DNA from: an uncultured Acidobacteriota bacterium
Lineage (GTDB): Bacteria > Acidobacteriota > Thermoanaerobaculia > Multivoradales > DATKCC01
Assembly: GCA_963741925.1 (NCBI GenBank)
Contig: CAVUJU010000005.1
Coordinates: forward strand, 2,625,447 to 2,689,446
Length of the DNA: 64,000 nucleotides
Direction of reading: 5' to 3'
Shown here: piece after piece, positions 1 through 64,000 of the stretch
Position numbering within the stretch: the first letter of the stretch is position 1
How the letters are laid out: every line of letters begins with the position of its first letter
Position numbers and translations under genes: made by a program
The notes under the pieces: model-generated
What the model was told of the DNA's origin: nothing
Seen by the model: only the letters and a program-made list of their open reading frames with translations
Database searches by the model: none

Positions 1-340
1 CTTCATCCGGGGTTGCCGTTGCGGCGCACCTCGGGCCCATGACGCGGCCGTACGATCCAACCGCCGGCGACCCCTCGCGGAGTCCGACGGCGCGTGAAGC
101 GGCCGACCTCTGCGCCGGCCGAACGGTCCAACGGCCGACCCCGGTGTCCCCTGCCACCTCCACAAGCGAGGCAGGGGCAGTTGCCGAGTCCGGTTCACGC
201 CGGCCCGATGCCCGGCGGGGGGTTCGCCGGTCGCAGTCCGCAGCCGAACACCCCGCCGGGCTCCGGGCCGTCCGAAGGGCGATTTCGGCCCATCCACCAC
301 CTTCGTCCTCACCGCTCGTTGCCCGCCGCGTCGTTCGGCC

Positions 341-460
341 GGCCGGGGCAGAGGCCGGCCGCTTCATCCCCCTCCCCCCACCCGTGCCTCCCTCTTCATC
401 CCAGACCTCCCCCCTCCCCGGCCGGGGCAGAGGCCGGCCGCTTCATCCCCCTCCCCCCGC
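341..460. repeat. Two direct copies of a ~40-bp GC-rich hairpin-containing motif (ccggccggggcagaggccggccgcttcatccccctcccccc) upstream of accA
   Basis: Read directly at 341-380 and 421-460. Each copy contains a palindrome (ggccgg...ccggcc). A related cttcatcc fragment is at nt 1-8. Confidence 0.6.
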
Positions 461-503
461 CCTTGCCTCCCGCCCCTCCGCCCTGCTACCGTGCCGCTTT
501 GCT

Positions 504-1454
504 ATGGCTGTCAGCGACGCCTCCTTCGAAGAGCCCCTCGTCGAGCTGCGGCGGCGCATCGAGGAGCTCGAGGAGTTCCCCGAGGACCCCGCCAAGGTCA
601 AGGAGCTCGATCGCCTCAGGAGCACCCTCAAGAGGTCGACGGCCGAGGTCTACGGCAGCCTGAGCCGCTGGCAGAGGACGCTGGTCGCCCGCCACCCGGA
701 GCGCCCCTACACCCTCGACTACGTCCGCCTGCTGACCACCGACTGGGTGGAGATCCGGGGCGACCGCGCATTCGCCGACGACCCGGCGATCGCCGCCGGC
801 TTCGCCACCTTCCGCGGCCGCAGCGTGGCCGTGATCGGCCACGAGAAGGGCCGCGACACCAAGGAGCGGATCCATCGCAACTTCGGCCAGCCCCGGCCGG
901 AGGGCTACAGGAAGGCGCTGCGCGTCATGCGCATGGCCGAGAAGTTCGGGCGGCCGGTGGTCACCTTCGTCGACACGGCGGGCGCCCATCCCGGGATCGG
1001 GGCCGAAGAGCGCGGACAGGCGGAGGCGATCGCCCGCAACCTGATCGAGATGGCCGCCCTGCGGGTCCCCATCGTCGCGACCATCACCGGCGAAGGCGGC
1101 AGCGGCGGCGCCCTCGCCCTGGGCGTGGGCAACCGGGTCTACATGCTCGAGTACTCCACCTACTCGGTGATCTCGCCCGAGGGGTGCGCCGCCATTCTCT
1201 GGAAGGACCAGAACAAGAAGGCCGACGCCGCCGAGGCGATGAAGATCACCGCCCCGGACCTGCTCGAGCTCCGGGTGGTCGACGGGATCATCCCCGAGCC
1301 GCTGGGCGGAGCCCACACCGACCACGAGGAGACGGCCCGGCGGGTCGGCGACGTGGTCGAGGACGCCCTGGTGGAGCTCGAGGCCCTCTCCCCCGACGAG
1401 CTCGTGCGGCAGCGCTACGCGAGGTTCCGCTCCCTGGGCGCCTTCGAGGAGTAG
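504..1454 (+). CDS. accA: Acetyl-CoA carboxylase carboxyltransferase alpha subunit
   Basis: 316-aa ORF from ATG 504 (MAVSDASFEEPLVELRRRIEELE...). Carries AccA hallmarks: coiled N-terminus, then the crotonase-fold CT-alpha region (VTFVDTAGAHPGIGAEERGQ..., ITGEGGSGGALALG). The ORF-track start at 39 is a GC-artefact extension. Confidence 0.9.
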   Translation: MAVSDASFEEPLVELRRRIEELEEFPEDPAKVKELDRLRSTLKRSTAEVYGSLSRWQRTLVARHPERPYTLDYVRLLTTDWVEIRGDRAFADDPAIAAGFATFRGRSVAVIGHEKGRDTKERIHRNFGQPRPEGYRKALRVMRMAEKFGRPVVTFVDTAGAHPGIGAEERGQAEAIARNLIEMAALRVPIVATITGEGGSGGALALGVGNRVYMLEYSTYSVISPEGCAAILWKDQNKKADAAEAMKITAPDLLELRVVDGIIPEPLGGAHTDHEETARRVGDVVEDALVELEALSPDELVRQRYARFRSLGAFEE

Positions 1455-1458
1455 CTTC

Positions 1459-3156
1459 TTGGAGGCCGTCCGCTGGGTACCGGCGCCGATTCCCCCGGCG
1501 GCCGACGATCTCGCCCGCGACGGCCTGCCGGCCGCCCTCGCGGCGCTCCTCGCCCGCCGCGGCGTCACCGGCGCCGAGGCGGCCCGGGCCTTCCTCGAGC
1601 CCTCTCTCGGCGACCTCCACGACCCGTTCGCCCTGGCGGGTATGGCCCGGGCGGTGGAGCGCCTCGCCGCCGCCCGGGAGCGCGGCGAGCGGGTGGCGGT
1701 GGTGGGGGACTACGACGTCGACGGGGTCACCGGCACGGCGCTCCTGCTGGCGGTGCTCCGCCACTGCGGCTACGCCGCCGAGGCGATCCTGCCGCACCGC
1801 CTGCGCGAGGGCTACGGCTTCCAGCCCCGCCACGTGGAGCGCGCCCGGGAGCAGGGCTGCGCCCTGGTGGTCACGGTCGATTGCGGCACGACCTCGGGCG
1901 CCGCCGCCCGCGCGGCGCTGGCGGCGGGGATCGACGTGATCGTCACCGACCACCACCTGCCGGGCTCCGACCTTCCGGCCGAGGTGGTTCAGATCAACCC
2001 GCACCAGGAGGGCTGTGCCTACCCCTTCCCCGACCTCTCGGGGGCCGGCCTCGCCCTGAAGCTCGCCCAGGCGGTCGCCCGCGCCGCGGGCCGGCGGCCG
2101 AGCCTGGAGGCGCTCCTGCGCGTCGCCTGCCTGGGGACGATCGCCGACCTGGTGCCCCTGAGGGGGGAGAACCGGGTGATCGCCGCCCTCGGCCTCGCGG
2201 CCCTGCCGGCCACCTCCTCGCCGGGCCTCCTCGCCCTGCTCGCCCACGCCGGGGTGAAGGCCCCGCTCTCCGCCTCCGACGTCGGCTACCGCCTGGGGCC
2301 GCGGATCAACGCCGCCGGCCGTCTCGACGATGCCGGCAAGGCCCTGGACCTGCTCTTGACCCGCGATCCGGCCGAAGCCGCCGACCTCGCCGCCGCCCTC
2401 GAGCACTGGAACCGGGAGCGCCAGAGCGAGGAGCAACGGGTGGTGCGCGAGGCCCGCGACCTGGTGACCGGGCGGGGCCCGCTGCCGCCGATCCTGATGG
2501 CCTGGGACGCAGGGTGGCACCGGGGGGTGGTGGGGATCGCCGCGGGCCGCCTGGCGCGGGAGTTCTTCCGGCCCACCGTTCTGCTGGCGGTCGAGGGCGA
2601 GGAGGCGGTGGGCTCCGGCCGGAGCATCCCCGCGATCGAGCTCCACGGCTTCCTGAGGCACTGGCACGGCGACCTGCTCCGCTTCGGCGGCCACGCCCAG
2701 GCGATCGGGCTCTCGGTCGCCTCCCACCGGCTCGAGCCCCTGCGCCGGAGCTGGGAGGAGTCGGCGGCCGCATGGCCCGCGGAGACCTTCGTGCGCACCC
2801 TGGAGTACGAGCTCGATCTCGAGCCCTGCGAGGTGGGCGCCGAGCTCCTCGCCCAGCTCTCGCGCCTCGAGCCCCACGGCCAGGGCAATCCCCGGCCCCT
2901 GCTCAAGGTCGGGCCCCTCCGGCTGGCCGGCCCGCCACGGGTCTTCGGGCGGACCGAGCGCCGCCATCTCTCGGGGCTGGCCGCCGGTCCGGACGGCGCC
3001 CGCGTGCCGTTCGTCGCCTGGGGGTGGGCCGAGCGGGCCGACGCCCTCGCCGGCGACTTCGAGGCCCTGGGCCACCTGGAGCTCGACCGCTACAGCGGCC
3101 GCCCGGTGCTCCGCCTGGTCGACAGCCGCGCCGCCGGGCCCAGCGGTTCGGGATAG
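1459..3156 (+). CDS. recJ: Single-stranded-DNA-specific exonuclease RecJ
   Basis: 565 aa with DHH phosphoesterase motifs (VVGDYDVDGVTGTALL; VTVDCGTTS; IVTDHH) and a DHHA1 region. TTG start directly after the accA stop. Confidence 0.85.
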   Translation: MEAVRWVPAPIPPAADDLARDGLPAALAALLARRGVTGAEAARAFLEPSLGDLHDPFALAGMARAVERLAAARERGERVAVVGDYDVDGVTGTALLLAVLRHCGYAAEAILPHRLREGYGFQPRHVERAREQGCALVVTVDCGTTSGAAARAALAAGIDVIVTDHHLPGSDLPAEVVQINPHQEGCAYPFPDLSGAGLALKLAQAVARAAGRRPSLEALLRVACLGTIADLVPLRGENRVIAALGLAALPATSSPGLLALLAHAGVKAPLSASDVGYRLGPRINAAGRLDDAGKALDLLLTRDPAEAADLAAALEHWNRERQSEEQRVVREARDLVTGRGPLPPILMAWDAGWHRGVVGIAAGRLAREFFRPTVLLAVEGEEAVGSGRSIPAIELHGFLRHWHGDLLRFGGHAQAIGLSVASHRLEPLRRSWEESAAAWPAETFVRTLEYELDLEPCEVGAELLAQLSRLEPHGQGNPRPLLKVGPLRLAGPPRVFGRTERRHLSGLAAGPDGARVPFVAWGWAERADALAGDFEALGHLELDRYSGRPVLRLVDSRAAGPSGSG

Positions 3157-3165
3157 GCTCGCGCC

Positions 3166-5508
3166 ATGCCCGAGGAGAGCCGAGAGGTCCGGAAGAGCCG
3201 GAGGATCCGGCGGTTTCGCCGCCTGCTCCTGCTGGCGACGGTCGTCGCCGTGGTCGCGGTGGTGGCGGTCTACCTCGTCGGTCGGCGGGAGCGCGCCGCC
3301 CCCGCGCCGGCCTCCCTCGGGCCGGCCAAGGTCGCGCCCCGCGGAGACATGGTGACCGTCGGCCAGGGGTTCGAGCGGACCTTCACCGAGGGCAACCGGC
3401 CGATCTTCAGGATCCGCGGCGACAGCTTCGGCGTCGACCGCAAGAGGGTCGTCTACCTGACCGGCGTCGGGCTGACCGTCTTCCAGGAGGACGGCTCCCA
3501 CTACCAGGTCGAGAGCCAGAAGGCCCGCTTCGACACCGACAAGAAGGAAGCCCGGCTCCAGGGCAAGGTGACGCTCTCGGCCCCCGACGGCCTCGTCCTC
3601 AAGACGGCCCGGCTGCTGCTCACCAACCGCGGGCACCAGGTGGCGAGCCCGGGCGCCGTCAACTTCACCCTGGGCCACGCCTACCGGGGCCACGCCGACC
3701 GGCTCCACGGTTGGCTCGAGAGCCGCCGTTTCGTGCTCTCGGGCGCGGTCCGGGTGGCGAGCCTGCCCGGGGCCGAGACCCCGTTCAACCTGAAGGCTCC
3801 CCAGCTCATCGTCGATCGCACCCGCAAGCTGCTGCAGGCCAGGGGCTGGGCGGTCCTGCGCCATGGAGGGGACCAGGTGAGCGCGGGGACGATGCTGCTC
3901 TTCTTCGCCGACGACGAGAAGACCATGCGCTTTCTCCGCGCCCGCGGCAGGGTCCGCGGTGCCCTCCGGCAGGGAGGCGAGACCGCCGGGGCCCCGGCGG
4001 GCGCGGACGGCACCCGCGGCGCGACGGCGGCGAGCGTCGTCGCCTTCCGCACCCAAGACCTCGGCCTCCTGTTCACCGACGACGGCCGCCAGCCGCGGCA
4101 GGTCGACCTCGACAAGGGGCCCGGCGGGCGGGCGCTCCTGCGTACGCTCAACGGTCCCAAGCGCCCCCTCTACCGCTTCACGGCGCCGGTGATCACCGGC
4201 TACTTCGAGCAGGGAGCACCGGTCAAGGCCGCGGCGCACAAGGGGGTGGTGTTCACCGTCGAGGCGCCCCGGGCGGATGCGGAGAAGGAGGAGGTTGCGG
4301 CCATCGAGGAGGCGCCGCCGGAGAGCGTGGAGCCGCCGCCCGCGGGCGCTCCGGAAGAGGCGGCGGCGGACGAGGAGACGCCCGAGGAGGTGGCGGAGCT
4401 CGAGGAGGAGCCCGAGGAGGCGGCCCACGAAGCGGCGGAGCGGCAGGCCACCGGCGACACCGCCACCGCCGCCTTCGACGCGTCGGGCGGGGTCTCGACC
4501 GTGGAGATCGCCGGCGACGTGGTCCTCACCGACGGGAAGCTCGAAGGTCGGGGGGCGCGCGCGCTCTTCGGAGCCGACGCACAGCAGGCCGAGCTCGAGG
4601 GCAAGCCGGCGGTCGTCGAGAGCGACCGCGGCCGGATGGAAGCGCCCCGCATCCTCTATACTCGCTCGGGCGGCCTGCTTCACGGGACCGGCGGCGTCCG
4701 GACCCGCCTCGAGGAGGCCGACGACACCGCCCTGGGCGGCACCCCCCTGACCCGCGGCGAAGGCCCGGTCTGGGTGGAGGCCGACGAGGGCTTCCTCGGG
4801 GATCAGCCCCGCTCCTTTCTCTTCCACGGCCGGGTCCGGGCGTGGCGAGGCGAGAACCTGCTGGTCGCCGACGACCTGCGCGGCGACGACGCCGAGCACC
4901 GGCTGCAGGCCAGCGGGGCGGTACGGACCCTGTGGACCCCGGAGAGCCACGCGGCGGGCGATCCCGGCGCGGCGCGGACCGGCACGACGCCCCGGGCCGC
5001 GTCCGGTCCGGGGGCCGGCGCCTCGAGCGCGGCCGCCGGCGCCTCGGCCGGACAGGGCCCCCTGGAAACGACCAGCGACGAGCTGACCTACCGGCGGGAC
5101 GACCGCTTGCTGGTCTACACCGGCGACGTGACGGCGAAGCAGGAGGAGCGGACCCTCACCTGCCACGAGATGGAGATTCACCTGGCCGAGGCCGGGGGCG
5201 TGGAGCGGCTGATCTGCACCGGCGACGTGCACGTCGACGACCCGGGTCAGGGCCGGAGCCTGACCGGTGAGCACGCGGTCTACGACCCCACGGCGCGCAC
5301 CATCGAGGTGGAGGCGGCCGCGGGCGGCAAGGTGACCATGCACGACCAGGACGGCAACGTGATCGAGGGACCGAAGATGATCTACGAGATCGACGAGAAC
5401 CGCGTGCACGTGCTCGGCCGCCCCACCGAAGACGGCACGGAGCCCGCCCCGCCTCCGGCGCCCGCGGCGCCTTCCCCTCCCACCCCGGCGGAGCCTCCTC
5501 CGCGGTGA
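3166..5508 (+). CDS. Fused LptC-like / LptA(OstA)-like lipopolysaccharide transport protein with acidic low-complexity linker
   Basis: N-terminal TM anchor, then LptC-like beta-jellyroll region. An acidic Glu/Pro/Ala linker (aa ~365-425) separates it from a C-terminal OstA/LptA-like region ([11 protein letters not shown]...GDVHVDD...[31 protein letters not shown]). Sits immediately upstream of lptB with overlapping stop/start. Confidence 0.6.
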
Positions 5509-6239
5509 GCGACTCCCCCCGCCAGCTCATCACCCGGGGCCTGCGCAAGATCTACCGGGGCCGGGCCGTGGTCAACGACGTCTCCCTCGACATCGGTCCC
5601 GGGGAGATCGTCGGGCTCCTGGGCCCCAACGGTGCCGGGAAGACGACGACCTTCTACATGGTTGTGGGGCTCGTGCCCCCGGACGCGGGGCAGGTCTTCC
5701 TGGGCGACGAGGAGATCACCGACCTGCCCATGTACCTGCGAGCCCAGCGGGGCATCAGCTACCTGCCGCAGGAACCCTCGGTCTTCCGCAAGCTCTCGGT
5801 GCAGGACAACCTGCGGTCGATCTTCGAGACTCTGGACCTGCCCCACGGCGAGCAGGAGCGGCGCATCGCCCAGCTCATCTCGGACTTCGGCCTGGACCGG
5901 GTGACCAGGAGCCCCGGCTACGCCCTGTCGGGCGGCGAGCGGCGCCGGGTCGAGATCGCCCGGGCGCTGGTGATCGACCCTTGGTATATCCTTCTGGACG
6001 AGCCCTTCGCGGGCATCGACCCGATCGCGGTGCTCGACATCCAGAGCATCGTCCGGCACCTCAAGGCGATGGGAATCGGGGTCCTGATCACCGACCATAA
6101 CGTGCGGGAAACATTGAAAATAACCGACCGGGCGTATATCATCACCAACGGTGAGATCCTCCGCTCGGGAACCCCCGAAGAGCTCTCCAGAGACCCCCAG
6201 GTGAAGAAGGTCTACCTCGGGGAAGAGTTCACGCTCTAG
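5505..6239 (+). CDS. lptB: LPS export ABC transporter ATP-binding protein LptB
   Basis: 244 aa with Walker [12 protein letters not shown], signature [15 protein letters not shown] and Walker [15 protein letters not shown] start overlaps the upstream stop. Confidence 0.9.
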
Positions 6240-6249
6240 ATCGCGACGC

Positions 6250-7720
6250 ATGGCCCTCGAACAGAAGCTCTCCCTCAGGCTGTCGCAGAAGCTGGTGATG
6301 ACGCCGTCACTCCAGCAGGCGATCAAGCTTCTGCAGATGACCCGCATCGAGCTCGAGGGCTTGATCACCCAGGAGATGACGGAGAACCCGACGCTCGAGG
6401 AGGCCCAGCTCGAGCCGGCGCCGGAGGAAGCTCCCCCGGACGAGCCGGAGAAGGACCGGACCACGGACGAGCTGGACCACGACGAGTCCCTGGAGAACAT
6501 CGATCTCGACGAGTTCTTCGGCGACTACATGGAGAAGCTCGGGCTACGCCTCGGTGCGCGAGTTCCGGGAGGCGCCGCCGCTCGAGAACACCCTGACCCG
6601 CGAGCCCGACCTCTACGACCACCTCCTCTGGCAGCTCCACATGAGCAACGCCCCCGAGCGCCTCCGGACGCTGGCGGAGCTGATCATCGGCAACCTCGAT
6701 CCCCAGGGCTTCCTGGTCGCGGACCCGGAGGAGATCCAGGCGCTGCGCGACCCGAGCGCCAACGGCGCCGCGGAGGCGGAGGAGGCCTACAGCGCGGAGG
6801 AGGTGGACGAGGCCCTGGCCCTGGTGCGGAGCTTCGACCCGCCGGGCGTCGGCTACCGGACCCTGCGCGAGAGCTTGATCGCCCAGCTCGATCGCGACGG
6901 GGTGGCGAAGGAGTCCCTCGCCCGCCGCATGCTCGACGAGCACTGGGACCTGTTCCTCAAGCGCCAGTACGCCATGATCGCCAAGCGGCTCGACGTCGAG
7001 CTCCACGACCTCGAGCCGGCGGTCGAGCAGATCAAGAACCTCGAGACCCGCCCCGGCCACCGCTTCGGCAGTGACCGCACCCACTACATCGAGCCCGACG
7101 TCTACGTGCGCCGGGTGGGCGAGGAGTGGGTGATCCAGATCAACGACGACGGCATGCCGCGCCTCCGGGTGAGCAAGGCCTACCGGCGCATGCTCGCCAC
7201 GATGCGCAAGGAGGGCCGGCAGGCCGAGGCCCAGCAGTTCATCAAGGAGAAGATCCGCTCGGCGGTCTGGCTGATCAAGTCGATCGACCAGCGCCAGCGG
7301 ACGATCCACAAGGTCGCCAACTCGATCGTGCGCCAGCAGCAGGAGTTCCTGGAGCACGGGATCGACCGCCTGCGGCCGATGGTCCTGCGCGACGTCGCCG
7401 AGGACATCGGCATGCACGAGTCGACCGTCTCCCGGGTGGTCTCCAACAAGTACATCCACACGCCGCGCGGCGTGCTGCCGATGAAGTACTTCTTCCACAG
7501 CGGCATCGACCGCGAGTACGGGGAGGAGATCTCCTCGCTCACCGTGAAGCGCAAGATCCAGCACATGATCGAGGACGAGGACCCCAAGAACCCGCTGTCC
7601 GACAGCGAGCTGATGCGCATGCTCAACCGGGAGGGGATTCAGATCGCCCGCCGGACCGTCGCCAAGTATCGCGACGAGCTCAACATCCCCTCTTCGACCG
7701 AGCGCAAACAGATCTTCTAG
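6250..7720 (+). CDS. rpoN: RNA polymerase sigma-54 factor RpoN, with an apparent +1 frameshift near 6541-6543
   Basis: Region I (MALEQKLSLRLSQKLVMTPSLQQAIKLLQ) lies in frame 1 up to ~6540. The rest (YASVREFREAPPLENTL...RpoN box ARRTVAKYRDELNIPSS) lies in frame 2 from 6554. Removing one G from the ctcGGGcta run restores ...DYMEKLGYASVREF.... Confidence 0.8.
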
Positions 7721-7750
7721 GAGCTCTTCCGAAGGGAGGCGAGACCCGCG

Positions 7751-8305
7751 ATGAACATCGAGTACGTCGGAAGGAACTTCGAGGTCGACGACAACGTCCG
7801 GAAGTACACCGAAGGCAAGCTCGCCAAGAAGGTCACCAAGTTCGTGGGCGACCCGGTCGAGATCCGCGTCACCCTCGAGACCGAGAAGCACCGCAACATC
7901 GCCGACCTCCACATCGCCCACAAGCACGGCATCCTCCAGGCGACCGAGGAGACCGGGGACATGTACGAGGCCATCAACATGGCCGTCGACAAGGTGGAGA
8001 AGCAGGCCCGGCGCTCGAAGAAGAAGTTCATCGACAAGCGTCGGCGCGCCGACCGCGTGACGACCAACGGCCAGCGCTGGCCCGTCGACGTCCTCGCCCG
8101 CGAGAGCCTCGGCGGCGAGACGGGCCCGACGATCATCAAGTCCAGTCATCTCCCGATCAAGCCCATGTCCATCGAGGAGGCCGCCCTCTGGCTCGAGAAC
8201 GGCAAGAACGAGTTCGTCGTCTTCCGGGACTCCACCTCGAACCGGGTCAACGTCCTCTACAAGCGCAAGGACGACAACTACGGCCTGATCGCGCCCGAGC
8301 TCTAG
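7751..8305 (+). CDS. hpf: Ribosome hibernation promoting factor (long form)
   Basis: 184 aa with the N-terminal RaiA/HPF fold (MNIEYVGRNFEVDDNVRKYTEGKL...) plus the C-terminal extension typical of long HPF. Sits in the conserved rpoN-hpf-ptsN context. Confidence 0.9.
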   Translation: MNIEYVGRNFEVDDNVRKYTEGKLAKKVTKFVGDPVEIRVTLETEKHRNIADLHIAHKHGILQATEETGDMYEAINMAVDKVEKQARRSKKKFIDKRRRADRVTTNGQRWPVDVLARESLGGETGPTIIKSSHLPIKPMSIEEAALWLENGKNEFVVFRDSTSNRVNVLYKRKDDNYGLIAPEL

Positions 8306-8394
8306 CGGCGGGTGAGGCCCCCTCGCGGCGCCGGCCCACGGGTCACCGGTTCGCCGACCCGGCCGCGGGGGCGATCTCCAACGGGCGAGCAGCC

Positions 8395-8850
8395 ATGCGA
8401 CTCGACGCTCTGACCGGTCCCGAGCTGATCCTCCCCGGGCTCGAGGCCTCGGTGGGGGAGGAGGTGCTGCGCGCGCTCTCCCGGCACCTCGAGGCGCTGC
8501 GCGTCATCCGCGACGCCCGGGAGCTCTACGACAACCTGCTCGAGCGCGAGGCGCTGGGCTCGACGGGCATCGGCTCCGGCGTCGCCATTCCTCACGGCAG
8601 GCTCGAGGGGCTGTCCCGCGCCGTGCTCGCCATCGGGATCTGCCGCCGGGGGGTCGAGTTCCGGGCCACCGACGCAGAGCCCGTCCGCCTCTTCTTCGTG
8701 GCGGTCTCCCCGAGCGACGCAGTGCCCGCCGTCCACCTCCAGGTGCTGGCGGCGATCTCCAGGTGGATCAGGGCGGATCGCCACGTCGCGCGCCTCCTCG
8801 AGCTCGACGACCCGCAGGCGATCTACCGACTGCTGGAAGAGGCGCCATGA
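8395..8850 (+). CDS. ptsN: PTS IIA-Ntr nitrogen regulatory protein
   Basis: 151 aa starting MRLDALTGPELILPG, with the EIIA-fructose/Ntr-type motif GIGSGVAIPHGRLEG (phosphorylatable His). The ORF-track entry 7126..8850 is an over-extended ORF. Confidence 0.85.
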   Translation: MRLDALTGPELILPGLEASVGEEVLRALSRHLEALRVIRDARELYDNLLEREALGSTGIGSGVAIPHGRLEGLSRAVLAIGICRRGVEFRATDAEPVRLFFVAVSPSDAVPAVHLQVLAAISRWIRADRHVARLLELDDPQAIYRLLEEAP

Positions 8851-9875
8851 GGGGCCGGCGCGGCGAGGAGCGGCCGCGGGCCGCGGTCGGCGGGCGGCTG
8901 GAGGGCAACGGCCGCACGCCGCTGGAGGCCGTGGTCACCGTCGAGGACCTCCTGGGCGAGGAGCTCGCAGACCTCCATCTCACCGTGCTCTCGGGCACTC
9001 AGCACCTGGACAACCCGATCACCAACCCGCGGGTGCAGAAGCCGGGCCTCGCCTTCGCCGGCTATTACCCCTACATCAAGCCGGGGCGGGTCCAGATCGT
9101 CGGCGAGAGCGAGACGGCCTACCTCAAGACCCTGGACGCCGGGGAGCGGGCGGCGCGCTTCGACACCATCACCTCGCTGCCGGTTCCGGTCTTCGTCGTC
9201 ACCAAGGGGCTGCCGCCCATGGAGGGATTCTTGACCCGGTGCCAGGAGCGCGAGGTCCCGGTGCTCGCCTCGCCCGCCCTGTCGTCCCAGGTCATCAAGC
9301 GGATCAGCTACTTCCTCGAGGACCGCCTGGTACCGCGCACCCACGTCCACGGCGTGCTCCTCGACATCTACGGCCTCGGCGTGCTGTTGATCGGCGGCAG
9401 CGGGGTGGGCAAGAGCGAGTGCGCCCTCGACCTCATCACCCGGGGCCACAGCCTGGTCTCCGACGACCGGGTGGCGATCAACCGCTACCCCAACGGCGAC
9501 CTGATCGGCTTCTCGGAAGGGCCGCTGCGCCATCACATGGAGCTGCGCGGCCTGGGGATCATCAACGTCCAGGACCTCTTCGGCCTGGCCGCCGTGCGCG
9601 AGCGCAAGAGCATCGACCTGGTGGTCGAGCTCGAGCACTGGCGCGAGGGCGAGCACTACGACCGCCTGGGGCTCGACGAGACCCTGTACGACATCCTCGA
9701 CACGCCCTGCCCGTACATCAAGATGCCGGTGGCGCTGGGTCGCAACGTCTCCATCCTGGTGGAGATCGCCGCCCGCAACCACGTGCTGAAGCTCCAGGGT
9801 CACCACTCGGCCCGGGAGTTCGCGCACAAGCTCGAGGACGAGCTCGATCGCCGGCGCGACGAGGAGGGCGATTGA
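8847..9875 (+). CDS. hprK: HPr kinase/phosphorylase
   Basis: P-loop GGSGVGKSECALDL, LVSDDRV and the C-terminal signature ELRGLGIINV. ATG overlaps the ptsN stop (ATGA). Confidence 0.9.
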   Translation: MRGRRGEERPRAAVGGRLEGNGRTPLEAVVTVEDLLGEELADLHLTVLSGTQHLDNPITNPRVQKPGLAFAGYYPYIKPGRVQIVGESETAYLKTLDAGERAARFDTITSLPVPVFVVTKGLPPMEGFLTRCQEREVPVLASPALSSQVIKRISYFLEDRLVPRTHVHGVLLDIYGLGVLLIGGSGVGKSECALDLITRGHSLVSDDRVAINRYPNGDLIGFSEGPLRHHMELRGLGIINVQDLFGLAAVRERKSIDLVVELEHWREGEHYDRLGLDETLYDILDTPCPYIKMPVALGRNVSILVEIAARNHVLKLQGHHSAREFAHKLEDELDRRRDEEGD

Positions 9876-10750
9876 GCACCGCGGCGGAGCGCGCCAAGCT
9901 GGTCCTGATCACCGGCCTCTCCGGCTCGGGCAAGAGCTCGGTGGCGAAGTGCTTCGAAGACCTCGGCTACCACACCGTCGACAACCTGCCGCTGCCCCTG
10001 CTGCGCGAGTTCCTCCGCCGGCCCCTCGAGCTGATCGAGGACAACGACCGGATCGCCGTGGTCACCGACGTCCGGGCGCCCCACTTCGCCGAAGAGCTGC
10101 CCCGGCTCGTCGCCGAGATCGACACCGAGCGCCTGGAGCCCACCCTGCTCTTCCTCGAGGCCTCGGACCAGAGCCTGGTGCGCCGCTTCTCGGAGACCCG
10201 CCGGCCGCATCCCCTGGCGGGTGACAGCCCGCTCATCGAGGGCATCGCGCGCGAGCGCGAGCTGCTGAGCGAGGTCCGCGGCCGGGCCGACATGGTCCTC
10301 GACACCAGCGAGTGGTCGATCCACGAGATCCGCAACCAGATCTACCGCGACTTCGCGGAGGGCACGGCCGAGGGCCCGGGCATGGTGGTGTCGCTGGTGA
10401 GCTTCGGCTTCAAGCACGGCACGCCCTACGGCGCCGACCTGCTGTTCGACGTGCGCTTCCTGCCCAACCCCCACTTCGTCCCAGGTCTCCGGGAGCTCAC
10501 CGGCAAGGACGCGCCGGTCCAGGAGTTCCTCGAGGGCCAGCCCGAGTACGGCGAGATCCTCGACCGTCTCTCCGAGCTCCTGCGCTACCTCCTTCCCCGG
10601 TACCGGCGCGAGAACCGGAGCTACGTCTCGATCGCCGTCGGGTGCACCGGCGGTCACCATCGCTCGGTGGCGATCTGCGAGGTGCTCCGCGAACGGTTGG
10701 GCGAGGCCGGATGGCAGGTCCGCGTGGTCCACCGCGACATCGCGCACTGA
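9872..10750 (+). CDS. rapZ: RNase adapter protein RapZ (YhbJ)
   Basis: Starts LVLITGLSGSGKSSVAKCFEDLGYHTVDNLPLPLL and ends GCTGGHHRSVAICEVL. TTG start overlaps the hprK stop. Matches the conserved rpoN-hpf-ptsN-hprK-rapZ order. Confidence 0.85.
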   Translation: MSTAAERAKLVLITGLSGSGKSSVAKCFEDLGYHTVDNLPLPLLREFLRRPLELIEDNDRIAVVTDVRAPHFAEELPRLVAEIDTERLEPTLLFLEASDQSLVRRFSETRRPHPLAGDSPLIEGIARERELLSEVRGRADMVLDTSEWSIHEIRNQIYRDFAEGTAEGPGMVVSLVSFGFKHGTPYGADLLFDVRFLPNPHFVPGLRELTGKDAPVQEFLEGQPEYGEILDRLSELLRYLLPRYRRENRSYVSIAVGCTGGHHRSVAICEVLRERLGEAGWQVRVVHRDIAH

Positions 10751-10776
10751 CCGGGCCGAGGCCTTACCCCCGGGCT

Positions 10777-13434
10777 TCACACCTGGACGTGCTCGAGCTC
10801 GTGGAGAAGGGCCCCGGCGTCGGCGTAGCGCTCGGCGGGGTCCTTCGCCAGGCAGCGCAGCAGGATCCCCTCGAGCTCGGAGGGAATCTCGGCCCATCGC
10901 TGCCGGGGCGGTACGGGCTCGTCGTGCAGGTGCTGGGAGATCGTCTCCAGGACCGTGCCGCCGCGGTACGGGCTCTCGGTGGTGAAGATCTCGTAGAGGA
11001 CGATGCCGCACGAGTAGACGTCGCTGCGCGCATCCACATCGCCCTCGCCGAACCGCTCCGGCGCCATGTAGCGCGGGGTCCCGATGACTTGCCCGGTCCT
11101 GGTCAGCCCGGAACCCGAGACGGCCACCGGGCGGGCGAGGCCGAAGTCGGTCAGCTTGGCGTTGCCGGCGGCGTCGAGCAGGACGTTCTCCGGCTTGACG
11201 TCGCGGTGGATCACGGCGAGCCGGTGGGCGGCGGCGAGACCCGAGCAGAGCTGCCGGGACAGCGACAGGCCGGCGGTGAACGGCAGCCGCTCGTCGGCGC
11301 GGTCCAGGAGCCCCCGGAGCGTCACCCCCCGGACGTACTCCATCGAGACGAAGGGCACGCCGTCGAGCTCGCCGAAGTCGTAGGTGCGCAGGACGTGGGG
11401 GTGGGTGACGCGCCGGGCCAGCTTCAGCTCCTCCTTGAGCCGCGCCAGGAACTCGGGGTCGTTCCAGAACTGCTGGCGGAGCACCTTGAGCGCGACCCGC
11501 TCGCCGAGCTCGCGGTCGCGCGCCCGGAACACGACGCCGACGCCGCCCGACCCGAGGATGGCCTCGATCTCGAAGCGTCCTCCCAGGACCGTTCCGACCG
11601 CGAGGCCGGTGAGCCCCACCGGGCGCGCCGCGTCGCCGTCCGCCAGCACGATCGTCCGCTTCGCCCAGGGTCCGGTGGCGAGGCGCTCGGCCTGGTCCGG
11701 GTCGAGGGCGAAGAGCTTCCGGTTGCCGAAAAGCGACGCCTGCGGCCGGAGGACCACGCCGAGCGAGGCCAGGGTCTCCCGGAGGGGACGGACCGCTTCC
11801 TCGGAGAGCAGCACCTCGCCCGGGGCGGCCTCGCGCAGCAGGGCCTCGATCTCGCGGACCGGCAGGCCGATGACCGTGGGGCCCGAGCCCCCCTCCCAGG
11901 CGAGCTCCCCCCGGACGATCCGTCCCGCGGCGATCGCCACCGTCGGGCGGAGGCTCCCGGCGCTTCCGGCCGGCCCGCCGGAGTCGGCGAGGGCCCCCAG
12001 GGTCTCGCCGGCGGTGGCCAGGGCACGATCCGCCGCCCCCTCGCCTTCGAAGGTGAGGTAGAGACGGTGGCCCGCGACCGACTCGACGCGCCCCCCCCGT
12101 TCGCCGGCGAGGCGTCCGATGCGGGCCACGTCCCGGCCGAGCGCCTGGATCGACGCCGCCGCGTCCGCAAACGGTGCCGCGTAGGCCAGGAGCTCCACCG
12201 CCACGAGGGTCGCGTCGGCCCGTTGCGCTCGGCGCGCCGGACGCGGGGGCTCGTCCTCCGGCACGGTCAGGGCGAGCTGTCCCATGTAGAGCTCGATGTC
12301 CCGTTTCTGCCGCAGGTCCGACAGCAAGTCGTCGAAGGCGGAGGCGAGCCGCGCCACCTCGTCGCGACCGCCGGTGGCCACCACCTGGTCGTAGTCGCCC
12401 TGGCGCGCCGCCTCGGCCGCCCGCAGGAGCGAGCGCACCGGGCGGAGCGCGCGGCGGGCGAGGGGATAGGAGAGCGCCAGCGCGATGAGGATCGAGGCGA
12501 CCCCACCCCCTACGAGCAGCCACTGGAGCTCGCGGAAGGTCGCGAGCTGCTCGGCCAGGGAGGTGAGGGTCACCGCGCCGCCGACCGGCCGGCCGGCGGC
12601 GTCGAGGAGCGGGCTCGCGCGGGCGAGCCAGGGTTTCCCACCCAGCTCGATCCTCCGCTCCCCGTCGCCCAGGCCGCCGGTGAACACCCGTCCGGCGCCG
12701 CCGGCCGCCTGCTCGAGCCGGGAGGCGAGCGGCGCGACGAGCGCCGGCGCGACCGAGGCGCCGACCGGCCGGAGGTGGCCGCCCGAGAGCTCGAAGAAGA
12801 CCACCTCGCCCCGGCTCACGTCCTGGACCCGCCGGGCGAGAGCGTCGTCGATGCGGTAGCCGGTCACCAGGAAGCCGTTGAGCTCGCCGCCGCGGCTCGC
12901 CGGGACGATCACGGCGTCGAAGAGCCGGTCGCCCTCGCGCCAGACCCCCGAGCCGCCGAAGTCCGAGAGCCCGGCCGCGACCAGCGGCCGCGAGGCCAGG
13001 TCCTCGCCCACCGCCTCGGGCCGGTCGGTGTGGGCCAGCACCCGGCCCTGGGGCGTGAGGACCATGGCGAAGTCGAAGCCCAGGTCCTTCTGGTTCTGCT
13101 TCATCAGGTCCAGGATCGACGCCGTGTCCTCGCTCCGGCCGGCCTCGGCGACGTAGGCGGACAGGTAGGGGTCGAGACCGAACAGGTTCGAGATCAGCGA
13201 GAGCCGCCGATAGCGCTCGTCGCGGAACGCTTTCTGGAGATTCGAGGTCCGGACCAGCTCGGCCGTCGCGTCGGCCCTGGCGATCCGCAGCCCCACCCAG
13301 GCGGTGACCGCGACCGCCAGCGCCACGGCGAAGAGGATCAGCAGCCCGGTCGCCAGGAAGATCCGGGTGGCGAGCGAGGCCCGCGAGCGCCCGGCCGGGG
13401 CCCGGCGGCCGCCGAGCGGAGGATCAGTGACCAT
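10777..13434 (-). CDS. Membrane sensor protein: periplasmic domain, TM, HAMP, degenerate class III nucleotidyl-cyclase-like domain, C-terminal Ser/Thr protein kinase
   Basis: Two TM segments flank a ~250-aa periplasmic region. HAMP-like segment (RPVRSLLRAAEAARQGDYDQVV...DDLLSDLRQK). Cyclase-homology blocks are present but the metal-binding Asp positions are changed (ATLVAVELLAY; GGRVESVAGHRLYLTFEG; TVAIAAGRIVRGEL). Complete Hanks kinase: LGSGGVGVVFRA, VALKVL, HRDVKPENVLL, DFG, GTPRYMAPE. Start taken at MVTDPP (13434); an alternative upstream start is at 13533. Confidence 0.75.
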   Translation of the reverse strand: MVTDPPLGGRRAPAGRSRASLATRIFLATGLLILFAVALAVAVTAWVGLRIARADATAELVRTSNLQKAFRDERYRRLSLISNLFGLDPYLSAYVAEAGRSEDTASILDLMKQNQKDLGFDFAMVLTPQGRVLAHTDRPEAVGEDLASRPLVAAGLSDFGGSGVWREGDRLFDAVIVPASRGGELNGFLVTGYRIDDALARRVQDVSRGEVVFFELSGGHLRPVGASVAPALVAPLASRLEQAAGGAGRVFTGGLGDGERRIELGGKPWLARASPLLDAAGRPVGGAVTLTSLAEQLATFRELQWLLVGGGVASILIALALSYPLARRALRPVRSLLRAAEAARQGDYDQVVATGGRDEVARLASAFDDLLSDLRQKRDIELYMGQLALTVPEDEPPRPARRAQRADATLVAVELLAYAAPFADAAASIQALGRDVARIGRLAGERGGRVESVAGHRLYLTFEGEGAADRALATAGETLGALADSGGPAGSAGSLRPTVAIAAGRIVRGELAWEGGSGPTVIGLPVREIEALLREAAPGEVLLSEEAVRPLRETLASLGVVLRPQASLFGNRKLFALDPDQAERLATGPWAKRTIVLADGDAARPVGLTGLAVGTVLGGRFEIEAILGSGGVGVVFRARDRELGERVALKVLRQQFWNDPEFLARLKEELKLARRVTHPHVLRTYDFGELDGVPFVSMEYVRGVTLRGLLDRADERLPFTAGLSLSRQLCSGLAAAHRLAVIHRDVKPENVLLDAAGNAKLTDFGLARPVAVSGSGLTRTGQVIGTPRYMAPERFGEGDVDARSDVYSCGIVLYEIFTTESPYRGGTVLETISQHLHDEPVPPRQRWAEIPSELEGILLRCLAKDPAERYADAGALLHELEHVQV

Positions 13435-14101
13435 CGTAGCCGCCCCGTCCGAGCCGCCGGTAGGCGCGCCCGAACTTGTCGAGATGGGGCGGGATCTTCG
13501 GCTTGGTGAGCTCGAGGAGCACCTCGGGCGCACCGCTCGAGGGCACCGGGACCGGACCGCTCCAGGGCTCCGCCTGCTCGTGCCAGACGGTCAGCGTCCC
13601 CGGGCCCTCGGGAAGCCCGCTCAGCCGGAACCGCCCCTGGTCGTCGGGAGACGTGAAGAAGGGGGTGTCGAGGACCAGGACGTAGCCCACCATGCCGTGG
13701 TGGACGTTGCAGAAGACGCGCACGACCCCGGGCCGGTCGAAGGTCACCGACCTGGCCTCGCCCCGGCCGTAGAGCCCGAGGTCGAAGCGGTAGGGGTCCG
13801 AGATCGAGAAGATGTTGTGGAGGATCGGGTCGCGGTTGGGGAAGGAGACCGTGGTCCCCGTCACCACCGCCAGGATCCGGGGCTCGAAGGACTTGTCGCG
13901 GGTCGCCATGCGCGGCGCCTCGGCGGGCGCGTGGAGCGCCACCGGGCGGTCGGGCCGCCAGGAGACGACCGCCCGGCCCGCCTCCCCGGGGACCGTGCGG
14001 CCGTGGGAGACCACCTCGACCCGGCCGGCGAGCTCGGCCGCGCCGGCGGCGGCGGGCAGCAGGGCGAGGCAGAGGGCGGCGGCCGGAACCCGAGCGGTCA
14101 T
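13424..14101 (-). CDS. Secreted cupredoxin-like (type-1 copper site) protein with C-terminal beta-sandwich
   Basis: Signal peptide MTARVPAAALCLALLPAAAGA. Candidate Cu ligand pattern H...C-x2-H-x2-M (HNIFS ... CNVHHGM). Overlaps the downstream kinase start by 11 nt, implying an operon. Confidence 0.6.
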   Translation of the reverse strand: MTARVPAAALCLALLPAAAGAAELAGRVEVVSHGRTVPGEAGRAVVSWRPDRPVALHAPAEAPRMATRDKSFEPRILAVVTGTTVSFPNRDPILHNIFSISDPYRFDLGLYGRGEARSVTFDRPGVVRVFCNVHHGMVGYVLVLDTPFFTSPDDQGRFRLSGLPEGPGTLTVWHEQAEPWSGPVPVPSSGAPEVLLELTKPKIPPHLDKFGRAYRRLGRGGYDGH

Positions 14102-14103
14102 GG

Positions 14104-15508
14104 TCAGCGAGTCCAGCGCAGGGTGACCAGGGTCTCGTCGTCGGTGCCGTCGCCGTTCGCCCGCTGGAAGGTGTTGGCGGCGTGCTCGGCGGTCAGGTCG
14201 ATCCCCGGCAGGATCCCGAGACGAAGGCCCAGGTCGACCTTCTCCCAGTCCCAGGCGCCGCTGGGGAAGGGCGTCACGGCGGGGTTGGCGAAGCGGTTGT
14301 CGAGCGCCGAGTAGCGAACCGCGGGCTGGACGTAGGGGAAGAGCTGGCGGCCGGCGACCGCCCAGCGCAGCGGCAGGTCGAGAGCCCAGGCGAGCTCGAC
14401 TTCGTAGCCGCTGCGCGGCAGCGACGCCACCTCCTGATCCACGTACTGACCGAACAGGGAGAGGCCGCCCAGGTAGAGCCAGAGGTTCGCCCCGGCCTCG
14501 GTCTTGGTGTCGCCGGAGAGGCCCGGGTAGGGGTACTGGTTCCAGGGGCCGCGGAGGAAGTCGAGGTCGCCGCCGTAGAAGGTGCCCTGGAGCTCCACCG
14601 TGTCGGCCAGCTTGCGGCGGTAGCCGTAGACCATGAAGTCGATCGCCCGCTCGCCCGCGGCGTCGGCCCAGCGCCCGCCGGCCGCCGCACCGACCTCGAG
14701 GTTGCCGTCGGCGTCGAGCCCTTCGACCTCGGCGTCGTAGAGGATCGGGATGCCGCTCTTGAGCGTCGGATCGGGGTGCGGGCGCAGGAAGGCGTCGGTG
14801 CCGTTGTCACCCGCCAGGGCGTTCGGGTCGCGGAAGAAGAGGGGGTTGCCCTGGGTGAGGGAGCCCTTCACGTAGAGATGGCCGCCGAGGTCCAGGCCGA
14901 GCTCTAGACCGAAGTCCTCCATCCGGTTGAAGGCCGTGGACACGACGCCGTAGGACTCCAGGTGGCGGTCGTTCTGGCGCTCCATCTTCGGGAACTTGCC
15001 GATCTGGACGTAGCCGCCGAACCCGTCGGCCGGCGTCGCGGGAACGATCGGCCGGCCGAAGCGCAACCAGGCCTCGTCGACGTCCACCTGGCGGTCGCCG
15101 GAGGTGGGGTTGCGGTCGTAGAGGTCGAAGAAGTCGACCTTGGCGTGCGCCTGGACCGCCTCGCCCCAGCGCGCGTCGGCGTAGAGGGTGAAGACGGAGA
15201 AGCTCCAGGTGGTCGCCGGCGTTGACCGTCTCGAGGAACGCGCGGTCCTGGCCCACCGGCAGCATGTCGGGCGTGAAGGGGAAGTCGACCGGGAAGCGGT
15301 TCTCGTCGCTGTGCCGGAAGTGCGTCCTGGCCTCCAGCCGGAGGTCCACCCGCAGGCTCGGCGCGTCGCCGGCCTCCGGCGCGGCCGCCTCCGGACCCGC
15401 GGCCCCGCCCTGGGCCGCCGCCGGCCCGGCGAGGAGGACACCCACGAGCAGGAGGAAGGGAAGGGGGCGAGAGCTTGGGATCCGCGCCCTCAGAGCCAGT
15501 GAAGCCAT
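14104..15508 (-). CDS. Putative outer-membrane beta-barrel protein, apparent frameshift near 15205-15215
   Basis: Signal peptide MASLALRARIPSSRPLPFLLLVGVLLAGPAAAQG in one frame (ATG 15508). After ~15210 the reading continues in a second frame (FSVFTLYADARWGEAVQAHAKVDFFDLY...), with alternating hydrophobic beta-strand character to the C-terminus (...LVTLRWTR). Confidence 0.5.
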
Positions 15509-15540
15509 CTCCGGCCTTACCGCGGGCGCCCCCGAATCAC

Positions 15541-15605
15541 CCCTCGCAGCGTTGCGCCTCCTCGAGGTAGGCCCTGCTACGCCTGCGTCTGCGCGCCCGG
15601 CGAGG
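15541..15605. repeat. Dispersed ~60-bp intergenic repeat family B (cgacgcaggcgtagcagggcctacstcgaggaggmgcaacgc), reverse orientation
   Basis: Reverse complement matches the copies at 30650-30715 and 42590-42665. Lies between convergent operons. Confidence 0.5.
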
Positions 15606-15925
15606 GGCGCACGGACCACCGCGCTCCGCGCGGCGGTGCCCACGCCCTCGCGACGGGCGGAGAGGTCTTCACAGGCTCTCAGCGGAGACGATCCACGGGT
15701 CCTTGCCAACGGGTGGCTCCCTCTGTGAGTCCGACGAGAAGGACCGACCCTACCACGGAGCGCGGTCCGTGCCGGAGCCCCTCGCCGAGCCACGAGGCCC
15801 GCCCGGGCGGCCGGGGAAGGTGGAAGCGGCGGCCCGCGTTGTAGAGGCTGAGCCCGCTTCGAGTCTGGTAGGCTCGCAGGTCGACGACGCCCACAGCGAA
15901 ACCGTAGAGATCCCCAACCCTTCGA

Positions 15926-16417
15926 ATGATCGGGACCCTGATCCTGAGCCACGGCCGCCTCGCCGACGAGCTCCTCGCGGCCGCCCGGACCATCACCGGC
16001 GGCCTGGAGGGCTTCGGCGCCCTGTCCCTCGACTGGAGCGACGGCTTCGAAGAGGCCAAGACCCAGATCCGGGATGCCCTGGAGCACCTCGATCGCGGCG
16101 ACGGCGTGCTGATCCTCACCGACATGTTCGGGGGAACGCCGTGCAACGTCGCCCTCACCTTCCTCGATCCGGGTCGGGTGGAGATCGTCACCGGCGTCAA
16201 CCTGCCCATGGTCGTCCGGCTCGCCTGCTTGGGACGGCGGGAGCTCACGGTCTCCGAGGCCGCGAGCTGGCTGCGCGACAAGGGCCGTCACAGCATCTGC
16301 CTGGCGAGCGACATCCAGGCCCAGCGCTGCCCGCCGCCGGGCGGCTGCTCCGACGCCGCCGAGGAGGCCGCCCGGGAGGCGGCGGAGGTGGGCGCCGGTC
16401 GCGAGGATCGCGGGTGA
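15926..16417 (+). CDS. PTS mannose-family EIIA component
   Basis: 163 aa (MIGTLILSHGRLADELLAAARTITG...GVLILTDMFGGTPCNV), matching EIIA-Man with a phosphorylatable His near the N-terminus. Confidence 0.8.
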   Translation: MIGTLILSHGRLADELLAAARTITGGLEGFGALSLDWSDGFEEAKTQIRDALEHLDRGDGVLILTDMFGGTPCNVALTFLDPGRVEIVTGVNLPMVVRLACLGRRELTVSEAASWLRDKGRHSICLASDIQAQRCPPPGGCSDAAEEAAREAAEVGAGREDRG

Positions 16418-16683
16418 TCGAGCGCGAGGTCGAAATCGTCAACCGACTCGGCCTCCACGCTCGCGCCGCCTCCAAGCTCGTTCACCTGGCGGCGTCGTTC
16501 CAGAGCGACGTGGCCCTGGTCCAGGATGGCGAGGAGGTGGACGCCAAGAGCATCCTCGGCATCTTGCTGCTGGCGGCGGGGCAGGGCAACCGCATCGTCC
16601 TGCGCTGCGAGGGCGAAGACGAGGAGCAGGCCATGGCCGCGATCACCGGGCTGATCGCGGACCGCTTCGACGAGGAGTCCTGA
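16414..16683 (+). CDS. ptsH: Phosphocarrier protein HPr
   Basis: 89 aa (VIEREVEIVNRLGLHARAASKLV...) with active-site His15 and the Ser46 region GKSILGILLLAAGQG. GTG overlaps the EIIA stop. Confidence 0.85.
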   Translation: MIEREVEIVNRLGLHARAASKLVHLAASFQSDVALVQDGEEVDAKSILGILLLAAGQGNRIVLRCEGEDEEQAMAAITGLIADRFDEES

Positions 16684-16698
16684 GCGGGATCGACGGCG

Positions 16699-18490
16699 AT
16701 GGGCCATGACAACGAGGAGATCGTGAAGCGCGCGCAAATGCGGATTCTGCAGGGCGTCGGCGTCTCGGGCGGCATCGCCATCGGCCGAGCCGTGGTGGTC
16801 GAGACGCGGGCTCTGGAGGTTTACAGGATCCCGCTCGCCGACGCCGACGTGGAGCCGGAGATCGAGCGCTTCGCCGAGGCGGTGGAGCAGGCCCGGGCGG
16901 AGGTGGCGCGCACCCGGCAGCGGGCCGGCGAGGACCTGGGCGAGCACACGGGGGCGATCTTCGACGCCCACCTCCTGGTGCTCTGCGACACCGGCTTCCT
17001 CGATCGCGTCACCGAGCGGATCCGCCAGGAGCGGGTCAACGCCGAGTGGGCCGTCTACCGTGCCGCCGAGGAGTACGCCGGACGCTTCGCGGCGATGGAG
17101 AACGAGTACATCCGCGAGCGCCGCATCGACATCGAGGACGTGGTCCACCACCTGCTGCGCCGCCTCCAGGGGATCTCTCACCACGAGCTGTCCGAGATCG
17201 AGGGGCCGATGGTGATCGTCGCCGACGACCTGACGCCGTCGGAGGCGGTCCGGCTGGGGCGGGGCCGGGCGGTCGGCTTCGCCATCGAGAGCGGGGGCCG
17301 CACCTCCCACACCACGATCATCGCTCGCTCGCTCGGGCTGCCGGCGGTCACCGGTCTGGGCGAGGTCACCGAGCTCGTCACCGACGAGGACCCGGTGATC
17401 ATCGACGGGCAGGAGGGGGTGGTGATCCTGCACCCGACCCGCTCGACGCTCAAGCGCTACCGGCACCGGCTCGCCGAGATGGAGAGTCGCGAGATCAGCC
17501 TCCTCGAGACCCGGGAAGCTCGAGGCGCGGACCGCGGACGGTGACGCCATCCAGCTCATGGCCAACATCGACCTGCCCGAGGAGCTCGAGGACGTCCTCG
17601 CCTTCGGCGCCCGCGGGATCGGCCTCTACCGCAGCGAGTTCCTGTACATCGAGAGGAGCCCGGAGCTGCCCAGCGAGGAGGAGCACCTGGCCCTCTATCG
17701 GCACCTGGTCGAGGCCGCCGCCCCCGAGCCGGTGATCATCCGGACCTACGACCTCGGCGGGCGCAAGCTCGCCCAGGAGCTGCTCGAGACCCACGAGGAC
17801 AACCCGGTGCTCGGCCTGCGCGGCATCCGGCTGACCCTGGCGCGGCCGCAGGTGTTCAAGGCCCAGATCCGGGCCCTCCTGCGCGCCGGCCTCTACGGCG
17901 ATCTGCGGCTCATGCTGCCCCTGATCTCGGGGCTCGACGAGGTCCGGGCCTTCCGCGCCTTCGCCGCCGAGGTCATGGCGGAGCTCGAGGCCGAGGGCCT
18001 CGAGTACCGGCGGGACCTGCCCCTGGGGGTCATGATCGAGGTGCCCTCGGCGGCGGTCATCGCGGACGTCCTGGCCCGCGAGGTGGACTTCTTCTCCATC
18101 GGCACCAACGACTTGATCCAGTACTCCCTGGCGGTCGACCGCAACAACGAGCACGTCGCCGACCTCTACCAGCCGGCGCATCCGGCGATCCTGCGCATGC
18201 TACGCTTCGTGATCTGCAGCGCGGCGGAGGCCGGGATCGAGGTGGGGCTGTGCGGCGAGATGGCCGCCGACCCCCGCTATGCGGCGCTCCTGATCGGCCT
18301 CGGGCTGCGCCGCTTGTCGGTGACGCCGCGGTCGGTCCCGGCGCTCAAGCAGCGGATCCGGGGGCTGGCGGCGGAGGCCCTCGCCGAGCTCGCGGAGCGC
18401 TGCCTGGAGCTCGGCACCGCCGCCGAGGTGGAGGACCTCCTGGACTCGGCGCTCGACCCCATGGTCGAGACCGCCGCGAGGCGGGCATAG
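16699..18490 (+). CDS. ptsI: Phosphoenolpyruvate-protein phosphotransferase (Enzyme I), apparent frameshift near 17512-17518
   Basis: N-terminal half 16699-17544 holds the phospho-His domain (GGRTSHTTIIARSLGLP). The C-terminal PEP-utilising half 17558-18490 (GIGLYRSEFLY...IGTNDLIQY...CGEMAADP) is in a different frame. The junction lies in a ccgggaag homopolymer context. Confidence 0.85.
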
Positions 18491-18519
18491 GCCCGGTCAC
18501 CGAAGAGAGGAGCGAGGCG

Positions 18520-19440
18520 ATGAGGCGGATCGAGGTCCGGACCACGACCCTGGTCCTCGCCGGCCTGCTGGCGGCGGGGCTCGCCGGCTGCAGCCGGGCG
18601 CCCCGGCCCGTGCTCCCCGGCCCCGGGGAGCTCTCGCCCACTCTCGACGACGTCCCGGCGAACGTCCGGGAGGCGGCCCTGGAGACCGGCTCGACGACGC
18701 CGGCCTCCGGCTCCGAGTCGACCCCGGATACCCCCTCGGAGCCGGCCGCGCCGAAGCCCAAGTCCACCTCGTCCAAGAGCCCCGACACCAAGGTGATCGT
18801 CGTCGGGCGCGCCAAGAGCACGCCGGGGCAGACGCTGGTGGAGGCCGCCCAGGCCGCCCGGGAGAGCCGCGCCAAGTCGGGGCCGTCGGTCGCCTCGGTG
18901 ACCAACGAGAACCTCAAGGACTACCAGGACGCCCCGTTGACCTTCGCCCAGCCCGAGCCCCACGCCGGCTCGAAGAGCGCCGGGTCCGCCGCCGAGGTTG
19001 GGAAGGACGGTGCCCAGGCCGGCGCCGAAACGAGGGAGACGTACTGGCGCTCCCGGGTCCTCGACCTCCGGCTCGCCATGCGCGGAGCGGTCGATCGGCT
19101 CTCCGACCTCGAGACCCGAGCCGCCGGCCTGCGCCGCGACTTCTACGCCCAGGACAACCCCTACGTCCGCGACGGGCAGATCAAGCCCGCGTGGGACCGG
19201 GCTCTCGACCAGATCGCGTCGACCCGCGAGTCGATCCACCGGCTGCGGGACCAGCTCGCCGAGACGCTGGACGAAGGCCGCCGGGCCGGCGCCCTGCCCG
19301 GCTGGCTCCGCGCGGGCATGGAGCTCGAGCCGACCCCCGACGAGCTCCCGGCCGAGGCCAAGGCCGGCGAGCCGAAGGCCTACGAGCCGGAAGAGCCCAA
19401 GGTCCTCGACGAATCGGCCCAGCCCCCGCCGGGAAGCTCC
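18520..19440 (+). CDS. Lipoprotein with Ser/Pro/Ala-rich low-complexity region; no stop codon before miaB in the same frame
   Basis: Lipobox LLAAGLAGCS after MRRIEVRTTTLVLAG. The frame stays open through the ATG of miaB at 19441 (see findings). Confidence 0.45.
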
Positions 19441-20772
19441 ATGAGCCAGGGTCCCGTCCCGCGGCCCCGGCGCTTCTTCATCGAGACCTGGGGCTGTCAG
19501 ATGAACGAGCTCGACAGCCAGAGGATGGCGGGGCAGCTCATGCAGCAGGGGCTGTTGCCGACCCGCGAGCCGGCGGACGCGGACGTGCTCTTGCTGAATT
19601 CCTGTAGCGTACGCGACAACGCTGAAAACAAGGTCTACTCCCGGATCGGTGAGTACCGGGCCCTCAAGAAGGACCGCGAGCTCCTGATCGGCCTCTGTGG
19701 CTGCGTCGCCCAGCAGGAGGGGGCGGCGGCCCTGGATCGGGCCCCCGAGCTCGACTTCGTCCTCGGACCGGCGCGGGTGGGGGAGCTGCGCGAGGTCCTC
19801 GCCCGCCGCCTGGCCGGAGAGCGGGTGGTCGCCACCGGGTTCCCCGAGACGCGGGCCTTCGACCTCGACGCGATCTCCCGCGACGGCGGCTACAAGGGGA
19901 TGGTCACGTGCATCGAGGGGTGCGACAAGCGGTGCACCTTCTGCATCGTGCCCCGGACCCGGGGCCCGGAGCGCTGCCGGCCCATGGCGGAGATCGTGGC
20001 CGAGGTTCGCCACCTGGTGGCCTACGGCTTCTGCGAGATCGAGCTCCTCGGCCAGACGATCAACCACTGGCGCGAGCCCGGGGGCGAGCAGGACTTCGCC
20101 GACCTCCTGGACGCCGTCGCGCCCCTCCCGGGCGTCGAGCGCCTGCGGTTCATCACCTCGTACCCGCGGGACTTCAGCGACGAGATGATCGCCGCCTTCG
20201 CGCGCTACCCGAACCTCTGTCCCTACCTCCACCTGCCCGTCCAGTCCGGCTCCGATCCCGTCCTCCGGCGCATGGGCCGGGGCTACACCGTGGCCTCCTA
20301 CCTCGGCCTGGTCGACCGGATCCGCGCGGCCCGCCCCGACGTGGTCCTCTCGACCGACCTGATCGTCGGCTTCCCGGGCGAGACGGAAGCGCAGTTCCTG
20401 GAGACGGTTCGTCTCGTCGAGCGGGTGCGCTACGGGTCGCTCTACGCCTTCAAGTACTCGCCGCGGCCGGGGACCGCCGCCCCGCGCCTCGACGGTCACG
20501 TGCCGGTGCCGGTGGCCAACCGCCGCCTCAACGAGCTCTTCGCGGTCCAGGCCCGGATCCAGAGCGAGCTCAACCGGGAGCTGGTGGGGAAGGCCTACGA
20601 GGTCCTGGTGACCGGATGGGGTAAGCAGGCCGGCTTCCAGACCGGCCGCACGCCCTGTCACCGCACGGTGAGCTTCGCCACCGGCGGCGAGCCCGCCGAC
20701 CTCGGGAGCCTCGTGCCGGTCGTCGTGGAGCAGGCCTACCCTCACAGCCTGGTCGGCCGCCGGGCAACTTGA
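19441..20772 (+). CDS. miaB: tRNA-2-methylthio-N6-dimethylallyladenosine synthase (radical SAM methylthiotransferase)
   Basis: MTTase N-terminal domain (RFFIETWGCQMNELDSQ...LLNSCSVRDNAE), radical SAM CxxxCxxC (CDKRCTFC) and a C-terminal TRAM-like region. Confidence 0.85.
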   Translation: MSQGPVPRPRRFFIETWGCQMNELDSQRMAGQLMQQGLLPTREPADADVLLLNSCSVRDNAENKVYSRIGEYRALKKDRELLIGLCGCVAQQEGAAALDRAPELDFVLGPARVGELREVLARRLAGERVVATGFPETRAFDLDAISRDGGYKGMVTCIEGCDKRCTFCIVPRTRGPERCRPMAEIVAEVRHLVAYGFCEIELLGQTINHWREPGGEQDFADLLDAVAPLPGVERLRFITSYPRDFSDEMIAAFARYPNLCPYLHLPVQSGSDPVLRRMGRGYTVASYLGLVDRIRAARPDVVLSTDLIVGFPGETEAQFLETVRLVERVRYGSLYAFKYSPRPGTAAPRLDGHVPVPVANRRLNELFAVQARIQSELNRELVGKAYEVLVTGWGKQAGFQTGRTPCHRTVSFATGGEPADLGSLVPVVVEQAYPHSLVGRRAT

Positions 20773-20803
20773 CCTTCGGGAAGCCGCCCCTCAGAATAGG
20801 TCC

Positions 20804-21304
20804 ATGCCAGAGACCGCTGAAGAGCTTCGCATGGAGATCAAGGGGCTGATGCTCGATCCCGCCTCGAACGTCCCCATCGTCATCCTCCGCGACGAGGAGA
20901 GCGACGTGTTCCTCCCGATCTGGATCGGGGTGTTCGAGGCGAACGCCATCGCCCTGCGCATCGAAGGCGTCGAGCCGCCCCGGCCGATGACCCACGATCT
21001 CCTCCTCTCGAGCCTCCAGAGCCTCGGCGCCGTCATCGAACGGATCGTGATCTCCGACCTCCGGGACAGCACCTTCTTCGCCATCATCCACCTGGACCGC
21101 CGGGGCGAGAAGCTCACCCTCGACTCCCGTCCGAGCGACGCCATCGCGCTCGCGCTGCGGGCCAACGCCCCGATCTTCGTGCTCCGCGCCGTCCTCGAGA
21201 AGGCCAAGGCGGTGGACGTCGACGCCGGCGCGTCGGACGAGGAGAAGATCCGCAAGATGCTCGAGGAGCTCGGTCCCGAGGACCTCGGCAAGTACACGAT
21301 GTAA
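20804..21304 (+). CDS. Bifunctional nuclease domain (DUF151) protein
   Basis: 166 aa. IVILRDEESDVFLPIWIGVFEANAIA...RPMTHDLL...DSRPSDAIALALR matches the BFN/DUF151 fold. Confidence 0.7.
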   Translation: MPETAEELRMEIKGLMLDPASNVPIVILRDEESDVFLPIWIGVFEANAIALRIEGVEPPRPMTHDLLLSSLQSLGAVIERIVISDLRDSTFFAIIHLDRRGEKLTLDSRPSDAIALALRANAPIFVLRAVLEKAKAVDVDAGASDEEKIRKMLEELGPEDLGKYTM

Positions 21305-21385
21305 GGTCGGCCCGGCGCTCTCGGGCGCCTCCTGCTGCAACTCCGCATCTCCACGCGCCGCCTGCGCTCCGCACTTTCCTAGCGA

Positions 21386-22153
21386 GGCTCCGCCTCAAAC
21401 CGACGAGGCGTCTGAAGCGTCTCCGGCGCCACGGGTCGCCGGTCCCCCGCCCACGCCGACCGATCACGGCTGCGCTCCTCGGAACGGCGACTCCAGACCG
21501 CCAGGTTCATCGGATGCCCCCCGCAACCCCTCGATCCCCTTCCCACCCCACGGGGGGGAAGGGGACGGTTGATCGGATGCCCCCCGCAACCCCTCGATCC
21601 CCTTCCCACCCCACGGGGGGGGAAGGGGACGGTTGATCGGATGCCCCCCGCAACCCCTCGATCCCCTTCCCACCCCACGGGGGGGGAAGGGGACGCCCCC
21701 ACCCTCTCGGTCTGTTGCTCGAGGAACTCGGCTCGTTCGTCACGATTCTGGCCTGATCAGACATCGAGTGAAGCTCCGCCTCAAACCGACGGGGCGTCTT
21801 GAGCGCCTTGGGCTTGCTGAGTCGCAGGTCCCCCGCCCACGCCGACCGTTCACGGCTGCGCTCCTCGGAACGGCGACTCCAGACCGCCAGGTTCATCGGA
21901 TGCCCCCCGCAACCCCTCGATCCCCTTCCCACCCCACGGGGGGGAAGGGGACGGTTGATCGGATGCCCCCCGCATCCCCTCGATCCTCTTCCCACCCCAC
22001 GGGGGGGAAGGGGACGGTTGATCGGATGCCCCCCGCATCCCCTCGATCCCCTTCCCACCCCACGGGGGGGGAAGGGGACGCCCCCTCCCCGTATCGCTGC
22101 GCCGAAAAACTTGGCTCGTTCGTCACGACTCTGGCCTGATCAGACATCGAGTG
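21386..22153 (+). repeat. Two tandem copies (21386-21771; 21772-22153) of a ~385-bp composite repeat element, each containing three tandem ~64-bp hairpin units (ggttgatcggatgccccccgcaacccctcgatccccttcccaccccacgggggggaaggggac)
   Basis: Read directly. 64-bp arrays at ~21503-21697 and ~21890-22085 have no unique spacers. Each unit holds the palindrome ccccttccc/gggaagggg. Flanking conserved arms are gcctcaaaccgacgrggcgtct... and ...ctcggctcgttcgtcacgaytctggcctgatcagacatcgagtga. ORFs here (PPQPLDPLPTPRGGKG...) are repeat-driven, not coding. Confidence 0.8.
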
Positions 22154-22226
22154 ACCCGTCAACCGTCAAGTGACAGGGTACCTGGCGAGAGGGCCCACCA
22201 GGAGACGTCACTTGACGGTTGACGGG
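22154..22226. repeat. Perfect 20-bp inverted repeat (cccgtcaaccgtcaagtgac ... gtcacttgacggttgacggg) with a 33-bp spacer, upstream of parA
   Basis: Read directly. The same element recurs at 30598-30751 with a nested insertion. The arms contain TTGAC motifs. Confidence 0.7.
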
Positions 22227-22368
22227 CCACTAGCTGCGCCTAACTCCCTCAATTCCAGATGGTTACGCATCATGTCGGCGCGCCGACATCGGCGCGCCGA
22301 CGAGGTTCGGCCGCCCCGCCTCGCGTCTTGACCTCCCGGGACCCATCCTGTAGATTCCGGGCCGTCCC

Positions 22369-23127
22369 ATGATCATCGCGATCACCAACCAGAAGGGCGG
22401 AGTGGGGAAGACGACCACCGCCATCAACCTCTCCGCGGCCCTCGCCAACAAGGGTCTCCGGACCCTGCTCATCGACCTCGATCCCCAGGCGAACAGCTCC
22501 ATGTCGTTCGTCGACGTCCACGCCCTGGGGCCGTCGATCTACGAGGTCCTCACCGAGACCGACCGATCGCTCCCGGAGATCCTCCAGCCGGTCGCCCACG
22601 TGCCGAACCTGGAGATCGCCCCGGCGAGCATCTCCCTGGCCAAGATCGAGGCCAAGCTCCTCGGAGAGATCGACAGCCACTTCCGCCTCAAGGACGAGCT
22701 CGTCTGCGTGCGCGATACCTACGACTACGTGGTCATCGACACGCCGCCGACCTTGGGCATCATCACGGTCAACGCGTTGGTCGCGGCGACCCACGTGCTG
22801 ATCCCGATCCAGTCGAGCTACTTCGCCCTCGAAGGCACCGACGACCTCCTCGAGACGATCGACAAGATCAAGCAGCGGGCGAACCCCGAGCTCCAGCTCC
22901 TGGGCGCCCTCATCACCCTGTACGACAAGCGCACCCTCCTGTCCCGCGACATCCAGGAGCAGATCTCCGGCGTCTTCGGCGGCAAGGTCTTCAAGACGCT
23001 GATCACCAAGAGCGTCCGGCTCGAAGAGAGCCCGGCCTACCGCGAGTCGATCTTCACCTTCGCCCCGACGTCGAGCGGCGCGGCAGAGTACTACCAGCTC
23101 TCCGAGGAGGTCCTCGGCCGTGTCTAG
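22369..23127 (+). CDS. parA: Chromosome partitioning ATPase ParA/Soj
   Basis: Deviant Walker A KGGVGKTTT. Full-length ParA similarity over 252 aa. Confidence 0.9.
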   Translation: MIIAITNQKGGVGKTTTAINLSAALANKGLRTLLIDLDPQANSSMSFVDVHALGPSIYEVLTETDRSLPEILQPVAHVPNLEIAPASISLAKIEAKLLGEIDSHFRLKDELVCVRDTYDYVVIDTPPTLGIITVNALVAATHVLIPIQSSYFALEGTDDLLETIDKIKQRANPELQLLGALITLYDKRTLLSRDIQEQISGVFGGKVFKTLITKSVRLEESPAYRESIFTFAPTSSGAAEYYQLSEEVLGRV

Positions 23128-23986
23128 CCCCAAGCGTGGCCTTCCGGTGCGAGTCAAGATGCGCCACGACAACCACTTCGTCGAGGAGCTCACGGCCCGC
23201 CACGAGGTGCCGGTCGGGCGCATGGTGCCCCTGGCCGCCATCGAGCCCGACCCGAACCAGCCGCGGACGATGATGGGCGATCTGGGCGAGCTGGTGGGGT
23301 CGATCCGCGAGCGCGGCGTCCTCGAGCCGATCCTCGTGCGCCGTCTCGACCCCGACACCGGGGCCGACGACGACGCGGGCAGCGAGGCCTTCCGGATCAT
23401 CTCGGGCGAGCGGCGCTGGCGGGCGGCACAACAAGCCGGCCTGTTCGAGGTGCCGGTCATCGAGATGGACGTGACCGAGCAAGAGGCGCTCGAGATCGCC
23501 CTGATCGAGAACCTCCAGCGCAAGGACCTGACGCCCTTCGAAGAGGCCGAAGGCTACAAGGCGCTCGCCGAGCGCCACGGCTACACCCACGAGGAGATCG
23601 CCGAGGCGGTGGGGAAGGCGCGCTCGGTGGTCACCGAGAGCCTGTCCCTCCTCCAGATGCCGCCCCGGGTACGCGACACGGTCCAGGCCCTCGGGCTGTC
23701 GTCGAAATCCCTGCTCCTGGAGGTCCTGAAGGCGGGCGAGGAAGACGAGATGATCCGCCTCCTCGAGGAAGTCTCCAGCCACGGCCTCAACCGCGACGAC
23801 CTCCGCCGCCGCCTCCGCAACCGGGACCGGGCGAGCACCCAGAGCGGCCGCCGCAAGCCCTACGCCTTCAAGTTCCGGGCGCCCGACAAGAGCTTCACGC
23901 TCAACCTCACCTTCCGCCAGAGCGAGGTGGAGAAGGACGATTTGATCCAGGCCCTGGAGCAGATCCTCTCCGAGCTCCGCGGGTAG
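23120..23986 (+). CDS. parB: Chromosome partitioning protein ParB/Spo0J
   Basis: ParB box GERRWRAAQQAGL and HTH region (GYTHEEIAEAVGKARSVVTESLSLL). Overlaps the parA stop. Confidence 0.9.
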   Translation: MSSPKRGLPVRVKMRHDNHFVEELTARHEVPVGRMVPLAAIEPDPNQPRTMMGDLGELVGSIRERGVLEPILVRRLDPDTGADDDAGSEAFRIISGERRWRAAQQAGLFEVPVIEMDVTEQEALEIALIENLQRKDLTPFEEAEGYKALAERHGYTHEEIAEAVGKARSVVTESLSLLQMPPRVRDTVQALGLSSKSLLLEVLKAGEEDEMIRLLEEVSSHGLNRDDLRRRLRNRDRASTQSGRRKPYAFKFRAPDKSFTLNLTFRQSEVEKDDLIQALEQILSELRG

Positions 23987-23987
23987 A

Positions 23988-24045
23988 CCGGATCCCCCCC
24001 GCGCGCATCCCCTCGTTTCCTTTCCCACTCCCAGGGGAAAGGCCT
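23988..24045. repeat. Hairpin repeat singleton (cctttcccactcccaggggaaagg) related to family A, immediately after parB
   Basis: Palindrome read directly. A variant of the ccccttccc...gggaagggg motif. Probably a terminator-like stem-loop. Confidence 0.5.
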
Positions 24046-24908
24046 GACCGCGATTCGACCGGGCGGCTGCCCGGCTGGGAGATCTGTCCCCCGAGTCACC
24101 ACGCCTCGTGAAGCGGCCGAGCTCCGTCTCGGCCGGACGAGCGTCCGGGAGGGCGTCGGCGGGACGATCGCACCGCAGCCAATATGGTGCACCGGCCTGC
24201 CATGCCGAGTCGCCATCGTCTGTCTCGATAGGCTTCTGCGACATATTCACCCACGGCATTTCCGCAGGCCATCCACAGGGCCCGAGCATGGGGAGAGCCG
24301 CGAGGCATGCGAGGTATGGGGTCTCGGGGCCGGGGCGCTCGGCTCGACGGTCGGTGCCTACGGAGGCGTTTGGCCGGCCGAGACGGAGCTCGGCCGACGG
24401 GGGTGTTGCCGGGAGGTCGTCCGGGCCTCCGCTGGTGGCTCGTTGCTTGCCGTGGGGTTCGCCCGGCCGAGGCGGAGCTCGGCCGCTTGTACGCCCGCGA
24501 GGGTGCATGGTCAGAGAGGTGCGAGTCCACTCCAGGCATACGCTCTCCGGCCTGTAATCGACTCTGACTGCGTCGCCGCGAGGCGGGGTGGGGAGTAGGA
24601 GGAGATGAGCGATCAGTCCGTAGGCAACGAACCCGATTCGGCCGGTAGGACTCGGCGAGCCTGCAAGCGAATGGCGAAGCCCGGACCCGGGAGAGCCGGG
24701 GTGCCCGTCGCGCTGAGGGGTAGCGTGCGAAAGCGTGGGCGGGGGGCCTACAGGTGGTTGGGGACGGAATGATCGCGACGGCCAGGCACCGTAAGCGGGG
24801 AGACCTGTCGTCCACGAGGAGAAGCAGGGCGGCAGGAGTCAGAGCTTCCATAGTAGCGAGGAAGCGCCGTAATGGGCGTGGAGCGAAGGGAAGCAGGAAG
24901 GTGGATGC

Positions 24909-26246
24909 GTGACGGCCAGGACGAGAGACGAGACCCCGGCGCGAGTGGGGCGAGCCCCTAACCCCGGCGGAGAGGTCCGGTCCCGATGGGGCTGGGCCGA
25001 ACCCTCGGTCTGGACGGAGCGCATGCTGCGGGCCCTGGAGACCGGGGTCCGAGGAGGGACGTGGTTCAGCCTGATCGACAAGGTCTGCCGGAAGCAGACG
25101 CTTCTGCGCGCGTTCGAGAGAGTCGAGCGCAACGGGGGCGCCGCGGGGGTAGATCACGTCACCGTGGATCACTACGGATCGCGCCTGGAGGAAGAGGTGG
25201 AGACGCTGTCGGCGTCCTTGCGGGACGGTAGCTACCGCCCGCAGGCGGTGCGTCGGCGGTGGATCCCCAAGCCGGGAAGCCGCGAGAAGCGGCCCCTGGG
25301 GATTCCGACGGTGCGCGATCGGGTGGTGCAGGGCGCGTTGCGCTTGGTCCTGGAGCCGATCTTCGAGCGGGATTTCGCCGAGCACAGCTACGGCTTCCGC
25401 CCGGGGCGCGGGTGCCGGGAAGCGCTGGAGCGGGTCGAGGAGCTCCTCGACTCGGGCCACACCTGGGTGGTGGACGCCGACCTGCGCCGGTACTTCGACA
25501 CGATCGATCCGGAGCGCCTGCTGGCGCGGGTGCGCGAGAAGGTATCGGACGGGCGAGTGCTCGCCCTGGTCGAGTCCTTTCTCGAGCAAGAGGTACTGGA
25601 CGGACTGGAGAGCTGGACGCCCGAGCGGGGAACCCCGCAAGGCGCGGTGATCAGCCCCCTACTGGCCAACATCTACCTCGACCCGCTGGACCATCTTCTG
25701 GCCCGCGAGGGCTTCGAGATGGTGCGCTACGCCGACGACTTCGTGATCCTGTGTCGGAGCGAGACCGAGGCCCGCCGGGCGCTTGCCCTGGTGGAGGCGT
25801 GGACGGCCCAGGAGGGCCTGAGCCTTCACCCGGACAAGACGGCGGTGGTGGATACCACCGAGCGGGGTGGCTTCGACTTCCTGGGGTACCACTTCGAACG
25901 GGGCTACCAATGGCCCCGCGACAAGAGCCTCCGGAAGCTCAAGGACACCCTGCGCCGCAAGACCCGGCGCACCAACGGTCACAGCCTCGATCGGATCACC
26001 TGGGACGTCAGCCGGACGTTGCGTGGTTGGTACGAGTACTACCGCTACAGCCACCCGACGACCTTCCGGCCGCTCGACCGGTGGATCCGCATGCGCCTGC
26101 GCAGCATCTTACGCAAGCGTCGCCGAGGCCGAGGCCGGGGCCGCGGTCGCGACCACCAGCGCTGGCCCAACGCCTTCTTCGCCGAGCATGGGCTGTTCAG
26201 CCTCGAAACCGCCTATGCCTCGGACCCGCAGTCCTCTCGTAGGTGA
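24909..26246 (+). CDS. Group II intron-encoded reverse transcriptase/maturase (no endonuclease domain)
   Basis: 445 aa. RT blocks include RIPKPGSREKRPLGIPTVRDRVVQ, FRPGRG and the YADD motif (MVRYADDFVILC). The X/thumb domain is followed by an Arg-rich tail. No HNH motif. Confidence 0.9.
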   Translation: MTARTRDETPARVGRAPNPGGEVRSRWGWAEPSVWTERMLRALETGVRGGTWFSLIDKVCRKQTLLRAFERVERNGGAAGVDHVTVDHYGSRLEEEVETLSASLRDGSYRPQAVRRRWIPKPGSREKRPLGIPTVRDRVVQGALRLVLEPIFERDFAEHSYGFRPGRGCREALERVEELLDSGHTWVVDADLRRYFDTIDPERLLARVREKVSDGRVLALVESFLEQEVLDGLESWTPERGTPQGAVISPLLANIYLDPLDHLLAREGFEMVRYADDFVILCRSETEARRALALVEAWTAQEGLSLHPDKTAVVDTTERGGFDFLGYHFERGYQWPRDKSLRKLKDTLRRKTRRTNGHSLDRITWDVSRTLRGWYEYYRYSHPTTFRPLDRWIRMRLRSILRKRRRGRGRGRGRDHQRWPNAFFAEHGLFSLETAYASDPQSSRR

Positions 26247-26257
26247 ACCACCAACCG

Positions 26258-26336
26258 GAGAGCCGGATGCGGGAGATCCGCACGTCCGGTTCGGAGGGAG
26301 GGGGGGCAGGGAATCCAACCTGCCCTCCCTACCCCT
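26258..26336 (+). ncRNA. Group II intron catalytic domains V and VI
   Basis: Sequence folds as described above. Located just after the IEP stop. Confidence 0.7.
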
Positions 26337-26549
26337 ATCATGGGTTCGAGGGGTTGGGCGACGGGGGGCGAGGATCTGGGCGGCGCCGGGCACGACCTCC
26401 GCCGAAGTGGGGATTACATGATGTCAAGTTCGCCGCGTGGCAGGGCACGGCCTTCGCGGGGGCCGAGCCGTCTCCGGCGACCGGAACTTGACATAATGTA
26501 TCTTATCGGACGTTATATCGGCGCGCCGGGTCGCGCCGCACGCCGCGCC

Positions 26550-26984
26550 TCACCCGCCGCCGTCCTCGGCCCGCCACTCGCCGGCCAGGTCCTCGTCCTC
26601 TTCCACCCGTAACCGGACCAGCTCGACGCCCGGCGGCAGCCAGCCCGCGAGCCGCGCGTGGATCCACTGCACCAGGTTCTCACTCGACGGGATCGACCCG
26701 CCGGCGCCGAACTCCGGAACCACCTCGTTCATGTGCTGATGGTCGAGGACGTCGACCACGTGGCGGCTCACCAGGCCGTCGAGCTCCGCCAGGTCGACGA
26801 CGAAGCCGGTATCCGGATCGGGCTCGCCCGCCACGGTCACGAAGAGCCGGTAGTTGTGGCCGTGCCCGGGCAGGTTCGCGCACTTGCCGAACCGGGCTCG
26901 GTTCTCCTCTTCCGACCACTCGGGCCGGCGGTACAGATGGCTGGCGCTGAAACGGTAGCGGCGTTCGAGGCGGAGTCTCATCGC
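26550..26984 (-). CDS. queD: 6-carboxy-5,6,7,8-tetrahydropterin synthase (PTPS family)
   Basis: MRLRLERRYRFSASHLY...CANLPGHGHNYRLFVTV... with the PTPS Cys/His Zn-site motifs. The ORF-track start at 27089 is probably over-extended. Confidence 0.8.
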   Translation of the reverse strand, partial: AMRLRLERRYRFSASHLYRRPEWSEEENRARFGKCANLPGHGHNYRLFVTVAGEPDPDTGFVVDLAELDGLVSRHVVDVLDHQHMNEVVPEFGAGGSIPSSENLVQWIHARLAGWLPPGVELVRLRVEEDEDLAGEWRAEDGGG

Positions 26985-27129
26985 GCTCGTCTCCCTGGCT
27001 TGGCGGTCGGGCTCGGTTCGGACTTGGTTCGGACTTGGTAGGGGGCCGGAGGGAATCGGCCGAAGGAGCCCGGTCTGCTGGTGGCCCACCGAGCTTCGAG
27101 GCCGCGGCGGCCGCTATAATCTCAGCCCC

Positions 27130-29505
27130 GTGCGGCTCCTCGACCGCTATCTCCTGAGCGAGATCTCCGGCCCCCTCGGGCTGGGGTTCCTAGTCTATAC
27201 GTTCATCCTTCTGCTTCAGGCGTTGTTCAAGTCGGCGGAGATGATCATCCGCCGCGGGCTGCCGGTCGCGACCGTCGGCAAGCTGCTCCTGCTCTCCCTG
27301 CCGAACATCGTGGTGTTGACCATCCCGATGTCGCTCCTCTTTGGCGTGCTCATCGCCATCGGCCGCCTGGCCTCGGACAGCGAGCTCGTGGCCATGCGCG
27401 CCACGGGCATCAGCCTGCTGAGCCTCTACCGGCCGATCCTCCTCCTCTCGGCGCTGCTCACCGCGGTCAACACGCTGCTCATGGTCTACGTGCTGCCCTG
27501 GGGCAACCACCAGCTCCAGCTCGAGCGGCTCGAGATCCTGACCCAGAGCATCTCGACCCAGATCGAGCCGCGGGTCTTCTGGGACGAGTGGCAGGATCAG
27601 CTGCTCTACGTGTTCGAGGTCCCGGGCCCGGGCCAGCCCTGGAAGGGCGTGTTTCTCGCCGAGTCGGTCCCCTCGACCCAGGACAACCAGGTGACCGTCG
27701 CCGAGCGCGGGCAGGTCCGGGTCGACGAGAACGGCGAGCGGGTCGTGCTCGAGCTGGGCGATGCCCGGGTGCACCGGGTCGACCTCTCGAAGCCGGACCG
27801 CTACGACATCTCCCGGCACAGCAGCCTCGAGGTGGTGCTCGAAGACCAGTTCGCCAGCGAGCAGCGGGCCAGGATCAGCGCGTCGAAAGGGGTCCGCGAG
27901 CTCGGCCTGGGCGAGCTTCGCCAGTGGATCGCCGACCGAAGCCGGTCGCGCGAGATCCGCCGCCTCGCCCGCGTGGAGATCCACAAGAAGTTCGCGATCC
28001 CGTTCGCCTGCCTGGTGTTCGGGATCTTCGCCCTGCCCCTGGGGTTCAACAACCGGCGCGGCAGCAAGGCCTCGGGCTTCGCCCTGTCCATCCTGGTGAT
28101 CGTCGGCTACTGGGTGCTCCTCGACTCGGGCGAGAAATGGGCCCAGGCCGGCGGCATCCCCCCCTGGCTCGCCATGTGGTTCCCGAACCTGTTCGGGGCC
28201 TCCCTCGGCCTCTTCCTCCTCGGCCGGCGCAACCGGGACAAGAGCCTTCTCCTGACCAAGATCGACCGCTGGGTGCGCCGCGACCTCTGGGCGCGGGTCC
28301 AGTTCCTCCAGCGCCGGCGGCGGCAGCGGCGGGCCGACCGGCGGGCGCGGATGCGCGACCGGCTCCAGCCCCGGAAGGCCCACGTCGTCATCCGGCTCCC
28401 CCGCTTCCAGGTCCTGTTCCCGAACATCATGGACCGCTACGTCCTGCGGGTCTTCTCGGGGGTCTTCTTCCTGGTCCTGCTCTCGGGGGTCTCGCTCTAC
28501 GTCCTCGCCGACCTCACCGGCAAGGCGGACGAGATCTTCAAGAACCGGGTGAGCCACTCGGTGGTGCTCGCCTACTACGGCTACTCGTCGCTCCAGATCT
28601 TCTACGAGATCGCACCGGTGCTCGTGCTGGTGACCACGCTCATCACTTTCAGCCTGCTCTCGAAGTCCAACGAGGTCACGGCGTTGAAGGCCCTCGGCGT
28701 GAGCCTCTACCGGCTGGCCGTCCCGGCCATGGTGGCGGCGCTCGGGATCACCCTCTTCGCGGTCTTCCTCCAGTCGGAGGTCCTGCCCGCCTCGAACCAG
28801 CGCGTCGCCCAGCTCGACGACCAGATCCACGGCCGCGAGACCGCCCGGACCTACCGGCGCGCGGACCGGCAGTGGCTTTTCGGGCACGACCACTACATCT
28901 ACAACTACCTCCACTACGACCCCGCGACCAAGAGCCTGCAGCGGCTCCAGGTCTTCGAGTTCGACGCCCGGCACCAGCTCACCCGGCGCCTGGTGGCCGA
29001 CCGGGCGGTGTACGACGGCAACGGGTGGTGGCGCTTCGAGAACGGCTGGTTCCGGCGCTTCGACGGCGTCGAGGTGACCGAGTACGAGCGCTTCCCCGGG
29101 GAGGTCCTGGCCCAGTTCCCGGAAAAGCCCGACTACTTCGACTCGGAGGTCCGGCCCCCCGAACAGATGGGCTACGTCGAGCTCCGGCGGTATATCCAGG
29201 AGCTCGAGGGGAGCGGCCAGGCGGTGCCCGAGCTCCGGGTGGAGCTGCAGAACAAGGTCGCCTACCCCACCATCTCCCTGGTCATGGCCCTGGTCGCCCT
29301 GCCCTTCGCCTTCCGTCTCGGCCGGCAGGGCGCTCTCTACGGGGTGGGCCTGTCGCTGGTGCTGGGAATGATCTTCCTGGCGGTCTTCGCCTTCTTCAAG
29401 ACCATGGGCGAGGCCGGCCTGCTGCCTCCGGCGGTCGCCGTGTGGAGCCCGAACCTGGTGGCCGCGATGGTCTCGGCGTACCTGTTCCTGGGCGTGCGCA
29501 CCTGA
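27130..29505 (+). CDS. Fused LptF/LptG (YjgP/YjgQ family) lipopolysaccharide export permease
   Basis: 791 aa with two successive YjgP/YjgQ-type modules. Each has 6 TM segments and a periplasmic beta-jellyroll. They are joined by an Arg-rich linker (RRRRQRRADRRARMRDR). Confidence 0.8.
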   Translation: MRLLDRYLLSEISGPLGLGFLVYTFILLLQALFKSAEMIIRRGLPVATVGKLLLLSLPNIVVLTIPMSLLFGVLIAIGRLASDSELVAMRATGISLLSLYRPILLLSALLTAVNTLLMVYVLPWGNHQLQLERLEILTQSISTQIEPRVFWDEWQDQLLYVFEVPGPGQPWKGVFLAESVPSTQDNQVTVAERGQVRVDENGERVVLELGDARVHRVDLSKPDRYDISRHSSLEVVLEDQFASEQRARISASKGVRELGLGELRQWIADRSRSREIRRLARVEIHKKFAIPFACLVFGIFALPLGFNNRRGSKASGFALSILVIVGYWVLLDSGEKWAQAGGIPPWLAMWFPNLFGASLGLFLLGRRNRDKSLLLTKIDRWVRRDLWARVQFLQRRRRQRRADRRARMRDRLQPRKAHVVIRLPRFQVLFPNIMDRYVLRVFSGVFFLVLLSGVSLYVLADLTGKADEIFKNRVSHSVVLAYYGYSSLQIFYEIAPVLVLVTTLITFSLLSKSNEVTALKALGVSLYRLAVPAMVAALGITLFAVFLQSEVLPASNQRVAQLDDQIHGRETARTYRRADRQWLFGHDHYIYNYLHYDPATKSLQRLQVFEFDARHQLTRRLVADRAVYDGNGWWRFENGWFRRFDGVEVTEYERFPGEVLAQFPEKPDYFDSEVRPPEQMGYVELRRYIQELEGSGQAVPELRVELQNKVAYPTISLVMALVALPFAFRLGRQGALYGVGLSLVLGMIFLAVFAFFKTMGEAGLLPPAVAVWSPNLVAAMVSAYLFLGVRT

Positions 29506-30024
29506 GCGAGCTCGGCCGCAGCACGCAAATCGTGCACGCCGAACGGCGAAACTTGCAAGCGAAAGCTACCGGGCGGGGACGTCAAGCTCCCCCGCGAGGA
29601 CGGGAGGTGGAGCGAGGAACCGGTCTCTTCGGGGTGGAGCTTCGGGAGGATGTCAGGCTCGGGGAGACGCGCCGCGAAGGGCGGTCTCCCCGAGCTTCCG
29701 GTCCGTCAGGACGCGGAGGAGATTCGGAGTGGCACGCAGTGAAGGAAAGACATCGAGGGCCGTCCGGTACGGAGGTGCGTAGTCTCCGGCCGGGGCGAGA
29801 TCAATGCATTTCGGCAGGTTGGCGTCATGGCGGGAAGAAGTGTCAGTAGGGCTCCGAATCTCACTGACCGAGGTGTGCAGAAGGCGAAGCGCTTGACGCT
29901 TTGCTCAGATCGTTTCGAGATGTGTTCCTCGTAGCTCTGGACATCGCGGCGCGCGCTCCCTGTTCACCTGGAGAGTTAGATATGCAAGCATGAGGCCAAT
30001 CCCTCCGACGGCCTCCCCTTCCCC

Positions 30025-30558
30025 TCACCGGCCGTCGTGCCCGAGCTCACGCCCCAGGGCCGCCAGGCAGCGGCCGAGGATCTTGCGGATGCTCGCGGGC
30101 TGGTAGGCCGTCCGCGAGGCGATCTCCGCCGGCTTCATCCCGAGCCCGAAGCGCAGCCGCAGCACCGCGCGGTGCCGCTCCGGGAGACGGGCGAGCGCCG
30201 CGGCGAGGTCGCGCCGGAGGTCCCCCAGCTCCTGGCCCGGGGGGACCGGCTCGGCGAGGCGATCGAGGAGGTCGTCGTCGATCGAGTCCCACGGTCGGCT
30301 ACGCCGCCGCCGCCAGTAGCGCAGGCTCTGGTTGCGCAGGGTCCCCAGGATCCAGGCCTCGGGGTGCCGGACCTCCCGGTACTTCGTGAAGAGCACGAGC
30401 AGGGCCTGCTGCAGGAGGTCGTCGCCGTCCTGCGGCGGAATCCGGTACCTGTGGAGGAGGGCGACGGCTCGGGGCCGGATGCGCTCCACGACGCCCTGGA
30501 AGCACACCTCGAGCTCCCTGCGATCGTCATCTTCCGCGAGGACTCGGGCCGCACTCAC
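30025..30558 (-). CDS. ECF-type RNA polymerase sigma factor (paralogue 1 of 3)
   Basis: 177 aa. Sigma-70 region 2 (IPPQDGDDLLQQALLVLFTKY...DPEAWILGTLRNQ) and region 4 (ERHRAVLRLRFGLGMKPAEIA). Confidence 0.8.
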   Translation of the reverse strand: MSAARVLAEDDDRRELEVCFQGVVERIRPRAVALLHRYRIPPQDGDDLLQQALLVLFTKYREVRHPEAWILGTLRNQSLRYWRRRRSRPWDSIDDDLLDRLAEPVPPGQELGDLRRDLAAALARLPERHRAVLRLRFGLGMKPAEIASRTAYQPASIRKILGRCLAALGRELGHDGR

Positions 30559-30597
30559 GCAATCACGATAGCAGCCGGTGCTCCGGCGTGTCTACTG

Positions 30598-30751
30598 ACC
30601 AGTCAACCGTCAAGTGACAGGGTATCTGGCGAGGATTTCTCGTCGCTGGCCAGGCGCTCCGACGCAGGCGTAGCGGTGCCTACGTCGAGGAGGAGCAACG
30701 CCGCAAGCGGCGAGAGGGACCGCCAGGGCACGTCACTTGACGGTTGACGGG
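30598..30751. repeat. Second copy of the 20-bp-arm inverted repeat element, carrying a nested ~90-bp insertion of repeat family B; lies upstream of ECF sigma paralogue 1
   Basis: Arms gaccagtcaaccgtcaagtgac / gtcacttgacggttgacggg. The inner segment gcgctccgacgcaggcgtagcggtgcctacgtcgaggaggagcaacgcc matches the copies at 15541-15605 and 42590-42665. Confidence 0.7.
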
Positions 30752-30801
30752 TCACTACTCTGATGACGTAATTTATTCTCTGAATCGGGAGAAAGGTCGC
30801 C

Positions 30802-31341
30802 CTACAGCTCGGCGAGAAAGTCCTCTCGCCGGAGCCCCGCCGCCTTGAGCTCGCGCCCGAGGAGCACCAGGCTTTGCGTCGTCAGCTTGCGCATGCCCGT
30901 CGACTCGTAGCCGAGCTCCTCCGCGATCTCCGAGCTCTTGTGGCCGAGGCCGTAGCGCAGGCGCAGCAGGTCCTGGCACCGGCGGGGCAGCCTCGAGATG
31001 GCGGCGTTCAGGTCGTGACGCAGGTCGGCCTGCTCCTGGGGAGGCGACTGCGGCCCGGCGAGCACGTCGAGGATGGCGTCGTCGACCGCCTCGTAGATCG
31101 CCTCGTCCTGCTGGCGCCAGTAGAGCTTGCACCGGTTGCGCAGGGTCGAGAACAACCAGGCCTCCGGGTCGCGCACGCTCTCCCACTTGAAGACCAGCGC
31201 CACCAGAGTCTCCTGGAGGAGGTCCTCGGCATCCTCGCGCGGGATCTGGAAGCGCGCGAGCTCGCGCAGCAGGCGTGGATGTTGCTGGAGGAGGAAGGCG
31301 TCGGCCGGCCGCTCGGCCGCTTTCGGATGGAGGCGGTTCAT
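30802..31341 (-). CDS. ECF-type RNA polymerase sigma factor (paralogue 2 of 3)
   Basis: Start chosen at MNRLHP (AAGG RBS 6 nt upstream). Carries IPREDAEDLLQETLVALVFKW...DPEAWLFSTLRNRC...CQDLLRLRYGLGHKSSEIA. Confidence 0.75.
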   Translation of the reverse strand: MNRLHPKAAERPADAFLLQQHPRLLRELARFQIPREDAEDLLQETLVALVFKWESVRDPEAWLFSTLRNRCKLYWRQQDEAIYEAVDDAILDVLAGPQSPPQEQADLRHDLNAAISRLPRRCQDLLRLRYGLGHKSSEIAEELGYESTGMRKLTTQSLVLLGRELKAAGLRREDFLAEL

Positions 31342-31527
31342 CCTTTCGCCCCGCTGGAGAGCAAGCTCCATCCTACCACCTCGAGCGCGTCCGGGTGTCT
31401 CGAACCCGGGGTCGGGGGTCGGTCCGGGCGGCATCTCGCCGCTCGGCGCATCAGCGCCGGCGCCCAGGGGCCGTACGACCTCCGCCTCGATGGAACCGCG
31501 GAGTCGCACAGGATCGCCGCTTCCGCC

Positions 31528-32070
31528 TCAGGTCTCCTCCGGCTCCTTGAAGAAGCCGGAGGCGGTGAGCTGCCGCGTCAAGGCGGCGAGACACCGACTG
31601 GTGATCTTGCGGATGCTCGACGCCTGGTAGCCCATCCGCTCGGCGACCTCGGCAGGCTTGTAGCCGAGGCCGTAGCGCAAGCGCAGGAGAGAGCGGCAAC
31701 GCTCCGGGAGCTCGGCGATCGCCCGCTCCAGGTCGGCCTGGACATCCTGCTGCACCTGGGGCGTGCCACCCGGCTTGGCGACGAGCTCCAGGATGGTGGT
31801 GTCGACCGAGTCGTAGAGGCGCGAGCGCTTGCTGCGCCAGTACATGAGACACCGGTTGCGCAGGGTGGCCACCAGCCAGGCCTCGGGATCCCGGATCTTC
31901 TTGCGCTTGTAGATCAGGGTGAGGACCGCCTCCTGGAGGACGTCCTCCGAGTCTTCCGGCGGGATTTGGTAGCGGTAGAGAATCCGCTCCAACCGACGCT
32001 GGAGGGTGCCGAGCAGCTCTTCGAGCGACCAGTCGCTCTGTGTGTCGAGGTTCTGCTGCGTTGGATTCAT
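31528..32070 (-). CDS. ECF-type RNA polymerase sigma factor (paralogue 3 of 3)
   Basis: 180 aa. IPPEDSEDVLQEAVLTLIYKR...DPEAWLVATLRNRC...CRSLLRLRYGLGYKPAEVA. Confidence 0.8.
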   Translation of the reverse strand: MNPTQQNLDTQSDWSLEELLGTLQRRLERILYRYQIPPEDSEDVLQEAVLTLIYKRKKIRDPEAWLVATLRNRCLMYWRSKRSRLYDSVDTTILELVAKPGGTPQVQQDVQADLERAIAELPERCRSLLRLRYGLGYKPAEVAERMGYQASSIRKITSRCLAALTRQLTASGFFKEPEET

Positions 32071-32111
32071 CGTGCGTCTCGATTCACCATAGCACTGCGT
32101 GTTGTCCGTGT

Positions 32112-33677
32112 CTACTCATTCCCGGTCATTCCCGGCGGCTCCGGAAGCAGCGGCTGCCCCGCCGAATGCCGACACGGGGCCGCCGACCCGGTCCAACTCG
32201 AGCTCGCGTCCGTCGGGGAGGTAGAAGGTGCCCGAGAGATAGACCGCGGGGCTCTCGCTCTGCGGCCTGAGCTCCACCTCCCCACCGCCGATGAGCTCTC
32301 CGCCTTCGACCATCGGCGTGTAGAGCCGGACCTCGTCCGGCTGGCGCCAACCCAGGCCCGCCCGAACCTCCTGACCGTCGCGCCACAGAGAGTAGCGGGA
32401 GAACCCGCCCGGCTCGACACGGTCGAAGTACCCGCCCTTCGCGCGCAGCCGCAGGAAGTTCCCGTCGGTCCCCGCGATGTCGGTACTCTGTTGGTTCGAG
32501 GCCTCAGCTCGAAGCCCAGGATGACCCGGTCGCTCTGCCGGGACTTTACCACGAGGCGGCCGGCGAGCGCGGGCGACGGCGGCGAGTCGCCCAGGACTGC
32601 GGCCAGCTCGCCGGCCGCGAGCGACAGCGCCTCCTCGGGCGCCGCCAGGCGGTAGAACAGGAGGCCGAGGTAGTGGCTCGCGGCCGCGTCCCGGATCCGC
32701 TCGACGATCTGGTGGACCACGCCCGGGGCGGTCTGCACCACCCGGACCGCCTCGCCGGGGGCGAGCCGCCAGCCGCCCGCCCGGGAGGCCCTCTGCGCCT
32801 GGAAGGTGTGGACCACCCGGCCGACGCCGGCGAACGGGTCGCCGATGGCGAGCCGCAGGCCGGGGTCGGTGACCAGCGGCTTGAGCCGCGCCCGCGTGGT
32901 CGTCTCCCGTGGCTCGGCGGCGGCGGACAGGTGGGTGGCCGAGCCCAGCACCACCGCCTCCACGAGGAAGTCCCGGCCCAAGGCCTCGAGGCGGTGGACG
33001 TCGGAGACCACCGTCTCCGGGTCCCAGGCCTCCGGAAGGTCGGCGGCTCCCGGCTCCTGGCCGTAGATCTCGGCCGCCAGGAAGTCGACCGCGCGGGCGA
33101 GGTCCGGGGCCTCCGGCGCGCGGAGCCACTGGCGGTGCAGCGTCGCCGAGACCCGGCTCTCGCGGCCGACCGCCGGGCGCAGGGCGGCGAGCAGGCGGGC
33201 GTAGGCCGCGAGGCCGCCGCCGGGCGGCGGCTCGAGGTCGAGGTGGACGCCGAGGGGCAGCAGGCGAGCGGCCTCGGCCGCGGCGAAGAGCCGCCGGAGA
33301 TCCGCCGCCAGGGCCGCGGAGGCGGCCCCCGGGTCGACGCCCTTGGCCGCCGGGCCCGGGCCGCGCAGGACCAGGGTGACCGGGCTGCCCGGAGGAACGG
33401 CGCGGAAGACGTCGGACGCCGCCTCGATCCGCGGGGTGCCTCCCGCCCAGCTCACCCGACCCGTCTCGAGGAAGATCTCCTCCACTCCGGCGGCGGCCAG
33501 GGTGCGAGCGTCCGCGGGCTCGAGGCGCGCCGCCTCCGGCGCCACCCAGACCGCCGAGCCGGCGGGCCGGCTCGGCCGCCCCCGTCCGGGTCCGCCGCAG
33601 GCCGCGGCGAGCCCCGCCGCCAGGAGCAGAAGCGCCAGGGCGGAGCGGGCGGGCGGGGACCTCCGGAAGCCGCTCAC
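32112..33677 (-). CDS. Lipoprotein of unknown function, apparent frameshift near 32478-32486
   Basis: Lipobox LLAAGLAAAC. The body reads cleanly in one frame to ...RVILGFELR. The C-terminus (...ASNQQSTDIAGTDGNFLRLRAKGGYFDRVEPGG...SGAAGNDRE) is in the frame of ORF 32116..33129. The junction is in an agg/cc run. Confidence 0.55.
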   Translation of the reverse strand: MSGFRRSPPARSALALLLLAAGLAAACGGPGRGRPSRPAGSAVWVAPEAARLEPADARTLAAAGVEEIFLETGRVSWAGGTPRIEAASDVFRAVPPGSPVTLVLRGPGPAAKGVDPGAASAALAADLRRLFAAAEAARLLPLGVHLDLEPPPGGGLAAYARLLAALRPAVGRESRVSATLHRQWLRAPEAPDLARAVDFLAAEIYGQEPGAADLPEAWDPETVVSDVHRLEALGRDFLVEAVVLGSATHLSAAAEPRETTTRARLKPLVTDPGLRLAIGDPFAGVGRVVHTFQAQRASRAGGWRLAPGEAVRVVQTAPGVVHQIVERIRDAAASHYLGLLFYRLAAPEEALSLAAGELAAVLGDSPPSPALAGRLVVKSRQSDRVILGFELRPRTNRVPTSRGPTGTSCGCARRAGTSTVSSRAGSPATLCGATVRRFGRAWVGASRTRSGSTRRWSKAESSSAVGRWSSGRRARAPRSISRAPSTSPTDASSSWTGSAAPCRHSAGQPLLPEPPGMTGNE

Positions 33678-36600
33678 ACCGGGATTCTAATGGTCACCGC
33701 GAGGCCGCCGCCAGGACGGTTGCGGGCGGCGATGGTCCCGCCGTGCTCCTCGGCGATGCGCCGGGCGATGGGCAGGCCGAGCCCGGTCCCGGTGTCGTAG
33801 GTCGAGAAGTAGGGGTCGAAGATCCTGCCCAGGAGGTCGGGCTCGACCCCCGGGCCCGCGTCGAGCACCGCCACGCTCGCCGTGCCGTCGGCGCTCGCCA
33901 CCCGCACGGCGACCCGCCCCTTGCCGGCGTTGGCCCGGACCGCGTTCTCCACCAGGTTGCGCACCGCGCGGCCGAGAAGCCGGGCGTCGAAGCGGGCGGG
34001 AACCTCCGGCTCGGCCGCCTCCAGGCTCACCTCGGCCCCCACCGCGCCCGAGCTGCGGTACGCCTCCACCAGGTGCTCCATCGCCGCCACCAGGTCCCCG
34101 GGCTGGAGGTCGATCTTGGGGATCGAGCTGAAGGTCGAGAACTCCGAGGCGATCTGGCGCAGCTCCTCGACCTGGCGCAGGATGTTCGTGGTGCAACGCT
34201 CGAAGACCTCGTCGAAGCCCTCGCCGTGGTTGCGATGGACCTCGCGCATGTGCTCGGTCGACAGGCGCAGAGGGGTGAGCGGGTTCTTGATCTCGTGGGC
34301 GATGATCCGCGCCATCTCGGCCCAGGCCTGCAGCCGCTGGCCGCGCAGGACCTCCGTGGCGTCCTCTACCACCAGCAGGGCCGTCGGCTCGCCCTCGCCG
34401 GGGACCGGCACCCAGACCAGGCTCCACTCCCGCTCCTCGCCGCCGTCCTGCGGCGCCAAGCGCACCGTGGTCCGGCGGATCCGGTGGCCGGCCTCGGCCA
34501 GGAAGCCGGCGACCGGCGCCAGGCGCTCGGAGCCCGCGAGCGCGTCGTCGACCCGCTCCCCCACCCCGACCCCGAGGAGCTCGCGGGCCACCCGGTTGTG
34601 CATCAGGACGCGCCGTTGCCGGTCGAGGGAGATCACCCCGGAGGTGATGTTTTCGACCATCCGCTCGACCACCTGCTTCTCGCGCACCAGGCGTGAGCGG
34701 CTCTCGGCGATCCGCCCGGCCATCTCGTCCACCGCCTCGACCAGGGCCGCGAGCTCGAGCTCGGACGGGGCGAGCTCGAGGGAGGTGGCGCCCGAGGCGA
34801 TCCGCCGGGTCCCCTCCACCAGCTCCTCGATCGGCCGGCTGAAGCGGCGGGCGAGGACCACGCCGACCGCGATCAGCAGCCCGAAGAGGGCCGCCGAGGC
34901 CAGGATCACGCGCCGCCTCAGGGAGGCGAGCTCGTGGGCCACCTCCTCCTGCTGGGCGAGGAGCGGCATCGAGAGGAAGAGCCGCTCGGTGTCGGCCGGC
35001 GCCCCGGGGATGCGCAGCGGCGCGTAGAGCTCCAGGTAGTCCACGTCGCGCGCCACGTTGGTTCGCGAGCCGCCGCCGTAGCCGAGCAGCGTGAGGCGGG
35101 AGTAGATCTCCCCCGGGATGCGCTCGGGCAGGAGCCCGGCGGCGAAGAGCTCGGGCTTGCTCGAGGCCCAGATCGAGCTCCCCCAGTAGAGGTTCACCTC
35201 GTGGTGGACCACCCGGGAGACCCACATCAGGAGCTGGTCGTCGACCAGGGTGGTGAAGTCGAACCCCGGCTCGAGGGTCGCCACGTAGTCCCCGATCACC
35301 CGCTGGGTCGAGGCGAGCGCCGCCTCGCCCGCCGAGCGCTGCTCCCGGTTCAGCCGCTCCTCGGCGTCGGACAGGATCACCAGGTTGAGGAGCAGGAGGG
35401 GAACGAGGAGGAGCCCGGTGACGACGATGACCAGCCGCTTCGAGTACGAGCGCAACGTGCGCCGGGCGGCGTCCCGGAACGCCGGCCGGGGCAGGGCGAA
35501 GAGCAGGAGCAGCCCGGCCGCCGCCAGCAGCGCCGCGAGGTTGCCCACGGCGTGGCTGCCCACCCGTTCCAGGGCCTGAACCGGCAGCAGGAGCGGCAGG
35601 TAGACGACCTCGATGCCGTCGGGTCCGTGGTGGGCCCAGGCCCACGCCGAGCCGACCGGCGTCTCGACCCGGGCGCGGCCACCGTGGCCGGCGGCGAGGC
35701 CGGCGAGCCCGGTGGGAAGGGGCGGCCCTTCCGGCCATGGCGAGACGAGCGCCCTCCCCTGCTCCGTGTAGAGGCCGTACGCCGCCACCTCCGGTAGCCC
35801 CTGGATCCGGCGGTCCGCCACCGAGCGCCCGCGCAGCAGCCCGAGCTCGATGGCGTCGAACGAGGCCCGGCGCCCCAGATCGAACCCCGGACGCGGCAGG
35901 AGCCAGTAGCGCGCGACCGCCCACGGCCGGCCGGCGTAGGAGAGCACCGCGTGGCCCGAGATCAGGGTGTCCTCCCAGACCGGCAGACGGAGGTCTTCCC
36001 AGCGGCCGAGGGCTGGCGGCGAGGACTCGGAGCCGGTCACCAGGGGGCCGAACGAGAAGGTCGACGAGCTTCCCGGAGAAGGGCTCCACCACCAGGGCGG
36101 AGAGGGTGTTGGGCTGGGCCAGGGGCGAGCGCCGCCAGAGGGCGAACGCCAGGTCCTCCCGTCCGAGCCCGTTCGGATTCCGGGGTACCAGGGTCGCGAG
36201 ATCGAGGTCCTGGAAGTGCGCCTCCAGCTCGCTCCCGACCCGCGCGCGCGCGGCCGGCGGCGGAGGCGCCAGCTCGCTCTGGCAGGTCGCGCCGAGCTCC
36301 TGCTTGAGCTCGGCGCGGTACGCCGTCTCCCAGGCCCCCGCTGCGAGGAGCGCGGCGAGCAGGAGGGCGACCGCGCCCGGCAACGGGTGGCGCAGGCGCC
36401 GGTCGCTCACCCAGCGCGCCGCCGCCGCGCCGCCCACCGCCAGGAGCCCGAGGCCGGCCGGGACCAGGTCGTGGACGGCGCCCGCCGCCACCAGGCACCC
36501 GACGGCAGCCCACGCCCACGCGTCGGTCGCCGGCCGGCGGGGCGCGCCCGCCTCGCGCAGGCGGCGGCCGGCGGTCCGCCCGGCGAGGAGCAGCAAGGCC

Positions 36601-37877
36601 AGGGCGAGGGCCGCGAAGGCGGCCCGCAGGGTCATCGCTCCCGGGCCCAGCCACAGCGAGGCCGCGAGGTCGAGGCTCGGAGTGGAGGCTCCCGCCTCAC
36701 CCGGCACCGGCAGGCCGAGACCGAAGCCGTGGATGGTGAGCCAGGCGGCCGCCGCCACCAGCAGGGCCGCCGGAGCTCCCAGCGCCGCCGCGATCCAGCC
36801 CCGGCGGCCGGCGGGCTCCAGGGCCGCCGCCGCCGCGGCCAGGACGATCCCCGCCGCCAGGGCTCCGGCGGCAAACGGAGTCGCCCCGCTCGCGAGGGCC
36901 GCCGCCCCCGCCGCCGCCGCGCCCAGCAGGCCGATCGCCGCCCCGGCCTGCCGGCCCGCCAGCTCCGCCGGACGAGTGCCGGGCAGGGCCAGGCGCAGCC
37001 CCCGGATCACGGTCACGGCCACGAGCAGCAGCGCGAGGCAGCCCCACGCGACCCGGCGCGGCCACCGGCGGACCGGGCCCGGCACCCCGGGCGGATCGGC
37101 GCTCGGCCGGAGCACCACCAGCGACGGCAGCCCCGGAACCTCGACGGCGACCGCCCCGGGGGCGCTGGCCACGCCGGCCGGTGCCAGCGACCATCGGACG
37201 CCGTAGCGCCCCGGCGCCAGGGCCAGGCCGGCCGGCGCCTCGAACGGCCAGCGATCGGTGGCGTAGCTGCGGCCCGCGACCAGCCGCCAGGGACGGCGGG
37301 CGTCGTCGAGCGGCTGGATCGCCACCAGGGTCACCGCCCCGAAGCTGGCGTAGAAGTCCCGGCCGGAGCGGGCGAGCTCCGAGGGCTCGGGCTCGTTGAG
37401 CAGGCCCTCGCCGGCCCAGGCGACGGCCTCGCCGTCGGGGTCGACCAGCAGCAGCGTGGGCCGGGACGAGGCCCCCTCGCGCGCCTGTCCCACGATCTCG
37501 GCGAGGCGCCGGAAGGCTTCGAGGCGGTAGGCGTCGTCGTTCGAGGGCGCCGGAAGAGCCGCCGCCGCCTGCTTCGCCTCGGCCGTCAGGCCCTGCCAGA
37601 GGGCGGCGTAGCGGGTGGCCACCTCCGGCGGCAGGTCGGTGGCCGCCGGCAGGACGTCCAGGCGGTCGGCGGCCCAGGGCAGGACGAGGGCGCCGGCGGC
37701 GAGGACGAGCAGGGCGGTGGCGAGCCAGCGCCCCCGGCGCACCGCGGAGAGCGCCAGCCAGCCCGCCCCGAGGACGGCGACGGCGAGGGCGGACCAGGGG
37801 GCCGGCAGCAGCGGCGCAGCGGGAGAGGCCGCCAGGAGGACCGTCCCGATCCAGAGCCGCTGGTCAGTCCAGCGCAT
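33674..37877 (-). CDS. NtrY-like sensor histidine kinase with ~600-aa N-terminal multi-TM/sensor extension (single gene split by a homopolymer frameshift at ~36043)
   Basis: N-terminal part 37877-36045 (MRWTDQRLWIG...) has many Ala/Leu-rich TM segments. The C-terminal part (ORF 33674..36040) has TM, HAMP, PAS-like, HisKA (IAHEIKNPLTPLRLSTEHM) and HATPase_c (GTGLGLPIARRIAEEHGG) domains. The frames differ by one base in a cggCCCCCtgg run. Confidence 0.7.
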
Positions 37878-37889
37878 GGCCTTCGCGCC

Positions 37890-39557
<1,668 letters not shown>

Positions 39558-39612
39558 GGCTCGATGATACAGCTCGCCGCAGCACGAGCGAATCCACGGC
39601 TCGGCCCGGGGC

Positions 39613-41439
39613 CTACCCGGTGAGCGCGTGCTTCTCCATCTTGGCGGCCAGGGTGTTGCGGGAAATCCCCAGCAGGCGCGCCGCCCGCGACTTGTTGCCG
39701 CCGGTCCGGCGCAGCGCCTCGAGGATCGCCGACTGCTCCGCCCCCGCCACCAGCCGGTCGAGCTCCAGGTCCGATCCCGGCTCGACCCGGGAGGCGGCGT
39801 GGAGCGGGCTCGCCTTGACCGCCTCGGGCAGGAGGTTCAAGTCCACCGGCCGGCCGTGCGGGCAGAGATAGACCATCTGGCGCGCGATGTTCTCCAGCTC
39901 GGCCATGTTGCCGGGGTAGTCGTAGGCGAGCAGCGCGGTCATCGCCTTGGTGGTGATGCCCGCCACCCGCTTGCCGGTCTCGTGGCAGAACCGGTTGATG
40001 TACGACTGGACGAGCAGCGGCAGGTCCGCCTTCCTCTGGCGCAGGGGCGGCACGTCGATGACGAAGCGCGAGAGGCGGTAGGCCAGATCGACCCGGAACT
40101 CGTCCCGGGCGACCGCCGGCTCGAGCGGCCGGTGAGAGGCGGCGACCAGGCGCACGTCGACCCGCGTCACCTCGCGGCTGCCCGCCGGCTCGACCTCGCC
40201 GGAGCGCAGGAAGCGGACGAGGCGCGCCTGGAGCTCCAGGGGCAGCCGGTCGACCTCGTCGAGGAACAGGGTGCCGCCGCCGGCGAGGAGGAGCTTGCCC
40301 TCGCGCTTGACCGGCCCGCCCTTGGTCGCGACCTCCGAGCCGAACAGGTCGGCCTCGACCTGGGTCGCGTTCGCTCCCGAGCCGAGGGCGGTGATGAACG
40401 GGCCGTTGCGCCCCGGGCTCGAGAGGTGGATCGAGCGGGCGAGGAGCTCGCGCCCGACGCCCGGTTCGCCGCGCAGCAAGACGTGGACCCCCGTGTCCAC
40501 CGCCACCCGCAGCCGCGCGAGGACCTCCTTCATCGCCTCCGACTCCCCCACCACCAGCCGCGGGTCGAGGGTGAGGTCCTGGACCCCGCGGTTGCCCGGC
40601 AGGATCGGCTCGTACCGGCCCACGTGGTGGACCAGCCCGAGCGACAGGAGGTCGCCCAGGGCGAAGAGCGCCCCCTCCGGCGACCACGCCGCGGGATCGA
40701 AGCGGCGCAGGACGACGATCATGAAGTACGGGCGGTCGAGAGCGCTGAACACCCGGTAGAAGGTCCAGGCGGGCTCGCCCGCGAGGCGGCCCGCGAAGAA
40801 CAGGCTCCGGGCCTCCCCGTCCCCGGCCTCGTGGCGGCGCTCCTTGATCGCTTCGAGCAGGGCGTCGCCGCTCGCCAGCCAGTCCGGGTCGGTGGCGCTC
40901 GCGAACTTGATCCCGGCGCTTTCGAGGTCGCCGAGGAAGAGGAAGAGCGCCCCGCCGCCGAAATCGGCGAGCACGCGCTCCATCAGGGACTCGAGGGTGG
41001 TCCGGCTCTCCGCGTCGGCGAGGACCCAGTTGCTGATCCGGGCCAGGTGTTCGAGCATCAGCGCCGCCGTCATCACCGGCGGGCCGGCCTCCGAAGCCGC
41101 TGGCTCGGGCTCCTCCGGCGCCGGCCCGGCCTCGGCCTCGGGCGCCATGTCCTCGACCAGCAGGGTGACGCCGCCCATGCGCACCTCGTCCAGGAGCTCG
41201 AGGTCGGCCTCCTTGACCCGCCGTCCGTCCACCAGGAGGCCCCGGCGGCTCCCCAGGTCTTCGACGCGGAGCACCCGGCCGTCGTAGGTCAGGCGGGCGT
41301 GGCGCTGGGCGACGCCGGTGTACGGCAGCACGATGTCGCACTCGGCCTGGCTGCCGATCACCAGCTCGCGCCGGTGGATCGGGAAACGGCGGACCCCGTC
41401 CGGGGCGTAGGCGACGAGGCGGAGCACGGCCGCTAGCAA
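39613..41439 (-). CDS. FHA-domain transcriptional regulator of the sigma-54 activator (bEBP) family with degenerate ATPase motifs
   Basis: N-terminal FHA ([27 protein letters not shown]), central AAA+ sigma-54-interaction-like domain and a C-terminal Fis-type HTH ([18 protein letters not shown]). Walker A is GEPGVGRE (Lys to Arg). The GAFTGA loop is replaced by VATKGG. Confidence 0.8.
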
Positions 41440-41519
41440 CCCTCCGGACAGGTGTAGAGCTCGCTCGTCTCCGCCTTCATGAGGTGGGCAGTATAGTTTG
41501 CTATTCTCCCGCCGCCATG

Positions 41520-64000: not shown

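Follow-up and report, generated by a model that had tools for sequence, protein, structure and literature searches.

An envelope gene unit of soil Acidobacteria that joins a porin-like barrel, a secreted cupredoxin and a receptor kinase with a degenerate cyclase domain

What does a cyclase-homology domain (CHD) that has lost its catalytic residues do between the HAMP domain and the Ser/Thr kinase of a bacterial receptor, and does this receptor work together with the two genes beside it? These questions are raised by a stretch of 64,000 nucleotides (the window) from the genome of an uncultured Acidobacteriota bacterium, for whose operon the nearest relative is the MAG MFD01721.bin.1.17. At 10777-15508, on the minus strand, the list of open reading frames gives three closely packed genes, exactly where the first-pass annotation had placed them: a porin-like barrel first, a Sec-exported cupredoxin second and an 885-residue receptor kinase third (Table 1). 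Overlapping stop and start codons had also been claimed. This holds for the cupredoxin and kinase genes, which share 11 nt (ATGGTCACTGA), but not for the barrel and cupredoxin genes, which are separated by a 2-nt gap; nor is the barrel one open frame. The three genes are a real and widely conserved envelope signalling unit in soil Acidobacteria, predicted to comprise a pore in the outer membrane, a secreted blue-copper protein and a receptor with a working Ser/Thr kinase behind an inactivated cyclase domain. Full-text literature searches found no published description of the CHD-kinase/cupredoxin/barrel unit.

Table 1. Positions of the genes, domains and sites of the unit in the window
Feature	Position	Strand	Basis
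Receptor Ser/Thr kinase gene	10777..13434	-	ORF, 885 aa, identical to P0001; Pfam domains
Hanks-type Ser/Thr kinase (RD kinase), residues 622-873	10816..11571	-	PF00069 (Pkinase), E=1.5e-49
Degenerate class III CHD, residues about 404-587	11674..12225	-	PDB profile search, AlphaFold/Foldseek, residue counts
Conserved signalling helix, HAMP to CHD (LSDLRQKRDIELYMGQL...)	12226..12306	-	Invariant L, R, K, D, E, Y
HAMP domain, residues 325-376	12307..12462	-	PF00672, E=1.9e-10
TM segment 2, residues 303-321	12472..12528	-	Hydropathy score 2.06
Periplasmic double-Cache sensor region, residues 44-302	12529..13305	-	Lies between TM1 and TM2; dCache_3
TM segment 1, residues 25-43	13306..13362	-	Kyte-Doolittle, 19-residue window, score 2.85
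Secreted cupredoxin gene, 225 aa	13424..14101	-	Copper-bind, 29.4 bits (cut-off 21.2)
Cupredoxin C-terminal motif P-x-H-x-(N/D)-K-x-G-x-x-Y, residues 200-216	13454..13504	-	Homolog alignment
Four type-1 copper ligand codons	13691..13819	-	Each invariant in 120/120 homologs
Ligand Met137	13691-13693	-	
Ligand His134	13700-13702	-	
Ligand Cys131	13709-13711	-	
Ligand His95	13817-13819	-	
Porin-like outer-membrane barrel gene, unnamed family	14104..15508	-	Two frames; signal-peptide-like N-terminus
1-base insertion breaking the barrel frame (TT at 15200-15201)	15199..15202	-	DNA alignment to L006 and L008; tblastn frame switch

Relatives of the receptor are found in at least 235 species genomes and, at E<=1e-30, in at least 102 clusters of 50% identity. 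The architecture had been called unusual in bacteria; it is unannotated, yet plainly widespread. The cupredoxin gene lies directly upstream of the kinase gene at 80 of 80 loci and the barrel gene is adjacent at 54 of 66, while flanking genes vary from locus to locus. This bears out the earlier expectation that the three genes would be co-conserved. The arrangement also crosses phyla, occurring in Gammaproteobacteria (Xanthomonadales, Wenzhouxiangella), and at two loci (L003 and L102) the barrel is replaced by Porin_5, an unrelated second type of porin. It could be argued that the genes are neighbors with no common function, with the cupredoxin carrying electrons in respiration and the barrel serving as a general porin, since cupredoxins are mostly electron carriers and the closest folds of the barrel are general and specific porins. 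This is very unlikely, because the unbroken cupredoxin-kinase adjacency, with its overlapping reading frames, survives changes of flank and of gene order and is seen in two phyla, and respiratory genes are not seen alongside the three genes.

The receptor, which has about 112 full-length homologs, is composed of TM1, dCache, TM2, HAMP, a helix, the pseudo-cyclase, a linker and a Hanks kinase, in that order. Within the periplasmic region, residues 93-285 match the Pfam dCache_3 model (E=6.7e-7, 29.6 bits against a cut-off of 25.7). The helix between HAMP and CHD, with invariant alignment columns L57, R58, K60, D62, E64 and Y66 (alignment A2), occupies the place of the N-terminal helix in HAMP-linked class III cyclases, and is kept in a Wenzhouxiangella ortholog that has no CHD.

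The CHD itself, in which the motif ATLVAVELLAY lies at residue 408, goes undetected when the receptor is compared with Pfam, including the class III model PF00211. A profile of 30 family members retrieves from the PDB only class III cyclases, down to an E of about 0.08 (top matches 2w01, E=7.3e-9; 6fht, 8.5e-8; 3r5g, 3e-7). The AlphaFold model (pLDDT 85.2) likewise has only class III cyclases among its top 50 Foldseek matches, including CyaC at about E=1e-10 (1wc4, E=1.4e-10, TM 0.72). Sequence profile and predicted fold thus both uphold the cyclase homology of the middle domain, without which the first-pass annotation would have fallen.

Five of the six catalytic residues of the window CHD are replaced (Asp1 by Glu414, Lys by Ser452, Asp2 by His456, Asn by Arg527 and Arg by Ala531), the sixth position being Thr520. 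Across 108 homologs, Asp1 has become Glu in 96 and Asp2 His in 93, the Lys is Ala, Gly or Ser, Gln replaces the Asn in 77 and Ser the Arg in 75; the structural Gly and Phe residues never vary. These residue counts show a fold under purifying selection whose catalytic residues are lost. A still active nucleotide cyclase, with Glu and His as metal ligands, would make the receptor a bifunctional cyclase-kinase. Glu can ligate Mg or Mn, the replacement of Asp1 is conservative, and a sister clade (P0368, P0360, P0369) that keeps D, K, D, T/S and R may be active. For the window, this is extremely improbable, given that Ser stands in place of the substrate Lys, His in place of the second Asp, Arg in place of the transition-state Asn and Ala in place of the Arg, and that none of the 30 family members reaches PF00211 even at E<=1.

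The kinase domain retains GxGxxG, Lys650, Glu669, HRD, Asn750, DFG and APE. These catalytic motifs are invariant in all 108 homologs, and the activation-loop Thr778 is found in 106. The proposal of a pseudo-cyclase with substituted metal-binding Asp positions, fused to an intact kinase, is correct, and it is strengthened because some relatives have a nearly intact CHD (L087) and others have none (L086, L101). In L087, whose locus includes the cupredoxin and barrel genes, the receptor (P0368) has D, K, D, T, H and R at the six positions and scores 43.5 bits against PF00211. In Wenzhouxiangella (L086) and a member of the Xanthomonadales (L101), kinases of 680 and 691 aa lack the CHD, and the same HAMP helix is fused straight to the kinase. 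Judged by their sequences, the relatives form a series from the nearly intact CHD of L087 through the pseudo-CHD of the window to the CHD-less state of Wenzhouxiangella. As part of the best explanation, the CHD would be an ancestral, once-active cyclase that has since decayed. Because CHD-less orthologs exist, the pseudo-cyclase is dispensable for coupling HAMP to the kinase, and therefore a purely passive relay role fails to account for its retention.

Several residues are kept in or close to the former active site, namely Glu414, His456, Arg457 and Arg534-Glu535. The residue following His456 is Arg in 100 of the 108 homologs, and an Arg-Glu pair occupies the former Asn-Arg helix in 105. This conservation hints at a function beyond dimerisation. 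It is possible, if doubtful, that the pseudo-cyclase is an allosteric ligand-binding module whose remodelled active site gates the kinase, the candidate ligands being a nucleotide, a cyclic nucleotide from a neighboring FHA-GAF-cyclase, a metal or a phospho-residue. In heterodimeric cyclases, regulators such as forskolin bind to the degenerate sites. Such a module would explain why the former catalytic positions have been fixed to new residues, with no free drift, and would supply the added function that retention calls for when HAMP can drive the kinase alone; most pseudo-CHD loci, moreover, have genes for a true cyclase and an HD-GYP protein as well. However, the window and its clade (L006-L008) keep the pseudo-CHD with no FHA, cyclase or HD-GYP gene next to the operon, and the putative pocket is not uniform, as at Asp1+2 the usual Arg is Leu in the window, which also carries Arg and Ala in place of the Gln and Ser of most members.

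The preferred reading, in which a dimeric pseudo-cyclase transduces the signal or regulates the kinase, has parallels in known receptors. HAMP-linked membrane class III adenylyl cyclases, such as the mycobacterial Rv3645, Rv1318c-Rv1320c and Rv2435c, share with the window protein the sequence of TM receptor, HAMP, helix and CHD; the CHD fold is confirmed, and the sister-clade protein P0368 scores against PF00211. Unlike these enzymes, the window receptor has most of its catalytic residues replaced (5/6), a complete Hanks kinase after the CHD, and a dCache sensor paired with a cupredoxin gene. Animal receptor guanylyl cyclases (GC-A/NPR-A type) consist of an ectodomain, TM segment, kinase-homology pseudokinase, coiled coil and active cyclase. 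They too are single-chain dimeric receptors that combine the folds of a protein kinase and a class III cyclase, and in which one of these two is a pseudoenzyme that regulates the other or relays to it. The order is reversed in the window receptor, as first proposed, with the pseudoenzyme cyclase first and the kinase, predicted to be active, last. By its predicted domains, the receptor is a natural mirror image of these proteins, with no evidence that the fusions share descent. The TOMM system kinase/cyclase fusion (NCBIfam TIGR03903) and other bacterial Pkinase-then-cyclase fusions also hold a Hanks kinase and a CHD in one protein, but their kinase is N-terminal, the CHD comes next, a long C-terminal extension follows, and dCache and HAMP are absent. 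The window receptor scores 144.6 bits against TIGR03903 (cut-off 705.75), through its kinase domain only.

The cupredoxin comprises a signal peptide (its hydrophobic N-terminus resembles one), a type-1 copper domain, an Ig-like CarboxypepD_reg-like domain (a weak match of 20 bits) and a basic C-terminal tail. Its ligand set, His...Cys-x2-His-x2-Met, and its Copper-bind score above the cut-off are shared with amicyanin, plastocyanin and pseudoazurin, and its C-x2-H-x2-M spacing is that of amicyanin. It differs from these proteins in an added N-terminal beta segment, the C-terminal Ig-like domain and the invariant basic tail, and in being tied genomically to a kinase rather than to redox enzymes; its scores against the NCBIfam models of plastocyanin (19.6, cut-off 87.85) and pseudoazurin (16.9, cut-off 109.85) are both far below threshold. 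In the tail, H206, K209 and Y214 are present in 120 of 120 homologs and G211 in 118, and the C-terminal motif recurs in the gammaproteobacterial and L087 orthologs.

The barrel family has no match in sequence searches of Pfam and the PDB. The model of an intact ortholog (P0390, 87% identical) is a barrel of ~16 strands (pLDDT 81.7, pTM 0.83), with OprP, DcaP, OprB and OprO as its best Foldseek matches (2o4v, E=2.7e-12; TM 0.53-0.59). The beta-barrel assignment thus stands, although the earlier reading of the gene ran through a frameshift. OprP/OprO and other 16-strand porins are the nearest structures, but there is no relationship to them at the sequence level, and conservation within the family is unusually high, with the Acidobacteriota and Wenzhouxiangella proteins 65-69% identical. 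In the window, the gene is split into frames 14807-15508 and 14104-15441, with GAGCTTCTCC in place of the GAGCT-CTCG of the nearest relatives. If this frameshift were real, the operon would be decaying in this genome, and the module would work with no pore or not at all. The insertion at about 15200 does divide the gene, the deposited annotation contains just a 327-aa fragment (P0389), and a natural barrel-less subclade exists (L017, L020, L021, L063). Decay is nonetheless unlikely. The housekeeping gene ptsI, 2 kb away, is likewise split by a frameshift; other long-read MFD MAGs carry broken operon genes (the kinase N-terminus and ptsI in L006; barrel, kinase and GAF-HD in L040; a frameshifted kinase, P0114); and both barrel fragments are 80-87% identical to intact orthologs, with no further lesions. 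This pattern fits assembly indels, and the frameshift is probably an assembly error.

The explanation that we consider, on balance, the probable one as a whole runs from a cupredoxin co-sensor through HAMP and a dimeric pseudo-cyclase to the kinase and its FHA outputs. The 16-strand barrel, whose fold is modelled, would let the signal or the partner protein into the periplasm, or hold it. The cupredoxin, whose ligand set and strict gene pairing are observed, would inform the double-Cache domain of copper loading or redox state. From gene pairing only we infer that the two make contact, what the signal is and what the barrel does, and a metal or redox sensing role for the unit is put forward in the same sense. 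In LuxP-LuxQ and TorT-TorS, a double-PAS/Cache-type sensor reads a periplasmic partner protein. By analogy, the cupredoxin/dCache pair may follow the logic of LuxP-LuxQ, as a gene for a periplasmic protein adjoins, and is presumably co-translated with, that of a double Cache-like receptor. In the window, a type-1 copper cupredoxin, not a solute-binding protein, would take the part of partner, and a Ser/Thr kinase, not a histidine kinase, would give the output; the interaction is putative. YfiBNR consists of an outer-membrane lipoprotein, a periplasmic repressor and an inner-membrane HAMP-GGDEF enzyme, and is likewise a three-part, envelope-spanning operon with an inner-membrane HAMP receptor. 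The HAMP region of the window receptor weakly matches YfiN and YfiR-associated kinase models, but the window proteins (porin-like barrel, cupredoxin, kinase output) are unrelated to YfiBNR and the resemblance is in logic only.

From TM2, the signal would pass through HAMP and the conserved helix, a relay as used by active HAMP-linked receptor cyclases, to a dimeric CHD devoid of cyclase chemistry, which may determine how the two C-terminal kinase domains are placed relative to each other. The RD kinase would then autophosphorylate, probably on Thr778, and signal to FHA-domain effectors. An FHA-sigma54 activator at 39613-41439 had been suggested as a substrate; nothing ties it to the operon. 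Outputs with FHA domains are, as a general idea, backed by the FHA-GAF-cyclase and tandem-FHA genes that immediately follow the unit in relatives. Most relatives carry genes for candidate effectors beside the unit: either an FHA-GAF-adenylyl cyclase together with a GAF-HD-GYP protein, or a tandem-FHA protein, with an ECF sigma factor as the alternative; in the genome of the window none of these genes is adjacent. The GAF-HD gene is adjacent at 56 of 68 loci, and the FHA-GAF-adenylyl-cyclase gene, whose product keeps all six canonical catalytic residues, is downstream at 43 of 60. In L102, a tandem-FHA protein is encoded directly downstream.

The minus-strand genes for the barrel, the cupredoxin and the receptor kinase form an isolated unit (10777-15508) bounded on both sides by genes of the opposite strand. 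All three share a strand with minimal or negative spacing, the arrangement by which operons are recognized. The first-pass annotation had described overlapping stop and start codons; this holds for the cupredoxin and kinase genes, which overlap by 11 nt (ATGGTCACTGA), and not for the barrel and cupredoxin genes, which are separated by a 2-nt gap (TGA-CC-ATG). Scans of 10000-16500 for sigma-70 promoters, terminators and Rfam families returned nothing useful, consensus scans being uninformative at the G+C content of the window, which is about 72%.

The operon lies inverted within a nitrogen-PTS-type cluster, between hpf, ptsN, hprK and rapZ on one side and EIIA-Man, HPr and PtsI on the other. 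Among 80 related loci this setting recurs only in L006, from the uncultured Acidobacteriota MAG MFD01721.bin.1.17, which is the closest relative found and has the same PTS flanks, at 81-93% protein identity.

Coordinates of features in the window and in related loci (L-numbers) elsewhere
Feature	Position	Strand	Remarks
hpf, ptsN, hprK, rapZ	7751-10750	+	first flank; block ends at 10750
Receptor kinase gene	10777-13434	-	885 aa
Cupredoxin gene	13424-14101	-	225 aa
Cupredoxin C-terminal motif	13454-13504	-	P-x-H-x-(N/D)-K-x-G-x-x-Y
Barrel gene	14104-15508	-	signal peptide and first ~100 residues in one frame from 15508; other 366 residues in a second frame, to 14104
Extra base in barrel gene	15200-15201		within GAGCTTCTCC, relative to the two closest relatives
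EIIA-Man, HPr, PtsI, MiaB	from 15926 (EIIA-Man to PtsI: 15926-18490)	+	second flank
ptsI	16699-18490	+	two ORFs
ptsI, first ORF	16699-17544	+	N-terminal and mobile domains
ptsI, second ORF	17558-18490	+	PEP-binding domain
ptsI break	near 17520-17545	+	joining sequence ARTADGDAIQLMANI in third frame
High-G+C region	33687-39623		G+C 0.79 and AT skew 0.27 at 36001-38000
FHA regulator	39613-41439	-	FHA, sigma-54 AAA+ activator, HTH_8
RHS-repeat protein	47109-51008	+	1299 aa; RHS_repeat E=4.6e-43
DnaG-type primase	52116-55259	+	1047-aa ORF; CHC2 zinc finger, Toprim domain, DnaG core
L002	8672-11620		GAF-HD-GYP and FHA-GAF-adenylyl cyclase continuation
L004	9373-12174		same continuation as L002
L003 (Xanthomonadales MAG)	6001-10339		cupredoxin, kinase, Porin_5-type porin
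L102	5001-10364		order as L003, then 288-aa tandem-FHA protein
L017	9808-10900		barrel-less; ECF sigma factor
L020	9851-11047		barrel-less; ECF sigma factor
L086 (Wenzhouxiangella sp. XN201)	7001-11359		barrel, cupredoxin, CHD-less receptor
L101 (related Xanthomonadales MAG)	5001-9413		as L086
L087 (GCA_029263435.1)	3881-8634		locus of P0368, a near-intact-CHD homolog

In the 885-aa receptor, Pfam recognizes a dCache_3 domain (29.6 bits; cut-off 25.7), a HAMP domain (E=1.9e-10) and a protein kinase domain (E=1.5e-49). The dCache region is flanked by two hydrophobic segments (residues 25-43 and 303-321), an arrangement that points to sensing in the periplasm and output in the cytoplasm. The approximately 200 residues that separate HAMP from the kinase have no Pfam match. 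Pfam and NCBIfam are silent both on this middle domain and on the barrel, and the two folds were revealed only by family profiles and structure prediction.

The middle region of 30 homologs was aligned (alignment A1) and the resulting profile was run against all PDB sequences. Down to an E-value of about 0.08 it matched class III nucleotidyl cyclases exclusively, led by Cya2 (2w01, E=7.3e-9), a phytochrome-cyclase fusion (6fht, 8.5e-8) and CyaB (3r5g, 3e-7). An AlphaFold model was produced from the same alignment (pLDDT 85.2, pTM 0.80), and in the Foldseek comparison with the PDB all 50 of the 50 best matches are class III cyclases, the leading one being CyaC (1wc4, E=1.4e-10, TM 0.72). The cyclase-homology domain (CHD) proposed in the first-pass annotation is thus confirmed by both routes. 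A GGDEF-like identity is ruled out, since every profile and fold match is a class III cyclase. The profile scores 43 bits against a neighbouring true cyclase, a slightly higher score, which was not taken as a sign of descent from that enzyme.

The canonical catalytic residues were located through HMMER alignments to Cya2 and CyaB and counted in 108 full-length homologs. The first metal-binding Asp is replaced by Glu in 96/108 (Glu414 in the window) and kept as Asp in 6, while the second is His in 93 (His456 in the window) and Gln in 7, so that the substitution of the metal positions noticed at first reading is borne out. The substrate-specifying Lys (Glu in some cyclases), four residues ahead of the second Asp, has become Ala, Gly or Ser in the family (Ser452 in the window); at its partner position, where Asp, Thr or Cys is expected, the window has Thr520, whereas 75 of the 108 have Ala. 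The transition-state Asn is changed to Gln (77/108), Ala (17/108) or Arg (4/108, as in Arg527 of the window), and the transition-state Arg of the G-x-x-V-N-x-A-x-R motif to Ser (75/108) or Gly (16/108), with Ala531 in the window. The window protein accordingly retains neither metal Asp, nor the substrate Lys/partner pair, nor the transition-state Asn and Arg. Judged by this loss of catalytic residues, the middle domain is predicted to be a dead cyclase and should not be filed as a cyclase.

The adenylate/guanylate cyclase model PF00211 does not match the window protein at E<=0.1, nor any of 30 family members at E<=1, and it is for this reason that the family is annotated as kinases only. As the CHD is invisible to Pfam, thousands of family proteins are labelled merely 'protein kinase'. 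The degenerate domain, or pseudo-CHD, is nonetheless not merely rotting: the structural Gly positions and a Phe of the CHD fold are invariant, and new residues have become fixed at or near the former active site (Arg457 in 100/108; Arg534-Glu535 in 105/108), which together argue that it is under selection.

The kinase domain itself (PF00069, 169.2 bits; cut-off 31.7) is intact, as had been stated, with every catalytic motif present in the window protein. The Gly loop, Lys650, helix-C Glu669, HRD743-745, Asn750, DFG763-765, the APE motif and the subdomain IX Asp do not vary in any of the 108 homologs. The subdomain XI Arg, also present in the window, is kept in 107 and the activation-loop Thr778 in 106. 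With this full motif set the kinase is predicted to be active.

The protein encoded directly upstream is a predicted type-1 copper cupredoxin, in agreement with the first-pass annotation. It scores 29.4 bits against Copper-bind PF00127 (cut-off 21.2) and carries the full His/Cys/His/Met ligand set: His95 (within ILHNIFS) and Cys131-x2-His134-x2-Met137, each invariant in 120/120 homologs. The short-loop spacing Cys-x2-His-x2-Met is that of amicyanin. The C-terminal part contains a weak CarboxypepD_reg-like, Ig-like domain. Export to the periplasm is predicted from the N-terminus, which is basic and then hydrophobic (AAALCLALLPAAAGA) and signal-peptide-like in a hydropathy test only, and from an LFGC lipobox in the Wenzhouxiangella ortholog. 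Near the C-terminus, all cupredoxin orthologs share a motif that is nearly invariant across phyla (H206, K209 and Y214 in 120/120, G211 in 118/120); it may serve for docking, as a peptide, or bind a second metal.

The barrel assignment stands as to fold, and the single open frame that it implied does not. The gene is split between two frames by a one-base insertion near 15200, and the deposited annotation holds only a 327-aa fragment (P0389). The most likely explanation is an assembly indel: ptsI, 2 kb away, is likewise split by a frameshift, the same operon is broken in other long-read MFD MAGs (L006, L040, P0114), and, apart from the break, each of the two barrel fragments matches intact orthologs at 80-87% identity. 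The ptsI break itself suggests indel errors in the assembly. The fold was modelled on the intact ortholog P0390 (87% identical; pLDDT 81.7, pTM 0.83) and is a barrel of long antiparallel strands, for which the best Foldseek matches are all outer-membrane porins, namely OprP (E=2.7e-12), DcaP, OprB, OprO and OmpK36. The N-terminus of the window's barrel is signal-like. The family falls in no described porin family by Pfam (26 members, E<=1), PDB sequence (E<=10) or NCBIfam searches.

Barrel proteins of Acidobacteriota and of cultured Wenzhouxiangella are 65-69% identical. Mean column identity across the family (P0390-P0508) is 61%, which is exceptional for an outer-membrane protein, and long motifs such as ERQxDRHLESYG and RDPNALAGDNG are invariant. 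This conservation suggests either that the barrel is more than a passive pore or that it has been transferred horizontally in recent times.

The three genes are also conserved together in related genomes, as the operon proposal had implied. When genomes, one for each species, were scanned with the HAMP and CHD alignment, 235 contigs proved to encode a relative, and with few exceptions they come from Acidobacteriota (Thermoanaerobaculia, Holophagales and others). Among 1.84 billion cluster representatives, a profile search picked out 102 with E<=1e-30 and 521 with E<=1e-10; almost all of these proteins are 840-930 aa long and have their CHD near residues 390-620. Neighbourhoods were counted in the 80 best loci, with smaller denominators where the sequence was insufficient. 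The cupredoxin gene is directly upstream of the kinase gene in 80/80 and the barrel gene directly upstream of the cupredoxin gene in 54/66, amid flanking genes that vary among loci.

Directly downstream of the kinase, 56 of 68 loci encode a GAF-HD protein bearing the HD and HHExxDGxGYP signatures that mark HD-GYP enzymes, and 43 of 60 encode, farther on, an FHA-GAF-adenylyl cyclase that keeps all six canonical catalytic residues. This continuation, exemplified by L002 and L004, ties Ser/Thr phosphorylation to cyclic-nucleotide enzymes. Both genes are absent from the window, by tblastn with the relatives' genes, and from the small clade to which the window belongs (L006-L008). The sole window match in that search is the FHA domain of the sigma-54 activator, a regulator whose domain content is as originally described. 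A specific link between it and the kinase was rejected, as the two lie 26 kb apart with nothing connecting them.

Several variants of the module occur. In two loci, L003 and L102, a Porin_5-type porin follows the kinase. That two unrelated porin families have joined the same cupredoxin-kinase pair argues for a functional need for an outer-membrane channel. In a barrel-less subclade (L017, L020, L021, L063), an ECF sigma factor is encoded directly downstream of the kinase; a small anti-sigma-like protein with no Pfam match comes after it.

The CHD varies as well. The six catalytic positions were typed in 151 proteins, comprising 148 library representatives, the window protein and two homologs. 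A minor sister clade (P0368, P0360, P0369) has Asp, Lys, Asp, Thr/Ser, His and Arg, with the Asn alone changed, and reaches PF00211 at 43-49 bits. Its locus context comes from the single locus L087, where the cupredoxin gene overlaps and the barrel gene is divergently oriented; from its residues, the L087 protein is possibly a bifunctional receptor cyclase-kinase. A metagenome scan for further members with a near-intact CHD returned only distant cyclases of 32-41% identity. At the other end of the series, the CHD is still more degenerate in the Xanthomonadales MAG L003. In gammaproteobacterial versions from a cultured genus, Wenzhouxiangella sp. XN201 and a related Xanthomonadales MAG (L086, L101), receptors of 680 and 691 aa have no CHD, and the conserved HAMP-output helix leads into the kinase across about 35 residues. 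The cupredoxin of these two loci is a lipoprotein with an acidic, Pro-rich linker of about 100 residues. The simplest reading of the series is an ancestral receptor cyclase-kinase whose cyclase decayed in most lines and was lost in one.

The analysis establishes domain homology, loss of the cyclase residues, an intact kinase, a set of copper ligands, a porin fold and linkage of the genes; the most likely mechanism built on this is inferred. The cupredoxin would act in the periplasm as a co-sensor whose state the dCache domain reads, reporting copper loading or redox state by the same logic as LuxP-LuxQ, and the barrel would give access or anchoring. The signal would pass from HAMP through a conserved helix to a dimeric pseudo-cyclase, as in active HAMP-linked cyclases, and would position both kinase domains for trans-autophosphorylation. 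The phosphothreonine would then recruit FHA-domain effectors. Its chief rival, which keeps some probability, takes the pseudo-CHD for an allosteric ligand-binding module; in its favour are the fixed Glu, His and Arg residues and the fact that some orthologs have no CHD.

As far as the CHD the receptor resembles HAMP-linked class III cyclases, and beyond it a receptor Hanks kinase. Animal receptor guanylyl cyclases have a kinase-homology domain followed by an active cyclase, whereas the window protein has a presumably inactive CHD followed by a kinase; order and roles are both reversed, as the earlier comparison had held for the order, and the likeness is one of analogy only. Bacterial fusions such as TIGR03903 (TOMM kinase/cyclase fusion) likewise place the kinase before the cyclase, and the window protein scores 144.6 bits against that model (cut-off 705.75), with alignment to the kinase domain only. 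Neither a HAMP-CHD-kinase receptor nor a cupredoxin-kinase pair was found described in the literature, which is absence of evidence from an incomplete library.

A broader joint reading, which we consider rather improbable as a whole, would see here a mirror image of the animal receptors caught at several evolutionary stages. A bifunctional dCache-HAMP-cyclase-kinase ancestor would survive in the L087 clade, and elsewhere the cyclase would have turned into a pseudoenzyme with a regulatory role, its pocket of conserved Glu, His and Arg put to a new use. Synthesis of cAMP would have passed to the separate FHA-GAF-adenylyl cyclase, recruited by the kinase via phosphothreonine, and the blue-copper cupredoxin, working with an outer-membrane pore of its own, would be the first copper or redox protein known to act as co-receptor for a Hanks kinase in bacteria.

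Two-component systems are much better understood than the receptor Ser/Thr kinases of bacteria, for hardly any of which a signal is known. Here the obligatory partner in the periplasm offers a handle on the signal, since the state of its cofactor is spectroscopically readable. The predicted dead cyclase between HAMP and kinase, with near-intact and CHD-less forms as natural controls, is ideal for probing pseudo-cyclase function and for asking how HAMP-to-CHD signalling gets reused. Moreover, the genetic link between FHA-based Ser/Thr phosphorylation and cyclic-nucleotide enzymes is recurrent, and the family is abundant in soil Acidobacteria, where signalling is essentially unexplored.

Elsewhere in the window are an RHS-repeat protein, a DnaG-type primase of unusual length, and a region of very high G+C in which overlapping ORFs of >1200 aa run on both strands, none with a Pfam match.

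Follow-up and report, generated by a model that had tools for sequence, protein, structure and literature searches.

The spacer between a bifunctional-nuclease-domain (BFN) gene at 20804-21304 and parA at 22369-23127 raises the question of what kind of element it holds, and by what route that element came to lie there in two neighbouring copies. An earlier note on the window (the whole stretch of 64,000 nucleotides that was analysed) had described here two back-to-back copies of an element of about 385 bp, each with three hairpin units of about 64 bp, had likened the family to MITEs and BIMEs, and had proposed a second role for its hairpins as terminators or mRNA-stability elements. The locus lies downstream of a MiaB-like gene and upstream of parB and a group II intron; gene positions throughout are those of a GC3-based caller made for this analysis.

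Architecture of the tandem composites

The tandem composites are real and non-coding, and they are neither a gene nor a CRISPR array. Tandem Repeats Finder describes 21387-22154 as 2.0 copies of a period of 386, with 91% matches and a score of 1311, which bears out the two copies of the earlier description. The inner array of the first copy, composite A, occupies 21504-21695 (period 64, 3.0 copies, 98% matches), and that of the second, composite B, occupies 21890-22080 (period 63, 3.0 copies, 96% matches), so that three head-to-tail hairpin units per copy were found as described. Adjacent units are joined by a constant 8-nt linker and the arrays are pure tandem repeats of 96-98% identity without unique spacers, which rejects a CRISPR array, in agreement with the earlier reading. 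The core pattern, at three or fewer mismatches, occurs nine times in the 64-kb window against 0.12 occurrences expected from shuffles.

No gene was called in 21305-22368 and the region carries no coding signal. A promoter scan gave no promoter-like site inside the composite region, the promoter-like site of parA (22328-22356) lying beyond it, and a scan for tRNA and tmRNA genes found none. Rfam, searched with the whole window at gathering thresholds and with 21250-22400 at E-value thresholds, holds no family for the repeat. The Rfam matches obtained were limited to the group II intron and to chance microRNA-like hairpins. The parts of the composites and the other features discussed below are collected in Table 1.

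Table 1. Coordinates of the composites, their units and associated features in the window
Feature	Coordinates	Strand	Basis or remark
Inserted block (composite A, composite B and large palindrome)	21383..22239	+	Spacer alignment with sibling genomes
CTAG directly before the inserted block	21379-21382		
Second CTAG, near the right end of the block	22230-22233		
Left arm, composite A	21386..21508	+	nhmmer and alignment to window copies, L090, L044, L033, L062, L005
Three head-to-tail units, composite A	21509-21567, 21572-21631, 21636-21698	+	Tandem Repeats Finder, profile matches
Right arm, composite A	21699..21771	+	Type common to L090 and L044
Left arm, composite B	21772..21894	+	Cassette L2 69% identical to that of A
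Three head-to-tail units, composite B	21895-21953, 21958-22016, 22021-22083	+	Tandem Repeats Finder, profile matches
Right arm, composite B	22084..22154	+	Cassette R1 37-74% identical to that of A; like copy C
Large palindrome, 20-bp perfect arms	22152..22232	.	Within the inserted block; fold -53.9 kcal/mol, z -8.3
Three-block example, unit A3	21649..21693	+	Triad-rule counts, register control, hairpin pairing
Leader of unit A3	21649-21658		CGCAACCCCT
Loop of unit A3	21659-21661		
Block 2 of unit A3	21662-21671		TCCCCTTCCC
Block 3 of unit A3	21684-21693		GGGAAGGGGA
Composite C	42715..42985	-	Left arm 42847-42985, one variant-type unit 42787-42846, right arm 42715-42786
MITE-like family member, 21-bp inverted ends	42555-42719		Adjoins copy C; contrast to the composites
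Single degenerate unit	23988..24042	+	Starts 2 nt past the parB stop codon; pattern and profile
Single unit	58336..58392	+	Between a MacB/FtsX-type gene and an AidB-like gene; pattern and profile

The third, reversed copy with a single unit was recovered as composite C, whose arms match those of the other composites at 74-89%; composite C and the adjoining MITE-like element take up the whole spacer between convergent hemE-like and TPR genes. Unit number between the recurring arms does vary, being three in A and B and one in C. The singletons noted near 23988 and 58325 are likewise units of this family, and the latter lies between two exact 20-nt copies of the 3' end of the MacB/FtsX-type permease gene (58316-58335 and 58430-58449). 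The more distant copy proposed at 341-460 has to be removed from the list: the unit profile gives no match there, and the stretch belongs to a separate hairpin family, GGCCGGCCG..CGGCCGGCC-CTTCAT, with a further occurrence at 24104-24486.

A three-block unit with a predicted triplex fold

The unit, of about 60 nt, is made up of a C-rich leader, GGAT(C)GCCCCCCGCA(A/T)CCCCT-CGA, followed by a 10+3-bp G/C hairpin, TCCCCTTCCC..GGGAAGGGGA, and a tail that reads ACGCCCCC on one strand and ATCGAGGGG on the other; the 45-nt G-rich strand of the unit is TCCCCTTCCCCCCCGTGGGGTGGGAAGGGGATCGAGGGGTTGCGGGG. Folding, as suggested earlier, gives about -33 kcal/mol for the 64-nt unit. The hairpin is paired in 98% of cells, with compensatory changes at two pairs. 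The 25-nt leader is conserved as strongly as the stem, so that a plain hairpin is insufficient as an explanation. No run of T follows the hairpin in either orientation, and a terminator scan of 20700-24600 returned 0 sites, so that an intrinsic terminator was rejected.

A relation between leader and stem becomes apparent when the leader is read outward from the 3-nt loop CGA and compared with the 5' arm. Among 106 distinct units, the leader and the 5' arm form C:C, T:T or A:T pairs at nine of ten positions in at least 96% of the units, and the triad score is 0.90 in the true register against 0.59 or less in shifted registers, with the reservation that the composition is C-rich and chance C:C matches are easily obtained. 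On the complementary, G-rich strand these pairs correspond to the purine-motif triads G*G-C, A*A-T and T*A-T. Opposite a T-A pair, leader position 6 holds A in 62 units and T in 36; where a C-G pair faces it, it holds C. In the main family, position 9 carries a conserved mismatch. The three blocks take joint states, namely CAA or CTA with CTT and GAA in the main family, and ACT or TCT with TCT and AGA in the variant; this covariation comes from two or three subfamilies and thus represents few independent events. Since the exact retrieval pattern used for most loci fixes leader positions 1-5 and block 2, variation there is under-sampled, and the informative variation lies in leader positions 6-10, in block 3 and in the extra units found by the profile. 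Judged from these sequence relations, the G-rich strand can fold as a hairpin with a third strand laid over its purine arm, which is a predicted triplex.

Mosaic arms and element boundaries

The arms occur in few copies and have a mosaic make-up, recombining as cassettes. The left arm was found only in the window (three copies), in MFD01721 (L090, L044, L033), in MFD05684 (L062) and in SRP214966_co3_65 (L005); the right arm occurs in the window, in L090 and in L044, with a diverged form in L062 and L033. In a metagenome scan, the right-arm pattern gave 0 matches and the left-arm pattern 14, only one of which is real (L110, a copy of L062), and no autonomous parent of the composite was found in these arm-pattern scans. 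From these occurrences the arms are low-copy and restricted to a narrow clade, whereas the unit is widespread.

Composites A and B are not a simple tandem duplication; both are mosaics in which two cassettes differ: identity is 98% in L3, in the units and in R2, 69% in L2 and 37-74% in R1. The cassettes of A match L090 and L044, and R1 of B resembles copy C. In L090 the order is left arm, two units, a foreign hairpin, then a unit with right arm three times in tandem and once inverted. The large palindrome at the right of the block is absent from the sibling loci L093 and L094; in L044 the right arm is succeeded by a shorter relative.

The two ends of composite A are not connected by an inverted repeat, and neither are those of composite C. 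Target-site duplications, which the earlier note had proposed to look for, are not a regular feature: in 80 of 84 singles the longest direct repeat in the flanks measures 5-9 nt, no different from controls with mismatched flanks; a further single has one of 10 nt (controls reach 13 nt), and three, among them the unit at 58.3 kb, have repeats of 20-32 nt. Lacking terminal inverted repeats and regular target duplications, the composites cannot be classed as MITEs. Their ends are nevertheless patterned. Before a composite there is mostly CTAG or CTAA, and its end mostly reads ..CATCTAG. The unit of SMAG_U6239 and SMAG_U6236 lies inside a longer dispersed element of the form X-Y-unit-Z, which is mostly preceded by YTAG and ends in ..TTTCGT(T)CTAG, and in these SMAG MAGs the end of the element is often the stop codon of a converging gene. 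At many loci the gene ends 22-37 nt beyond the 3' side of the unit. This YTAG and stop-codon pattern may reflect either site-specific insertion beside TAG or the survival of those insertions that fell just past stops.

Distribution, position and orientation of the units

The unit family is dispersed through Thermoanaerobaculia genomes, in intergenic positions and in either orientation. The search for copies beyond the window that had been recommended was made with the pattern CCCCTCGNTCCCCTTCCCNCCC, which fixes leader positions 1-5 and block 2, on one genome per prokaryotic species; it gave at least 92 stretches, nearly all of them in MAGs of Acidobacteriota/Thermoanaerobaculia among the matches listed, with up to about 25 stretches per MAG and arrays of 2-5 units with periods of 62-70 nt, again among the matches listed. 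An iterated profile search of the 746 kb examined gave 155 non-overlapping units in 113 clusters, 94 of which are singles; 18 of the 19 multi-unit clusters in these 746 kb are purely head-to-tail and one is mixed, and head-to-tail arrays hold two to seven units. The family had been thought specific to the lineage: its dispersed unit is indeed associated with the lineage, whereas the three-block motif is also known from Proteobacteria (PMC4666352).

Only four of the 113 clusters overlap called genes. Convergent spacers are the most often occupied (30%), ahead of tandem (15%) and divergent (13%) spacers (chi-square p 0.0014). Units in tandem spacers lie at a median of 41 nt from the stop codon upstream and of 128 nt from the start that follows, and 35 of 55 are nearer the stop (p 0.06). 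The rule that hairpins always sit just after gene ends thus applies to every copy in the window and becomes a tendency in the wider sample, in which 11 clusters lie in divergent spacers. With respect to the upstream gene, 28 units have one orientation and 26 the other, so that there is no strand bias, which argues against a strand-specific RNA role. The genes flanking the units are ordinary housekeeping genes. The genes that lie between oppositely oriented units at four loci (L070, L048, L009, L058) are of the same ordinary kind.

Filled and empty sites in sibling genomes

The ParA encoded in the window is 95% identical to that of the MAG MFD01721.bin.1.17 (L093), and equally so to that of L094; the window most likely derives from an uncultured member of the Thermoanaerobaculia. 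The spacer between the BFN gene and parA measures 1064 bp in the window as against 130 bp in L093 and 165 bp in L094. Both flanks of the spacer align among the three loci, including the parA promoter-like site and a conserved palindrome, TGTCGGCGCGCCGACA, and the stretch missing from both siblings is the block that comprises the composites (about 21383-22239). The site after parB is occupied by one degenerate unit in the window and by four units in L093, and it is empty of units in L094 and L095. Both comparable orthologous loci therefore differ between siblings, these being two loci only and considered without a control set; taken together, the presence or absence of the block and the varying number of units after parB indicate that the family is dynamic on the time scale of sibling species. 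At one site CTAG was part of the target, as judged from the orthologous gene end in the window. In an empty-site comparison of 7720-7751 of the window with a single unit in L075, the spacer is too diverged for boundaries to be placed past the common stop codon.

Relation to BoxC/PIT/TMECO and other known repeats

E. coli repeats of the BoxC, PIT or TMECO type were already described in the 1990s, with earlier work reportedly by Bachellier and by Maher, and have no established function. Their published pattern is CCCTCNCCC N3-6 GGGNGAGGG N3 GGGNGAGGG, and the corresponding triplex motif comprises a C stem, a G stem 1 and a G stem 2, in which stems of more than 7 nt may contain a single mismatch at most (Holder et al. 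2015, PMC4666352). TMECO repeats are always intergenic, show no strand bias, have no linked mobile-element gene and lie at loci that are unusually variable between strains, although in vivo footprinting in E. coli did not back a stable triplex (PMC4666352). The units described here follow the same three-block design, with triads at nine of ten positions and a high score only in the true register.

Even when its loops are relaxed to 3-14 and 3-5, the published pattern is matched 0 times in the window. It is the variant units of L017, L033 and L090 that match CCCTCNCCC..GGGNGAGGG..GGGNGAGGG, and these with relaxed loops only. The E. coli copy in the hrpB-mrcB spacer, read at the published coordinates, is CCCTCACCCtaaCCCTCTCCCtcaaGGGAGAGGG; set beside it, the variant unit of L090 reads CCCCTCACCCTcaaTCCCTCTCCC..GGGAGAGGGA, and the blocks of the variant subfamily, CCCTCACCC(T) / CCCTCTCCC / GGGAGAGGG, are the same as those of the E. 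coli copy, in a comparison made by eye, as a MAFFT alignment put the blocks out of register. A blastn search of E. coli genomes with the variant unit gave no match, for which the low-complexity filter and short words are probably responsible. The families are further alike in being always or almost always intergenic, in showing no strand bias, in lying at loci that differ between relatives (here at the two loci compared) and in having no attached mobile-element gene (here in the 896 kb examined). By sequence, the closest known kind is BoxC/PIT/TMECO, whose design the units share, while the main subfamily departs from the strict published pattern.

What appears new in comparison with BoxC is the phylum (the host belongs to Acidobacteriota, class Thermoanaerobaculia, not to Proteobacteria), the main block sequences (TCCCCTTCCC / GGGAAGGGGA / AGGGGTTGCG, with one conserved mismatch), an extended hairpin (three pairs longer, with a first 'loop' of 11 nt against the published 3-6), head-to-tail arrays of up to seven units where E. 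coli has single copies or inverted pairs, and the setting of units inside longer mosaic modules (arms, or X-Y..Z in the SMAG MAGs). Position differs as well, being mostly past gene ends for the units here and more often upstream of ORFs for TMECO in E. coli. Searches of the literature found no earlier report of BoxC/PIT/TMECO repeats in Acidobacteriota.

Other known families resemble the repeat to a lesser degree. With REP, BIME and REPIN elements it has in common short, G/C-rich extragenic palindromes in high copy, mostly in tandem and convergent spacers, as well as mosaics with other motifs and variation between strains. In contrast, the unit has no unpaired GTAG tag, a long conserved leader belongs to it, and its copies stand head-to-tail instead of alternating, with no inverted REPIN doublets seen (one mixed cluster among 19), so that the REP/BIME/REPIN class, and with it the suggested likeness to BIMEs, was rejected. 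The G-rich strand reads CG-TCCCCTTCCC, with no GTAG beside the stem and with T and C paired. The CG before the hairpin and the TC start on this strand recall the CGTC-tagged REPs (Di Nocera et al. 2013, PMC3733652), which, like the units within the 896 kb examined, have no associated transposase. Unlike those REPs, however, the unit has the T and C of 'CGTC' paired, a 10+3-bp stem without A/T in its first two pairs, a loop of 4-9 nt as against 4-5 nt, no CCA tail, and head-to-tail arrays where HH dimers predominate in the REPs. As for MITEs, the composite shares their small size (270-390 bp), non-coding nature, dispersal and filled and empty orthologous sites, and differs from them in its ends as set out above; the MITE label of the earlier note was dropped accordingly.

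How the repeats may have arisen

The reading that seems, on balance, to describe the locus best is that of a non-B-DNA repeat of the BoxC/PIT type which expands by slippage and template switching, a mechanism deduced from its outcomes. Units prone to form hairpins or triplexes would stall replication; the stalling would provoke slippage, which would yield head-to-tail arrays, and it would provoke template switching or recombination between copies, which would yield mosaics, the side-by-side placement of A and B and the occasional long flanking duplications. The element would then be selfish or neutral unstable DNA and not a gene or a dedicated regulatory site, and copies would persist where they do least harm, just past stop codons. 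Against template switching stand the boundaries: YTAG bounds many full elements and the SMAG elements end exactly at stop codons, which resembles site-specific insertion and is more readily ascribed to an enzyme than to random template switching. It is possible, though rather doubtful, that the Thermoanaerobaculia units and the proteobacterial BoxC repeats form one ancient or convergent class in which the triple-helix geometry itself would be under selection.

Such an enzyme could be an HUH tyrosine transposase (of the RAYT or IS200/IS605 TnpA type) for which units or composites would be non-autonomous elements, an explanation that is unlikely and yet the most serious of the alternatives. HUH TnpA- and RAYT-type enzymes insert 3' of a short target without duplication, as for REP/REPIN or palindrome-associated elements, and in keeping with this the unit is a hairpin flanked on its 5' side by conserved sequence, target duplications are missing from most copies, composites and SMAG elements are mostly both preceded by YTAG and terminated by it, many elements abut a stop codon exactly, boundaries are common to different loci, and an orthologous site may hold the element in one genome and lack it in another. 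On the other hand, units stand head-to-tail where REPINs typically form inverted pairs, most copies have a left YTAG unlike the right one, and an unpaired GTAG tag is lacking. The 896 kb examined gave neither an HUH..Y motif nor a match in tblastn searches with IS200 TnpA and the E. coli RAYT, a negative that is weak evidence, since RAYT/IS200-type transposase genes are usually single-copy. Tyrosine transposases flanked by inverted repeats have been reported in other Acidobacteria (PMC3733652), which speaks for this explanation, whereas the BoxC repeats of E. coli, which have no associated mobile-element gene (PMC4666352), speak against it.

Selection at the RNA level is less probable again: the hairpins would be kept as 3'-end elements, either bidirectional terminators or barriers to 3' exonucleases. 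Some REPs have been shown to stabilise transcripts against 3' exonucleases, and the enrichment in convergent spacers, the closeness to stop codons, the place of all window copies after gene ends and the stable G/C stem, which forms in either orientation, would suit such a role. It is opposed by the want of a T-run on either strand and of terminator sites in the scanned region, by a 25-nt leader and a covariation with the stem that a terminator would not need, by the clusters in divergent spacers, and by sibling genomes that do without the element at the same genes; moreover, BoxC/PIT repeats had no promoter or terminator activity in E. coli in earlier work (cited in PMC4666352). That the 386-bp composite is a structured non-coding RNA gene with paralogous copies is very improbable. 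Its arms are conserved in at least four MAG species and the fold of the entire element is somewhat more stable than that of shuffled sequences (z -2.6), but Rfam gives no match at threshold, promoter-like sites are missing from its interior, the left arms have a weak consensus fold (-12 kcal/mol, covariation term -0.2), the fold of copy C does not surpass that of its shuffles (z +1.0), left and right arms have no cognate pairing, and the locus is dispensable in siblings, all of which disfavours the reading. Hardly any weight at all can be given to centromere-like or origin-associated sites linked to parAB, or to a CRISPR-like array. The tandem copies do lie directly upstream of parA and another unit lies directly after parB; however, the same units accompany unrelated housekeeping genes in many contigs, siblings with a 95% identical ParA have the orthologous site empty, the feature conserved upstream of parA is a different palindrome, the TGTCGGCGCGCCGACA mentioned above, and a CRISPR-like array would have unique spacers, of which there are none.

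Implications for Thermoanaerobaculia genomes

The family accounts for long, repeat-filled spacers and for probable assembly breakpoints in Thermoanaerobaculia MAGs, and its annotation and masking guard against mistaking such stretches for CRISPR arrays, small genes or RNAs. The occurrence of the three-block design in this class has testable consequences in array expansion and in hypervariable spacers beside core genes such as parAB, and the covariation of the three blocks offers a comparative handle on whether triplex geometry matters. If the Thermoanaerobaculia units and the proteobacterial BoxC repeats do form one class with its triple-helix geometry under selection, the three-way covariation would be comparative evidence for an intrastrand DNA triplex that acts in vivo, and the arrays, the long flanking duplications and the cassette-swapped composites would be the footprint of triplex-induced fork stalling and template switching. 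Thermoanaerobaculia would then be a natural system for testing the role of BoxC-type repeats, and the importance of the family would rise if the triplex covariation holds genome-wide.

Further repeat families and a large palindrome

A third repeat family is built on the hairpin GGCCGGCCG-N8-CGGCCGGCC, usually followed by CTTCAT, and it is to this family that the stretch 341-460 belongs, which the earlier note had listed as a more distant singleton hairpin. One hairpin of the same family has been inserted into, and interrupts, the composite at L090, a locus of the MAG MFD01721. A MITE-like family, separate from the ~60-nt BoxC-like unit, comprises elements of about 165 bp with terminal inverted repeats of about 21 bp, the ends reading AGCCTGTGAA..TCTCCG and CGGAGA..TTCACAGGCT. 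One of its copies adjoins composite C, the reversed composite, and the pair occupies the entire spacer in which the hemE-like gene and the TPR gene converge.

The large palindrome beside composite B lies within the block that is missing from sibling genomes. At L044, another MFD01721 locus, a shorter relative of this palindrome (CCGTCAAccttcaaTTGACGG) follows the right arm, and the palindrome may therefore represent an additional mosaic module.

Features in the window and their counterparts at loci of other MAGs
Feature	Window position	Other loci	Remarks
Third-family hairpins	335-365, 415-445, 24104-24135, 24362-24396, 24452-24486	L090, L093	
MITE-like copies	42555-42719, 15489-15615, 30590-30757	L085, L063, L013, L044, L028	
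Large palindrome	22152-22232		perfect 20-bp arms CCCGTCAACCGTCAAGTGAC..GTCACTTGACGGTTGACGGG; fold z -8.3
Palindrome TGTCGGCGCGCCGACA	22272-22301	L093, L094, L096	upstream of parA
Conserved non-coding block	24180-24285	L093, L094, L096	after parB
Group II intron	about 24520-26340		RT/maturase ORF and Rfam Intron_gpII match
Reverse transcriptase/maturase ORF	24909-26246		RVT_1, GIIM
Rfam Intron_gpII match	26258-26338		
Three tandem paralogous genes	30025-32070		repeated segments
RHS-repeat protein	47109-51008		
DnaG-like primase gene	52599-55259		between RHS gene and second core copy
Second copy of RHS C-terminal core region	55526-56212		5.7 kb downstream; 80-87% identical
Longer SMAG element, examples		L037 60-330; L075 743-1000	

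Surroundings of parA/parB and other genes

The palindrome upstream of parA is kept there, in one or two copies, in every relative examined. It might serve as an operator or as a parS-like site, but it shows no match to the usual parS consensus. The non-coding block after parB, shared with relatives whose ParA is as little as 85% identical, ends in ..TTCCGCAGGCCATCCACAG, a sequence similar to a DnaA box, and could represent an origin-related element or an RNA element. The group II intron, located after parB and immediately beyond a hairpin repeat, is missing at the corresponding place in the sibling loci L093 and L094.

Among the other genes, the three tandem paralogs have orthologs at L093 with Sigma70_r2/r4 domains, which points to putative ECF sigma factors in the window. 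The RHS gene with its separate C-terminal core copy is arranged like orphan toxin cassettes, and the DnaG-like primase gene between the RHS copies suggests that this region is a genomic island.

Longer elements built around the unit

In the MAGs SMAG_U6239 and SMAG_U6236 (loci within L003-L092), the unit belongs, as its core, to a longer dispersed element with the order GC hairpin X, module Y, unit and module Z. YTAG usually precedes this element, whose end reads ..TTTCGT(T)CTAG and often falls precisely on a stop codon; hairpin X sometimes occurs on both sides as direct repeats of 21-32 nt, and in some units a second hairpin has been inserted within the loop. In the window, the 58.3-kb unit lies between exact 20-nt duplicates (58316-58335 and 58430-58449) that correspond to the last codons of a MacB/FtsX-type permease gene. 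The module immediately 5' of the unit in the SMAG MAGs (..GGCCTACTCGAAGCATCG) is similar to the end of this gene, as if sequence flanking the unit had been captured and had then spread along with it.

Follow-up and report, generated by a model that had tools for sequence, protein, structure and literature searches.

A short inverted repeat found ahead of both parA and an ECF sigma gene in an uncultured Acidobacteriota bacterium is very probably a non-autonomous transposon inserting at CTAG-type sites

We examined a 64-kb stretch of DNA (64,000 nucleotides, here called the window) from an uncultured Acidobacteriota bacterium, in which an inverted repeat lies upstream of parA and again upstream of an ECF sigma gene. 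The repeat is very probably a non-autonomous DNA transposon (MITE) of an undescribed family, which would be mobilised in trans by a DDE-type transposase and would insert at the TA in (C/G)TA(G/C). Seen in the sequence are the inverted ends of a small, non-coding unit, a duplicated target flanking it, dispersed and near-identical copies in both orientations, presence or absence between close relatives, with empty orthologous sites in the latter, and a preference for (C)TA(G). A sequence-only reading of the same DNA had already proposed a MITE as one possibility, and the terminal inverted repeats, the direct flanking repeats, the dispersed copies and the empty sites described below all bear this out.

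The 20-mer arm CCCGTCAACCGTCAAGTGAC occurs with no mismatch at 22155-22174 (+), 22207-22226 (-) and 30732-30751 (-), while the fourth arm, at 30599-30618 (+), has one mismatch to it (CCAG for CCCG). The arms had been described as identical at the two loci, which thus holds for three of the four, and the span first given for the repeat at parA, 22154-22226, did contain it, with a start one base off (the arm starts at 22155). No further copy of the 20-mer within 3 mismatches was found in the 64-kb window, its matches in shuffled sequence amounted to 0 (100 shuffles), and a whole-element profile search of the 64 kb detected no third copy. The two TTGAC motifs reported for each arm were confirmed in the outward reading. 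The repeat reaches past the 20-mer, and the two units, both TGAC...GTCA, were delimited together with their flanks as follows.

22148..22151, no strand assigned: left flank CGAG of the short copy, a degenerate CTAG, which doubles as the junction at the right end of the adjoining family-C repeat.
22152..22229, no strand assigned: short copy of the putative MITE, 78 bp, with arms at 22152-22174 and 22207-22229; a CCTGG/CCAGG stem on the loop side prolongs the hairpin.
22230..22233, no strand assigned: right flank CTAG of the short copy, corresponding to the ancestral ..ATGTAG/CTGC.. site (alignment with L028 and L029).
30592..30595, no strand assigned: left target copy CTAC of the long copy, from flank reading and empty-site alignment.
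30596..30754, no strand assigned: long (canonical) copy of the putative MITE, 159 bp, between two tandem ECF sigma genes; matched over its full length by nhmmer (E = 3e-52).
30634..30716, + strand: apical hairpin core module of ~83 nt (covariance-model match, 99.6 bits), absent from the short copy.
30755..30758, no strand assigned: right target copy CTAC of the long copy; five related sequences have a single CTAC here.

The terminal inverted repeats are ~23-27 bp long, TGAC(G/C)CGTCAACCGTCAAGTGAC, with two GTCAA sub-repeats each; they are perfect in the short copy (window copy 1) and have one mismatch in the long copy (window copy 2). Folded as single-stranded DNA, the 78-bp copy forms one long hairpin of -29.8 kcal/mol (z = -7.6 vs shuffles) and so does the 159-bp copy (-49.5 kcal/mol, z = -7.3 vs shuffles), the latter with 63 pairs. 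The element is almost wholly self-complementary. Single arms, by inspection, are not self-complementary, just their outer 4 bp pairing. When the short copy was compared with the element model by nhmmer, only model positions 1-38 and 114-159 were matched. The only open frames are of ~50 codons and are solely the tails of spurious ORFs.

Both insertion sites were found empty in relatives. The sequence upstream of parA measures 36 bp in L028 vs 969 bp in the window (21303-22272), and the ancestral parA-side junction reads ...ATGTAG/CTGC..., whose TAG terminates, in the relatives, the BFN-domain gene upstream. At this site L029 is as short as L028, and the short L030 contig has the same downstream sequence with the element absent. 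In the window, the short copy adjoins another set of repeats.

21383..22151, + strand: family-C composite repeats, two in tandem, each with internal tandem units of 63 bp.

The family-C pair and the short copy make up a ~935-bp nest at the BFN stop codon, and the whole block is missing in the relatives. The junction ACATCGAG at the left flank of the short copy recurs at 21761-21768. At the sigma gene, the site is empty in five sequences from three lineages (L092/L093, L094 and L095/L096), which on the sigma-gene strand read GGTAGACA-N17/18-TATCGTGATTGCGTG with a single GTAG; exactly where these relatives have one GTAG, the window has GTAG, 159 bp and GTAG. A comparison of empty sites in relatives, which had been suggested from the sequence alone, thus found both window sites empty in one and the same metagenome-assembled genome (MAG), MFD01721.bin.1.17, to which L028 and L092 belong. 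On these alignments, the sigma and parA sites represent classic filled/empty pairs with target duplication, and it is part of our best explanation that both window copies would have been inserted after the split from the nearest sequenced relatives.

Copies outside the window were searched with a 17-mer common to all arms in one genome per species. This gave 26 loci, of which 16 were lone chance matches in unrelated taxa and the other 10 came from the same MAG, "uncultured Acidobacteriota bacterium MFD01721.bin.1.17" (CAWIQD01), with a GC content of ~72%. The MAG holds at least 11 dispersed copies of the element on six contigs and in both orientations; the complete ones all share the long window copy's arm spacing of 130 nt, and several are mutually 99-100% identical despite different flanks. 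The neighbouring genes encode a CNNM/CorC transporter, a class II aminoacyl-tRNA synthetase, a CMD-family protein, alpha/beta hydrolases, a ScdA/hemerythrin protein, a peptidase and an SLT-LysM transglycosylase, which are mutually unrelated and include neither parA nor a sigma gene. Arms present only at the two loci, within conserved orthologous intergenic regions, had been named as the pattern contrary to a mobile element, and the opposite was found. The MAG is a close relative of the window organism (ParA 95% identical), while the more distant ParA homologues carry Thermoanaerobaculia labels. A 12.8-kb stretch of it (L028) is collinear with window 15171-30595 at a DNA identity of 84-89%. Along this stretch L028 is also without the family-B element of 15493-15678, for which TCA is duplicated in the window, and the group II intron of the window is likewise absent from L028.

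Translation of the element and a search among proteins recovered spurious ORFs that cross further copies (P0149-P0155). P0149 marks a further copy elsewhere on the window's own 3.07-Mb contig (three copies are known in the window genome), P0155 marks one additional copy in MAG MFD01721.bin.1.17, and five copies in other metagenomes were found via such ORFs (P0150-P0153 among them), two of these being retrieved as DNA (L100, L101). Twelve outside copies were read as DNA (L004, L005, L009, L015, L017, L018, L022, L025, L026, L100, L101 and the truncated L013). Among them, L100 and L101 have the 159-bp element with variant arms TGGTCCGTCAACCTTCAATTGAC, both sides being changed in parallel. Such co-change of arm variants (TGACG/CGTCA vs TGACC/GGTCA; AAGTGAC/GTCACTT vs AATTGAC/GTCAATT) would fit a need of both ends for one transposase, and selection for the hairpin would account for it just as well. 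Among JGI metagenome contigs the 17-mer gave at least 57 loci, all of those listed being single-arm chance matches without further similarity, because the metagenome copies (L100, L101) have divergent arms. Viral contigs gave 3 single-arm matches with no further likeness to the element model and 0 matches in the core scan, and nothing in the plasmid collection was matched by BLAST with the whole element. L018 and L025 were considered as orthologues of window copy 2 and rejected, the first because ~100 kb of the same contig separate it from the syntenic region, the second because its flanks are unrelated. On our best explanation the element family is confined to a small group of uncultured high-GC Acidobacteriota, which are probably Thermoanaerobaculia.

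Where both ends of a copy could be read, the flanks are CTAG/CTAG in 8 copies, CTAC/CTAC, as direct repeats, in window copy 2 and L025, GTAG/CTAG in L022, and CGAG/CTAG in window copy 1 and L100; all intact flanks have TA at the centre. From these flanks, the duplication would be either TA (IS630-like) or the 4-bp NTAN (IS5-like). IS5 has a 4-bp duplication, C(A/T)A(G/A) (PMC11677980), and IS630 favours TA inside CTAG (Tenzen and Ohtsubo 1991, as cited in PMC2170065). The 4-bp reading, with ends TG...CA, fits CTAC/CTAC and the single tetranucleotide at the empty site with no extra change, and needs one extra mutation at L022 and one at the parA junction. The reading of TA within CTAG, with ends GTGAC...GTCAC, fits L022 and the parA junction (ancestral G-TA-G) with no extra change, and needs a mutated terminal base for the CTAC/CTAC of window copy 2 and L025. 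One extra mutation vs two is too small a gap to decide the duplication length. A 6-bp NCTAGN duplication (IS481-like) was ruled out, as the bases outside CTAG are not repeated.

CTAG is ~15-fold depleted in the window (11 observed vs 163 expected), and three of the 11 flank these repeats while at least three are C+TAG stop codons. Since CTAG is depleted and survives mostly as C+TAG stops, insertions would land at gene boundaries or beside earlier insertions. In L004, L017 and L018 the element starts right after the TAG stop codon of a gene, and in L004 the convergent neighbour genes both end inside the two target copies, with the opposite flank giving the stop codon. As every insertion makes a fresh CTAG at each end, elements would pile up side by side, and as the duplication rebuilds a stop codon or a -35 hexamer, insertions would avoid damage.

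A plausible course of events is that a DDE-type transposase encoded elsewhere, IS630-like or IS5-like, would bind both ends, with the two GTCAA sub-repeats of each arm as candidate binding sites. The element would be excised by cut-and-paste and inserted at the TA inside (C/G)TA(G/C), preferably CTAG, and gap repair would then duplicate the target as TA or as the 4-bp NTAN, regenerating the stop codon at gene ends and the -35-like hexamer at the sigma gene. In the parA copy the apex (81 bp) would have been deleted, and the effects on neighbouring genes would be neutral or incidental. No autonomous element with matching ends was detected, as the exact 17-mer arm scans of genomes, metagenomes and viral contigs gave no arm pair 1-2 kb apart, and the window held no obvious transposase candidate in a GC3-filtered ORF map, with Pfam applied only to the ORFs around the two sites.

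On a different route of mobility, the element would be a REP/REPIN-like or TIR-type repeat that owes its mobility to a tyrosine (HUH) transposase of RAYT/TIRYT type, from the IS200/IS605 superfamily, with (G/C)TAG as its conserved tag in place of a target duplication. It shares with those repeats the short extragenic hairpin doublet with a GTAG/CTAG tetranucleotide at the ends, and GTAG-tagged REPs and TIR repeats tied to tyrosine transposases are known, including an Acidobacteria-specific TIRYT group (PMC3733652). However, empty sites contain a single GTAG, while the filled site carries a pair in direct orientation, reading GTAG...GTAG along one strand, whereas REPIN tags are inverted (GTAG...CTAC). 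Moreover, single arms are neither palindromic nor stem-loops, unlike REPs, most copies have CTAG rather than GTAG, and a RAYT gene was not encountered in the stretches of genome examined. We therefore consider mobilisation by a tyrosine transposase very unlikely.

The two window copies of the putative MITE differ by the hairpin apex. The short copy equals the long copy minus alignment columns 39-119, which are window 30634-30714 (81 bp), and GGCGAG direct repeats border the missing apex at 30628-30633 and 30709-30714. Both of these repeats are perfect in just two copies, window copy 2 and L025, which are also the nearest matches to the arms of the short copy (71 and 73 of 78 positions, respectively). 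Complete copies outside the window are all of the long form, which the peptide-derived outside copies also match. As the outside copies are all long and the arms of the short copy are nearest to those with perfect GGCGAG, the short copy is probably a deletion derivative that lost its apex by slippage across the hairpin between the GGCGAG repeats, the direction from long to short resting on parsimony and microhomology. The 159-bp form, to which all complete outside copies belong, is the canonical and amplified one.

The extra segment of window copy 2 had been taken for a nested, ~90-bp member of repeat family B, of which the window contains two copies.

15493..15678, - strand: family-B MITE with ends GAGCCAGTGAAG...CTTCACAGGCTC, TCA duplicated at 15490-15492 and 15679-15681, and the core at 15534-15616; L028 is empty here.
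42556..42718, + strand: second family-B MITE, with the core at 42595-42677, adjoining a family-C repeat at a CTAG.

A core module is indeed shared, but the segment is 81 bp long, has neither the terminal repeats of family B (GAGCCTGTGAAG...) nor its TCA duplication, and belongs to the canonical long form. Its likeness to family B is limited to the central 65-76 nt of B (80-88% identity), and family B is a related family and not the same element as the 78/159-bp MITE. The ~83-nt core was also found in both window B copies, in a B-like element in L100 and in a diverged B-like copy in L022, and, in addition, in an L100 element that has distinctly different ends (GGGCTCGTCATGAAATAACTGC) and duplicates TAA. 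Across the families, 9 of the 28 base pairs of the core are changed on both sides with pairing kept, a level that 0 of 500 shuffles reached, and the core structure slid by 1-3 columns scores 0.03-0.07 vs 0.24 unslid; this covariation rests on three or four independent lineages. The long form is thus a mosaic in which ends specific to the family surround a hairpin core shared with other families, and some ancient chimerism is real. A further step would be to regard the ~83-nt apical hairpin (30634-30716) as an independently selected module carried by three or more MITE chassis whose ends are unrelated and whose duplications differ, namely the TG...CA/CTAG element, family B (GAGCCTGTGAAG..., TCA) and the L100 element (GGGCTCGTCATGAAATAACTGC, TAA); we regard this as unlikely.

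The same fold raises the alternative that the element, or its apical core, serves first of all as a structured RNA or DNA with a function (an mRNA stabiliser, processing site, terminator or sRNA) and that its mobility is secondary. This would suit the very stable fold and the core pairing conserved across MITE families with different ends, and effects on mRNA through RNase III or RNase E are known for Correia/NEMIS and ERIC elements (PMC10969869). On the other hand, there is no Rfam match even at E <= 1 and no T-run after the hairpin, copies stand in both orientations relative to their neighbours, presence differs between close relatives, and the core is lost from the short copy; besides, palindromic transposons can keep self-complementarity at the DNA level. 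We consider a primarily functional structure very unlikely.

The regulatory reading needs the gene context of the two window copies, for which the following features were located.

22369-23127: parA, with its ATG at 22369, 139 nt from the short copy.
23120-23986: parB.
30025-30558, 30802-31509 and 31528-32070, - strand: three tandem ECF sigma genes.
22328..22356, + strand: promoter-like site of parA, TTGACC-17-TAGATT (promoter scan), outside the element, 98 nt downstream of the putative MITE and 12 nt before the ATG.
30565..30594, - strand: promoter-like site of the sigma gene, TAGACA-18-TATCGT (promoter scan), outside the element and 6 nt before the GTG.

The promoter-proximal position reported earlier was confirmed, with 139 nt to the parA ATG and 37 nt from the long copy to the GTG (30558) of the sigma gene at 30025-30558 (-). 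Together with the two TTGAC motifs per arm, this position would suit a palindrome that serves as a shared operator or transcription factor site co-regulating parAB and the ECF sigma cluster. The idea fails because the parA and sigma promoter-like motifs persist in near relatives whose orthologous intergenic regions are without the element: the TTGACC-17-TAGATT block is conserved in L028, L029 and L030, all of them without the MITE, and TAGACA-18-TATCGT is kept in all five element-free relatives. In promoter scans of both regions no predicted promoter uses the TTGAC motifs of the element, and no sigma-70-type promoter was predicted to read out of the ends of either window copy. The scanner found no hybrid promoter starting from an outward TTGAC, the best -10 by eye after the parA-side arm being TAACTC, which is poor. 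Terminator-like sites were absent from both regions, and an intrinsic terminator (a GC-rich hairpin with a T-run behind it) was rejected, the hairpin having no T-run after it. A parS centromere site near parAB was rejected by consensus search, as TGTTNCACGTGAAACA had no match within 3 mismatches in the window and the arms are unrelated to it. Rfam returned for the window, at gathering threshold, only the group II intron, and nothing at E <= 1 for 30550-30800. An attC-like or integron site was rejected, by inspection, on the core-site sequence and the target duplication.

A check on whether copies lie at a consistent distance from genes had also been suggested; their spacing to the downstream start codon varies. 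In the related MAG, copies follow immediately upon stop codons (in one case between two convergent genes) and have unrelated genes as neighbours. With no use of the TTGAC motifs in a promoter, no terminator, Rfam family or parS found for the element, and with the unrelated contexts of the other copies, a shared operator is ruled out for practical purposes. What the insertion did at the sigma gene can be read more closely: the -35-like hexamer overlaps the target duplication and abuts the MITE end, the insertion lying immediately upstream, and the duplication rebuilds this hexamer. The A/T-rich stretch found at ~-40 to -60 in the relatives has been pushed 163 bp farther from the sigma promoter, which could make this promoter weaker. 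Whatever influence the insertions have on parAB or the sigma gene would be incidental, arising from upstream promoter DNA that was moved away or from a strong hairpin in RNA reading through, and would not amount to a designed common control.

Correia elements occur in long and short forms and duplicate TA. Like Correia/NEMIS elements, the element described here is in the range of ~100-160 bp, non-coding, with ~25-bp terminal inverted repeats, a long hairpin and a TA-containing target; it is found at gene boundaries or upstream of genes, differs in presence or absence from strain to strain, and has a long form and an internally deleted short form. In architecture and likely behaviour it resembles these bacterial MITEs (PMC10969869). 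Their side effects include outward promoters and RNase III cleavage at the repeats (PMC10969869), and by-product effects of this kind are conceivable for our element as well. It differs from them in having no sequence similarity, in its phylum, in its CTAG target vs any TA, in the lack of a predicted sigma-70-type promoter at the ends of either window copy, and in a copy number that is seemingly low (~10 per genome, with one MAG sampled).

With the IS630/Tc1-mariner MITEs (cyanobacterial Nezha and eukaryotic Stowaway), the element shares the central TA and the strong preference for CTAG, but window copy 2 and L025 have CTAC/CTAC, and an IS630-family transposase bearing such ends was not detected. 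IS5-family ends are typically GG/GA, and the TG...CA ends that the element has on the 4-bp reading are atypical for this family. The 4-bp C(T/A)A(G/A)-type duplication of the IS5 family (PMC11677980), in turn, fits CTAG/CTAG, CTAC/CTAC and the GTAG of the empty site (= CTAC on the + strand). Family B, with ends GAGCC... and a 3-bp TCA duplication, is more IS5/IS1031-like in appearance than the 159-bp element.

All in all, we regard the repeat as an ordinary selfish element that represents a previously undescribed family. The palindromes ahead of parAB and of the ECF sigma gene are not to be taken as regulatory sites, and the spurious ORFs that run through the repeats (P0149-P0155) are not to be treated as proteins. 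The element offers a clean case, backed by empty sites, in which a CTAG/TA target would restrict a MITE, within a high-GC genome depleted of CTAG, to stop codons and the termini of elements inserted before it, and this confinement would explain the repeat nests in the window. Its copies may also serve as recent insertion markers for telling apart closely related uncultured Thermoanaerobaculia-like populations. The hairpin core common to MITE families with different ends is the sole aspect of possible wider interest. If it were an independently selected module, the core would be a cargo aiding the transposition or retention of MITEs or serving the host (e.g. in RNA processing or stability), and MITE families in these Acidobacteria would evolve via end-swapping around a conserved functional hairpin.

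A directly adjoining family C repeat was recurrently found beside the hairpin MITE, namely in the window, in L022 (another locus with a hairpin-MITE copy), in L100 (a copy from another metagenome) and at P0149, another locus of the source genome's own contig. The family C repeats are composites of ~385 bp that contain 63-bp units arranged in tandem (GATCGGATGCCCCCCGCAACCCCTCGATCCCCTTCCCACCCCACGGGGGGGAAGGGGACGGTT), 3 of which are present per copy in the window and ~13 in L022. Its flanks carry CTAG-type sites, and no clear terminal inverted repeat of family C was seen. The repeats and the group II intron described here are located as follows:

Window 21383-22151: family C
Window 42719-42985: family C, inverted
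L022 2115-2960 and 3858-4185: family C
L013 5819-6408 (locus with a hairpin-MITE copy): family C
L004 1448-1653 (locus with a hairpin-MITE copy): family C
L028 7640-7889 (locus of the related MAG MFD01721.bin.1.17, syntenic with the window): family C
Window 15493-15678 and 42556-42718: family B MITE
Window 24373-26346: group II intron, with the RT ORF at 24909-26246 and Rfam Intron_gpII at 26258-26338

Since the order of two family C copies followed by the hairpin MITE (C-C-A) was found again at P0149, it is suggested that this nest as a whole can undergo duplication.

Family B ends in GAGCC(T/A)GTGAAG...CTTCAC(A/T)GGCTC, and its copy at 15493-15678 is surrounded by a 3-bp TCA duplication (15490-15492 and 15679-15681), with a clean empty site in L028. 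The duplication looks like an IS5/IS1031-type (TNA) signature. The hairpin core, the ~83-nt apical module of the long hairpin MITE (30634-30716), is common to family B and the hairpin MITE.

The group II intron was missing from L028, and it is 96.8% identical to a copy in the MAG locus L026, where the 5′ side of the intron begins with the small hairpin CCGGCCGAGACGGAGCTCGGCC and lies right against the CTAG flank of a hairpin MITE. The GGCCGAG...CTCGGCC hairpin motif is itself repeated in the window (321-366, 24109-24154, 24374-24396 and 24463-24485), and, by analogy with the terminator-targeting class C introns, it may represent the homing context of the intron.

CTAG is ~15-fold under-represented in the whole window (11 observed vs 163 expected), with TTAA, CTAA and TTAG likewise depleted and GTAG and CTAC near expectation. 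The remaining CTAGs are mostly stop codons (e.g. 7717, 8302 and 23124, the last being the parA stop) or repeat flanks.

In the Nitrospiraceae MAG locus L006 (1860-1990), a chance match to the hairpin arm lies where GTCAACCGTCA / TGACGGTTG motifs are clustered and iterated, which may represent an array of iteron-like or other repeats; the organism is an unrelated one, and beyond the motif the cluster is unrelated to the hairpin MITE. Separately, the window holds two copies, ~5.7 kb apart and 80-87% identical, of a segment that is ≥700 bp long (49817-50506 and 55526-56212), both in or near large ORFs (46959-51008 and 52017-55259) that look like paralogous genes, possibly of the repeat-containing toxin type.

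In both promoter-like sites (22351-22371 for parA, with its ATG, and 30556-30570 for the sigma gene, with its GTG), the -10 hexamer is only 6-12 nt ahead of the start codon, suggesting that mRNAs of this organism are leaderless or nearly so. Despite the presence of parAB, the canonical parS consensus TGTTNCACGTGAAACA had no match at ≤3 mismatches in window 1-64000. The triplet of tandem paralogous ECF sigma genes (30025-32070) is kept in relatives at sigma loci without the hairpin MITE (L092 3600-5534 and L095 765-2591), and the promoter-like block GGTAGACA-N17/18-TATCGTGATTGCGTG upstream of the third sigma gene is highly conserved across lineages.

An independent short-read assembly of the parA locus (L027, Logan contig SRR27973224_63082) breaks exactly within the 78-bp hairpin, its position 1 being window 22197, consistent with a repeat- or hairpin-induced break. 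Gene callers drew spurious ORFs through the repeats (P0149-P0155 and the window ORF 30037-30747 on the forward strand), one of them a 286-aa "protein" consisting solely of translated C-C-A repeats, and in L100 a ParE toxin annotation was extended through the repeat nest. Such repeat-spanning ORFs are an annotation artefact and deserve to be flagged.

Follow-up and report, generated by a model that had tools for sequence, protein, structure and literature searches.

We found that positions 24489 to 26338 of the DNA stretch analysed here (64,000 nucleotides, hereafter the window) very probably hold a group II intron of class C (IIC), intact and active in the recent past, that homes to a REP element of its host. 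The observations behind this reading are the anatomy of the intron, the conservation of its junctions, the complementarity and covariation of EBS1 with IBS1, the existence of the REP family in intron-free form, and the presence of near-identical copies in the same genome. The original prediction had placed a class-C-like group II intron between convergent parB and queD genes, a setting that our annotation reproduced; the parB and queD flanks contain no cassette array, and a search of the window for a RAYT gene found none. The features of the region are the following.

23120-23986 (+): parB, convergent with the PTPS/QueD-type gene
24111-24140 (-): REP unit R1, hairpin at 24114-24135, matching the motif on the minus strand with 0 mismatches
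24338-24399 (+): REP unit R2, hairpin at 24375-24396, unoccupied
24427-24488 (+): REP unit R3, hairpin at 24464-24485, the occupied target and 5' exon
24484-24488 (+): IBS1, CGCTT, in R3
24489-26338 (+): complete class C group II intron, 1850 nt, 5'-GUACG...CUACCCCUAU-3', ends placed through same-genome copies and related introns
24494-24799 (+): Domain I, RNAalifold consensus with covariation
24596 (+): likely epsilon' U in Domain I, pairing with A3 at 24491
24665-24669 (+): EBS1, AAGCG, in Domain I, from covariation with IBS1
24757 (+): G, tentative EBS3 in Domain I, a candidate pairing across lineages
24800-24840 (+): Domain II, RNAalifold consensus with covariation
24844-24894 (+): Domain III, RNAalifold consensus with covariation
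24909-26246 (+): intron-encoded protein (IEP, domain IV), 445 aa, GTG start, with RT (YADD present) and X/maturase regions and no endonuclease domain
26258-26338 (+): Domains V and VI, Rfam RF00029
26339-26341 (+): start of the 3' exon, CAT, as in 11 of 14 aligned same-genome junctions
26550-27089 (-): PTPS/QueD-type gene, convergent with parB

The intron ends were set at G24489 and T26338 by alignment with copies from the same genome and with related introns from other phyla. The intron itself thus stands as predicted, while its ends shift by a few nucleotides from those first proposed (about 24493 and 26342). Domains V and VI, which had been described as canonical, match RF00029 on the plus strand with 57.2 bits (gathering score 40) and are nearly unchanging in an alignment of 18 relatives; Domain VI carries its bulged branch-point A at 26331, 7 nt short of the 3' splice site. 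Group II introns share the boundary consensus 5'-GUGYG...AY-3' and a bulged branch A in Domain VI, with which the 3' end (...CUAU) and A26331 agree. The 5' end is off this consensus, reading GUACG (G3>A) in every copy of the source genome. The change is paired with a C>U change at 24596, all 19 relatives keep both G3 and the C, and judging from these paired changes the departure looks compensated.

Because a permissive scan with the Rfam D1-D4 models gave only a sub-threshold match (none above threshold; best group-II-D1D4-1, 19.6 bits against 35), the fold of Domains I to III was examined by covariation. RNAalifold on 20 introns returned 105 consensus pairs, with compensatory changes in 78 of them, which supports the predicted folding upstream of the ORF; single-sequence MFE folding of the same domains was uninformative (z = -0.96). 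The candidate EBS3, G24757, can pair in 15 of 17 lineages if wobbles are counted, with double changes in just 2.

The IEP contains the Pfam domains RVT_1 (1.1e-38) and GIIM (2e-10) and ends 33 aa past GIIM; Pfam found no HNH/En domain in it, as the original prediction had claimed. On the curated group II RT/maturase model TIGR04416 it scores 376.7 bits (cutoff 300), well beyond what it reaches on retron and DRT models, and the possibility that this RT belongs with non-intron retroelements of the retron or DGR type is thereby answered in favour of the intron. Its top PDB matches are all IIC proteins, namely the GsI-IIC RT (8.7e-64), the E. rectale protein (1.8e-62) and 5HHL/5HHJ (about 1e-54), compared with about 1e-40 for LtrA and TeI4h; in bit scores, the four top matches reach 187-219, and the IIA/IIB proteins 140-142. 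No exact match to the IEP product was found, whichever of three possible start codons was used. The class C traits present are the missing En domain, a hairpin directly upstream of the intron and a short IBS1 that covaries with EBS1, and a short IBS1-EBS1 pairing of 3-4 bp (PMC7923331), with IBS2-EBS2 lacking, is typical of IIC introns. The assignment to class C is supported by the best matches to solved IIC proteins together with the RNA and target features, which serve as a proxy for it.

The motif CGGCCGAGNCGGAGCTCGGCCG occurs exactly three times in the 64 kb, compared with 0.07 occurrences expected, and none of 100 shuffles reached three. These are the three near-identical hairpins of the original prediction, which stood as such, with their positions corrected from 24113, 24372 and 24466 to those given above and the first one placed on the minus strand. 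The hairpin of R3 has an 8-bp stem and a 6-nt loop (about -10 kcal/mol as single-stranded DNA) and ends 3 nt ahead of the intron. R2 and R3 lie within an 89-bp tandem duplication (59 nt, 76% identity). The R2 hairpin is followed by ACG and not by CTT, and therefore R2 does not match EBS1. The hairpin of R1 is the reverse complement of that of R2; the 30-nt arm of the R1 unit is 93% complementary to 24459-24488, and on the minus strand R1 reads CCGGCCGAGACGGAGCTCGGCCG-CTT|CACG. The motif GAGCTCGGCCGCTTC is present at R1 (locus L001), and the R1 flank equals the ligated-exon sequence of occupied sites. R1 is apparently an empty, competent target, and an insertion there would be expected between minus-strand nucleotides 24111 and 24110.

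The tag CGTC stands directly 5' of the stem in R1 and in one other locus (L011), and CGCC stands there in most other copies (as read from the sequences). A conserved 5' tetranucleotide tag of REPs has been described as GTAG or CGTC (PMC3733652). Three points go beyond the original prediction, namely that the hairpins are REP/REPIN elements, that the first of them is an inverted and empty target site, and that they do not resemble terminators, having no T tract. An exact look-up of ParB returned as its sole match a 1.9-kb Logan contig, which ends exactly at the R1 hairpin.

The source MAG, from an uncultured acidobacteriote (Acidobacteriota), is probably MFD01721.bin.1.17 (CAWIQD01) or a very close relative, judging from its near-identical intron and its identical REP flanks, and the REP counts given here for the MAG cover the intron-centred loci fetched from it. 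The REP core reads CCGGCCGAG-N-C-N-GAGCTCGGCCG with CTTCA after it; in these loci we counted 42 hairpins of this kind, in both orientations. At locus L005 the REPs form 170-bp tandem doublets of the form (+)REP-GCTTCAT..ATGAAGC-REP(-), and several intron copies have an inverted partner hairpin about 45 nt downstream of the intron. L005 also holds an ORF flanked by REPs (4608-5090, minus strand) that matches NF047646, the NCBIfam model for REP-associated tyrosine transposases (RAYT), with 87.7 bits (equivalog cutoff 80), Y1_Tnp with 2e-5 and PDB 4ER8 (E. coli TnpA-REP) with 3.3e-7; a second, independent example of a REP-flanked RAYT gene was found at L111. The MAG loci contain 20 empty GAGCTCGGCCGCTTC sites versus 13 exact occupied ones. 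In metagenomes, we found at least 130 competent REP sites in at least 120 loci, and none was occupied among the matches listed; because the core hairpin is shared and the outer flanks differ, these REPs belong to related organisms and not to the source one. REPs are short, GC-rich, imperfect palindromes outside genes and in many copies, with inverted doublets (REPINs), BIME-like clusters and a RAYT (Y1/HUH transposase) gene that they flank, and the hairpins have these traits. The hairpins are therefore REP/REPIN elements with a cognate RAYT, and they exist independently of the intron. Two other repeats in the window, the hairpin-bearing tandem repeats at 21387-22154 and an AT-rich inverted repeat at 26415-26500, fall outside this family on comparison with all fetched loci, in which they were not repeated apart from one 11-mer match in L182.

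The source MAG has at least 16 copies of the intron, and 15 of the 16 stand directly after the REP hairpin and GCTT. This outcome of the search for further copies and their 5' hairpins bears out the earlier suggestion that the hairpins are tandem target motifs. The remaining copy (L003) is ectopic, with a different hairpin and no REP, and L002 carries two further copies inside one REP cluster. EBS1 is complementary to IBS1, which consists of the last two stem bases plus CTT, and all 14 junctions aligned from the source genome have C as their +1 base (IBS3, C26339 in the window). The predicted ligated-exon junction at the window copy reads ...CGGCCGCTT|CATGGG. Among 20 related introns, 19 show covariation of EBS1 with the 5' flank, with at least three contiguous pairs and about 15 different EBS1 sequences, and a lineage-specific hairpin is located directly upstream in all 20 informative related introns. 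Related introns in three other phyla, with genomes of Desulfomonilaceae (CAXXIU01), Acidobacteriaceae (CAWDLQ01) and Isosphaeraceae (CAWGMT01), stand behind repeated hairpin units that are specific to each genome. Copies of one subfamily differ at 2-10 of 1850 nt, those of different subfamilies (there are two) at 30-40, and the window copy is 2-6 nt per 1850 away from the copies of subfamily A. Such near-identical copies, at least 16 of them at equivalent sites, are an indirect sign of self-splicing and retromobility.

Transcription, splicing, the use of single-stranded DNA and priming are inferred from these data as follows. The intron would be transcribed, at this locus probably by transcripts that run on from parAB, which share its strand, and the IEP would aid its splicing. 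The RNP would then enter single-stranded DNA by reverse splicing, immediately 3' to a REP hairpin that would stand in for IBS2, with EBS1 AAGCG pairing to CGCTT and EBS3 reading the next C. Because the IEP has no endonuclease domain, we propose that cDNA synthesis is primed by nascent DNA at the replication fork, as in other En-less introns. Such a homing mechanism is the ordinary one of class C introns; what is new is that REPs are almost the only target. It is also conceivable, and in our view quite unlikely, that the association with REPs goes beyond common hairpin recognition, and that the En-less intron relies on single-stranded REP DNA bound or nicked by RAYT as its entry point or primer. 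If this were true, a whole IIC clade, found in four phyla behind repeated hairpin units particular to each genome, would live as a hyper-parasite of REPIN populations, breaking up their doublets and influencing their dynamics.

The hairpin unit might instead be part of the mobile element, either as a co-mobilised 5' extension or as a footprint of past insertion and loss, and footprints of repeated insertion had been suggested in the original prediction. This would fit a hairpin beside nearly every copy, the location of the window's only three hairpins within 400 bp of the intron, and a similarity among copies that reaches about 55 nt upstream of it. However, the hairpins have no similarity to the intron termini, they occur without an intron at the empty sites in the MAG loci and in the metagenomic loci, they are found in either orientation and form arrays around the RAYT gene, and the L003 copy has no REP at all. 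The upstream unit at -60 to -27 is only 48% identical between copies, compared with at least 98% for the introns, a divergence that marks the REP units as by far the older of the two. With the empty sites, the intron-free REPs in metagenomes, the RAYT gene and this contrast in age, an origin of the hairpins as footprints or co-mobilised parts is extremely improbable and was rejected. Ordinary terminators of parB and other genes, with a standard terminator-homing IIC intron behind them and an incidental likeness among the hairpins, are a very unlikely explanation as well, even though class C introns typically enter after intrinsic (Rho-independent) terminators (PMC4424553, PMC7306698), a habitat that does not strictly define the class, and the copy in the window follows parB and is enclosed by convergent genes. 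In 23900-26700 we found no site resembling a terminator (stem plus T tract); the 3' flanks of the hairpins are CTTGTA (R3), ACGGGG (R2) and CTTCAC (R1), and on this ground the terminator reading was dismissed. Dozens of copies of one 22-nt hairpin, with inverted doublets, arrays and a link to RAYT, are the mark of REPs and not of gene-specific terminators. REPs may still attenuate transcription, and some functional overlap with terminators is thus conceivable.

The order of events could also be the reverse, with REPs or REPINs moved by RAYT into places beside pre-existing introns, since REPs are thought to be mobile and their clusters are common near introns. We give this next to no weight: 15 copies have exactly the same junction, nucleotide for nucleotide, the empty REPs share the GCTT-C flank, the REP units are the older partner, and a class C intron needs a hairpin to insert at all. 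Moreover, the pairing of EBS1 with CGCTT explains the junction, and its two sides also covary in 19 of 20 related introns, whose hairpins are unrelated. A different doubt concerns the window copy, which might be a dead relic that neither splices nor moves; its activity is a prediction from sequence, and its 5' end is GUACG instead of GUGYG. Against this, the ORF is intact with its YADD, all domains are present with the conserved pairs kept, G3>A looks compensated at 24596, and the distances of 2 nt from one L002 copy (L002a) and 6 nt from the other (L002b) argue for very recent copying. A relic is thus unlikely, and we favour an active intron that homes to REPs.

These results describe an IIC intron that inserts almost exclusively at one REP family of its host, with an EBS1 adapted to the 3' flank that this family conserves. 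A review of bacterial group II introns distinguishes three target specificities, namely long homing sites, terminator motifs and attC sites (PMC4424553), and the present intron is outside all of them. REPs are numerous, intergenic and near-identical, and therefore offer both safety and many targets to a retroelement that reads structure, which explains the large number of copies. Riding on repeats may be a general route to the proliferation of IIC introns. Two mobile systems that depend on single-stranded DNA hairpins, RAYT/REPIN and the IIC intron, are here tied together in one genome, and interference or cooperation between them is testable. The clear and compact target rule of REP plus GCTT|C could be of use in designing IIC-based targeting tools and in annotating long-read MAGs.

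The comparison set for this intron is formed by the terminator-homing IIC introns, B.h.I1 of Bacillus halodurans and GsI-IIC of Geobacillus stearothermophilus (Robart et al. 2007 and Mohr et al. 2018, as summarised in PMC7306698 and PMC4424553). In these summaries they share with it an En-less IEP (the closest being the GsI-IIC RT), a small ribozyme, a stem-loop directly upstream of a short IBS1, the reading of the 3' exon by IBS3-EBS3 (tentative for our intron), intergenic copies and many copies per genome. The differences from these accounts are that the targets here are one REP family without a T tract (15/16 copies) rather than diverse gene terminators, that the IBS1 pairing extends up to 5 bp and overlaps the stem base, and that the 5' end reads GUACG, for which the epsilon' position seems to compensate. 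On REP-specific homing of IIC introns, the literature that we consulted holds only the incidental record of a REP association for a Pseudomonas putida KT2440 group II intron, and an earlier mention in Robart 2007 or Mohr 2018 is possible. The P. putida intron resembles ours in this recorded association, in a table of PMC1525189; in contrast, 2 of its 9 copies (22%) are involved and no mechanism is described, while here the figure is 15 of 16 and EBS1 fits the REP flank.

The IIC-attC introns, such as S.ma.I2 (Quiroga 2008 and Leon & Roy 2009, as presented in PMC4424553 and PMC7923331), are likewise specialised on a repeated hairpin family. Their hairpins are recombination sites that the integron integrase also recognises as single-stranded DNA, which makes them the closest conceptual parallel to REP/RAYT targeting. 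They use the attC bottom strand, with the consensus TTGT/T, in integron cassettes or CALINs, whereas the intron described here uses a REP with GCTT/C in intergenic REP clusters, with no integron. The insertion sequences that target REPs (ISPpu9, ISPpu10, IS1397, ISPa11 and ISPsy8; Tobes & Pareja 2006, PMC1525189) have up to 100% of their copies in REPs, and for them, as for our intron, REPs are safe, abundant and site-specific landing pads. These elements are DNA transposons, whereas the element in the window is an RNA-guided retroelement that would recognise the REP hairpin together with 4-5 nt by base pairing.

Anatomy and comparison provide strong evidence for a REP-homing intron, upholding both the observation and the main interpretation of the original prediction, and add that the hairpins beside the intron are REPs and that its lineage is a REP specialist. 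The intron limits were set by alignments of the 5' junctions (A1) and 3' junctions (A2) of same-genome copies. The 5' end does lie directly after the third hairpin, at 24489 rather than at ~24493, and the downstream end is 26338, not 26342. Relatives from other phyla start with GUGCGCC and end with an invariant CUACCCCUAU, and similarity ceases exactly at these limits.

24489-26338, plus strand: intron, 1850 nt, GUACG...CUACCCCUAU
24494-24799, plus strand: domain DI, RNAalifold consensus
24800-24840, plus strand: domain DII, RNAalifold consensus
24844-24894, plus strand: domain DIII, RNAalifold consensus
24909-26246, plus strand: ORF of the intron-encoded protein (IEP), 445 aa, RVT_1 and GIIM
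24665-24669, plus strand: EBS1, from covariation with the 5' flank
24484-24488, plus strand: IBS1, overlapping the final two bases in the stem of hairpin 3

Domains V and VI are canonical, as had been noticed: the Rfam group II model RF00029 matches 26258-26338 (plus strand) with 57.2 bits (gathering score 40), the sole Rfam match across the 64-kb window. DI, DII and DIII were resolved upstream of the ORF in the consensus of 20 introns, with compensatory changes in 78 of 105 pairs. At intron position 3 (24491), an atypical A takes the place of the G found in all 19 relatives, and a window-specific change at 24596, from the C of those relatives to U, matches it. Judged from sequence, the pair of changes fits a maintained epsilon-epsilon' contact.

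The IEP contains RVT_1 (1.1e-38) and GIIM, the domain of group II maturases (2e-10), with an intact YADD motif; the domain search found no HNH or other endonuclease domain and nothing beyond these two, in agreement with the original prediction. It scores 376.7 bits on TIGR04416, the curated NCBIfam group II RT/maturase equivalog (cutoff 300), versus <66 bits on retron and DRT models. Its best four PDB matches are all IIC (GsI-IIC RT, 8.7e-64; E. rectale, 1.8e-62; 5HHL and 5HHJ, ~1e-54), and the IIA and IIB proteins LtrA and TeI4h reach ~1e-40. These matches, together with the hairpin directly 5' of the intron, a class C signature (PMC4424553, PMC7923331), bear out the class-C-like assignment.

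We found that a DI loop motif, CUGC-NNNN(N), covaries with the 3-7 nt directly 5' of each intron (AAGCG/CGCTT in the window intron; TAGC/GCTA, GACCG/CGGTC, CCGAGC/GCTCGG, CGTTCG/CGAACG and others elsewhere); in 19 of 20 informative lineages, three or more pairs run without a gap from position -1. This identifies the loop as EBS1 and the flank as IBS1. In each of those lineages, a hairpin particular to it stands directly 5' of the intron. For EBS3 there is a candidate, G24757; with wobble pairs included, it matches the +1 base in 15 of 17 lineages, which is weak evidence.

The window has exactly three occurrences of the hairpin motif, against 0.07 expected by chance. Three near-identical hairpins thus adjoin the intron as predicted, with coordinates revised from 24113, 24372 and 24466.

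24114-24135, minus strand: hairpin 1, exact reverse complement of hairpin 2
24375-24396, plus strand: hairpin 2, motif match
24464-24485, plus strand: hairpin 3, motif match
24111-24140, minus strand: REP unit R1, reading hairpin-CTT|CACG, empty
24338-24399, plus strand: REP unit R2, followed by ACG, no EBS1 match, unoccupied
24427-24488, plus strand: REP unit R3, the occupied target

Hairpins 2 and 3 lie within an 89-bp tandem duplication (59 nt, 76% identity), and hairpins 1 and 3 belong to an inverted pair of 30-nt arms with 93% complementarity. As ssDNA, each has a computed fold with an 8-bp stem and a 6-nt loop (~-10 kcal/mol). A T tract follows none of the three, and no terminator came out of a scan of 23900-26700. 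R1 looks, by its sequence, like a competent empty site. A Logan contig (SRR27973224, 1940 bp) encoding identical ParA and ParB terminates exactly at R1, just as would be seen if assembly had broken at a repeated or palindromic element. No REP-associated tyrosine transposase (RAYT) was found in the window.

The hairpins are REP/REPIN elements and do not depend on the intron for their presence, as indicated by intron-free copies, doublets, a RAYT and empty sites. The intron-centred loci of the putative source MAG (uncultured Acidobacteriota MFD01721.bin.1.17, CAWIQD01) contain 42 copies in both orientations. One of them, L005, carries 170-bp tandem doublets of convergent hairpins and, directly 3' of its intron copy and inside REP arrays (4455-5940), a RAYT gene (4608-5090, minus strand) that has these doublets on its flanks and whose 160-aa product scores 87.7 bits on the NCBIfam REP-associated tyrosine transposase equivalog (cutoff 80) and also matches Pfam Y1_Tnp and E. 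coli TnpA-REP (PDB 4ER8). GCTT-C belongs to the REP consensus and is matched by the intron EBS1; the full 3' arm followed by GCTT and C is present at 20 empty versus 13 exact occupied sites in the MAG loci. A metagenome scan for this competent motif found at least 130 sites in at least 120 loci; among the matches listed (130 sites, 120 loci), none is occupied by an intron, and the bases that follow are CAG (82), CAA (35), CAT (6) and CAC (5). One metagenome locus (L111) has a RAYT-like fragment between REPs. The core hairpin with GCTT is widespread in several JGI metagenomes (L082-L201), where the outer flanks (CCCnCCCGCC upstream, CAGGCG downstream) are unlike those of the MAG; related organisms have therefore kept the core of the REP, with divergence in the flanks.

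An IEP-based scan of reference genomes returned 14 loci at ≥97% protein identity, all in the MAG, and relatives of 57-67% identity in many phyla. Locus L002 has two copies (2117-3966 and 4216-6065) in equal orientation, 250 bp apart within one REP cluster, each with its own REP and GCTT before it and an inverted REP ~45 nt after it. Counting this second copy and the window copy, whose own locus seems to be masked in the genome collection, there are at least 16, of which 15 lie directly after CCGGCCGAG-N-C-N-GAGCTCGGCCG-CTT, followed by C, mostly CAT. The sole exception (L003, ~2555-2580) sits behind a different hairpin (GGCCGC..GCGGCC) and TGCCT, with a 3' exon starting CTGG. This copy has the look of ectopic retrotransposition, and it shows that the intron has no strict need of the REP sequence as such. 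Another copy (L004, ~2580) reads GCTT-TACGCC and lacks intron G1, being either a dead copy with a 5' splice site mutation or a long-read assembly indel.

The original prediction left two roles for the hairpins, tandem targets or footprints of insertion, and the relative ages of the two elements decide between them. The aligned intron copies form two subfamilies, 2-10 nt of 1850 apart within and 30-40 nt between, and the window copy differs from the first L002 copy by 2 nt. The REP units have a mean pairwise identity of 85% over the hairpin and CTT, 48% at -60..-27 and 32% further out. Old, diverged REPs thus carry young, near-identical introns at an identical nucleotide junction, which means that the intron inserted into pre-existing REPs. 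This contrast rules out footprints, co-mobilisation of the hairpin with the intron, and REP insertion next to pre-existing introns; the target role stands, with 15 of 16 copies behind the hairpin.

In three further multi-copy genomes, from three other phyla, related introns lie behind genome-specific repeated units, not diverse terminators: after GGACCCCTTCAGGGTCC..CCATGGGTTAAAACCCATGG-CTA in Desulfomonilaceae (14 of 16 copies; L021-L052), GGGGCTAAAGCCC..GGCCCGACTAAAGTCGGGCC-CTG in Acidobacteriaceae (5 of 5; L059-L077) and GATCG-CCGGRCGGAGCCGGC-TCCTA in Isosphaeraceae (4 of 5; L027-L042), where the fifth copy (L033) has a variant stem (GGGG...CCCC) in an unchanged frame. These two-hairpin units also occur without introns, often as an inverted partner ~150 nt upstream. 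Sequence comparison therefore suggests that riding on host repeats is a clade-wide habit of related IIC introns. In a Pirellulaceae MAG (BPJU01000020.1; L074, ~4440), a related intron (3' end, ..CCCCTAT) directly abuts the 5' end of another (GTGCGCCTCCGAGCGCAC...), head-to-tail with no exon between; DVI of the first may have served as target hairpin.

22369-23127, plus strand: parA
23120-23986, plus strand: parB
26550-27089, minus strand: PTPS/QueD-type gene, convergent with parB

The intron sits within the 2.5-kb intergenic stretch between parB and the PTPS/QueD-type gene, convergent as predicted, so that no coding sequence is disrupted; it lies on the parAB strand and is probably expressed via read-through. 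Just 5' of parA, a 386-bp tandem repeat (x2, 21387-22154) has three 63-64-bp sub-repeats per copy, each with the hairpin CCCTTCCC-ACCCCAC-GGGGGGGAAGGG (6 copies versus 0 expected by chance). After the stop codon of parB comes a similar hairpin, CCTTTCCCACTCCCAGGGGAAAGG (~24021-24044). This motif is absent in all 201 fetched loci and may form a second family of local repeats or be partitioning-related. An AT-rich inverted repeat with 17-nt arms (26415-26500; TACATGATGTCAAGTTC / GAACTTGACATAATGTA, arms 94% complementary, 52-nt spacing; genome GC 72%) lies between the 3' exon of the intron and the stop codon of queD. It may be an operator or what is left of MITE ends; among the fetched loci, only L182 contains its arm 11-mer ATGTCAAGTTC, once.

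We infer splicing, mobility and ssDNA use for the window intron, as well as any interplay with a RAYT. Zimmerly & Semper name homing sites, terminator motifs and attC sites as group II intron targets (PMC4424553). On group II introns and REPs, we found only one record, a table in which 2 of 9 intron copies of P. putida KT2440 are linked with REPs (PMC1525189); an earlier mention in Robart 2007 or Mohr 2018 (GsI-IIC) is possible. The window intron resembles known class C introns in mechanism (endonuclease-less IEP, DNA hairpin with short IBS1 and IBS3), whereas its target class, REP, differs. The closest conceptual parallels are the IIC-attC introns, likewise specialised on hairpins that serve a different ssDNA recombination system (PMC7923331), and REP-targeting IS elements (PMC1525189).

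Follow-up and report, generated by a model that had tools for sequence, protein, structure and literature searches.

Three ECF-type sigma factor genes, sig1, sig2 and sig3, lie in tandem in a 64-kb stretch of DNA (the window) from an uncultured Acidobacteriota bacterium. We found that they represent, in this genome, an ancient array of three paralogues (S1-S2-S3) which is kept near lptFG in Thermoanaerobaculia and Holophagales, and that the window's clade has lost from this array the genes for A, a soluble protein with an anti-sigma-like N-terminus and a TPR body. We consider it slightly better than an even chance that the sigma factors of this ancient array transcribe their own genes and are sequestered in trans by an unlinked p-A operon, in which a gene for a small secreted protein, p, precedes A, and by a paralogue of A.

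Bacteria rely on ECF sigma factors as one of their main means of signal transduction. To our knowledge, almost nothing is known about those of the Thermoanaerobaculia, a class that is widespread in soil and sediment and is known almost only from metagenomes. A literature search for papers linking Thermoanaerobaculia to sigma factors found none.

Results

All three genes are on the reverse strand and encode ECF-type sigma factors: sig3 (31528-32070; 180 aa), sig2 (30802-31341; 179 aa) and sig1 (30025-30558; 177 aa, with a GTG start). The spacers between them measure 186 and 243 bp, in agreement with the 190 and 240 bp given in an earlier note on this DNA, and the proteins are 42-53% identical in pairwise comparison. 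Each protein exceeded the Pfam thresholds for Sigma70_r2 and Sigma70_r4_2, with no other Pfam match, and each scored 63-77 bits against TIGR02937, the NCBIfam model of the ECF superfamily (cut-off 42.9). The open reading frames and these matches bear out the earlier description of three same-strand sigma-70 region 2/region 4 genes, and the signatures it quoted (IPPED.EDLLQ, DPEAWL..TLRNR and RLRYGLG.KP.EIA) are present in the triplet proteins. Regions 2 and 4 are the only ones found, without region 1.1 or region 3, which at a length of 177-180 aa is the architecture of ECF (group 4) sigma factors, whose usual size is ∼170-200 aa. An AlphaFold model of sig3 (pLDDT 82) folds into two helical domains, and its best Foldseek matches are M. 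tuberculosis SigL and SigH, RpoE, and E. coli sigma-E.

We give the triplet no named ECF group, because all NCBIfam ECF subfamily and equivalog models stayed far below their own cut-offs (best 67 bits against 141.6). TIGR02983, the SigE family model with that cut-off, was the best or near-best subfamily match at 63-67 bits. In keeping with the earlier suggestion of an unusual ECF group, no curated subfamily model accepts them. The text of the ECF classification 2.0 paper (PMC7826278) lists no group assigned mainly to Acidobacteria.

A genome scan with the sigma family returned 251 relatives. Nearly all of the best 80 are labelled Thermoanaerobaculia, Holophagales or Acidobacteriota, and nearly all have two or three same-strand paralogues. 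At 84 related loci, with nearly all labels again from these three groups, two or three sigma paralogues sit beside convergent lptFG; in the window this locus anchor, conserved across the class, is a gene for a fused LptF/LptG permease (27130-29505, forward strand) that converges with the array. With S for a sigma gene and A for its partner, the commonest layouts are SS (14 loci), SASSAA (13), SASSA (12) and SASA (11), and S-A-S-S-A(-A) is the order in most lineages. Orthologue groups were taken from a rough neighbour-joining tree, in which sig3 falls in an S1 clade of 83 members and sig1 groups with S3, the last sigma of other arrays. The earlier note had proposed a lineage-specific expansion. 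Because arrays of two or three paralogues beside lptFG are usual across Thermoanaerobaculia and Holophagales, and because sig3 and sig1 belong to class-wide orthologue groups, the triplet is not a recent expansion.

Five close relatives retain three sigma genes, and three of these were examined in full. sig3, the S1 orthologue, is 79-94% identical to its counterparts in close relatives and ∼58% identical to S1 of other lineages. sig2 is the fastest-evolving member of the triplet (57-78% in close relatives), and its M-x-R-L-H-P start is common to locus L013. sig1 is missing from the close relatives L005, L006, L008, L010 and L011; L007 and L013 each have an orthologue behind the same promoter. 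Of three cysteines conserved in the family, sig1 is without two and sig2 without one; the reading frames of both are intact, every invariant family residue is kept, and both score 230-245 bits on the family profile. Upstream of sig3, on the same strand, are genes for a lipoprotein with a weak DUF3142 match (32112-33677; 41 bp from sig3 and syntenic in L004-L013) and for a HAMP-PAS histidine kinase of ∼1400 aa (33674-37877), which is split by a frameshift near 36050-36068. The order histidine kinase, lipoprotein, sig3, sig2 is kept in the window's clade.

The earlier note had recommended a search for -35/-10 motifs repeated before each paralogue, and such motifs were found at all three genes. 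The family motif, T[AG]GACA-N14-17-TGnTAnnnT, precedes each of them, with three matches in 64 kb where 0.11 are expected. All three copies lie on the reverse strand. The copy before sig3, TAGACA-N17-(TGC)TATGGT (32086-32114), keeps the same offset in 12 relatives; the copy before sig1 is TAGACA-N18-(TGC)TATCGT (30565-30594). Before sig2, the motif scan gave a weaker copy, (GA)GACA-N17-TGGTAGGAT (31370-31399), of which the -10-like TGGTAGCAT is kept in L004 and L013. An alternative in-frame ATG of sig2 at 31371 overlaps the -10-like hexamer. The GTG start of sig1 is only 6 nt past its own -10-like hexamer, and the sig1 mRNA is possibly leaderless.

Across 1.3 Mb of loci, the motif had 155-157 matches on the sigma strand and 5 on the other, and 146 of 157 sigma-strand matches lie at most 90 nt upstream of a family sigma gene. 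Among the ∼1000 other genes that these loci contain, the motif hardly occurs. The canonical TTGACA version occurs on neither strand of these loci (0 matches), and in 155 instances the -35 hexamer has G or A, never the consensus T, at its second position. A generic sigma-70 scan calls the sig3 and sig1 sites, with 9 of 12 positions and a TG before the -10, and our initial reading was of ordinary sigma-70 promoters; we downgraded it because of the locus-wide motif count. Judged by its distribution in the sequence, the motif likely serves positive autoregulation of the sig genes.

Immediately upstream of the sig1 -35 box lies a MITE/REP-like inverted-repeat element (30593-30757). Its 26-nt arms (30593-30618 and 30732-30757) are 92% complementary, and its core recurs at 15549-15589, 22150-22232 and 42613-42664, the stretch at 22150-22232 being a second copy. 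The short-read assembly of L001 breaks within the element. It is a genome-wide repeat, a recent insertion, and stands outside the regulatory unit. We rejected the inverted repeat as an operator or promoter part, because L007 has the same promoter without it and because the core recurs elsewhere in the window; L013 likewise has the motif without the element. The mobile-looking repeat that had been placed in the promoter of the first gene is real, but it adjoins the sig1 promoter on the upstream side and forms no part of it.

On the other side of sig1, the region 29505-30025 had been described as ∼520 bp of lower-GC noncoding DNA. The GC content is indeed lower (0.61-0.65 versus ∼0.70) and no conserved ORF was found there, but the region is not empty, as it holds a sigma-54-type promoter and a structured RNA. 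The (-24/-12) promoter, TGGCCTCATGCTTGCA (29983-29998, reverse strand), points away from sig1 into this region, and no other exact TGGC-N7-TTGCA occurs in the 64 kb, where 0.19 are expected. The conserved structured RNA core (29647-29874, reverse strand) is supported by nhmmer, covariation and minimum free energy (MFE). By nhmmer it occurs at eight loci, in the window's clade only, and at all eight a TGG-N8-YTGCA lies 110-128 nt upstream of the RNA on the same strand. Of the cells in the core, 93.5% are paired, and 17 pairs show changes in both partners, compared with 6.6±1.7 in shuffles (0 of 500) and 2-5 in slid controls; folding gave an MFE z-score of -4.5. Rfam searches of 29350-30850 at gathering and permissive thresholds returned nothing credible. 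The whole transcript is predicted to run probably from ∼29972 to 29645, roughly 320 nt. With a -24 GG and a -12 GC at the right spacing, conserved before a conserved RNA, the site looks like the promoter of a sigma-54-dependent RNA. A gene for an enhancer-binding protein with FHA, sigma-54 activator and HTH_8 domains (39613-41439, reverse strand) is syntenic with the cluster, and its product is a candidate activator of this promoter. The putative sigma-54-driven RNA beside the cluster is, independently of the sigma genes, a candidate new RNA family.

In the family at large, an A gene comes directly after 95 of 206 sigma genes and typically overlaps the sigma stop codon by 4 or 8 nt (range 4-8). 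A is a soluble protein of ∼450 aa, in which a ChrR/DdvA-like N-terminus of the zinc anti-sigma type (H-x4-C-x2-C) precedes a TPR body that forms a superhelix of ∼380 aa. When a profile of the N-terminus was compared with the PDB, the five best matches were all anti-sigma domains, at weak scores (E 1e-3 to 0.04): DdvA 8rlz_A (1e-3) and 8rot_B (0.026), ChrR 2q1z_B and 2z2s_B (0.02) and RslA 3hug_B (0.04). Eight of 18 A N-termini match Pfam zf-HC2 (best E 8e-4), and full-length A proteins gave no match to zf-HC2 at E<=0.1. The defining motif of class I (ZAS) anti-sigma factors is H-x3-C-x2-C (PMC7406223); it spans helices 2-3 and is joined by a ligand further upstream. Array-linked and unlinked A alike have the spacing H-x4-C-x2-C and depart from the strict motif; the HMMER alignment of A to ChrR and DdvA places a one-residue gap in the zinc motif, with the upstream His conserved. 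On these alignments, the A N-terminus appears to resemble an anti-sigma domain.

Searching the six-frame window with the family A N-terminus profile, we found no anti-sigma ORF in or beside the triplet, which confirms the earlier observation that no anti-sigma gene is adjacent. ECF sigma genes usually, though not always, share a transcript with the gene of their anti-sigma factor. The stretch 29300-32200 contains a single H-x3/4-C-x2-C string, antisense to sig3. Small ORFs in the cluster were considered as hidden anti-sigma factors and rejected, as none matches the anti-sigma profile. A 50-aa ORF (30603-30755) is inside the repeat element, a 55-aa ORF (29861-30028) spans the sigma-54-type promoter, and a 52-aa ORF (29706-29864) is in the RNA core; there, indels between relatives (L005) break the frame, so that this stretch is conserved as nucleic acid and not as protein. 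The note had itself allowed for a well-known ECF group whose anti-sigma factor is encoded by one of the unassigned small ORFs here; none of those in the cluster encodes an anti-sigma factor.

The sole match to the profile in the window, at 42992-44338, leads to the gene for P0127 (42989-44299, reverse strand; 436 aa), an unlinked homologue of the ZAS-like/TPR protein of the arrays and a candidate trans-acting regulator. Against a profile of 66 array-linked A proteins, P0127 scored 193 bits (E 4e-58) and aligned from profile position 4, and its residues H2, H29, C34 and C37 are near-invariant among 33 homologues. Its AlphaFold model (pLDDT 93.5) consists entirely of helical repeats, and no membrane helix is predicted. 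P0127 is only ∼29% identical to array-linked A1, A2 and A3 alike. A second A paralogue, P0132, is encoded on the same 3,075,622-bp contig; exact-sequence look-ups gave no record for P0132, sig1 or sig2. The proposed search for a cognate anti-sigma gene elsewhere has in this way yielded two candidates. As to regulation in trans, the suggestion gains a candidate regulator with a paralogue on the same contig, but the family is not inherently anti-sigma-free, since in most lineages the array encodes a putative cognate A.

Just upstream of A, p (44443-44742, reverse strand) encodes a secreted small protein of 99 aa that has a signal peptide and, towards its C-terminus, carries the unit LG.E.DP(D/S)G twice. 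The resulting p-A operon (42989-44742) is ∼11 kb from the triplet, and the same gene pair is found in L087, L089 and L090. Related p genes sit inside arrays, and p genes are present in 25 of 57 loci with A as against 1 of 27 without. Some p proteins have two or three copies of the C-terminal unit (...IDGNG / IDPNG / DPDG), and searches of p proteins against Pfam and NCBIfam gave no family. The p genes of arrays carry a different, more ECF-like motif, TGTCC-N14-17-GCGGNAAC or CGCAC, with 10 matches on the sigma strand and 0 on the other. Both forms (TGTCC-N-CGCAC and TGTCC-N-GCGGNAAC) are absent from the 64-kb window. Upstream of the window's p there is a CGAAAC-N12-GCAC block, which is conserved in four loci and as a pattern is no rarer than chance.

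Discussion

We propose that sig1, sig2 and sig3 would transcribe their own genes from the family motif. In most lineages, a soluble A encoded in the array and translationally coupled to the sigma genes would bind the sigma factors and hold their activity in check, with p accompanying A. In the window's lineage, the unlinked p-A operon and the paralogue elsewhere in the genome would take over this sequestration in trans, and the sigma factors would be released once the TPR part of A receives its signal.

The closest parallels are the ECF/soluble class I ZAS pairs (R. sphaeroides sigma-E/ChrR, S. coelicolor sigma-R/RsrA and M. tuberculosis SigL/RslA). As there, the sigma factors have two domains (sigma-2 and sigma-4), the partner gene is immediately downstream of the sigma gene and overlaps it in most family members, and alignments of the A N-terminus with ChrR, DdvA and RslA take in the His/Cys ligands. 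The systems differ in ligand spacing (H-x3-C-x2-C there, H-x4-C-x2-C in A) and in the sensor, which is a cupin domain or nothing in those pairs and a ∼380-aa TPR superhelix in A. Moreover, three paralogous sigma genes are here interleaved with two or three paralogous anti-sigma genes in one array, and in the window the partner gene is unlinked. M. xanthus DdvS/DdvA likewise joins an anti-sigma domain to TPR repeats, and no PDB entry matches the A N-terminus better than DdvA. This protein spans the membrane, with its TPR-CHAT part outside the cytoplasm, and controls defence islands (PMC11506125); unlike DdvA, A has no predicted membrane helix and no CHAT domain. ECF42 sigma factors carry a fused C-terminal TPR domain (PMC7826278) and in this respect also tie a TPR module to ECF control; in the present family, however, the TPR part is on a separate protein behind an anti-sigma domain, and the sigma factors (177-180 aa) have no extension.

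The motif before the sigma genes could instead be a strong extended -10 promoter of the housekeeping sigma factor (sigma-A), the sigma genes being constitutive and controlled purely post-translationally by A in trans. The TG of an extended -10 is read by region 3, which ECF sigma factors do not have, and for this reason the housekeeping sigma may read the motif; the call of the sig3 and sig1 sites by the generic scan fits, and the motif of the p genes could then be the true target promoter of the sigma factors. Against a housekeeping promoter speak a -35 whose second base is never the consensus T, the complete lack of TTGACA versions and the near absence of the motif from other genes at these loci, and we regard it as possible but rather unlikely. 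It is also unlikely, and in our estimate a shade more so, that the unlinked p-A pair is unconnected with these sigma factors and is a separate peptide-sensing TPR module whose N-terminus is merely anti-sigma-like. Its orthologues never adjoin sigma genes (L087, L089 and L090), so that the unlinked A could serve another partner; it is equally distant from all array-linked A types, and an XRE-type HTH fronts some homologues (P0188, P0202 and P0237). Several points stand against a separate module: the homology extends from end to end and takes in the N-terminal H/C ligands, a p gene accompanies the unlinked A as it does array A, and it occurs in a genome whose array has shed its A genes, a situation matched in L008, where an SS array and an unlinked A are on one contig.

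Control without any anti-sigma factor, in which the upstream histidine kinase and lipoprotein set the sigma level transcriptionally in the manner of Streptomyces CseABC-SigE (ECF39), would fit the conserved order of these genes in the clade, with only 41 bp between lipoprotein and sig3. As in ECF39, the sigma gene is near lipoprotein and histidine kinase genes with no adjacent anti-sigma gene, and the best or near-best subfamily model, TIGR02983, belongs to that group. Yet the score is far below the cut-off, no response regulator that would complete a CseB/CseC-type pair is adjacent, the kinase is frameshifted in this genome, the sigma genes carry a dedicated promoter motif of their own, and the other family members have anti-sigma partners but not this kinase; we find such control improbable. 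Least credible to us is the proposal that only sig3 matters, with sig2 and sig1 as redundant paralogues drifting to loss after the departure of the anti-sigma gene. The higher conservation of sig3 relative to sig2, the absence of sig1 from several close relatives and the missing cysteines point that way, but the intact frames, the retained invariant residues and the high profile scores of both proteins argue against it, as does the conservation of the sig1 promoter and start region in L007 and L013. Autoregulated sigma factors sequestered in trans are our preferred reading.

A bolder extension is that S, A and p form a peptide-signalling circuit without described precedent, in which p would be made from an ECF-type promoter and the TPR superhelix of A would sense the exported peptide and release the sigma factor. 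We think this doubtful. The RRNPP receptors of Firmicutes and their phages (Rap, NprR and PlcR) are likewise cytoplasmic TPR proteins encoded next to a gene for a small secreted peptide, and a TPR receptor gene beside what appears to be a secreted pro-peptide gene is found in the window and in L087, L089 and L090. They differ in their output domain (HTH or phosphatase, as against an anti-sigma domain in A) and in phylum. Foldseek matches of A include Rap-pheromone complexes and NprR, which is weak evidence because TPR folds match each other readily. A literature search for a link between RRNPP receptors and anti-sigma factors returned nothing relevant.

The locus and its relatives define a coherent class-wide module of three sigma paralogues, soluble anti-sigma/TPR paralogues and small secreted peptides. 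Its clean promoter motif could serve for regulon prediction, and the natural variants with unlinked anti-sigma genes are useful for the question of specificity among paralogues. If the TPR part does sense a peptide, this would be a new type of input for ECF signalling. In Acidobacteria, ECF sigma factors would in that case be freed by cell-cell or autocrine peptides, and an RRNPP-like logic would be wired to sigma factors in a Gram-negative phylum; in the window this circuit would come in two parts, with the p-A sensor operon unlinked from the sigma triplet.

Three intact ECF-type sigma genes from an old array

Three ORFs of 177–180 aa occupy the minus strand at 30025-32070; in order of transcription they are sig3 (31528-32070), sig2 (30802-31341) and sig1 (30025-30558). 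All three proteins passed the Pfam models Sigma70_r2 and Sigma70_r4_2 and the NCBIfam ECF superfamily model TIGR02937, and their pairwise identity is 42–53%. The AlphaFold model of sig3 (pLDDT 82) has two helical domains, and in the PDB it most closely matched ECF sigma factors (M. tuberculosis SigL and SigH, Bartonella RpoE and E. coli sigma-E). The three ECF-type genes are intact, and the earlier note had thus correctly described three paralogous ECF-like genes with common signatures and two spacers, which measure 186 and 243 bp. It was also right that no anti-sigma gene is adjacent, as nothing similar to an anti-sigma domain is encoded by the ORFs within the cluster or next to it. No NCBIfam subfamily or equivalog model came near its cut-off with sig1-sig3 (best 67 bits against 141.6), and the family is so far uncharacterised. 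Three cysteines (C74, C125 and C160 in sig3 numbering; NRC.MYWR, LP.RC and NRCL) are each at least 90% conserved in the family alignment; the first two are missing from sig1 and the third from sig2.

Homologues of sig3 are named Acidobacteriota or Thermoanaerobaculia. A scan of one genome per species yielded 251 loci with a sigma relative, and nearly all of the best 80 of these are labelled Thermoanaerobaculia, Holophagales or Acidobacteriota. When a profile of the sigma family was run against all ORFs of the related loci, sigma paralogues were present in twos or threes on one strand, confined to ~3.5 kb, at almost every locus with sufficient flank; in nearly all cases a fused lptF/lptG gene came next, in convergent orientation. 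In a rough neighbour-joining tree of 205 sigma sequences, sig3 fell inside a clade of 83 composed almost entirely of first-position genes, sig1 in a clade of last-position genes, and sig2 in a fast-evolving clade with counterparts from close relatives. Combined with the synteny beside lptF/lptG, this rough tree shows an old, class-wide array instead of the recent, lineage-specific expansion previously suggested. Five close relatives with two genes (L005, L006, L008, L010 and L011) have most likely lost the third.

Upstream of the array, the window's clade encodes a lipoprotein that weakly matches DUF3142 and a histidine kinase of the HAMP-PAS type, ~1400 aa long. The kinase of the window (33674-37877, minus strand) lies in two frames, with a break near 36050-36068, and is a single 1405-aa gene in L004; the split points to a pseudogene or else to an error in sequencing.

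A promoter motif shared by the sigma genes

A generic sigma-70 scan of 29300-32300 returned exactly two sites, against 0.1 expected, directly before sig3 and sig1 and both with TG ahead of the -10. We first read these as housekeeping promoters, a view changed by counting the motif across all loci. In 1.3 Mb of loci, T[AG]GACA-N14-16-TGnTAnnnT occurred 157 times on the sigma strand versus 5 on the other; 146 of the 157 preceded a family sigma gene by at most 90 nt, be it a first, second or third paralogue, and the remainder were mostly sigma-linked too. The canonical TTGACA version had zero occurrences across the loci. In the window, the relaxed motif GACA-N14-17-TGnTAnnnT matched three times against 0.11 expected, once before each sigma gene; the repeated -35/-10 motif that the earlier note had raised in connection with autoregulation is therefore present. 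The sig2 copy is weaker, and because its -10-like hexamer overlaps ATG 31371, the sequence favours ATG 31341 as the sig2 start; the corresponding ATG is the start in L013 as well.

The motif is almost exclusive to the family's genes and departs constantly from the sigma-70 -35 consensus, so the simplest view is that it serves as the promoter of the family itself; the sigma factors would then positively regulate their own genes. Set against this, an extended -10, which the motif contains, is read by a region that ECF sigma factors do not have. A housekeeping sigma factor as its reader is therefore a serious rival, to which we assign about one third of the probability.

Protein A, a candidate anti-sigma factor

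Clustering of neighbouring ORFs revealed a ~450-aa protein, A, inside most arrays. Of 206 sigma genes, 95 have an A gene directly after them, usually with an overlap of 4 or 8 nt, the layout expected of a sigma/anti-sigma pair. The commonest layouts (S, sigma gene) were SS (14 loci), S-A-S-S-A-A (13), S-A-S-S-A (12) and S-A-S-A (11); A is absent from the arrays of the window's clade (L004-L013) and of L002, L014-L019, L021, L031, L051 and L074. In the distant array of L002 (6688-7239 and 7542-8579), the second paralogue has a degenerate region 4, with no Pfam match and a family-profile score of 105 bits; the usual place of A is taken by a gene of the beta-lactamase fold.

Pfam found only TPR repeats in A. 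A profile of its N-terminal 45 residues (consensus HP..aLerF.rG.Ls..esr.vvrHLLtGC..C) had anti-sigma domains as all five of its best PDB matches: DdvA (8rlz_A, E 1e-3; 8rot_B, 0.026), ChrR (2q1z_B and 2z2s_B, 0.02) and RslA (3hug_B, 0.04). Pfam zf-HC2 matched 8 of 18 A N-termini. Zinc anti-sigma domains are defined by H-x3-C-x2-C (PMC7406223), whereas the ligand spacing in A, H-x4-C-x2-C, is longer by one residue. Judged by its sequence, A is a putative variant of zinc-type class I anti-sigma factors, soluble and equipped with a large TPR sensor, and it would bind the sigma factor.

Searching for a cognate anti-sigma gene elsewhere, as the earlier note had proposed, produced an unlinked candidate. 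A full-length A homologue is encoded at 42989-44299, on the same (minus) strand as the sigma cluster and 11 kb upstream; it scored 193 bits (E 4e-58, aligned from profile position 4) against a profile of 66 array-linked A proteins from which it had been left out. It belongs to a family of more than 100 members, and the 33 that were aligned hardly vary at H2, H29, C34 and C37. The 3,075,622-bp contig that carries sig3 also encodes a second paralogue (P0132, 67% identical). The AlphaFold model of the window protein is confident (pLDDT 93.5, pTM 0.90); it begins with three short helices and continues as a TPR superhelix. It matched peptide-binding TPR proteins (LGN/Pins) and, among bacterial and phage structures, Rap-pheromone complexes and NprR, but TPR folds readily match one another, so this resemblance is a weak pointer. 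In three homologues of the unlinked A (P0188, P0202 and P0237), an XRE-type HTH domain precedes the TPR body, the same domain order as in peptide-sensing regulators of the PlcR/NprR type.

A small secreted protein paired with A

In the window (44443-44742, minus strand) and in L087, L089 and L090, the unlinked A gene is preceded by a gene, p, whose product of ~100 aa has a signal peptide, conserves the stretch SFF..W..AAW and carries two LG.E.DP(D/S)G units at its C-terminus. In arrays, similar p genes lie upstream of the first sigma gene or between the second and the last, and their products terminate in units such as AGIQIDGNG, GIDPNG or RIDPDG, of which there are one to three. A strict scan for array p genes was positive for 26 of 84 loci when run on the sigma strand versus 1 of 84 on the control strand, and for 25 of 57 loci with A versus 1 of 27 without. 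No Pfam or NCBIfam family covers p. Array p genes have a separate conserved motif, TGTCC-N14-17-GCGGNAAC or CGCAC, the former with 10 matches on the sigma strand and 0 on the other; neither form was found in the window.

The leader of the p-A operon and the region upstream of it (44743-44960, minus strand) are conserved in the same four loci, with CCCCGAAAC-N13-CAC and the block GGCGCCGGCCTGCCGCCGG. This stretch also carries a direct-repeat pair ~22 bp apart (CGTACGAC…CATACGAC in the window), variable in sequence by lineage, which looks like a putative binding site for a dimeric regulator. A large RHS/YD-repeat gene lies near the operon in the window (47109-51008, plus strand) and in the distant relative L087 (253-5385).

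A predicted structured RNA downstream of sig1

The ~520-bp noncoding region that the earlier note had marked downstream of the cluster does contain a conserved element. When the DNA that separates the last sigma gene from lptFG was aligned for seven relatives, a core of ~230 nt proved to be conserved, and nhmmer found it in eight loci, all of the window's clade. RNAalifold predicted a multi-helix structure with 93.5% of cells paired. Seventeen pairs change on both sides, compared with 6.6±1.7 in column shuffles (0 of 500 reached 17) and 2-5 in a slid-partner control, and the window sequence has a folding z-score of -4.5. Rfam gave no match to the region. On the same strand, 110-128 nt upstream of the core, TGG-N8-YTGCA, a pattern of the sigma-54 -24/-12 type, is present in 8 of 8 loci; the window copy (TGGCCTCATGCTTGCA, 29998-29983) has the exact form TGGC-N7-TTGCA, which occurs nowhere else in the 64 kb (0.19 expected). 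On the minus strand there are more G-U pairs than A-C mismatches (11 vs 6), in weak agreement with the direction of this promoter. The best reading is a predicted sigma-54-dependent structured RNA of ~320 nt (29645-29998 with its promoter, minus strand), tied to the sigma factors by position alone. In L012 (2331-2359), a sigma-family promoter motif (TGGACA-N-TGGTACGGT) directly precedes the core, a hint that the sigma factors may drive the RNA in some relatives.

The window also has a syntenic gene for an FHA / sigma-54 activator / HTH_8 protein (39613-41439). In another clade (L024-L032, L073 and L077; cluster c19), an FHA / sigma-54 activator gene sits directly upstream of the first sigma gene, so the link between enhancer-binding protein and array may extend beyond the window's clade.

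A recent repeat insertion beside sig1

The mobile-looking inverted repeat reported earlier in a sigma promoter is real (30593-30757; 26-nt arms, 92% complementary), but it is not part of the promoter. It lies in the second spacer, just upstream of the sig1 -35 box, and L007 has the promoter (TAGACA-N17-TGCTATCGT-gattgc-GTG) without the element, indicating a recent insertion in the window. Parts of it recur at 22150-22232, 42613-42664 and 15549-15589, and a short-read assembly breaks within it. We therefore rejected a regulatory role in the cluster; the element is a dispersed MITE/REP-like repeat whose core forms a hairpin and whose terminal inverted repeats measure 17-26 nt (GTCAACCGTCAAGTGAC). 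Upstream of parA, at 22150-22232, lies an internally deleted form. Also upstream of parA, 21900-22080 holds ~3 tandem copies of a ~61-bp unit (…ccccttcccaccccacgggggggaaggggacggttgatcgg…), which a G/C-rich block near 42800-42900 resembles. A group II intron (24909-26338, plus strand), with a 445-aa ORF (24909-26246) directly preceding the Rfam RF00029 match (26258-26338, 57 bits), lies between parB and the PTPS gene and is missing from that position in L005 and L006.

Proposed regulation and its meaning

Sigma factors of this family normally come with a ZAS-like/TPR protein and a small secreted protein coupled to them; in the window this coupling is absent and an unlinked p-A operon is present. 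We propose that the sigma factors would drive their own genes, that unlinked A proteins would hold them inactive, and that triggering of the TPR sensor would release them. Alternatively, the unlinked A may have an unrelated role; the best argument that its operon probably belongs to the same system is the p pairing common to arrays and unlinked operon, which also underlies a more novel possibility, that A may sense the p peptide through its TPR part. Other rivals are that the kinase and lipoprotein control the sigma genes transcriptionally, in the manner of SigE-CseABC, and that sig1 and sig2, which have intact ORFs and lack some of the family's cysteines, are in decay.

Systems that pair an ECF sigma factor with an anti-sigma factor resembling class I are already known. 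What is new is the interleaving of paralogues in arrays with associated secreted peptides, the presence of a TPR sensor and a changed zinc motif in a soluble anti-sigma factor, and the lineages, the window's included, in which the sensor operon is unlinked. If A does sense a peptide, the finding would matter considerably more.

Follow-up and report, generated by a model that had tools for sequence, protein, structure and literature searches.

The regulator gene REG lies in the window, that is, the whole 64,000-nucleotide stretch of contig CAVUJU010000005.1 from an uncultured Acidobacteriota bacterium that was analysed here, and it probably encodes an atypical EBP, a regulator with the bEBP scaffold that acts independently of sigma-54 and of ATP hydrolysis. 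Judging from comparisons among homologues, REG would regulate sigma-70 promoters without hydrolysing ATP. It represents a conserved, unstudied family of Acidobacteriota with a new architecture, which would be functionally like TyrR, PhhR or VpsR; a link to hut genes and to a giant histidine kinase is probable.

The open reading frame at 39613–41439 on the minus strand has 608 codons, and its probable true start is a GTG at 41427, giving a product of 604 aa that is 100% identical to database protein P0001. The domain order is a degenerate FHA, a GAF-like domain, an AAA+ domain devoid of GAFTGA and a Fis-type HTH, with Pfam placing FHA at aa 27–89, Sigma54_activat at 297–461, AAA_lid_14, and HTH_8 at 568–603. 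The reading frame and the Pfam domains thus agree with the bEBP layout (sensory domain, AAA+, Fis HTH) that had been proposed from the sequence alone. We compared REG with ~270 relatives, and the family counts below refer to a close set of 121 members from Thermoanaerobaculia, outside which the deeper relatives P0122 and P0124 fall. Orthologues with 90–91% identity over the full length were found in independent assemblies, and hundreds of full-length homologues had long invariant stretches in all four domains. Automated annotation labelled hundreds of these homologues "sigma 54-interacting transcriptional regulator". REG reached no NCBIfam equivalog cut-off: the top match, PrdR, scored 232 bits against a cut-off of 795, and the TyrR and NtrX models scored 137 against 576 and 187 against 600, respectively. 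Literature searches for FHA together with GAFTGA, and for the REG family, found no paper.

Table 1 Coordinates of the features discussed in the text (positions in the window).
Feature	Position	Strand	Basis or remark
REG coding sequence	39613..41427	(-)	604 aa + stop; ORF, Pfam, database identity, GC3 0.97
FHA-fold domain (aa 18-96 of 608-codon ORF)	41152..41388	(-)	Pfam FHA + Yop-YscD_cpl, alignment, AF2
Middle sensory domain (aa 116-274), GAF-like alpha/beta fold	40618..41094	(-)	AF2 pLDDT 92.6
Sigma-54-type AAA+ domain + lid (aa 297-547)	39799..40551	(-)	PF00158 E 4.9e-41, PF25601
Walker A GEPGVGRE (aa 324-331)	40447..40470	(-)	Arg for P-loop Lys, codon 40450-40452
L1 loop EVATKGGP replacing EKGAFTGA	40312..40335	(-)	Alignment to ZraR + FleQ
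Walker B TLFLDEV	40252..40272	(-)	Intact in window
Sensor II region	39889..39918	(-)	Ala for Arg of canonical PGNxRELEN; ZraR = WPGNIRELEN
Fis-type HTH_8 DNA-binding domain	39631..39738	(-)	PF02954 E 1.1e-14; numerous invariant columns
hutU, urocanate hydratase, 555 aa	37890..39557	(-)	Pfam urocanase N, middle, C domains
TATCAT -10-like box, 6 nt 5' of hutU ATG (39557)	39564..39569	(-)	
-24/-12-like string TGGATTCGCTCGTGC	39582..39596	(-)	Judged chance match
Giant membrane histidine kinase	33674..37877	(-)	Frame plot, Pfam, intact L001 ORF, indel alignment
521-aa protein, start overlapping kinase stop	32112..33677	(-)	Conserved after kinase in relatives
TATACT -10 box 41490-41495, ATG 41480, 15-codon ORF ending TAG 41433	41433..41495	(-)	
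hemE (uroporphyrinogen decarboxylase), divergent neighbour	41517..42554	(+)	PF01208 E 4e-124

The AAA+ domain, whose best solved relative is ZraR (1ojl, E 3.5e-62), has lost the loop that contacts sigma-54. In the alignment, the L1 loop of REG is one residue shorter than that of ZraR (LFGHEKGAFTGAD), and Gly/Thr and Lys stand where GAFTGA has Phe and Thr. None of the 121 members carries GAFTGA, the loop consensus being E[VI][PA]GKG[GA]P. The sensor II Arg is also missing from every member (0/121); it is present in 8/8 outgroup proteins and is kept by P0122 and P0124. The Walker A sequence GEPGVGRE and the VATKGG in place of GAFTGA, both singled out by the sequence-only reading, were seen in the translation and in the alignment. 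The second change is conserved across the family, whereas the Lys-to-Arg replacement is not a family trait: Lys is kept in ~109 of the 121 members, and the 12 with Arg all fall within a clade of at least 69% identity. Since independent assemblies at 76–91% identity carry Arg as well, a sequencing error at this position was excluded.

Catalytic residues have been lost in a mosaic fashion. Walker B reads DD, DH, DG, DS, DA or ND in relatives; according to a neighbour-joining tree with Fitch parsimony, the Walker A Lys has changed at least 7 times and the Walker B DE at least 14 times, and deep members have wrecked sites (e.g. GETGTGAR, GEDGCEFA, LQAA, IFGV). The largest subclade retains both Lys and DE and, judging by these residues, might still hydrolyse ATP. 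The remaining AAA+ domain, the R-finger motif FRVDLAYRL and the HTH are strongly conserved across the family, and the scaffold is still under selection. Measured against sigma-54-dependent bEBPs, REG has a PF00158 AAA+ domain with arginine fingers, lacks GAFTGA or any tolerated variant, and fails the catalytic set in the window, with Arg in Walker A, DE in Walker B and Ala in sensor II. The absence of GAFTGA and of the sensor II Arg from 121/121 members, along with the mosaic Walker decay, strengthens the earlier suggestion that the protein probably does not act as an ATPase or as an activator of sigma-54.

The N-terminal domain has an FHA fold (PF00498, E 2e-12), and its AF2 model matched the GarA FHA domain in Foldseek with a TM of 0.92 and an rmsd of 1.3; the Pfam YscD-type model scored slightly above the FHA model. 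The fold is retained, and the canonical pThr contacts are replaced throughout the family. When aligned to FhaA (IGR, SRRH, STNG) and GarA, REG shows GS for GR, AQRH for SRxH and SRRG for STNG. The Arg, Ser and Asn positions are thus lost, with Ser in 121/121, Ala in 112/121 and Lys/Arg in 119/121 members, respectively, while the His is kept in 121/121 and an Arg-Arg or Arg-Lys is gained in the beta6–beta7 loop. These replacements speak against the phospho-Thr reader that had been assigned to this domain. The putative reader had also been associated with a nearby Ser/Thr kinase. A dCache-HAMP Ser/Thr kinase gene does exist at 10777–13533 on the minus strand, 26 kb from REG, but a survey of 80 related loci, covering 10 kb around REG, found no Ser/Thr kinase in any of them and does not support a link between the two; a Ser/Thr kinase was near the gene only for an outgroup protein (L082).

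The middle domain had no Pfam match and no match in PDB sequence searches. An earlier fold search with aa 1–291 was dominated by the FHA domain, and the middle domain was then modelled alone. The model gave weak Foldseek matches (E > 1e-3) to GAF-, PAS- and LuxR-ligand-domain-like folds, the best TM being 0.58 to the GAF domain of Aquifex aeolicus Nlh1 (4g3k), alongside the TraR/CepR2 ligand domains. By its model, the middle domain is GAF-like; it is followed by an invariant 14-residue linker.

REG lies in a conserved neighbourhood with hutU and the giant kinase. The hutU assignment, made earlier for the gene downstream on the same strand, was upheld by NCBIfam TIGR01228 (909 bits against an equivalog cut-off of 375), with scores below the thiourocanate hydratase cut-offs. 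In a relative with 46% identity, the genes form a tight hutH-REG-hutU-kinase operon, and hutH is directly upstream of REG in 18 loci. No match to hutH was found in the window, which appears to have lost this gene. The segment in front of REG at 41433–41495 is probably what a deletion left of hutH, namely its promoter and both of its ends; the end of the 15-codon reading frame (PEGC, then stop) resembles the hutH ends HLEGLG and HLEGLA, and the same structure occurs in L052. The ancestral arrangement is hutH-REG-hutU-kinase, and REG and the kinase alone also occur together. The cluster described by the sequence-only reading is a conserved neighbourhood with an older form that included hutH, and REG directly precedes hutU in only 11 of the 63 informative loci. 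In 27 loci REG and hutU are 0.7–9 kb apart, the gap holding opposite-strand genes in the 5 such loci examined (L008, L011, L017, L024, L056), and 16 loci whose flank extends for at least 9 kb show neither hutU nor the kinase. Because of these gaps and absences, the hut link could be inherited synteny. On the other side, 60 of 80 loci have hemE as a divergent neighbour of REG, in 33 of them within 200 bp, and in the window hemE is preceded by a TATTCT box at 41502–41507.

The giant kinase has ~10–11 TM segments (from a scan of the intact L001 orthologue) followed by HAMP, PAS, HisKA and HATPase_c, and its H, N, G1 and G2 boxes are present. In the window, the 1396-aa reading frame at 33687–37877 on the minus strand has its C-terminal half out of the coding frame. 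A GC3 frame plot showed that the coding frame switches near 36050–36100; the window has GGG at 36072–36074 versus GG in two 90%-identical relatives, and the intact gene in L001 encodes 1405 aa. From this comparison, the window is frameshifted, with the kinase domains in the reading frame 33674–36040; a 1-nt insertion was favoured and two separate genes were excluded. The earlier description of a 1400-aa NtrY-like kinase thus holds for a giant kinase downstream, with an extra G in its gene, and not for the likeness to NtrY: the best NCBIfam match was AtoS (182 bits against a cut-off of 646), NtrY was not among the 25 best of the 76 families matched, and only the generic HAMP-PAS-HisKA-HATPase order is common to both. 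The membrane part had no Pfam match.

The conserved kinase raises the alternative that REG is its receiver-less output partner, reached by direct binding or by FHA-read phosphorylation, with the hut genes supplying or consuming the signal. REG and a 1300–1400-aa kinase are adjacent, or have only hutU between them, down to 46–51% identity and in differing surroundings (adjoining in L081, L086, L066 and L078), and no response-regulator gene was found in the clusters of the window, L086 or L087; in L086 the kinase is followed by a 509-aa protein without Pfam hits, whose homology to the 521-aa protein of the window is not implied. The intact catalytic boxes of the kinase, the Arg-Arg or Arg-Lys gained in the FHA beta6–beta7 loop and a loose analogue in CbrA/CbrB acting on hutU (PMC8871633) would also fit such a pairing. 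However, REG has no receiver domain, many loci have other genes between the two or no such kinase within 10 kb, the response regulator served by the kinase may be encoded at another site, and in L081 a REC-GGDEF gene follows the kinase. We regard this partnership as fairly unlikely. A stronger version is rather improbable: a lineage-wide pseudo-bEBP, with FHA pocket, sigma-54 loop and ATPase site all dead, would be paired with the ~1400-aa, 10–11-TM kinase in a histidine-utilisation operon through a non-His-Asp route such as FHA docking. If it were true, it would represent an undescribed output mode of histidine kinases and an AAA+ activator family turned into a pseudoenzyme scaffold.

According to a second alternative, REG is still a sigma-54 activator with a non-canonical L1 loop, the Lys-to-Arg copy in the window being a weak or slow variant. 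As claimed earlier, rpoN is in the window (6250–7720), where it is split by a frameshift in the assembly; REG keeps the R-fingers, its similarity to PF00158 and, in the window, the Walker B DE. Moreover, the nearest outgroup is a sister family with a GVATGV loop and intact ATPase motifs. It includes a type for which activation of sigma-54 promoters has been predicted (DVUA0100, PMC4641369), and sigma-54 independence cannot be proved from an altered loop by itself. In the REG family, however, the Phe and Thr of GAFTGA are replaced and the loop is shortened, the sensor II Arg is lost family-wide, and Walker A and B have been destroyed repeatedly in relatives with the same gene context, which is incompatible with an ATP-driven remodeller.

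The promoters also argue against sigma-54 control. A weak -24/-12-like element had been noted before hutU (39580–39596, minus strand), but the string TGGATTCGCTCGTGC departs from TGGCAC-N5-TTGCA at 5 of its 11 specified bases and was not found in the 90% relative L001, and TGG-N9-TGC occurs in the window at chance level (34 observed versus 26 ± 5 expected). A sigma-54-like site (≤3 mismatches) precedes hutU in only 2 of 39 related loci, whereas 30 have a TAnnnT box before the start (TAGAAT in 24), mostly at 6–7 nt (range 6–9). The chance test, the lack of conservation and the -10 boxes led us to reject a sigma-54 promoter at this site. Only -10 boxes were seen in the REG and hutH upstream sequences inspected, namely TACACT-type boxes a few nucleotides before REG and TATACT 7–9 nt before hutH in relatives; for hutU, hutH and REG the boxes lie 6–9 nt 5' of the start codons, and the promoters of the cluster are of the -10-box type and near-leaderless. 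Taken with the losses in the AAA+ domain, these patterns make a sigma-54 activator very unlikely.

Other candidate sites in the intergenic regions were rejected. TGGGCAG..TTTGCT in the hemE–REG spacer looks sigma-54-like, but its spacing is wrong by 1 bp, and no match to the -24/-12 spacing pattern was found in this region of the window. No conserved inverted repeat was common to the intergenic regions across loci, and no operator was found there. The palindrome TGCAAGAAGCTTGCA is upstream of REG in at least 8 loci, but its occurrence is confined to loci with an unrelated gene for a secreted protein upstream, and the window has no copy even when 2 mismatches are allowed. Short similarities between the two intergenic regions of the window were dropped, as they were not conserved in L001.

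That REG of the window is a decaying gene on its way to a pseudogene, with motif losses devoid of functional meaning, is hardly credible: the Walker A Lys-to-Arg change, the apparently deleted hutH and the frameshifted kinase could be read this way, but the reading frame is intact with a GC3 of 0.97, the 90–91% orthologues and the hundreds of homologues with invariant stretches are full-length, and the window has further frameshifts in rpoN and ptsI, which point to assembly indels and not to gene decay.

As an atypical EBP, REG would bind DNA through its HTH and either activate or repress ordinary promoters of the sigma-70 type, the likeliest targets being the ancestral hutH-REG-hutU-kinase unit and its own gene. 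The GAF-like domain may receive a small ligand, for which a histidine-pathway metabolite such as urocanate is an obvious candidate, and the non-canonical FHA domain may bind a protein, perhaps the giant kinase. The AAA+ domain would serve for oligomerisation and perhaps for binding nucleotide. The label "sigma 54-interacting" is very probably wrong for the whole family, and would lead to too many sigma-54 activators being counted, and to inflated sigma-54 regulon predictions, in Acidobacteriota. Across the family, an AAA+ activator can be followed through the stepwise loss of its catalytic residues with fold, linker and HTH conserved, a natural series that is useful for studying the role of a non-hydrolysing EBP ring, a question common to TyrR, NtrX and VpsR. 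The hutH-REG-hutU-kinase arrangement also offers a concrete hypothesis on how histidine breakdown is controlled in a class that has been little studied and is mostly uncultured.

Among known systems, REG resembles the atypical EBPs acting at sigma-70 promoters, which are a functional grouping and not one family. TyrR and PhhR govern genes of amino-acid metabolism, and the context of REG suggests a similar role. TyrR, PhhR, HupR, HsfA, NtrX and VpsR are without GAFTGA, and several have non-consensus Walker motifs (PMC6158489). Like REG, these proteins (Escherichia coli TyrR, Pseudomonas putida PhhR, NtrC and HupR of Rhodobacter capsulatus, NtrX of Brucella abortus and Caulobacter, Caulobacter NtrC, Vibrio cholerae VpsR and Myxococcus xanthus HsfA) combine a PF00158 AAA+ domain with a C-terminal HTH and have lost the contact loop, and REG fits this scaffold, with the loop lost and the HTH retained. 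The Walker B of VpsR is ND, a state found in P0035 and P0036 of the REG family as well. Action at sigma-70 promoters has been reported for R. capsulatus NtrC, VpsR and Caulobacter NtrC, and the group acts or is thought to act there with no need for hydrolysis (bioRxiv 10.1101/2023.06.06.543975; PMC6158489). Unlike these proteins, REG has an FHA fold and a GAF-like domain instead of REC or ACT-PAS modules, has also lost the sensor II Arg, shows mosaic catalytic loss within one orthologous family, and is embedded among hut genes and paired with a giant kinase.

CbrA/CbrB, in which a transporter-like kinase and a bEBP control hutU in Pseudomonas, is similar to REG and its kinase in joining a very large multi-TM PAS-HisKA-HATPase kinase to an NtrC-family protein with a hut link (PMC8871633). 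However, CbrB is a sigma-54 activator with GAFTGA and a receiver domain, both of which REG lacks; the membrane part of CbrA is an SLC5 transporter domain, whereas that of the REG-linked kinase has no Pfam match, and the evidence for homology covers only the shared generic domains.

Myxococcus FHA bEBPs carry GAFTGA. These proteins and the GVATGV FHA-EBP family (116 of the 150 best representatives) share the four-domain order of REG and align with it over the full length at 34–42% identity. The GVATGV family has Ser for the canonical FHA Arg in 85/116. Both groups retain GKE and DE, as well as Arg in sensor II and Ser and Asn in the FHA domain; in the clade of the window the last three are gone, the Walker residues have been lost repeatedly, and no Ser/Thr kinase is nearby. 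One of the FHA-EBPs compared is encoded directly after a 1119-aa Ser/Thr kinase. The non-phosphopeptide FHA folds of the YscD/EscD type and of Chlamydia CT664 (3gqs) resemble that of REG in lacking the canonical Arg. In CT664, which keeps Ser and Asn, VGS corresponds to the IGS of REG; the YscD/EscD-type and CT664 FHA folds belong to type III secretion components, whereas REG is a transcription factor.

Coding frames were picked by third-position GC (GC3), since long spurious ORFs are common in the window at its G+C content of ~72%. The ORF at 39613–41439 (−), which the sequence-only reading had assigned to a regulator, proved real, with a GC3 of 0.97 and a product identical to the 604-aa database protein P0001. 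This match and the conserved N-terminus of orthologues make the GTG at 41427 the most likely start of the regulator, hereafter REG. Four Pfam domains were found (FHA, Sigma54_activat, AAA_lid_14, and HTH_8), and the best solved relative was ZraR (1ojl, E 3.5e-62).

Features of REG, its relatives, and the window
Feature	Position	Strand	Remarks
FHA	REG aa 27–89		Pfam; YscD-type FHA model scores slightly higher
Sigma54_activat	REG aa 297–461		Pfam
AAA_lid_14	REG		Pfam
HTH_8	REG aa 568–603		Pfam
TATCAT box, hutU	39564–39569
TATACT box, hutH/REG	41490–41495
TATTCT box, hemE	41502–41507		same position relative to start
Candidate hutH scar	41433–41495	(−)	TATACT box, ATG 9 nt later, 15-codon ORF; same in related locus L052
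GVATGV FHA–GAF-like–AAA+–HTH family	proteins P0138–P0270		very large, uncharacterised; ATPase motifs intact
Group II intron-type reverse transcriptase/maturase	24909–26246	(+)	RVT_1 plus GIIM; between parAB-like genes and lptF/G
RHS-repeat protein, 1299 aa	47109–51008	(+)	stretch with strong negative GC skew

Alignment to ZraR bore out both motif observations of the sequence-only reading, a Walker A Lys-to-Arg change (GEPGVGRE in REG versus GDSGTGKE in ZraR) and a missing GAFTGA, the L1 loop of REG differing from LFGHEKGAFTGADKRREG of ZraR. REG also has Ala in place of the sensor II arginine of ZraR WPGNIRELEN, while both Walker B, with its DE, and FRVDLAYRL, the arginine-finger motif, were intact. 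A search of ~5.8 billion proteins returned hundreds of full-length homologues with 64–91% identity, labelled Thermoanaerobaculia, Acidobacteriota or simply 'bacterium' where a source was named. Both GAFTGA and the sensor II Arg were missing in every sequence of a set comprising REG and its 120 best homologues, with an L1 consensus of E[VI][PA]GKG[GA]PVRREGK. In the same set, Walker A Arg occurred in only 12 sequences, all in a subclade with at least 69% identity to REG, and Walker B DE was replaced by DD, DH, DG, DS, DA, ND and similar pairs in ~30. Thus, the expected conservation in orthologues held for the loss of GAFTGA but not for Lys-to-Arg, which is no family trait. The Lys-to-Arg change is nevertheless judged real, as the 12 sequences come from independent assemblies, and a sequence error was ruled out.

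HMMER, run exhaustively against 1.8 billion cluster representatives, added deeper family members (43–59% identity) with wrecked Walker A (GETGTGAR, GEDGCEFA or GEAGTARE) and Walker B (LQAA, IFGV or LVGV) motifs. On a neighbor-joining tree rooted with eight outgroup proteins, all eight with canonical ATPase motifs, Fitch parsimony put the minimum number of changes at 7 for the Walker A Lys and at 14 for Walker B DE. The other parts of the AAA+ scaffold, the HTH, and an invariant linker were strongly conserved. Such motif decay within a kept scaffold is what one would expect had ATP hydrolysis lost importance at the origin of the clade while the fold was still selected. REG is probably an atypical, GAFTGA-less enhancer-binding protein (EBP), which is the best-supported reading.

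Outside the clade, 116 of the best 150 cluster representatives (the 116 with 34–42% identity) had GVATGV in L1 together with the four-domain layout of REG. GVATGV examples among the matches listed, including all eight outgroups, retained GKE, DE, and the sensor II Arg. In the literature we found GVATGV mentioned only for DVUA0100 of Desulfovibrio vulgaris, which was predicted to still drive sigma-54 promoters (PMC4641369). The gene of one GVATGV protein, P0139, directly follows that of a Ser/Thr kinase of 1119 aa that has TPR repeats (locus L082, 4617–9845). On this evidence, the REG family appears to be a degenerate branch of a large FHA-EBP family that is itself uncharacterised and has some members paired with Ser/Thr kinases.

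The FHA domain in an AlphaFold2 model of REG aa 1–291 (pLDDT 83.5) closely matched that of GarA (TM 0.92, rmsd 1.3 Å). FHA domains bind phospho-Thr through residues such as Arg70, Ser85, and Asn107 of Rad53 FHA1. Aligned to FhaA and GarA, these contacts were changed in REG (IGR to IGS, SRRH to AQRH, and STNG to SRRG), and the family had Ser (121/121), Ala (112/121), and Lys/Arg (119/121) there, with the structural His retained in 121/121. GVATGV proteins nearly all retained the FHA Ser and Asn, and their Arg position was mostly Ser. Because the contact residues are replaced family-wide, the proposed phospho-Thr reader is unsupported in its canonical sense; the FHA of REG may instead hold a remodelled basic pocket, with Arg-Arg or Arg-Lys in the beta6–beta7 loop. 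Pfam and PDB sequence searches gave no match for the middle domain (aa 116–274). Modelled alone (pLDDT 92.6), it had the order alpha-alpha-beta-beta-alpha-beta-beta-beta-alpha, and we call it GAF-like from weak Foldseek matches (all E > 1e-3), the best TM, 0.58, being shared by the Nlh1 GAF domain (a bEBP; 4g3k) and TraR/CepR2 ligand-binding domains.

Across 80 related genomic loci, hemE lay divergently upstream of REG in 60. The hutU gene, in the window (37890–39557) a bona fide urocanase as claimed (909 bits, cut-off 375), directly followed REG in 11 loci and lay 0.7–9 kb beyond it in 27, the gap being filled by opposite-strand genes in the five of these examined. The end of hutH immediately preceded REG in 18 loci, including relatives with 75–78% identity, in which a 500-aa hutH occupies exactly the position of the candidate scar; no hutH match was found in the 64-kb window. 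The start context and end (PEGC-stop) of the 15-codon ORF resemble the two ends of the relatives' hutH, so the segment is probably the scar of a hutH deletion that left REG behind the old hutH promoter.

The kinase of the cluster was giant, as described, but it was not NtrY by NCBIfam. In related locus L001 it is a single uninterrupted 1405-aa ORF with ~10–11 TM segments in a hydropathy scan. In the window, the coding frame on the GC3 plot switches near 36050–36100, where GGG at 36072–36074 stands against GG in L001 and L052 (~90% identical); the C-terminal ORF carries HAMP, PAS, HisKA, and HATPase_c with intact H, N, G1, and G2 boxes. An assembly indel is the likeliest cause, since rpoN and ptsI are likewise split between frames. 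The rpoN gene was present as stated (6250–7720, +), with Region I (MALEQKLSLRLSQKL...) in the ORF from 6250, the core-binding and DNA-binding domains in that from 6554 to 7720, and a frameshift, probably an assembly indel, near 6540–6560. PTS enzyme I (ptsI/ptsP-like; 16699–17544 and 17558–18490, +), the third likely indel in 64 kb, has its PEP-utilisers N and mobile domains in one ORF and its PEP-binding domain in the next. A 521-aa protein (32112–33677, −) with no clear family and a weak DUF3142 match overlaps the kinase stop codon; it also sits behind the kinase in relatives, at identities as low as ~30–37%. Three consecutive ECF-type sigma factor genes (30025–32070, −) lie just downstream of the kinase cluster, the first being 84–94% identical at the cluster end in close relatives.

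REG could also be a receiver-less output of this kinase, a rather unlikely reading that overlaps the atypical EBP model. It would fit the order hutH–REG–hutU–kinase–glutaminyl cyclase (gaps of at most 20 bp) in a relative with 46% identity and the adjacency of REG and kinase at 50–51% identity in otherwise different surroundings. Among the 80 loci, the kinase directly followed REG, without hutU between, in 2, and neither hutU nor kinase was seen in 16 whose flank reached 9 kb or more.

The −24/−12 string noted before hutU exists, but TGG-N9-TGC occurs in the window at a chance-level frequency (34 observed, 26 ± 5 expected), the string departs from the consensus at 5 of its 11 specified bases, and L001 lacks it. 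TAnnnT preceded 30/39 hutU genes (24 as TAGAAT), lying 6–7 nt from the start codon in 27 of the 30. REG orthologues had TACACT-type boxes 7–9 nt before ATG, hutH of relatives had a TATACT box, and in the window only 6 bp separate the divergent hemE and hutH/REG −10 boxes. We read the hutU, hutH, and REG promoters from these boxes as sigma-70-type and near-leaderless; the −10-like hexamer (TAGAAT, TATACT, TACACT) 6–9 nt before the start in loci L001–L089 suggests leaderless mRNAs. No conserved operator was found in a search of the cluster promoters. Some loci in which the divergent neighbour encodes a secreted FN3-like protein (L010 9958–9972, L031 9945–9959, L038 9945–9959, and others) carry, 40–60 nt upstream of the REG gene, the perfect palindrome TGCAAGAAGCTTGCA (variants TGCAAGATCCCTGCA), which is missing from the window. 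That REG is still a sigma-54 activator, for which rpoN is at hand, is very unlikely given the family-wide GAFTGA loss and these promoters. That REG is a decaying gene, as its eroded motifs might suggest, is more improbable still beside the conserved scaffold.

As an atypical EBP, REG would, by analogy with that class and from gene context, bind DNA via its HTH, sense via its GAF-like and FHA-like domains, and regulate the hut/kinase unit, its AAA+ domain serving assembly and perhaps nucleotide binding. Literature searches found no paper on the REG family. New, as read from sequence, are the architecture of degenerate FHA, GAF-like, and dead AAA+ domains, the stepwise, family-wide decay of three functional sites, and the embedding between hutH and hutU, adjoining a giant kinase. 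Atypical EBPs are already known as a class. TyrR, PhhR, HupR, HsfA, NtrX, VpsR, and Rhodobacter and Caulobacter NtrC are without GAFTGA, several with non-consensus Walker motifs, and R. capsulatus NtrC and VpsR, and apparently Caulobacter NtrC, have been reported at sigma-70 promoters (PMC6158489; bioRxiv 10.1101/2023.06.06.543975). REG resembles these proteins in its missing GAFTGA.
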